Source: Eledone cirrhosa (taxonomy: Eukaryota). Taken from it: a DNA stretch of 64,000 nt. Under the pieces are notes generated by a model. It was not told the origin of the DNA and made no database searches. It worked only from the letters and a program-made list of their open reading frames with translations. Position 1 is the stretch's first letter. Each line of letters begins with the position of its first letter. Of this stretch, positions 1 to 64,000 are shown piece by piece. The stretch covers positions 11,594,001 through 11,658,000 of the forward strand of contig OZ024759.1 of NCBI GenBank assembly GCA_964016885.1, read 5' to 3'. The translations under genes and the position numbers were made by a program.

Positions 1-719
1 TTATTTTATTTTATTTTATTTTATTTTATTATTATTTTTTATTTTTTTATTCGTAATTTTTTTTACTTTTTGTTTTTTTTTATTACAAAAAAAAAATATA
101 AAAGTAAAAAGGAAATAAAATTTATTTTATTTTATTTTATTTTTTCTTTTTTTTTTTCTTTAACATTGAAACATTTTTTAGTATTTTAGCAGTAAATGTG
201 AAAAGATGTATTCAACAAGTTAGTTGAAGGAAACTGTGTAACTAAGATTAAAAAAACATTAAAAAACATCGCAACAACAACAACAACAACTACAACAACA
301 ACAACAATAACTACAACAACAACAACTACTACACTATAGGTATTTTAGCAGCTCTAAAAATTTCTTGCAGTAAAGTAGAAACGTGCTTTTGATATAGAGA
401 GCCACAGCAGTGGGGTCTCTGTTGGCTGCCTTTTGATTTTTTAACTATTTTTTGGTGTGTGTGTGTGTGTGTAAGTGTGGGTGTGTGTAAGTGTGTGTGT
501 GTGTAAGTGGGTGTGTAAGTGGGTGTGTAAATGTGTGTGTGTGTGTAAGTGTGTGTGTGTAAATGTTTGTATGTGTGCGTGTGTGTGTGTAAGTGTGTGT
601 GTGTGTGTAAGTGGGTGTGTGTGTAAGTGGGTGTGTAAATGTGTGTGTGTGCGTAAATGTGTGTGCGTGAGTAAGTGTGTGCGTGCATGTGTGTGTATGT
701 GTGCGTGTGTGTGTGTGTG

Positions 720-1420
720 TTATGGGAAGTAATGGAAATAGAACCAGTGATAAATGTTGTGAAGATGGTTGGGTCATGTGTTGAGGAAGGGTGGATGGAA
801 GTGTGACTGGGGTGGGAGGAATAGAGGCAGTGATGGATGGTGTGAAGAGAGAGGGAATGAGATGGTTGGGTCATGTGTTGAGGAAGGGTGGGAGGAATAG
901 AGGCAGTGATGGAGGGTGTGAAGAGAGAGGGAATGAGATGGTTGGGTCATGTGTTGAGGGAGGATGGAAGTGTGACTGGGGTGGGAGGAATAGAGGCAGT
1001 GATGGATGGTGTGAAGAGAGAGGGAATGAGATGGTTGGGTCATGTGTTGAGGAAGGGTGGATGGAAGTGTGACTGGGGTGGGAGGAATAGAGGCAGTGAT
1101 GGATGGTGTGAGGAGAGAGGGAATGAGATGGTTGGGCCATGTGTTGAGGAAGGGTGGAGTTTGACTGGGGTGGGAGGAATAGAGGCAGTGATGGATGGTG
1201 TGAAGAGAGAGGGAATGAGATGGTTGGGTCATGTGTTGAGGAAGGGTGGAGTTTGACTGGGGTGGGAGAAATGTTGGAAATAAATGTGGAAGGAAGTAGA
1301 AAAAGGGGAAGACCAGGAAAGATATGGCTACAGATGAAGGAGGAGGAAAGCCAGGGGGTTAGATACAGTTGGGAGGCAGAAGACGAGGCAAACTTGAGAA
1401 GCTTGTCATAAGGATTGTAA
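720..1420 (+). mobile_element. RTE-clade LINE 3' fragment with internal tandem amplification (about 5-6 units of roughly 75-97 bp)
   Basis: Translates ...MRWLGHVLR...LEINVEGSRKRGRPGKIW, the typical RTE C-terminus. Confidence 0.7.
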
Positions 1421-1523
1421 GGTAGGCTAACTGGGGTTGTAGCAGAGGATGTGGCCTGAAGATGGTGGTGGTTGTAGATATGATGAGGGGCTGTAACTGT
1501 TTATGGTTTGGGATATGTACCTA

Positions 1524-3163
1524 ACACACACAGACTGACGGGGACACACATACAGATAGACACACACATACACAGACAGACATATACACACAGACATGCA
1601 CACTCAGAAAGGCACACACGCACACACACATATACACACAGACATGCATGCACACACACACAGACATACACCGACACACACACAGATACATATACACAGA
1701 CAGACACACACACACACAGACAGACACACATACACACACACACATACACACACACAGAGCAGAAAATGTACACACACACACACATACACACACACACAGA
1801 CACACAAACACATACACACACATACACATACATACACAGACACATACACACACATACACACAATCATACACACACATACATACATACACACATATACACA
1901 CACATACACACACACATACACACACATACACACATACATACATACACACATACACACACACATACACACACACATACACACACACATACACACACACATA
2001 CATACACACACATACATACAGACACACAAACACATACACATACATACACATACACACACACAGACACATACACGCACAGTCACCCACACAGACATACACA
2101 CACACATAGACATACATATAGACACATACACACAATCATACACACACATACATACACACACACATACACACACATACACTCTTACATACACACACATACA
2201 CACACATACACACAATCATACACACATACATACACACACACATATACACACATACATACACACATACATACACACATACATACACACATACACACACATA
2301 CATACACACACACATACATACACACACACACACATACATACATACATACATACACACATACATACACACATACACACACACACACATACATACATACACA
2401 CACATACATACATACATACACATACATACACACATACATACACACACATACATACACACATACATACACACACATACATACACACATACATACACACACA
2501 TACATACACACATACACACACACACATACATACACACACACACACACATGCATACACACATACATACACACACATACATACACACATACACACACACACA
2601 GAGCAGAACATTTACTGTCGACTAGACTTTATTCAAAATAGAGAATTGTAGCAATTTGATTACCATGACAATAGAACTACTACTACTACTACTATTACTA
2701 CAACTACTACTACTACTACTACCATCACTACTACTACTACTACTACTACTACCATCACTACTACTACTACTACCATCACTACTACTACTACTACCATCAC
2801 TACTACTACTACTACCATCACTACTACTGCTACTACTACTATTACAACTACTACTGCTACTACTACTGCTAGTGCTACTACTGCTACTACTACTACAACA
2901 ACTACTACTACTACCATCACTACTACTACTACTACTACCACCACTACTACTACTACTATTACTACTGCTACTACTACTATTACTACTACAACTACTACTA
3001 CTACTATTACTACTACAACTACTACTACTATTACTACTACAACAACTACTATTACTACTACTACCATCACTACTACTACTACAACTACTATTAATACTAC
3101 TACTACTACCATCACTACTACTACTACAACTACTATTACTACTGCTACTACTACTACTACTGC

Positions 3164-3199
<36 letters not shown>

Positions 3200-3201
3200 C
3201 A

Positions 3202-3232
<31 letters not shown>

Positions 3233-3295
3233 CATCACTACTATTACTACTACTATTACAACTACTACTACCACCACCACTACCACTACTACTAT
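1524..3295. repeat. Compound (CA/TACA)n then (CTA)n microsatellites; other large simple repeats at 454-721, 8380-10890, 11298-12450, 18215-18620, 24475-24937, 26990-27415, 30957-32510, 36010-38210, 41975-42990, 47300-47500 and 52270-53165
   Basis: Directly visible low-complexity tracts. Confidence 0.95.
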
Positions 3296-3904
3296 GCTAT
3301 CAGCACTATCCCCACCACAACCTTGTCCTTAAATCATCATCATCTGTTCACTCTTCTCTAGAGTCAATAAAATAAAGTACCAGTAATACACTGGGTCATT
3401 GCTGGCCTTGTACCAAAAGTAGAAACAATTATTATTATCATTATCATTTTGTTTCAAGGTAGGAGGAGGGGGTGATTGGTAGAATTGGTAGAGCATCGGA
3501 GAAAATGCATTGCAGTATAGAGTTACGGCCCTTTACGCTCCTGCCAAGGTTAACTTTGCCTTTCATCCTTACGGGGTCGATAAAATAAAGTACCAGTAAT
3601 GCTCTGGGGTTAATCGCTGGCCTTGTGCCGAAAGTAGAAACTCTAAAAGTAGAAACAATTATTATGGGGTTAATAAAATAAAGTACCAGTAATACACTGG
3701 GGTTATTGCTGGCCTTGTGCCTAAGGTGGAAACAATTGTTATGAGGAGTTAATAAAATAAAGCACCAGTAATGTACTGAGGTTGGTGTAATCGTCTTCCC
3801 GACTCCCTAGAAATTGTTGGTCTTTTGCTTAAAGTAGGGATCATTCTTGTCATATTTCATGTTCTAGGATTTTTTTAGAGAGAGAAGTGGTTTCAATTGT
3901 GTGT

Positions 3905-4693
3905 ATATGTGGATGGGTGCTACACGAGAATGCTGAAGATGGCTCTGAACATTAATCAGTATACACTAAGGATGAATAACTCAGAGCTGTATGGGAGCAT
4001 CCCAAAAGTCAGCTCAAAAGTGACACAGAGGAGACTGAGGTTAGCTGGACATGCTCACCGACGTCCAGAGTTGACACTACACTCAGTGCTCCTGTGGGAA
4101 CCCCTACACAGAGGAGACTGAGGTTAGCTGGACATGCTCACCGACGTCCAGAGTTGACACTACACTCAGTGCTCCTGTGGGAACCCCTACACAGAGGAGA
4201 CTGAGGTTAGCTGGACATGCTCACCGACGTCCAGAGTTGACATAGCACTCAGTGCTCCTGTGGGAGCCCCTACACAGAGGAGACTGAGGTTAGCTGGACA
4301 TGCTCACTGGCATCCAGAGTTGACACTACACTCAGTGCTCCTGTGGGAGCCCCTACACAGAGGAGACTGGGGTTGGCTGGACATGGTCACTGACATCCAG
4401 AGTTGACACTAACTCAGTGCTCCTGTGGGAGCCCCTACACAGAGGAGACTGGGGTTGGCTGGACATGGTCACCGACATCCAGAGTTGACATTGCACTCAG
4501 TGCTCCTGTGGGAGCCCCTACATGGACACACTAGAAGAGGAAGACCAAGGTTAACGTATGTTGATGCCCTAAGGACAGACACTGGTCTGTTGGAGACGCA
4601 GGACATGGCAGCAATAATGAGGGACAGAGACCGCTGGAGAGAACTCGTCCATGGATCTCGGGAATTTTACCCGCCTTAGATAGATAGATAGAT
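3905..4693 (+). mobile_element. RTE/RTE-X LINE 3' end with 6 tandem 83-bp units (from 4024) and (GATA)n tail
   Basis: DGCYTRMLKMALNI...RRLRLAGH...LLWEPLHGHTRRGRPRLTYVD...DRDRW; unit starts at 4024, 4107, 4190 etc. Confidence 0.8.
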
Positions 4694-4711
4694 ATGTGTG
4701 TGTGTGTGTGT

Positions 4712-5063
4712 ACATAATGGTGTTGGACCCTTAAAGCGTCCGTATGTAGTAGGCCGTATGAGCACTCGATGCCCTCATACAGCAGAGTATGATATCACAG
4801 AAAAAAGGGAATCAGTGTTGCGACGAAAGGAATTTATTGGACATATTACAATTGTTTCTCGGGCGACCAGCTCCAGGCACGATCGATGTGATGGTCAAAC
4901 CTGACTCTGAAATCGCGCGGTCCTCGGATACGTCTCGATTCTACAAAGCTGACTTTCCTATAGGAAAATCTGCCTCGAGCTGGTCGCCCGAGAAACAATT
5001 GTAATATGTCCTGTCCAATAAATTCCTTTCATCGCAACATTGATTCTCTTTTTTCTGTGATAT
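4712..5063 (-). mobile_element. HHR-bearing foldback element, family B (Penelope-like pLTR derivative)
   Basis: Inverted arms 4792-4879 / 4971-5063, unique tail on the left, flanked by (TG)n/(TA)n; homologous to 5545 and 25410. Confidence 0.7.
4840..4934 (-). ncRNA. Type I hammerhead ribozyme motif, family B (U4C core variant, 62-nt stem II region)
   Basis: Minus strand: gacgtat-CCGAGGA-ccgcgcga...tcgcccga-GAAAC-aatt-GTA-atatgtc. Stem I 7 bp with one GU pair; palindromic stem III loop. Confidence 0.65.
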
Positions 5064-5182
5064 ATATATATGTATATACATATATATATATCACACACAT
5101 ATATACTATGCACACACATATATACTATGCTCACATGTATTGAGTGCATAAATATGCCTATACGTATATATATATATGCATT

Positions 5183-5520
5183 GGAGGCACATGGCTTAGT
5201 GGTTAGAGCATTGGCCTTGCAATCGAAAGGTTGTGAGTTCAATTCTCGGACCAGGTGATGTGTTGTTTCCTTGAGCAAGACACTTTATTTCACATTGCTC
5301 CAGTTTACTCAGCTGTAGAAATGAGATGATAGGGACTGGGGTCCCTATCATTCCACTGCAAAGTGGTCGTGGAGGTGCCACGGCAAAAAAGCACCCAGCA
5401 CTCTCACTGTAAATGAGGTTGGTGTTAGGAAGGGCATCCAGCTGTAGAAATCAAGCCAGCATCAGTTCCCGTCCCACCCTTGCAAGCAGGGAAAAGCGGG
5501 TGTAAAATGATGATGATGAT
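5183..5520 (+). mobile_element. tRNA-derived SINE (family 2) with RTE-LINE-type 3' tail; near-identical copy at 61428-61763, 5' part at 7487-7603
   Basis: A box TGGCTTAGTGG, B box GAGTTCAATTC, tccttgagcaagacactt core, gttggtgttaggaagggcatccagc segment, ends ccttgcaagcagggaaaagc...(ATG)n. Confidence 0.85.
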
Positions 5521-5544
5521 ACATAGATACATACATATATATAT

Positions 5545-5815
5545 AATATGGAAAACGAAGTGATGAATCGGAACACAATTTATTACGTATTACAATTGTT
5601 TCTGCGACGAACAGCTCGAGGTGCGATCTGTTTGTGGATCGAACATGACTCTGGATTTGTAAATTCCTCAGATACGTCTAGTGATTTCAAAGCAAATTGT
5701 ATTCCGATGCATCACTGATCCTTCGTTTTCCATATCATTGTACTCTGCTCCACAGGTGCATAGAGTGCTCAACTGGCATACCGCATAGGGATGCATTCAA
5801 GCAACCTTAATACAA
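5545..5815 (+). mobile_element. HHR-bearing foldback element, family B
   Basis: Short arms about 5547-5581 / 5694-5735, tail on the right (tactctgctc...gagtgctcaactggcataccgc), flanked by TA runs. Confidence 0.65.
5585..5677 (-). ncRNA. Type I hammerhead ribozyme motif, family B (intact core)
   Basis: Minus strand: acgtat-CTGAGGA-(62 nt)-GAAAC-aatt-GTA-atacgt; perfect 6-bp stem I. Confidence 0.7.
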
Positions 5816-5976
5816 ATATATATATATAGGAAAAGAGTCGGGACCACATTAGCACTGCTGGCTTAGTTCAGATTTAGCTATTGAAAGGCCAGAGCTCAGC
5901 CATTGGGGTCATGACTTTTTTCCTATTACCACTCTACTACCCTAAGTTTCGTCCACCTGGTTTCTTACCACACTTT

Positions 5977-6010
<34 letters not shown>

Positions 6011-6223
6011 CGTTTCTGAATTTGTTTAGCAAGATTCTTTATCTGAAATCGTGTGTTGAAACCGATATTGTTATACTTTGGGAGGGTCATGTTGCCAATA
6101 AGAAACACACGCACCAGTTGCTTTCACTTCAATTTAATTTATTAAATATTTATAAATTTACAAATTTATAAATTTCTGGTTGGTTGGTTGGTTCCACAAC
6201 CAGATAGTTGTTTATATATATAT

Positions 6224-6269
6224 AGTCATAGTTCTTTCGTCACAACACTCTGTGACCTCTTCAGTGACT
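6224..6269 (-). ncRNA. Minimal type I hammerhead ribozyme motif, family E
   Basis: Minus strand: agtca-CTGAAGA-g-gtcaca-gagtgt-tgtgac-GAAA-g-aa-CTA-tgact; perfect stem I (5 bp) and stem II (6 bp). Confidence 0.75.
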
Positions 6270-6331
6270 GGGGATTTCGTTCTTCGTTTCTGTGTCTTTC
6301 CTTTCTTCTATCCTACGCCATATATATATAT

Positions 6332-6860
6332 GTAGATAAATCTACCAAGAGTTTACGGTAGTGTCCAATCCGTATGAAGAACTCAATGTATTCCGGATAT
6401 CATGGAAAGAAGAGATGTAATGAAAAATCACTTTCGTGAAAGATAAACGGTATACAGAGTCAAGATAAAATATTAAAAAAATAATGAATAAAACAATGAA
6501 AAAGTTCCTTATATTAAACAAAAAAGTTCATTATTTAACGATCGTTTCTGGGATATATATGTGTTAGAATTGGCATGTATATTCAACAGATCTATGTACA
6601 AAATTATACAAAATTATACAAACTATCAAGATTAAATATATTTCATTATTTCTGAAGACGGCGTATATGTGTGTTGGTATGTATATTTAATCTTGATAGT
6701 TTGTATAATTTTGTATAATTTTGTACATAGATCTGTTGAATATGCATGCCAATTCTAACACTATATATCCTAGAAACGATCGTTAAATAATGAACTTTTT
6801 TTGTTTAATATAAGGAACTGTTTCATTGTTTTATTCATTATTTTTTTAATATTTTATATA
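6332..6860 (-). mobile_element. HHR-bearing foldback element, family C
   Basis: About 175-bp inverted arms 6465-6640 / 6682-6857; left tail (gataaatctaccaa...ccgtatgaagaactcaatgta) shared with the 27463 copy. Confidence 0.72.
6642..6794 (+). ncRNA. Type I hammerhead ribozyme motif, family C, 114-nt stem II region
   Basis: ttcattattt-CTGAAGA-(114 nt)-GAAAC-gatc-GTT-aaataatgaa; perfect 10-bp stem I, palindromic GATC loop III. Confidence 0.7.
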
Positions 6861-6883
6861 TATGATATATATATATATATATA

Positions 6884-7190
6884 TCATCATCATCATCATC
6901 GTTTAACGTCCATGTTCCACGCTAGGCATGGGTTTGGACGGGAGTTTTCCCACTTGAGGCAAGAGTGGTTTGTCTTGCTCGCATAGGACTGTCTGGCAGG
7001 TTTTCTACGGCTGGATGCCCTTACCTAACACCAACCACGTTTACAGTGTCGACTGGGAGGTTTCTACCGTGTTACCTACACGGGCCACATTACAGCGTGG
7101 ACTGTGTGTTTTTATTGTCGTGTCATCCTACACGATCTCATTTGTTTCGGCCTGGATGTTGTGGCACCAACATAACTTTACATTGAAAGG
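6884..7190 (-). mobile_element. 5'-truncated SINE-2-related 3' fragment; others near 16760-17087 (+), 17100-17320 (-), 28460-28740 (-), 43050-43480 (-), 48300-48480, 62210-62335 (+), 63345-63413 (-)
   Basis: ggatgccc(tt)cctaacaccaacc segment and (CAT)n tail with gctagcatgg/gcaagcgtgg end. Confidence 0.65.
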
Positions 7191-7284
7191 GGGTGGTGTG
7201 GATGGGGTGGGGGGTAGTGGGACGGGGTGTATTCTTGTTAGAGGTGCCTACTGACTGTATATATATATATATATTTATATATAT

Positions 7285-7452
7285 CAGATATGGTGTGGTA
7301 AAACCCAGGTGGACCATAAATCACCAGAGTACTCAATACTTGGGGTAGTAGAGTGGGATAATATGAAAAAATTCAGGACCCCGATGGCTGTTAGAATCTA
7401 GCTGTTGAAACAGCTGGAGCTCAGCCGTCGGGGCCCTGGATCTTTTCTTTCT
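7285..7452 (-). mobile_element. Short TA-embedded element with imperfect inverted repeat, family F; other copies at 5828-5980 and 16134-16345
   Basis: Shared gagctcagcc(g/a)t(c/t)gggg arm and ccactctactaccc...ccacctgg...ttaccacac tail. Confidence 0.5.
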
Positions 7453-7486
<34 letters not shown>

Positions 7487-8690
7487 AGGCGCATGGCTGA
7501 GTGGTTACAGAATTGGATCATAATCATGAGGTTGTGAGTTCAATTCCCAGACTAGGCGATGCGTTATGTCCTTGAGCAAGACACTTTATTTCACATTGCT
7601 CCTTCTACCCGGAGTTGCGACCGACAGATGGTGCTATTGGTAAAACTGGAAAGACCAATAGAAACATTGTTTCCTCAGTATGATTTAACGAGCTCCACCC
7701 CACTCGTTAAGCAAATGAGGTCTGGGATCTTGTTAATCGACAGTCGATATATACATATATATATAAATATATATATACATATATATATACATAATATATA
7801 CATAATATATACATATATATATATAAAATACATATATAAAATAAATATATAAAATACATATATAAAAATATATAAATAAAAATATATATATATATATATA
7901 CATGAACAAATTATATATCTGATATATTTTTAATAATTATAATTCCATTATATTATGCTAAAACTTAATTAAAATCTAACATATTTCATTGCCAGGGTGT
8001 TTTTATCATGAGATGGCCATTATTTCATGTTCTGTCTGGAATTAATCAGAATCACAATTACACTTGTTACCATTCTATTACAGCATTGTTTCATTTCTAG
8101 ATGAAACAATGAGAAAATATAAAAATATAGAAATATAGAAAAATAATATAAAATGAAAATATAATAAAAAACAATATTAAAAAGATTGAAAAATCTAAAA
8201 TTCAATACGGAATCAAATCTTCCAACCTTTGATTGAACACTGTCAGTGGTTTCAGTATTTTTATGTTGTTGTATTTATTTCATTGTGATGGGGCTAAACA
8301 ATTGCACACAAACTCAACCTATTCCACGAGATATGTATTTGATGCACCACTTTATTGTAACTTGGCACAGCAGCATGTAGACATATATATACACATACAG
8401 TACACATATATAGACATATATATACACATCAGTACACTATATAGACATATATATACATATACAGTACACATATATAGACATATATATATATAGAGTACAC
8501 ATATATAGACCATATATATATACACATCAATACACATATACAGACATATATATATACACATCAGTACACATATATATACATATACAGTACACATATATAG
8601 ACATATATATATACACATCAATACACATATACAGACATATATATATACACATCAGTACACATATATATACATATACAGTACACATATATA

Positions 8691-8728
<38 letters not shown>

Positions 8729-10312
8729 CAGTACACATATATAGACATATATATACACACATCAGTACACATATACAGACAGACATATATATATATATAC
8801 ACACACCAGTACACACATACAGACATGTATACACATATACATATACATACACACTTACATATGCACATCAGTACACACATACATTATACACACACACACA
8901 ACAACAACAACAACACTAACTATTGTAATCAATAACTTTAAATGTGATTATCTTTAAAATTACAATGTTTTTCCTCTTTGTTTGCATCTGTCTCTCTCAG
9001 CCTCTCAGCTCTCACCAGCTAACCCCGCTCAGCCCTCACCCATCTGCATCCTGGCCTCTCTCAGCACCCGTCTCAGCGGCTCTCTCCCTGTCAGCGTCTC
9101 TCACCCTTTCTCTCTCTCACCCTCTCTCTCTCACCCTCACCCTCTCTCTCTCAACCCTCACCCTCCTCTCTCTCAGCCCTCACCCGCGCTCTCTCTCTCA
9201 CCCTCACGCACCCTCGTCTCTCACCCTCACCCTCTCTCTCTCACCCTAACCCTCTCACCCTCACCCTCTCTCTCTCTTCTCTCTCTCTCTCTCTCTCATC
9301 TTGTCTCTCTCACCCTCTCTCTCTCACCCTCACCCTCTCTCTCTCACCCTCTCTCTCTCTCACATTCTCTCTCTCTCTCTCTCACACTCTCTCTCACTCT
9401 CTCTCTCACTCTCTCTCTCTCACCCTCTCTCTCTCACCCTCTCTCTCTCACCCTCTCTCACCTCACCCTCTCTCACCTCACCTCTCTCTCTCACCCTCTC
9501 TCTCTCTCACCCTCTCTCTCTCTCACCCTCTCTCTCTCTCACCCTCTCTCTCTCTCACCCTCTCTCTCTCACCCTCTCTCTCTCACCCTCTCTCTCTCAC
9601 CCTCTCTCTCTCTCACCCTCTCTCTCTCACCCTCTCTCTCCCCCGTTCTCCTTTCTCCTCTCTCACTACCCCCATCCCCCCTCTTCCCTCCACATGTTGC
9701 TTCAATGTTGACTTTCAAACTTTTTCCATTATAATAATAATCACCATTTTATCATCATATTACTACTATTACTACTATTACTACTATTACTACTATTACT
9801 ACTATTATTGTTGGCGTATAATAACATTGTTGAAGATCAGATTTTTATTTTATTTTATTTTATTTTATATTTATTTTATTTTATTTTATTTTTATATTTA
9901 TTTTATTTTATTTTATTTTATTTTATTTTATTTTATTTTTTATTTTATTTTATTTTATTTTATTTTATTTTATTTTATTTTATTTTATTTTATTTTATTT
10001 TATTTTATTTTATTTTATTTTATTTTATTTTATTTTATTTTATTTTATTTTATTTTATTTTATTTTATTTTATATTTTAGTTTATTTTATTGTTTGTTTG
10101 TTTGTTTGTTTGTTTGTTCTGTAATAAGGAAGGAATTAGAGAAACTGCTTCACCTAAAGATTAAAATAATTTTTTTTTTTAATAAATTTGTTCAAATATA
10201 ATGAAAAGTATTGCTACGGTGAAATTTAGGTTATGAACAAATCACCAATTGTTTTTTCACAAATATGTATTATATATATATAATATATATGTATATATAT
10301 GTATATGGAATC

Positions 10313-10369
<57 letters not shown>

Positions 10370-10644
10370 ATATATATATGTGTGTGTGTATATATATATG
10401 TGTGTGTGTGTATATATATGTGTGTGTGTGTATATATATATGTGTGTGTGTGTATATATATGTGTGTGTGTGTATATATATATATGTGTGTGTGTATATA
10501 TATTATATGTGTATATCTCTATGTGTGTGTGTATATATATGTGTGTGTATATATATATATATTATATTTACATATGTGTGTATATATATATATATGTGTC
10601 TGTGTGTGTGTGTGTATATATATATATGTGTGTGTATATATATA

Positions 10645-10691
<47 letters not shown>

Positions 10692-10839
10692 ATATATATA
10701 TATGTGTATATCTCTGTGTGTGTGTGTATATATATGTGTGTGTATATATATATATATTATATTTACATATGTGTGTATATATATATATGTGTCTGTGTGT
10801 GTGTGTGTGTATATATATATATGTGTGTGTATATATATA

Positions 10840-10892
<53 letters not shown>

Positions 10893-10967
10893 CAGAAATT
10901 TAAATTTTGAAAAACCAAACAATGCGCTAGAAAGAACATTAAATTGCCAAGATAGCAATAGAATCTT

Positions 10968-11167
10968 NNNNNNNNNNNNNNNNNNNNNNNNNNNNNNNNN
11001 NNNNNNNNNNNNNNNNNNNNNNNNNNNNNNNNNNNNNNNNNNNNNNNNNNNNNNNNNNNNNNNNNNNNNNNNNNNNNNNNNNNNNNNNNNNNNNNNNNNN
11101 NNNNNNNNNNNNNNNNNNNNNNNNNNNNNNNNNNNNNNNNNNNNNNNNNNNNNNNNNNNNNNNNNNN
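10968..11167. other. Assembly gap (200 N)
   Basis: Run of N; the round length suggests a placeholder size. Confidence 0.98.
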
Positions 11168-11296
11168 CTCCCTGAGAAGTACGTTTAAGGTACATGTAAC
11201 GAAGGAATGCTCAGTCACTTGCATGTTAATTTCATAGGCAGGCTGTTCCAGTGGTTGAAAAACTGGGACATTTCTCTTTGGAACCAATAAAAGTCC

Positions 11297-11351
<55 letters not shown>

Positions 11352-12338
11352 ACATCCCCCCCATACACACATCCCCCCCATACACACATCCCCCCCATAC
11401 ACACATCCCCCCATACACACATTCCCCCCATACACACATTCCCCCACACACACACACATTCACACACTTCCTCCCACACGCTCACACACTCCCCCCACAC
11501 ACACACAAACTTCCACTCACACACACACTTCCCCACATACACTCACACACACACTTCCCCACATACACTCCCCCCACACACACACTTTCCAACACACACT
11601 CACACACACTTCCCCGCACACACTCACACACACAAACTTCCCCACACACACTCACACACACACTTTCCCACACACACTCACACACACTTCCCCGCACACA
11701 CTCACACACACTTCCCCACACACACTCACACACACATTCACACACACTCACACACACTTCCCCACACACACTCACACACACATTCACACACACATTCACA
11801 CACTCACACACACACATACACACATTCACATACACACATTCACATACACACATTCACACACACACATCCACACTTCCCCTCACACCCCTACACTTCCCCC
11901 ACAAATACACTCCTCTTCTCCTTCTTCTTTACTTCTTCTCCTTCTTCTCCTCTTCTTTACTGCTCCTTCTTCTCCTTTACTTCTTCTCCTCCTTCTTCTT
12001 CTTCTTCTTTTTCTTCTCCTCCTTCTTCTCCTCTTCTTTACTGCTCCTTCTCCTTTACTTCTTTTCCTTCTTCTTCTTCTTCTTCTTCTCCTCCTTCTCC
12101 TCCTCCTCCTTCTTCTTCTTCTTCTTTTTCTTCTCCTCCTTCTTCTCCTCTTCTTTACTGCTCCTTCTCCTTTACTTCTTTTCCTTCTTCTTCTCCTTCT
12201 TCTCCTCCTCCTCCTTCTTCTTCTTCTTCTTCTCCTCCTCCTCCTCCTTCTCCTCCTCCTTCTTCTTCTTCTTCTTCTTCTTCTTCTTCTTCTTCTTCTT
12301 CTTCTTCTCCTTCTTCTTCTTCTCCTTCTTCTTCTCCT

Positions 12339-12371
<33 letters not shown>

Positions 12372-13079
12372 CTTCTTCTCCTTTACTTCTTCTTCTTCAT
12401 CTTCTTCTTCTTCTTCTTTACTTCTTCTTCTCCTTCTTCTTCTTCCCCCCCCCCCTTCATTACTATATTCCATTGATTAAAATGTCAGTTTCCCGTATTG
12501 ATAGATTAATCTCCAAATCTATATTTTAGTTAGTATTGTTTTCTTTTGAAATAAATGTTATTATATTCTATATTTATGGTTGCCATTCTTTTGTCATTAG
12601 TGATATATGTTGGAGATACTTTCCAATTGTTGAAGGAGCATATAATTATACAACTTTTCTTTCTTGATTTTCTTGTTTAATTTCCTTCTTAAATTTTTGT
12701 GGTGAGGATTCTTTTAAATTTTACAAAATTAGAATTTCAAAATTATTATGAAAAAAAAAATGTCTGAATAATTTTAGGAAAAAAAAGATGAATTGTATTT
12801 AAGGACAACTTCCGTCTGTAAGGAAATAGAATTATTTTCAGAAAGTTTATTTTAAGTATTGTCAGGCTAAAACAGAGGTAAATCTAAAGATAGTTCCCTC
12901 TTACTTATTAAATGTATTATAAGACAGTCAGGCCCCTTACTGTTGCGTCATTTATGTTTCCTTTAAGTATGTATAGATTAGAGGTAGGGTTTCAATCTCC
13001 ATTATCTTAATCCTGTAGTTTTTACAATACTCTATATATACTATTATATTTTCATGGTAAAAATAATAATGATAATAAT

Positions 13080-14085
13080 AATAATAATGAAATTATTGTG
13101 TAAAGTGCTCAGGTGCACTACAACTCGTCAAAGGTGCATGTATAGTACATAGAATAATATACAAATGTCAGGGAAGTGAATAGTGTATGAGTCATGATAT
13201 ATATGTGTGTATGTGGATGGGGAACATTAGGTGTAGTGTTGGCGAATCTCGGGAAACATGGAGGTTTTAAAGGATGCAGTGTCTCGACAGCTAACAACTG
13301 ATGCAGGTAGTTTGTTCCATGAAGGTTTTAAAGGATGCAGTGTCTCGACAGCTAACAACTGATGCAGGTAGTTTGTTCCATGGAGGTTTTAAAGGATGCA
13401 GTGTCTCGACAGCTAACAACTGATGCAGGTAGTTTGTTTCATGAAGGTTTCAAAGGATGCAGTGTCTCGACAGCTAACAACTGATGCAGGTAGTTTGTTC
13501 CATAGAGGTTTTAAAGGATGCAGTGTCTCGACAGCTAACAACTGATGCTGATAGTTTGTTCCATGGAGGTTTTAAAGGATGTAGTGTCTCGACAGCTAAC
13601 AACTGATGCAGGTAGTTTGTTCCATGAAGGTTTTAAAGGATGCAGTGTCTCGACAGCTAACAACTGATGCAGGTAGTTTGTTTCATGAAGGTTTCAAAGG
13701 ATGCAGTGTCTCGACAGCTAACAACTGATGCAGGTAGTTTGTTCCATAGAGGTTTTAAAGGATGCAGTGTCTCGACAGCTAACAACTGATGCTGATAGTT
13801 TGTTCCATGGAGGTTTTAAAGGATGTAGTGTCTCGACAGCTAGCAACTGATGCAGGTAGTTTGTTCCATGGAGGTTTTAAAGGATGCAGTGTCTCGACAG
13901 CTAACAACTGATGCTGGTAGTTTGTTCCATGGAGGTTTTAAAGGATGTAGTGTCTCCACAGCTAACAACTGATGCAGGTAGTTTGTTCCATGCTTCAGCA
14001 ACTCTGAGCGTGAAAAAATGTTTCCGAAAGTCATGGGAACTGTGATGTTTTCTGACTTTGTGGGCATGTCCACGTGTGTTAGAAA
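13080..14085 (-). mobile_element. CR1/L2-like LINE 3' end with about 12 tandem 61-bp units (13260-13990)
   Basis: Minus strand WNKLPASVVSCRDTASFKTSM, the typical CR1/L2 C-terminal WNxLP motif; ATT-rich tail. Confidence 0.7.
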
Positions 14086-14479
14086 AAGCTTTATCTCACA
14101 TAATATCTCACTTATTATCGAATCTGAGATTTTGATATTATTTATTTTGAGAACAATACCTTTAACATCAGTAGAAGCGACCAGTTATGGCTGGTTTAAA
14201 CAGAAAGAGGTGAGAGAATTCTGGCCGGATACAGCCGGTTTAAATGCTAAAGGACTAATATTAAATGTGCCATATAGTATTGGGGTCTGTATTCTCCCTT
14301 TAGATCACTTTCTCACTTCCCCTGTCTCCCTCTGGAAGAAATTAGCTGGGTTCACACCTGATTTAAATGCCAAGAAACACCGTATTTCATGATGGTGCTC
14401 CTGTCGTAATGACAGGAGTTATGACTCCATCATCATCATCGTTTATGATAAGGTCTTTAAAAGTGATGGTTGTATATCT

Positions 14480-15195
14480 GTGGTAGGTGGTAGTGATGGT
14501 GCGGTGGTGTTAGTCAGGTGGTGGTGTTAGTGGTGTGGTGGTGGGGTGGTGTTAGTGGTCAGGTGGTGGTGGGTGGTGTTAGTGACGTGGTGGTCAGGTG
14601 GTGTTAGTGGCATGGTGAGGTGGTGATGGTGGGGTGGTGTTAGTGACGTGGTGGGGTGGTGTTAGTGACGTGGTGGTCAGGTGGTGTTAGTGGCATGGTC
14701 AGGTGGTGGTGGGGTGGTGTTAGTGACGTGGTGGTCAGGTGGTGTTAGTGGCATGGTAAGGTGGTGATGGTGGGGTGGTGTTAGTGACGTGGTGGGGTGG
14801 TGTTAGTGACGTGGTGGTCAGGTGGTGTTAGTGGCATGGTCAGGTGGTGGTGGTGGGGTGGTGTTAGTGACGTGGTGGTCAGGTGGTGTTAGTGGCATGG
14901 TCAGGTGGTGGTGGTGGGGTGGTGTTAGTGACGTGGTGGTCAGGTGGTGTTAGTGGCATGGTGAGGTGGTGATGGTGGGGTGGTGTTAGTGACGTGGTGG
15001 GGTGGTGTTAGTGACGTGGTGGTCAGGTGGTGTTAGTGGCATGGTCAGGTGGTGGTGGTGTTAGTGACGTGGTGATGGAATGGTGTTAGTGATGTGGTGG
15101 TCAGGTGCTGGTGGGGTGGTGTTAGCGACGTGGTGGTCAGGTGGTGCTAGTGACATGGTGAGGTGAGGTGGTGGGTGGTGTTAGTGACGTGGTCG
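14480..15195. repeat. GGT-rich compound minisatellite
   Basis: Recurrent gtggtgttagtgacgtggtggtcag / gttagtggcatggt units. Confidence 0.8.
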
Positions 15196-16089
15196 GAAGG
15201 CGGAGGGATGGAAGATTTGTAGGAGTGATATGATATCCAACGAGGAAACTCCCTTTTAGATGTATGAGAACATTTTTTTGAGTTTGTGGATAGCGTTGGT
15301 GTTGTGGGAGGGTGAGTTTGTGTTTATGACAGGGCATTTAAAAGTAATGGTTGTATATCTATGGTAGAGTTGTAAGAGTAGAGGTTTACTGGGAACAAGT
15401 GATATCAAACAAGGAAATTCTCTTTTGTATTTAATCTCTGAGATTTATATATATCTATTCAACTGTAAACATAACTGCTTTCCACATCATTTTCTATATT
15501 CTTTGAACATGATTTGAAAACATTAAGATATTAATGTAGTTATTCATAATATTTGTTTTCAAGACAAAAAAAAAACCGATAGATTAAGTTTCACAAAGAA
15601 TATCTGAAACGATATTAAAGGTTTTATTGTAAATCTGCTTAACTTGATTTTACTTGGACAATTGTTTGTTTCTTCCAGTGTCTTTTACATTAGTTAGAAT
15701 CATTCTTTATCAAAGTAATATTTTACAAAGCTAATTATTTCGCCTCAGTGTTTATATTCTCTTCCTGTTCCTACAAAACAAAGCTATCTTTTCATTAAGT
15801 CTCAGATATCTTTAGAGAATACAAACTAAGATACTGCTAGTATCTTCACTAATAATTCTCTCATATTAGGAATATTAGGAATTTATTAATATTTAATAAT
15901 AAATAATCGATCAATTTTCCATATGAACAACCTGTAGATCAACTTACCTATATATTAGGACTTTTAATTACTACTTAATTATTCATATTTATATTCATGA
16001 ATCTAAATATGAATCATATTACAGAGGATTGTTGATACATTCAATTGCTTAAGGAATTTAGATTCTTTTGAAATCGGAACTAAATGCTA

Positions 16090-16136
<47 letters not shown>

Positions 16137-16424
16137 AACAAGTAAGGCCTCGACGGCTGAGCTCAAGCCGTTTCGACGGCTAATTCTGGACTGAATGAAA
16201 ATTTATTCTGGTATTTAAATAGCCGAGCTTATCAAGGGGTAATTCCATATATGGTCAAAGAGATAATCACCAGGATTGGTCTCACACACACACACACACA
16301 TTCACACGTGCGTTATGCTCCACCTGGTTCCTTACCACATTTCCTTCGTTATATATATATGTAGGTTTATGTATATATATATGTATATATATATATGTAT
16401 GTATATATATATATGTATTTATAT

Positions 16425-16700
16425 TGAGAAATTAGGAATAAGAGGGATCCGATGCTGATAACTTGAGAGAAGATTACGTTGGTATGGTCATGTGATGCGC
16501 ATGAAAGACGACAGCTGTATAAAAAAGTGCAGTGCAATAAAAATTGATGGAAGTTACAGAGTAGTTAGACCCAGAAAAACCTGGGCCGACATGATAAATT
16601 CTGACCTTGCACACTTGCACCTCTCTAAGACAATGCCACTGGACCAAGATCAGTAATACGCCACACAGTAATACAGAAGACCCGCGTTCCCTATGTGCAA
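16425..16700 (+). mobile_element. Decayed RTE LINE 3' fragment
   Basis: EKLGIRGIRC...RRLRWYGHVMRM...; homologous to 44590-45135. Confidence 0.7.
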
Positions 16701-17395
16701 AAGTTAACCTACAGTCAGTAGGCCCCTCCAAACCAAACCCACATCCCAACTCCATCCTCCCTTTCCTGCCAACACCACCCCTTTCTCTATAAAGTTATGT
16801 TGGTACCACAACATCCAGTCCAGAATAAATGAGGTTGTGTAGGTGTCATGACAAAAAAAAAAAACACAGTCCACGCTGTAAAGTGGCCGTGTAAGTAACG
16901 TGGTAAAAAGTTTCCAGTCCACACTGTAAATGTGGTTGGTGTTAGGAAGGGCATCCAACTGTAGAAAACCTGTCAGGTAGTCCTATATGAGCGAGACACC
17001 GTCATCCGACAAATCTTGCCTCAAGTGGGATAACTCCTGTCTAATCCATGCTAGCGTGGAAGATAGATGTTAAACGATGATGATGATTTATTTATATATC
17101 ATCATCACCATTTTACGTCCATTCTGCCATGCTAGCATGGGTTAGACAGGTTGTCCTGTTGTTGGCAATGCCAGATCGGGTGACCATGTCTTGCTCATAC
17201 GGGAACTGATTTTGGCTTGATTTCTACAGCTGGATGCCCTTCCTAACACCAACAGTGAGTGCTGGGTGCTCTTTTACCATGGTGCCTACACAACTACTGT
17301 ACAGTGTGGGCTGAGTGCTTCTTTGTATATTCAATCAGTTGTACACACATACACATACGTACACACACACACATATATATAGAGAGAGAGAGATA

Positions 17396-17703
17396 GATTT
17401 ATCAAATAATGGTAGTTAAGACGGGATTAAATCACCATAATTGTTTATTGCATTATATATATTTCTGTTACATGGTTATTCATGTGACTTCATCAGGTGC
17501 TTACACAGTCATAGGTGCAGTTATGTAATCACTGTGAGAGAATGCAATAAACAATTATGGTGAATTAATCCCGTCTTAACTACCATTATTTGGTAAAGGA
17601 ATACTCTGTCACTCAATATCCCCTACCTGGGATAAACTACTGACGTGAAGTGCTTTGGGTCACTAGGGCCTGTTTATCATCAGGAAGTTACTACGTAACA
17701 ACT
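17396..17703 (+). mobile_element. HHR-bearing foldback element
   Basis: Arms about 17397-17454 / 17540-17597; right tail begins atactctg and ends in TATATA. Confidence 0.62.
17450..17500 (-). ncRNA. Type I hammerhead ribozyme motif (family A-like, AUA site)
   Basis: Minus strand: gcac-CTGATGA-a-gtcacatg-aataac-catgtaac-a-GAAA-t-atat-ATA-atgc; one mismatch each in stems I and II. Confidence 0.6.
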
Positions 17704-17721
17704 ATATATAGATATAGATAT

Positions 17722-17985
17722 ATCATCATCATCATCATCATCATCATACATCCGCTTTTCCCTACTTGCAAGGGTTGGACGGGTCTTATTCAGCAGAGCA
17801 TCTCTCCACTTGTCACGGTCCTTCGTCATCTCCACCGTGAGCTTCAGCGATCTGAGGTCTGCTCTCACCACCTCCGCTCATGTTTTTCATGGTCTTCCTC
17901 CACTGCGTCTTCCTTCTACTGGGACTTCCTGGCACTTCTTTAGCCAGTGGTCATCCTCAATGCACATCACATGTCCATACCATTA
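17722..17985 (-). mobile_element. RTE LINE 3' end
   Basis: VRADLRSLKLTVEMTKDRDKWRDALL plus (ATG)n tail; homologous to 44880-45135. Confidence 0.78.
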
Positions 17986-19430
17986 TCATCCTATATTATA
18001 GTGGATCTTCAATTGAAAGGTTAAAAGCCAACATGGCCCAGTATTTGCTGTATTTCTATGTCACTTTCTATTCAGATCATCATCATCATCAGATCATCAT
18101 GTAATGTCTGCTTTCCCTGCTAGCATGGGTCAGACATAGATTAATAAACAATATTAAAATAGTTTCTTAAATTAAGAAGTAGGACAATGCTTACATGAAT
18201 ATGTCTGTCTGTGTGGTGGGGGTGGGGGTTGCTGTGTGTGTGGTGGGGGTTGCTGTGTGTGTGGGTGTTGTGTGTGTGTGTGGTAGTGTGGAGGGTGTAG
18301 TGGTGTGGTGGGTTGCTGTGTGTGTGTGTGGAGGGTGTGGTGCGTTGCTGTGAGTGTGGCGGTGTGGTGGGTTGCTGTGTGTGTGTGTGGAGGGTGTGGT
18401 GGTGTGGTGGATTGCTGTGTGTGTGTGTGGTGGTGTGGTGGGTTGCTGTGTGTGTGGAGGGTGTGGTGGTGTGGTGGGTTGCTGTGTGTGTGGAGGGTGT
18501 GGTGGTGTGGTGGGTTGCTGTGTGTGTGGAGGGTGTGGTGGTGTGGTTGGTTGCTGTGTGTGTGGAGGGTGTGGTGGGTTGGTGTGGTGGTGTGGTGGGT
18601 TGCTGTGTGTGTGTGGTGGAGTGTAGAGTGGAATATATTGCTATTACGTTGGCTTTAGTATATATTTTCTATATATTTTGAAATCTATTAATTTATATTA
18701 TCTTTATTTTATTACTTTGTTTTTATTGCTGCCTCAGTTCTCTTTATCAGTTGCTTTATTTTTACTTAATTTGCCATACATTTTTCCAGTTTATGATTAA
18801 CACTTCCGATACCATACTTTCTATTGAAAGACACTGCCCAAGATTTTTCAATTAATTTTTCAAAAATAATCAAACATTTTGAGAGATATTTACTTATATA
18901 AATAATTTTTTTCATTATCAAGTTGTTGTTATTGTGACTTAACAAATATTCTTACATGAAATTATGATGGAAGGTTTTTCAGATAAATATAAACACTTTA
19001 ACCATTTCATCATTATATTTCTTATGAAAGATATTGGCTAAGATTTTCAATTAATTTTTATAATAATCAAATATTTGGAGTGATTTAGTAATATAACTCG
19101 TTATTATGCTAGTGTTTGGAACATAACTTAACAAAGGTTCTTACATAAAATGATGTTTATTTTGGAAAAATATATAAACAATTTAAAAGACAGTTTTGTA
19201 TGATAGAACCAGAGGCAGTTTCAACCAGTTTGGTATCACAAGGGTTAAAACATTTTTCAAAATATGAATTGTTGGTTTTATTTTGAAAAAAAATATTTTG
19301 CCATCTTAAAAAACAAATTTCTTGAAACAAGGTTATTTAGACAACATTGATTATTTTGAATTTGAAATGTAGTTGCCACAGTGTAAATGACAACAATAAT
19401 AGTTGCTCACTCTAAATAATTGTTGAGAAG

Positions 19431-20580
19431 TTAACCCTTTACCATTTACATTACTCTATATATACTATTGCATTTTCACAGTAAAGGCTTTACCTCACAT
19501 AATATATCACATAACATTTACATTACTCTATATATACTATTGTATTGTCACAGTAAAGGTTTTACCTCACGTAATATTTACATTACTCTATATTTACTAT
19601 TGCATTTTCACAGTAAAGGCTTTACCTCACACAATATCTCACATAACATTTACATTACTCTATATATACTATTGTATTTTCACAGTAAAGGCTTTACCTC
19701 ACATAATATCTCACATAACATTTACATTACTCTATATATACTATTGTATTGTCACAGTAAAGGCTTTACCTCACATAATATCTCACATAACATTTACATT
19801 ACTCTATATATACTATTATATTTTCACAGTAAAGGCTTTACCTCACATAATATCTCACATAACATTTACATTACTCTATATATACTATTGTATTGTCACA
19901 GTAAAGACTTTACCTCACAATATCTCACATAACATTTACATTACTCTATATATACTATTGTATTGTCACAGTAAAGACTTTACCTCACATAATATCTCAC
20001 ATAACATTTACATTACTCTATATATACTATTGTATTGTCACAGTAAAGACTTTACCTCACATAATATCTCACATAACATTTACATTACTCTATATATACT
20101 ATTGTATTGTCACAGTAAAGACTTTACCTCACATAATATCTCACATAACATTTACATTACTCTATATATACTATTGTATTTCCACAGTAAAGGCTTTACC
20201 TCACATAATATCTCACATAACATTTACATTACTCTATATATACTATTGTATTTTCACAGTAAAGGCTTTACCTCACATAATACCTCACATAACATTTACA
20301 TTACTCTATATATACTATTATATTTTCACAGTAAAGGCTTTACCTCACATAATATCTCACATAACATTTACATTACTCTATATATACTATTGTATTTTCA
20401 CAGTAAAGGCTTTACCTCACATAATATCTCACATAACATTTACATTACTCTATATATACTATTGTATTTTCACAGTAAAGGCTTTACCTCACATAATATC
20501 TCACATAACATTTACATTACTCTATATATACTATTGTATTTTCACAGTAAAGGCTTTACCTCACATAATATCTCATATAA
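19431..20580. repeat. 72-bp minisatellite (about 16 units) starting at a TTAACCCTTT MITE-like end
   Basis: 24-aa periodic ORF; the first 30 bp have an inverted match near 20815-20843. Confidence 0.85.
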
Positions 20581-20627
20581 TATTGAATCTATGAGATTTT
20601 GATGTTATTTATTTTGAAAACAACACC

Positions 20628-20935
20628 TTAACCCTTTAGTATTTAAACCGGCCATATCTGTCCAGAATTCTCTCACCTCTTTCTGTTCTGACCAGCCATA
20701 AATGGCCACTCATACTGATGTTAAGTTATTGTTCTCAAAATAAATAACATGAAATTCTTGTAGGTGAGATAATTATGTAAGATAAAGCTTTTACCATGAA
20801 AATATAATAGTAAATATAGAGTGATGTACATGGTAAAGGGTTATTGTAGGTATGTGTGGCCAATTGTGGCTGGTTTGAACAGAAATAGGTGAGAGAGGTT
20901 CTGACCGGATATGGCTGGTTTAAATGCTAAAAGTC
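20628..20935. mobile_element. MITE with about 75-bp TIRs beginning TTAACCCTTT (piggyBac-like TTAA ends); orphan end at 14180-14258
   Basis: ttaaccctttagtatttaaaccggccatatc...ctctcacctc vs ggtgagaga...gatatggctggtttaaatgctaaaag. Confidence 0.55.
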
Positions 20936-21455
20936 TTCTAGACTTTTGTCCATCTACAGGGATACATTACATAATTTTCTTATTTATAGCAATGAAGGGA
21001 AGTGATATTTGTTCCAGCTCTTTATATTCTTAGTTCAAATCTGACCAAAGCCATAAGGTTTGATAAAATACCAGTCATGCACTGGGGTTCAATATAACTG
21101 GCTTACCCCTGATATTGCTGGCCTTGTGCCTAAATTAGCAACCATTATTTATAGGGTGGTGGAATGGCGGTAAAATGGGTAGAGTGTTTAACGCTGAGGT
21201 TAGCTTAGCCTTTCATCCTTATGAGGTCGACAAAACAAAGTAGCAGTAATGCACTGGGGCCGATATAATCAACACGCCCCTTCATTCAAATTGCTGGCCT
21301 TGTGCCTGAATCAGAACCCATTATTTACAGTGATCAACTACTATTATAGTCATTTACATCAGGAGAACTACCATATTTGAAATGAAAATTTGTTTGACCA
21401 ATGTTTCTTAATCAAATTATCTGAATAAATGAATAAATAAATAATTAAATAATTA

Positions 21456-21494
21456 TCACTGATGATGTCACAGATGTATGACAAAAGAGCTCTG

Positions 21495-21495
<1 letters not shown>
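21456..21495 (+). ncRNA. Degenerate minimal hammerhead motif, family E (GAAA mutated to AAAA)
   Basis: tca-CTGATGA-t-gtca-cagatgta-tgac-AAAA-gagctc-tga, immediately upstream of (TA)n. Confidence 0.45.
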
Positions 21496-21533
<38 letters not shown>

Positions 21534-21541
<8 letters not shown>

Positions 21542-21770
21542 TAAAATAACAGATTAAAGTTTAAGCAAAGAATCGCTGCTTTCACCCTTAACGCGCTCCT
21601 CTGAAACTCTGAGTTTCAGAGGATCCCGTTAAGGGTGAAAGCAGCGATTCTTTGCTTAAACTTTAATCTGTTATTTTAATAAATATTTGCTCTACGGTTC
21701 TTATATATTTGATATATATTTATCCTTATCGAGCCCTCTTTGGATTTTAGTCTTCAAATTTATTACTATA
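21534..21770 (+). mobile_element. Near-perfect hairpin element, family D; a second non-foldback copy lies at 40500-40660 (-)
   Basis: Arms about 21534-21609 / 21611-21686 with a 1-nt centre; tail on the right; inserted in (TA)n. Confidence 0.7.
21611..21663 (+). ncRNA. Type I hammerhead-like motif, family D (U4A core variant, CUU site)
   Basis: gagttt-CAGAGGA-t-ccc-gttaa-ggg-t-GAAA-gca-gcgattctt-tgc-TT-aaactt. Confidence 0.55.
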
Positions 21771-22048
21771 TACATATATATATATATAATTGGGAAGAGA
21801 TATATTAGATATGTCTCATATGAAATAATACAGCCAATTTTCCACGCAATACTTTTAGTTAGCACCCCGAACACATAATTGGGAATATAATCACTTATTT
21901 CCTAATGTTTGTTGAGTGAGTTGGAATTTGGCCGGAGTATCGCTGAAAAGCTTTCTCCGATATTGTATTTATATATATAATATCTATATTTTTAATTATT
22001 GGTTAATCAATGATAAACATTGATTGCCAGCTAAATTACTTAAAGAAA

Positions 22049-24037
22049 TATAAAATATACTGAAGTGAAAACCAGCCCCAACTAAACAGCGAGTGTGTTT
22101 TACTATATATTTCTGGCAATATAAAATATACTGAAGCAAAAACTAGCCCCAACTAAACAGTGAATGTGTTTTACTATATATTTCTGGCAATATAAAATAT
22201 ACTGAAGCAAAAACCAGCCCCAACTAAACAGTGAGTGTGTTTTACTATATATTTCTGGCAATATAAAATATACTGAAGCAAAAACTAGCCCCAACTAAAC
22301 AGTGAGTGTGTTTTACTATATATTTCTGGCAATATAAAATATACTGAAGCAAAAACCAGCCCCAACTAAACAGTGAGTGTGTTTTACTATATATTTCTGG
22401 CAATATAAAATATACTGAAGCAAAAACTAGCCCCAACTAAACAGTGAGTGTGTTTTACTATATATTTCTGGCAATATAAAATATACTGAAGCAAAAACCA
22501 GCCCCAACTAAACAGTGAGTGTGTTTTACTATATATTTCTGGCAATATAAAATATACTGAAGCAAAAACTAGCCCCAACTAAACAGTGAGTGTGTTTTAC
22601 TATATATTTCTGGCAATATAAAATATACTGAAGCAAAAACCAGCCCCAACTAAACAGTGAGTGTGTTTTACTATATATTTCTGGCAATATAAAATATACT
22701 GAAGCAAAAACCAGCCCCAACTAAACAGTGAGTGTGTTTTACTATATATTTCTGGCAATATAAAATATACTGAAGCAAAAACCAGCCCCAACTAAACAGT
22801 GAGTGTGTTTTACTATATATTTCTGGCAATATAAAATATACTGAAGCAAAAACCAGCCCCAACTAAACAGTGAGTGTGTTTTACTATATATTTCTGGCAA
22901 TATAAAATATACTGAAGCAAAAACCAGCCCCAACTAAACAGTGAGTGTGTTTTACTATATATTTCTGGCAATATAAAATATACTGAAGCAAAAACTAGCC
23001 CCAACTAAACAGTGAGTGTGTTTTACTATATATTTCTGGCAATATAAAATATACTGAAGCAAAAACCAGCCCCAACTAAACAGTGAGTGTGTTTTACTAT
23101 ATATTTCTGGCAATATAAAATATACTGAAGCAAAAACCAGCCCCAACTAAACAGTGAGTGTGTTTTACTATATATTTCTGGCAATATAAAATATACTGAA
23201 GCAAAAACCAGCCCCAACTAAACAGTGAGTGTGTTTTACTATATATTTCTGGCAATATAAAATATACTGAAGCAAAAACCAGCCCCAACTAAACAGTGAG
23301 TGTGTTTTACTATATATTTCTGGCAATATAAAATATACTGAAGCAAAAACCAGCCCCAACTAAACAGTGAGTGTGTTTTACTATATATTTCTGGCAATAT
23401 AAAATATACTGAAGCAAAAACCAGCCCCAACTAAACAGTGAGTGTGTTTTACTATATATTTCTGGCAATATAAAATATACTGAAGCAAAAACCAGCCCCA
23501 ACTAAACAGTGAGTGTGTTTTACTATATATTTCTGGCAATATAAAATATACTGAAGCAAAAACCAGCCCCAACTAAACAGTGAGTGTGTTTTACTATATA
23601 TTTCTGGCAATATAAAATATACTGAAGCAAAAACCAGCCCCAACTAAACAGTGAGTGTGTTTTACTATATATTTCTGGCAATATAAAATATACTGAAGCA
23701 AAAACCAGCCCCAACTAAACAGTGAGTGTGTTTTACTATATATTTCTGGCAATATAAAATATACTGAAGCAAAAACCAGCCCCAACTAAACAGTGAGTGT
23801 GTTTTACTATATATTTCTGGCAATATAAAATATACTGAAGCAAAAACCAGCCCCAACTAAACAGTGAGTGTGTTTTACTATATATTTCTGGCAATATAAA
23901 ATATACTGAAGTGAAAACTAGCCCCAACTAAACAGTGAGTGTGTTTTACTATATATTTCTGGCAATATAAAATATACTGAAGCAAAAACCAGCCCCAACT
24001 AAACAGTGAGTGTGTTTTACTATATATTTCTGGCAAT
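22049..24037. repeat. 71-bp minisatellite, about 28 near-identical units, derived from family E foldback arm
   Basis: ORFs recur every 71 bp; unit gaagcaaaaacca...aacagtgagtgtgtt...ttctggcaatat matches 63001-63055. Confidence 0.92.
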
Positions 24038-24126
24038 ATTATAACAACATGACCATCACCAAATATAACATTTAAATAACTGATTAATTAATGAATTAAT
24101 TATTTCTGAAAATGCTTTACTTGTAG

Positions 24127-24406
24127 CTGGTATGTCTGAAGATAGTGACTATACAAGTGATGTCAATTTTCCCGTACAACATCAACATAACAGTTCGGCC
24201 CACCAGTTTCGAGGAGACCACGGATTCAGAATGCAGCACGAAGACAGTAAAGAGTACTTTGAATCATTTGACAGAGGCTATGAACGAGAACCTGACTACT
24301 ACGAAGATGGTGGAGTATATTACCCTGGTAGAAGTGATACTGACTCTGAGCCTCTCTACTATAATAGCAGACCCAATAGTAGACCACAATCTTTCATTAA
24401 TGATAG
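24127..24406 (+). CDS. unc-13: Internal coding exon (280 nt, phase 1 to phase 2) of a probable unc-13/Munc13 gene, region following the N-terminal C2A domain
   Basis: Acceptor ttacttgtAG|CT at 24126/7 and donor GATAG|GTAGGT at 24406/7. Complex open frame GMSEDSDYTSDVNFPVQHQHNSSAHQF...SFIND. The DSDYTSD..NSSAHQF motif resembles, from memory, the DSDYRSE...NASVHQY segment of vertebrate UNC13A and invertebrate Unc-13; needs BLAST confirmation. Confidence 0.72.
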
Positions 24407-24839
24407 GTAGGTAGGAAGGAGGAGGAGGCTGGGAGCATCAGCATCTTTAGTGTCATCTTCTTTATTCATTTTCTTCATCATCATCATCATCATCATCATT
24501 GTTGTTATCATTATCATCACTATCACCATCATCATCATCATCATCATTGTTGTCATTATCATCACTATCATCATCATCATCATCATCGTTATCATTATCA
24601 TCATCATCATCATCATCGTTATCATTATCATCACTATCATCATCATCATCGTTATCATTATCATCATCATCATCATCATCATTGTTATCATCACTATCAC
24701 CATCATCATCATCATCATCATTGTTGTCATTATCATCACTATCATCATCATCATCATCATCGTTATCATTATCATCATCATCATCATCATCATTGTTATC
24801 ATTATCATCACTATCATCATCATCATCATCGTTATCATT

Positions 24840-24871
<32 letters not shown>

Positions 24872-24890
24872 TGTTATCATTATCATCACT

Positions 24891-24922
<32 letters not shown>

Positions 24923-24938
24923 TGTTATCATTATCATT

Positions 24939-25122
24939 GGATTGGCAGTATCGGTAGAGGGTCGGACGCCATGTTTTGACGCATAGAGTTACGGCCCTTG
25001 CCATTCTGAGTTCAAATCCCGCCGAGGTTAACTTTGCCTTTCATCCTTACAGGGGTCGATGAAATAAAGTACCAGTAATGCACTGGGGTAATTGCTGGCC
25101 TTGTGCCAAAAGTAGAAACAAT
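24939..25122 (+). mobile_element. SINE family 1; further full or partial copies near 3470-3745, 21040-21320, 30765-30950, 32600-32760 (-), 34300-34520, 50004-50170, 51715-51812, 57720-58050, 58459-58650, 61078-61270 and 61871-62020
   Basis: Same head, core and ggccttgtgcc(a/t)aaagtagaaacaatt(att)n tail. Confidence 0.85.
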
Positions 25123-25337
25123 TGTCATCAATGTCACCATCATCATCATCATCAATGTCATCATCATCATCACCATTACTGTCATCATCATCATCACCAT
25201 CAATGTCACCATCATCATCATCATCAATGTCATCATCAACACTGTCATCATCACCATCATCATTACCATCACTGTTGTCATCTTTCTCATTTCTATGGCT
25301 GGATTCCCTTTCTGACATCGAACACCTTACATTGTGT

Positions 25338-25405
<68 letters not shown>

Positions 25406-25409
25406 TATA

Positions 25410-25742
25410 TGTGTGTCTGATGGAAGCTAAGATGCTTCCATAGGCGGTATGCTGGTTGAGCACTCTATGCTCTTACAGAGCAGAGTATGATGTAATAGAA
25501 AACGAAAAATCAGTGGTGCATCTGAACTCAATTAATTGTGTGTTACAATTGTTTCCCCGGCAGACAGCTCGAGACGCGATCATTGTGAGAGAATATGCTC
25601 CGAAATCATTAGACATGTCTGTCGAACCTGCAGGTCCAGAATCAGACAGATCCACACAATGATCCCGTCTCGAGCTGTCTGCCGGGGAAACAATTGTAAC
25701 ACACAATAAATTGAGTTCAGATGCATCACTGATTTTTCGTTT

Positions 25743-25749
<7 letters not shown>
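25410..25749 (-). mobile_element. HHR-bearing foldback element, family B
   Basis: Arms about 25491-25587 / 25653-25749, tail on the left, between two (TA)n tracts. Confidence 0.7.
25538..25619 (-). ncRNA. Degenerate hammerhead motif, family B (CTAATGA core)
   Basis: Minus strand: gacatgt-CTAATGA-tttcgg...ccggg-GAAAC-aatt-GTA-acacac. Confidence 0.5.
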
Positions 25750-25797
<48 letters not shown>

Positions 25798-25880
25798 GAT
25801 AAGCAGAACAAGCAAAATTCAACCAATTTTTTAAAACAAAATTAAAAAAAATATAATTTAAATATTTACCTATTCTTTTG

Positions 25881-25962
25881 GCCCTTACCGATCGTTTTCG
25901 CTTTGTAAAACACCAGAAATCCAATGGATTTCCAATGGAAAATCAAAGCTCATCAGAGAAGC
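25881..25962 (-). ncRNA. Type I hammerhead ribozyme motif, separate family, 50-nt stem II region
   Basis: Minus strand: gcttct-CTGATGA-gctttg...caaagc-GAAA-a-cgatcg-GTA-agggc; perfect 6-bp stem II base, palindromic CGATCG. Confidence 0.6.
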
Positions 25963-26294
25963 ATTTTCCTTCCTAGGGCTAAAGACCCAGGAACGATAAA
26001 ATATATTGTTATCTGCCAGCTAGCACAGATTCGAAAGGCCGAAAAATGACCTGTACGTGAACAGCCCGAGGTGAAAGCGGGAAAAGCATAGACGTGTTGT
26101 CTATCTCGTTACTAAAAATAGCAGCTAAATATAAACAACAGATTTGTTCTCAACATAACGGAGAATAATAATAGAAGAAATTAATATGCCCGTGGGTACT
26201 AAGTACCCCTGGAAATATATAGGTTGTCTATGATTTAAGGTTGTTCTATGGTATTAATTTGACATACCAGAACTATTTTCCATTGGAAATATTT

Positions 26295-26359
<65 letters not shown>

Positions 26360-26434
26360 TTGATGTCTTCCAAAAGTAACGGTTGCATTTTGAAAGGGTA
26401 CGTCAATGTTTATTTATAAAACTGGTATATATTG

Positions 26435-26499
26435 TATTTTGTCTGATGAAAGCATACCATAATTTAACATGGTATCCTTGAAATATGTATAATAAAATA
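26435..26499 (+). ncRNA. Type I hammerhead ribozyme motif, family A
   Basis: tattttgt-CTGATGA-aagcataccat-aatttaac-atggtatcctt-GAAA-t-atgt-ATA-ataaaata. Confidence 0.75.
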
Positions 26500-26538
26500 G
26501 ATATGGTTTTATAAATATAGTTTCCATTTGTTAATATC

Positions 26539-26569
<31 letters not shown>

Positions 26570-26574
<5 letters not shown>

Positions 26575-26908
26575 AGATTTGAATGGATACAGTTTAGTTG
26601 AAAGGAATTTATTGACACGTGTTTCTATAACAGTTACATAACCTGAAAACAGCTGCTATCTACAAAGTTTTAGTTATGCAGACATTCAATATTTCAATGT
26701 TATTATTTACTGTCATTTCATCAGGTTATGTAACTGTTATAGAAACACGTGTCAATAAATTCCTTTCAACTAAACTGTATCCATTCAAATCTTTCTATTT
26801 TTCTCCGGATTACTTTTGGAACTACAACTGGAACCGTCGAGCAAACTCTACGTGAGCTGATAATCTACTGTGTGTAATATTTATATTACAACACAACAGA
26901 AAATACTG
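26570..26908 (+). mobile_element. Foldback element in (TA)n with a half-hammerhead (GAAAC-ACGT-GTC) in its arms
   Basis: About 77-bp near-perfect arms 26570-26646 / 26721-26797, right-hand tail. Confidence 0.6.

Positions 26909-64000: not shown

Follow-up and report, generated by a model that had tools for sequence, protein, structure and literature searches.

The window, a stretch of 64,000 nucleotides from the contig OZ024759.1 of Eledone cirrhosa, was originally predicted to contain three diverged hammerheads with unusually long stem II regions, all on the minus strand, at 4840, 5585, and 25538. The first two copies were located exactly as proposed. The motif at 4840..4934 (minus strand, subfamily B2) consists of GACGTAT (4934-4928), the core CCGAGGA with a U4C exchange (4927-4921), a stem II region of 62 nt (4920-4859), GAAAC-AATT-GTA (4858-4847), and ATATGTC (4846-4840). 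Its stem I is formed by GACGTAT/ATATGTC, C.A is found at 10.1-11.1, the predicted cut lies after 4847, AATAAA is present at 4838-4833 (minus), and 150 of 157 letters agree with the subfamily consensus. The motif at 5585..5677 (minus strand, subfamily B1) is composed of ACGTAT (5677-5672), CTGAGGA (5671-5665), likewise 62 nt of stem II region (5664-5603), GTA (5593-5591), and ATACGT (5590-5585), with a paired stem I (ACGTAT/ATACGT), A.A at 10.1-11.1, and a predicted cut after 5591. Private changes weaken stem II in this copy, with a predicted energy of -8.2 versus -21.0 kcal/mol for the B1 subfamily consensus, and it would therefore be a poor substrate for an assay.

The third copy had to be relocated. 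Its complete motif lies on the plus strand at 25613..25704 (subfamily B3) and consists of ACATGT (25613-25618), CTGTCGA (25619-25625), a stem II region of 61 nt (25626-25686), GAAAC (from 25687), GTA (25696-25698), and ACACAC (25699-25704), with a stem I of the GTGT/ACAC type. The predicted cut follows 25698, AATAAA is found at 25705-25710, 151 of 157 letters correspond to the subfamily consensus, and the core of the subfamily is CCGTCGA (A6U). The stretch 25538..25612 (minus) was rejected as a motif, as it is an inverted arm without the 5' core that had been joined to a non-homologous CTAATGA, which is the antisense of sequence upstream of stem I. Of the proposed stem II range of 50-62 nt, the 62 nt of the first two copies therefore stand, whereas the 50 nt of the third is an artefact that arose when the truncated inverted arm, with its GAAAC at 25555 on the minus strand, was joined to CTAATGA. 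The GAGCTG segment that the copies were said to share is real.

All three sites are fold-backs. At 4792-5063 and 25490-25752 the complementarity between the arms is 94-98%, and two of the three elements carry GAAACAATTGTA in each of their arms. The B2 fold-back (locus L031, 4712..5060, both strands) has a long arm with the full motif and a 5'UTR tail (~4712-4961, minus) and a short inverted arm limited to the motif's 3' half (~4971-5058, plus). It sits between (CA)n and (TA)n. The B1 fold-back (L001, 5545..5816, both strands) has the full motif in its short arm (~5545-5698, minus), and its long arm (~5695-5816, plus) begins 9 nt past the predicted cut and continues through the tail. In the B3 fold-back (L061, 25411..25752, both strands), the short arm holds the full motif (~25585-25752, plus) and the long arm only the 3' half and the tail (~25411-25587, minus). 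The latter two have (TA)n on either side. Such long, near-perfect inverted arms beside TA repeats could suggest MITEs, that is, non-autonomous DNA transposons in which the hammerhead letters are part of the terminal inverted repeats. However, the inner arm ends differ between copies, the outer ends are unequal, many copies are one-armed, and the same sequence forms direct repeats around RT-endonuclease ORFs. The linked RT ORFs and the variable arm lengths refute the MITE reading, which we regard as scarcely credible.

Frames for RT, a Cys-linker, and GIY-YIG were found 1.5-3.3 kb upstream of sense motifs, and inverted copies lie at 5' truncations. Motifs read directly revealed a single ORF with a Penelope-like element (PLE)-type RT plus a GIY-YIG endonuclease at the C terminus, and hammerhead-holding pLTRs on both sides of it (copies L158, L383, L387, L390, and L392-L394). 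The motif is present in both pLTRs in sense to the ORF, and that of the upstream pLTR lies ~180 nt ahead of the ATG. Atlas look-alikes, which serve as leads only, were GIY-YIG at 0.95 and DUF8422/RVT_1 at 0.90-0.93. A Pfam search of two protein fragments (P0001 and P0002) gave no match, and a protein search with the endonuclease part gave none at E<=1e-10 within the length limits of the search. By its motifs, the element may be of the Neptune type. A coding frame through the motif was considered and dropped, as it is open in some B1 copies and stopped in B2 on reading the sequence. Partial tandem or inverted 5'-truncated copies, a one-sided tail, and a microsatellite target were all seen in the element. 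The three window sites are thus 5'-truncated fold-back PLE ends, each of a different high-copy subfamily, and we are almost certain of the combined assignment of the sites to PLE ends and of the motif to the element's type I hammerhead fold.

The motif is far more frequent in the genome than expected by chance. Across the genome, its 3' half was matched exactly 8,392 times (control: 1), the pattern GAGCTR-N9-GAAACAATTGTA had 5,211 (reversed control: 1), and the same pattern with CTGANGA in register had 728 (control: 0). The Rfam hammerhead models had no match in the window at E<=1, and with four loci no hammerhead was among the 150 Rfam matches listed of 222. This type of hammerhead was thus missed by Rfam in the window, and descriptors with short stems would likely miss the same kind. 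In metagenome and viral contigs, none of the 141 pattern matches listed had an in-register core.

In 17 subfamily profiles, the motif fits the fold of a type I hammerhead whose stem II measures 57-63 nt, with a three-way junction open at stem I and with stems I and II paired. With 30 real copies, RNAalifold found the stem II hairpin unaided, with two-sided changes in 8 of 17 pairs. For stems I, II, and III together, 91.8% of 748 cells pair, compared to 28-38% in slid controls, and cells with two-sided changes numbered 79 versus 27 in shuffles (0/500). In stems I and II, two-sided change affects 13 of the 25 pairs, a count that is by itself modest against shuffles (9.7; 20/500). When the pairs that had been set from the three window subfamilies were carried over to seven distant ones, they held in 122 of 140 cells (null 88, 0/5000). 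This strong covariation between subfamilies bears out the proposed hammerhead-type family with a long stem II and a conserved extra segment, and the postulated compensatory stem I is supported by two-sided changes in five of its six pairs. The internal AGUC/YGAG loop of stem II is almost invariant. Stem II is best read as an added domain that is probably still under selection.

Loop III alternates between the palindromes AAUU, AUAU, and GCGC, with 5,211 matches for AATT and 1,926 for ATAT, and GCGC in a distant clade. Among the profiles, it is self-complementary everywhere except in B8, and self-duplexes of 8 bp with predicted energies of -5.8 to -13.3 kcal/mol can form in 11 of 12 profiles, the exception again being B8. 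Loop III of this subfamily is not palindromic (-2.9 kcal/mol) and its stems contain broken pairs, but the subfamily was nonetheless amplified. About 1,250 of the 8,392 matches carry a non-palindromic loop III.

The core is less uniform than the stems. GAAA, the A15.1-U16.1 pair, and the NUH triplet are present in all 17 profiles and the three window copies, but the 3' core (GAAAC..GTH) served as search anchor, and its invariance is therefore not independent evidence. In the 5' core, C3, G5, G8, and A9 showed no change on a tree of length 2.76, whereas only 7 of 44 helix columns were unchanged (Fisher p=0.0017), with the reservation that the parsing pattern demanded C.G..GA. Absence of CUGANGA from the consensus had been named as a finding that would speak against the family. 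CUGANGA is kept in the 5585 subfamily and absent from those of 4840 and 25538, with consensus cores of CTGAGGAA (34/45 copies), CCGAGGA (26/42), and CCGTCGA (25/40), respectively. More broadly, it is kept in B1, B1p_T, B2p, B4, B5, and B7, and lost in B2, B3, B3p, B3q, B6, B8, B9, B10, and B1p_C, where the variants CCGAGGA, CCGTCGA, CCGAAGA, CCGACGA, and the 8-nt cores CTGAAGGA/CTGAAAGA are found. We filed subfamilies with variant cores as variant descendants and not as members of the hammerhead consensus. U4C arose repeatedly, A6U occurs in B3 and B9, and the 8-nt core in B6 and B8. B5 is wholly canonical (CUGAUGA, G10.1-C11.1). The G10.1-C11.1 pair is otherwise found only in B9, B10, and part of B4, and is absent in the window subfamilies, which have A.A (B1), C.A (B2), and A.C or A.G (B3).

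These changes could reflect progressive decay, with a ribozyme that was active in the old subfamilies B5, B4, and B7 but has died in the younger ones, B2 and B3 of the window among them, while only the scaffold persists, as a structure that the element's protein recognizes and that has no catalytic role. The RNA and RT trees are ladder-shaped and congruent, and the median copy-to-consensus divergence falls from 0.131 in B5 (n=11), 0.096 in B4 (n=20), and 0.079 in B7a (n=16) to 0.060 in B2 (n=7), 0.054 in B1 (n=18), and 0.036 in both B3 (n=6) and B6 (n=8), although these medians come from small, pattern-sampled sets of copies. No ORFs were found upstream of B4, B5, and B7 copies in 17 fetched regions, and B4 and B5 are therefore absent from the RT tree; one RT linked to B7c was found. 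Along the ladder, the 10.1-11.1 pair changes from G-C to G.U/U.U and then to mismatches, followed by U4C, A6U, and an insertion. Decay would also be in line with reports that insertion in vitro did not need cleavage (PMC11167929) and that Naiad PLEs spread without canonical hammerheads (PMC8557442). However, C3, G5, G8, and A9 are fixed in the young branches as well, the B6 and B8 consensus is back to U4, and the young B9 clade combines CCGUCGA with an intact G10.1-C11.1 pair, a stronger palindrome, and GUC. We therefore consider decay possible, though with clearly less than even odds.

The insertion ends bear on the same question. They fall at two fixed points, ~50 and ~130 nt beyond the predicted cut, as 173 of 186 arms stop at +45 to +59 or +120 to +140, which matches the two RT start sites plus tail described for a lizard PLE (PMC11167929). 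No cleavage footprint was found at the insertion ends, as decay would predict: in none of the 186 arms does the 3' end come to lie 3 nt or less from the predicted cut. Only four of the 186 arms start there, most of them from the query-biased B1 sample, and some are explained by stem I microhomology.

A different explanation for the core variants is that CCGUCGA works fully as an alternative catalytic core and was twice favored by selection, as the long stem II would give the junction another shape. The same seven letters are indeed shared by B3 and B9, two distant subfamilies (RT ~60% versus 85% identical to the query), and two independent origins are seen on both the RNA and RT trees, a single clade being rejected (p-AU 0.0002). 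Each has CCGACGA relatives (B3q for B3, B10 for B9), with CUGANGA relatives further out (L370, CTGACGA). Nevertheless, there are only two origins, CCGACGA and CCGUCGA differ by one change, so that tolerance and chance can produce the match, RNA editing of fold-back transcripts could also yield T-to-C, and A6 changes lowered activity in other hammerheads (PMC3088659). In our view, full function of this core is quite improbable.

We favor the reading that the truncated fold-back PLE ends carry a type I hammerhead with an enlarged, covarying stem II and that cutting is slow and dimer- or protein-assisted, with a probability of roughly two in three. Residual, assisted cleavage in most subfamilies, taken by itself, is probable to a somewhat lesser degree. 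The two hammerheads of a tandem transcript may pair through their loop III palindromes and thereby complete helix III. Cutting would be rare, because the copied RNA appears usually to span the cut site. Together with its almost unchanging AGUC/YGAG loop, the long arm could be a docking surface, either for a tertiary contact or for the RT-endonuclease protein, and such docking might let U4, A6, N7, and the 10.1-11.1 pair drift. U4C in a viroid hammerhead lowered activity in vitro and was sufficient in vivo, low activity was seen with natural A6C and with an insertion that follows A6 (both PMC3088659), and a PLE hammerhead is described as protein-assisted, with cleavage dispensable for insertion in vitro (PMC11167929). 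Against the favored reading stand the lack of ends at the cut, the loss of G10.1-C11.1 in the window subfamilies, A6U, the 8-nt cores, and the state of B8. A bolder version, in which the 60-nt domain docks on the element's protein or on stem I and frees the core, and CCGUCGA evolved twice and cuts RNA, is rather unlikely. If true, one animal genome would offer a protein-gated ribozyme in a natural series of alleles.

The hammerheads of PLEs are poor cutters in vitro, and insertion did not require cleavage in the only system that was reconstituted. The family described here bears on why PLEs carry them. It is a dated series of ~17 subfamilies with agreeing RNA and protein trees, along which individual positions of the core change and the scaffold goes on compensating, and it thus permits asking whether the cut or the fold is selected. 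The long stem II with its near-invariant internal loop is a concrete candidate site for the protein's help to the ribozyme.

Leaving aside Lunse et al. (2017), who treat variants of PLE hammerheads, no description of this family was listed in the literature on hammerheads of cephalopods, on an extended stem II, or on A6U, and for A6U in a hammerhead only a twister article was listed. In the sections of Cervera and de la Pena (2014, PMC4209133) on which we draw, PLE hammerheads share with ours a type I (minimal) topology, present in both pLTRs of an element with RT and GIY-YIG, a short palindromic loop III implying dimers, an AU-rich flank on the 3' side, pairs on opposite strands at distances of 100-700 bp, and many consensus families with compensatory changes. 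In contrast, helix II with its loop reaches ~23 nt at most in the rows considered of the 56-motif alignment of that article, compared to 57-63 nt with internal loops here. The cores given there are CUGA or UUGA, with no CCGA or CCGU found, and both of the latter occur here. The G10.1-C11.1 pair, called highly conserved there, is confined here to B5, B9, B10, and part of B4, and in B5 no base is left unpaired between A9 and 10.1. Regarding natural core variants, Perreault et al. (2011, PMC3088659) report, with reduced activity, U4C, a change at A6, an insertion following A6, and the mismatch U10.1.U11.1, whereas U4C with A6U (CCGUCGA), a combination absent from the passages considered, is here fixed in high-copy families and arose twice. 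Like PAc Poseidon of the green anole, as far as described in PMC11167929, our element appears to have two reverse-transcription start points that define the tail, AT-rich targets, a hammerhead near the ORF start, and, probably, uncut RNA as main template; here, however, the motif lies ~180 nt before the ATG, the ends are ~80 nt apart (30-40 bp there), the ORF has a Cys linker ahead of its endonuclease part, and stem II is far longer. Finally, the EN+ PLEs of the Neptune/Nematis type in the account of PMC8557442, where the Cys linker is common to both, also have an RT, a Cys-rich linker, and, at the C terminus, GIY-YIG with CCHH-type residues, as well as partial tandem and inverted 5'-truncated copies and microsatellite targets, whereas the long low-complexity thumb inserts and the microsatellite-rich 3' UTR of 1.5-3 kb set the Eledone element apart from them.

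Hammerheads are known from the repeats of Penelope-like retroelements (PLEs), and the long-stem-II motif is real and represents a variant that is new within them. The original prediction had described three minus-strand copies with a 50-62-nt stem II, of which those at window positions 4840 (subfamily B2) and 5585 (subfamily B1) both match this description. The third (25538, minus strand, CTAATGA) proved to be a misassembly, in which an inverted arm had been joined to an unrelated CTAATGA; the site carries a complete B3 motif on the plus strand (25613-25704), whose core reads CTGTCGA and whose stem II is 61 nt long. Fold-back structures with arms of up to about 98 nt hold all three window motifs, in animal DNA that is rich in microsatellites (genome 3.0 Gb). 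The three copies represent three different subfamilies, each of which is abundant (2,793, 2,744, and 2,383 candidates at first look, with 40 scored per subfamily).

Short type I hammerhead-like motifs were also seen in the window at 26435-26499 and 40365-40425 (plus strand) and at 38751-38813, 38483-38549, and 27976-28037 (minus strand). They read TATTTTAT-CTGATGA, a 26-32-nt stem II region, and GAAA-TATRTA-TA-ATAAAATA, and with their canonical core and a TA palindrome as loop III they form a separate family, probably the "family A" of the original prediction. Weak tRNA-like matches under the Rfam threshold (5192-5249 and 61437-61494, both plus strand) are likely heads of a tRNA-derived SINE.

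The 3' half of the long-stem-II motif, GAGCT-N10-GAAACAWWTGTA, had 8,392 exact matches in the genome versus 1 for the control, counts that leave out a distant GCGC-loop clade that has the triplet GUC and was found via its reverse transcriptase (RT). The loop was AATT in 5,211 matches (with a slightly tighter pattern) and ATAT in 1,926, and by subtraction about 1,250 had non-palindromic loops, mostly ATTT among the first 100 matches listed. CTGANGA stood in register in 728 matches versus 0 in the control, and many of the 3'-half matches were truncated arms without a core. Seven ATAT-loop matches at G000:C1:143349203-143796723 have the same arm and a spacing of roughly 58-105 kb, which suggests a large tandem segmental array.

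From fetched loci, we built 17 subfamily profiles, some with few copies (B3p and B7c, 3 each; B3q and B8, 4 each), that of B10 being one real copy with position 15.2 scored from other copies. All 17 share one parse: stem I and the core are followed by a stem IIa of 9 positions, a short bulge, and 3 bp, and beyond an AGUC/YGAG internal loop come about 4 bp and the distal hairpin; stem II measures 57-63 nt in 13 profiles and 60 nt in B9. Pairing held in 313 of 374 cells, with two-sided change at 16 of 22 positions. In seven distant subfamilies, pairs set on B1-B3 held in 122 of 140 cells, versus 88 when the columns were re-paired (0/5,000). On 30 real copies, RNAalifold found stem II unaided, and the named structure showed 91.8% pairing and 79 two-sided cells versus 27; the number of covarying pairs taken alone was only modestly higher (13 versus 9.7; 20/500). 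Some circularity attaches to these results, as the structure was first drawn from the families tested. In AGUC/GAG and its flank, seven of eight loop letters, Y excepted, changed at most once on the tree. The 8-bp self-duplex of loop III was present in 11 of 12 profiles tested, and stem I is predicted to extend beyond an AAUAAA-rich internal loop; the published PLE consensus includes AU-rich flanks (PMC4209133).

In frames upstream of the sense-strand motifs we found RT motifs of the PLE type together with a Cys linker and a GIY-YIG endonuclease, a reading with which Atlas look-alikes, as leads only, agree; Pfam and one protein search of the element's protein gave no match. The master unit is linear. 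A second motif position precedes the ORF start by about 180 nt and corresponds to the upstream pseudo-LTR, and both repeats were present in seven loci. At some loci (L150, 1907-3787; L091; L092; L154), the ORF has long, variable low-complexity inserts between RT thumb and Cys linker, including ACA-type microsatellite runs. Loci L379 and L380 hold a related PLE family, 57% identical in its RT. Its long open frames reach about 896 codons and its terminal repeats are nearly identical; the long-stem-II motif was not detected in it.

The RNA tree and a quick RT tree (46 rows, two of them outgroup; B4 and B5 absent) agree in separating the GCGC clade from a ladder of B7, B2, B1, B3, B3q, B3p, B6, and B8. 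By copy divergence in small samples, B5, with its canonical core, is oldest (0.131), and B3 and B6 are youngest (0.036). By parsimony, C3, G5, G8, and A9 never changed (4/4 columns versus 7/44 helix columns, p=0.0017, with a parsing pattern that demanded C.G..GA), and U4, A6, and N7 changed 4, 2, and 7 times; B4 and B5 were first found with a core pattern and then resampled without it. The CCGUCGA core occurs in B3 and B9, whose union as one clade was rejected (p-AU 0.0002), and G-C at 10.1-11.1 occurs only in B5, B9, B10, and part of B4. The core changes fit an attenuated ribozyme, as they sit where natural hammerhead variants keep reduced activity (PMC3088659). The main rival is that the young subfamilies truly lost catalysis and kept the scaffold for protein recognition, and B8, with palindrome and pairs broken, may already be such a case. 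By analogy with PLE hammerheads that cut weakly and as dimers (PMC4209133; review PMC6765202), a tandem transcript would have its two motifs joined by loop III pairing and would be cleaved after GUA or GUC, freeing a unit-length RNA that might circularise. Most simply, the long arm is a candidate docking surface, for protein or for stem I.

Among 186 mapped B1-B3 arms, 173 end in one of two intervals past the predicted cut, +45 to +59 and +120 to +140, the second being blurred by a microsatellite at the reference end, and inner ends are variable. As this fits what is known of PLEs, inverted 5' truncation with a one-sided tail (PMC8557442; PMC11167929), we rejected the reading of the fold-backs as MITEs. 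The insertions run across the predicted cut site and none of the 186 arms ends there, so uncut or religated RNA would be the usual template, as in a lizard element whose hammerhead needed protein (PMC11167929). At L008, L026, L010, and L019, fold-back junctions cross between the stem I strands via ACGT microhomology, and the whole hammerhead domain is deleted or inverted. Three loci (L123, minus, 3271; L156, plus, 5586; L171, minus, 1501) carry similar inserts 1-3 nt past the predicted cut triplet, starting TCTATAT...AAAAC, which resemble a Helitron 5' end and may reflect a target preference.

Our literature searches listed no description of the long-stem-II family or of the CCGUCGA core; Lunse et al. 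2017, outside this comparison, may hold related variants. PLE-repeat hammerheads have been proposed as the likely origin of retrozymes (preprint 10.64898/2026.07.22.740005). At 57-63 nt, stem II here has over double the length of the longest one in the rows compared from the published PLE hammerhead alignment (PMC4209133).
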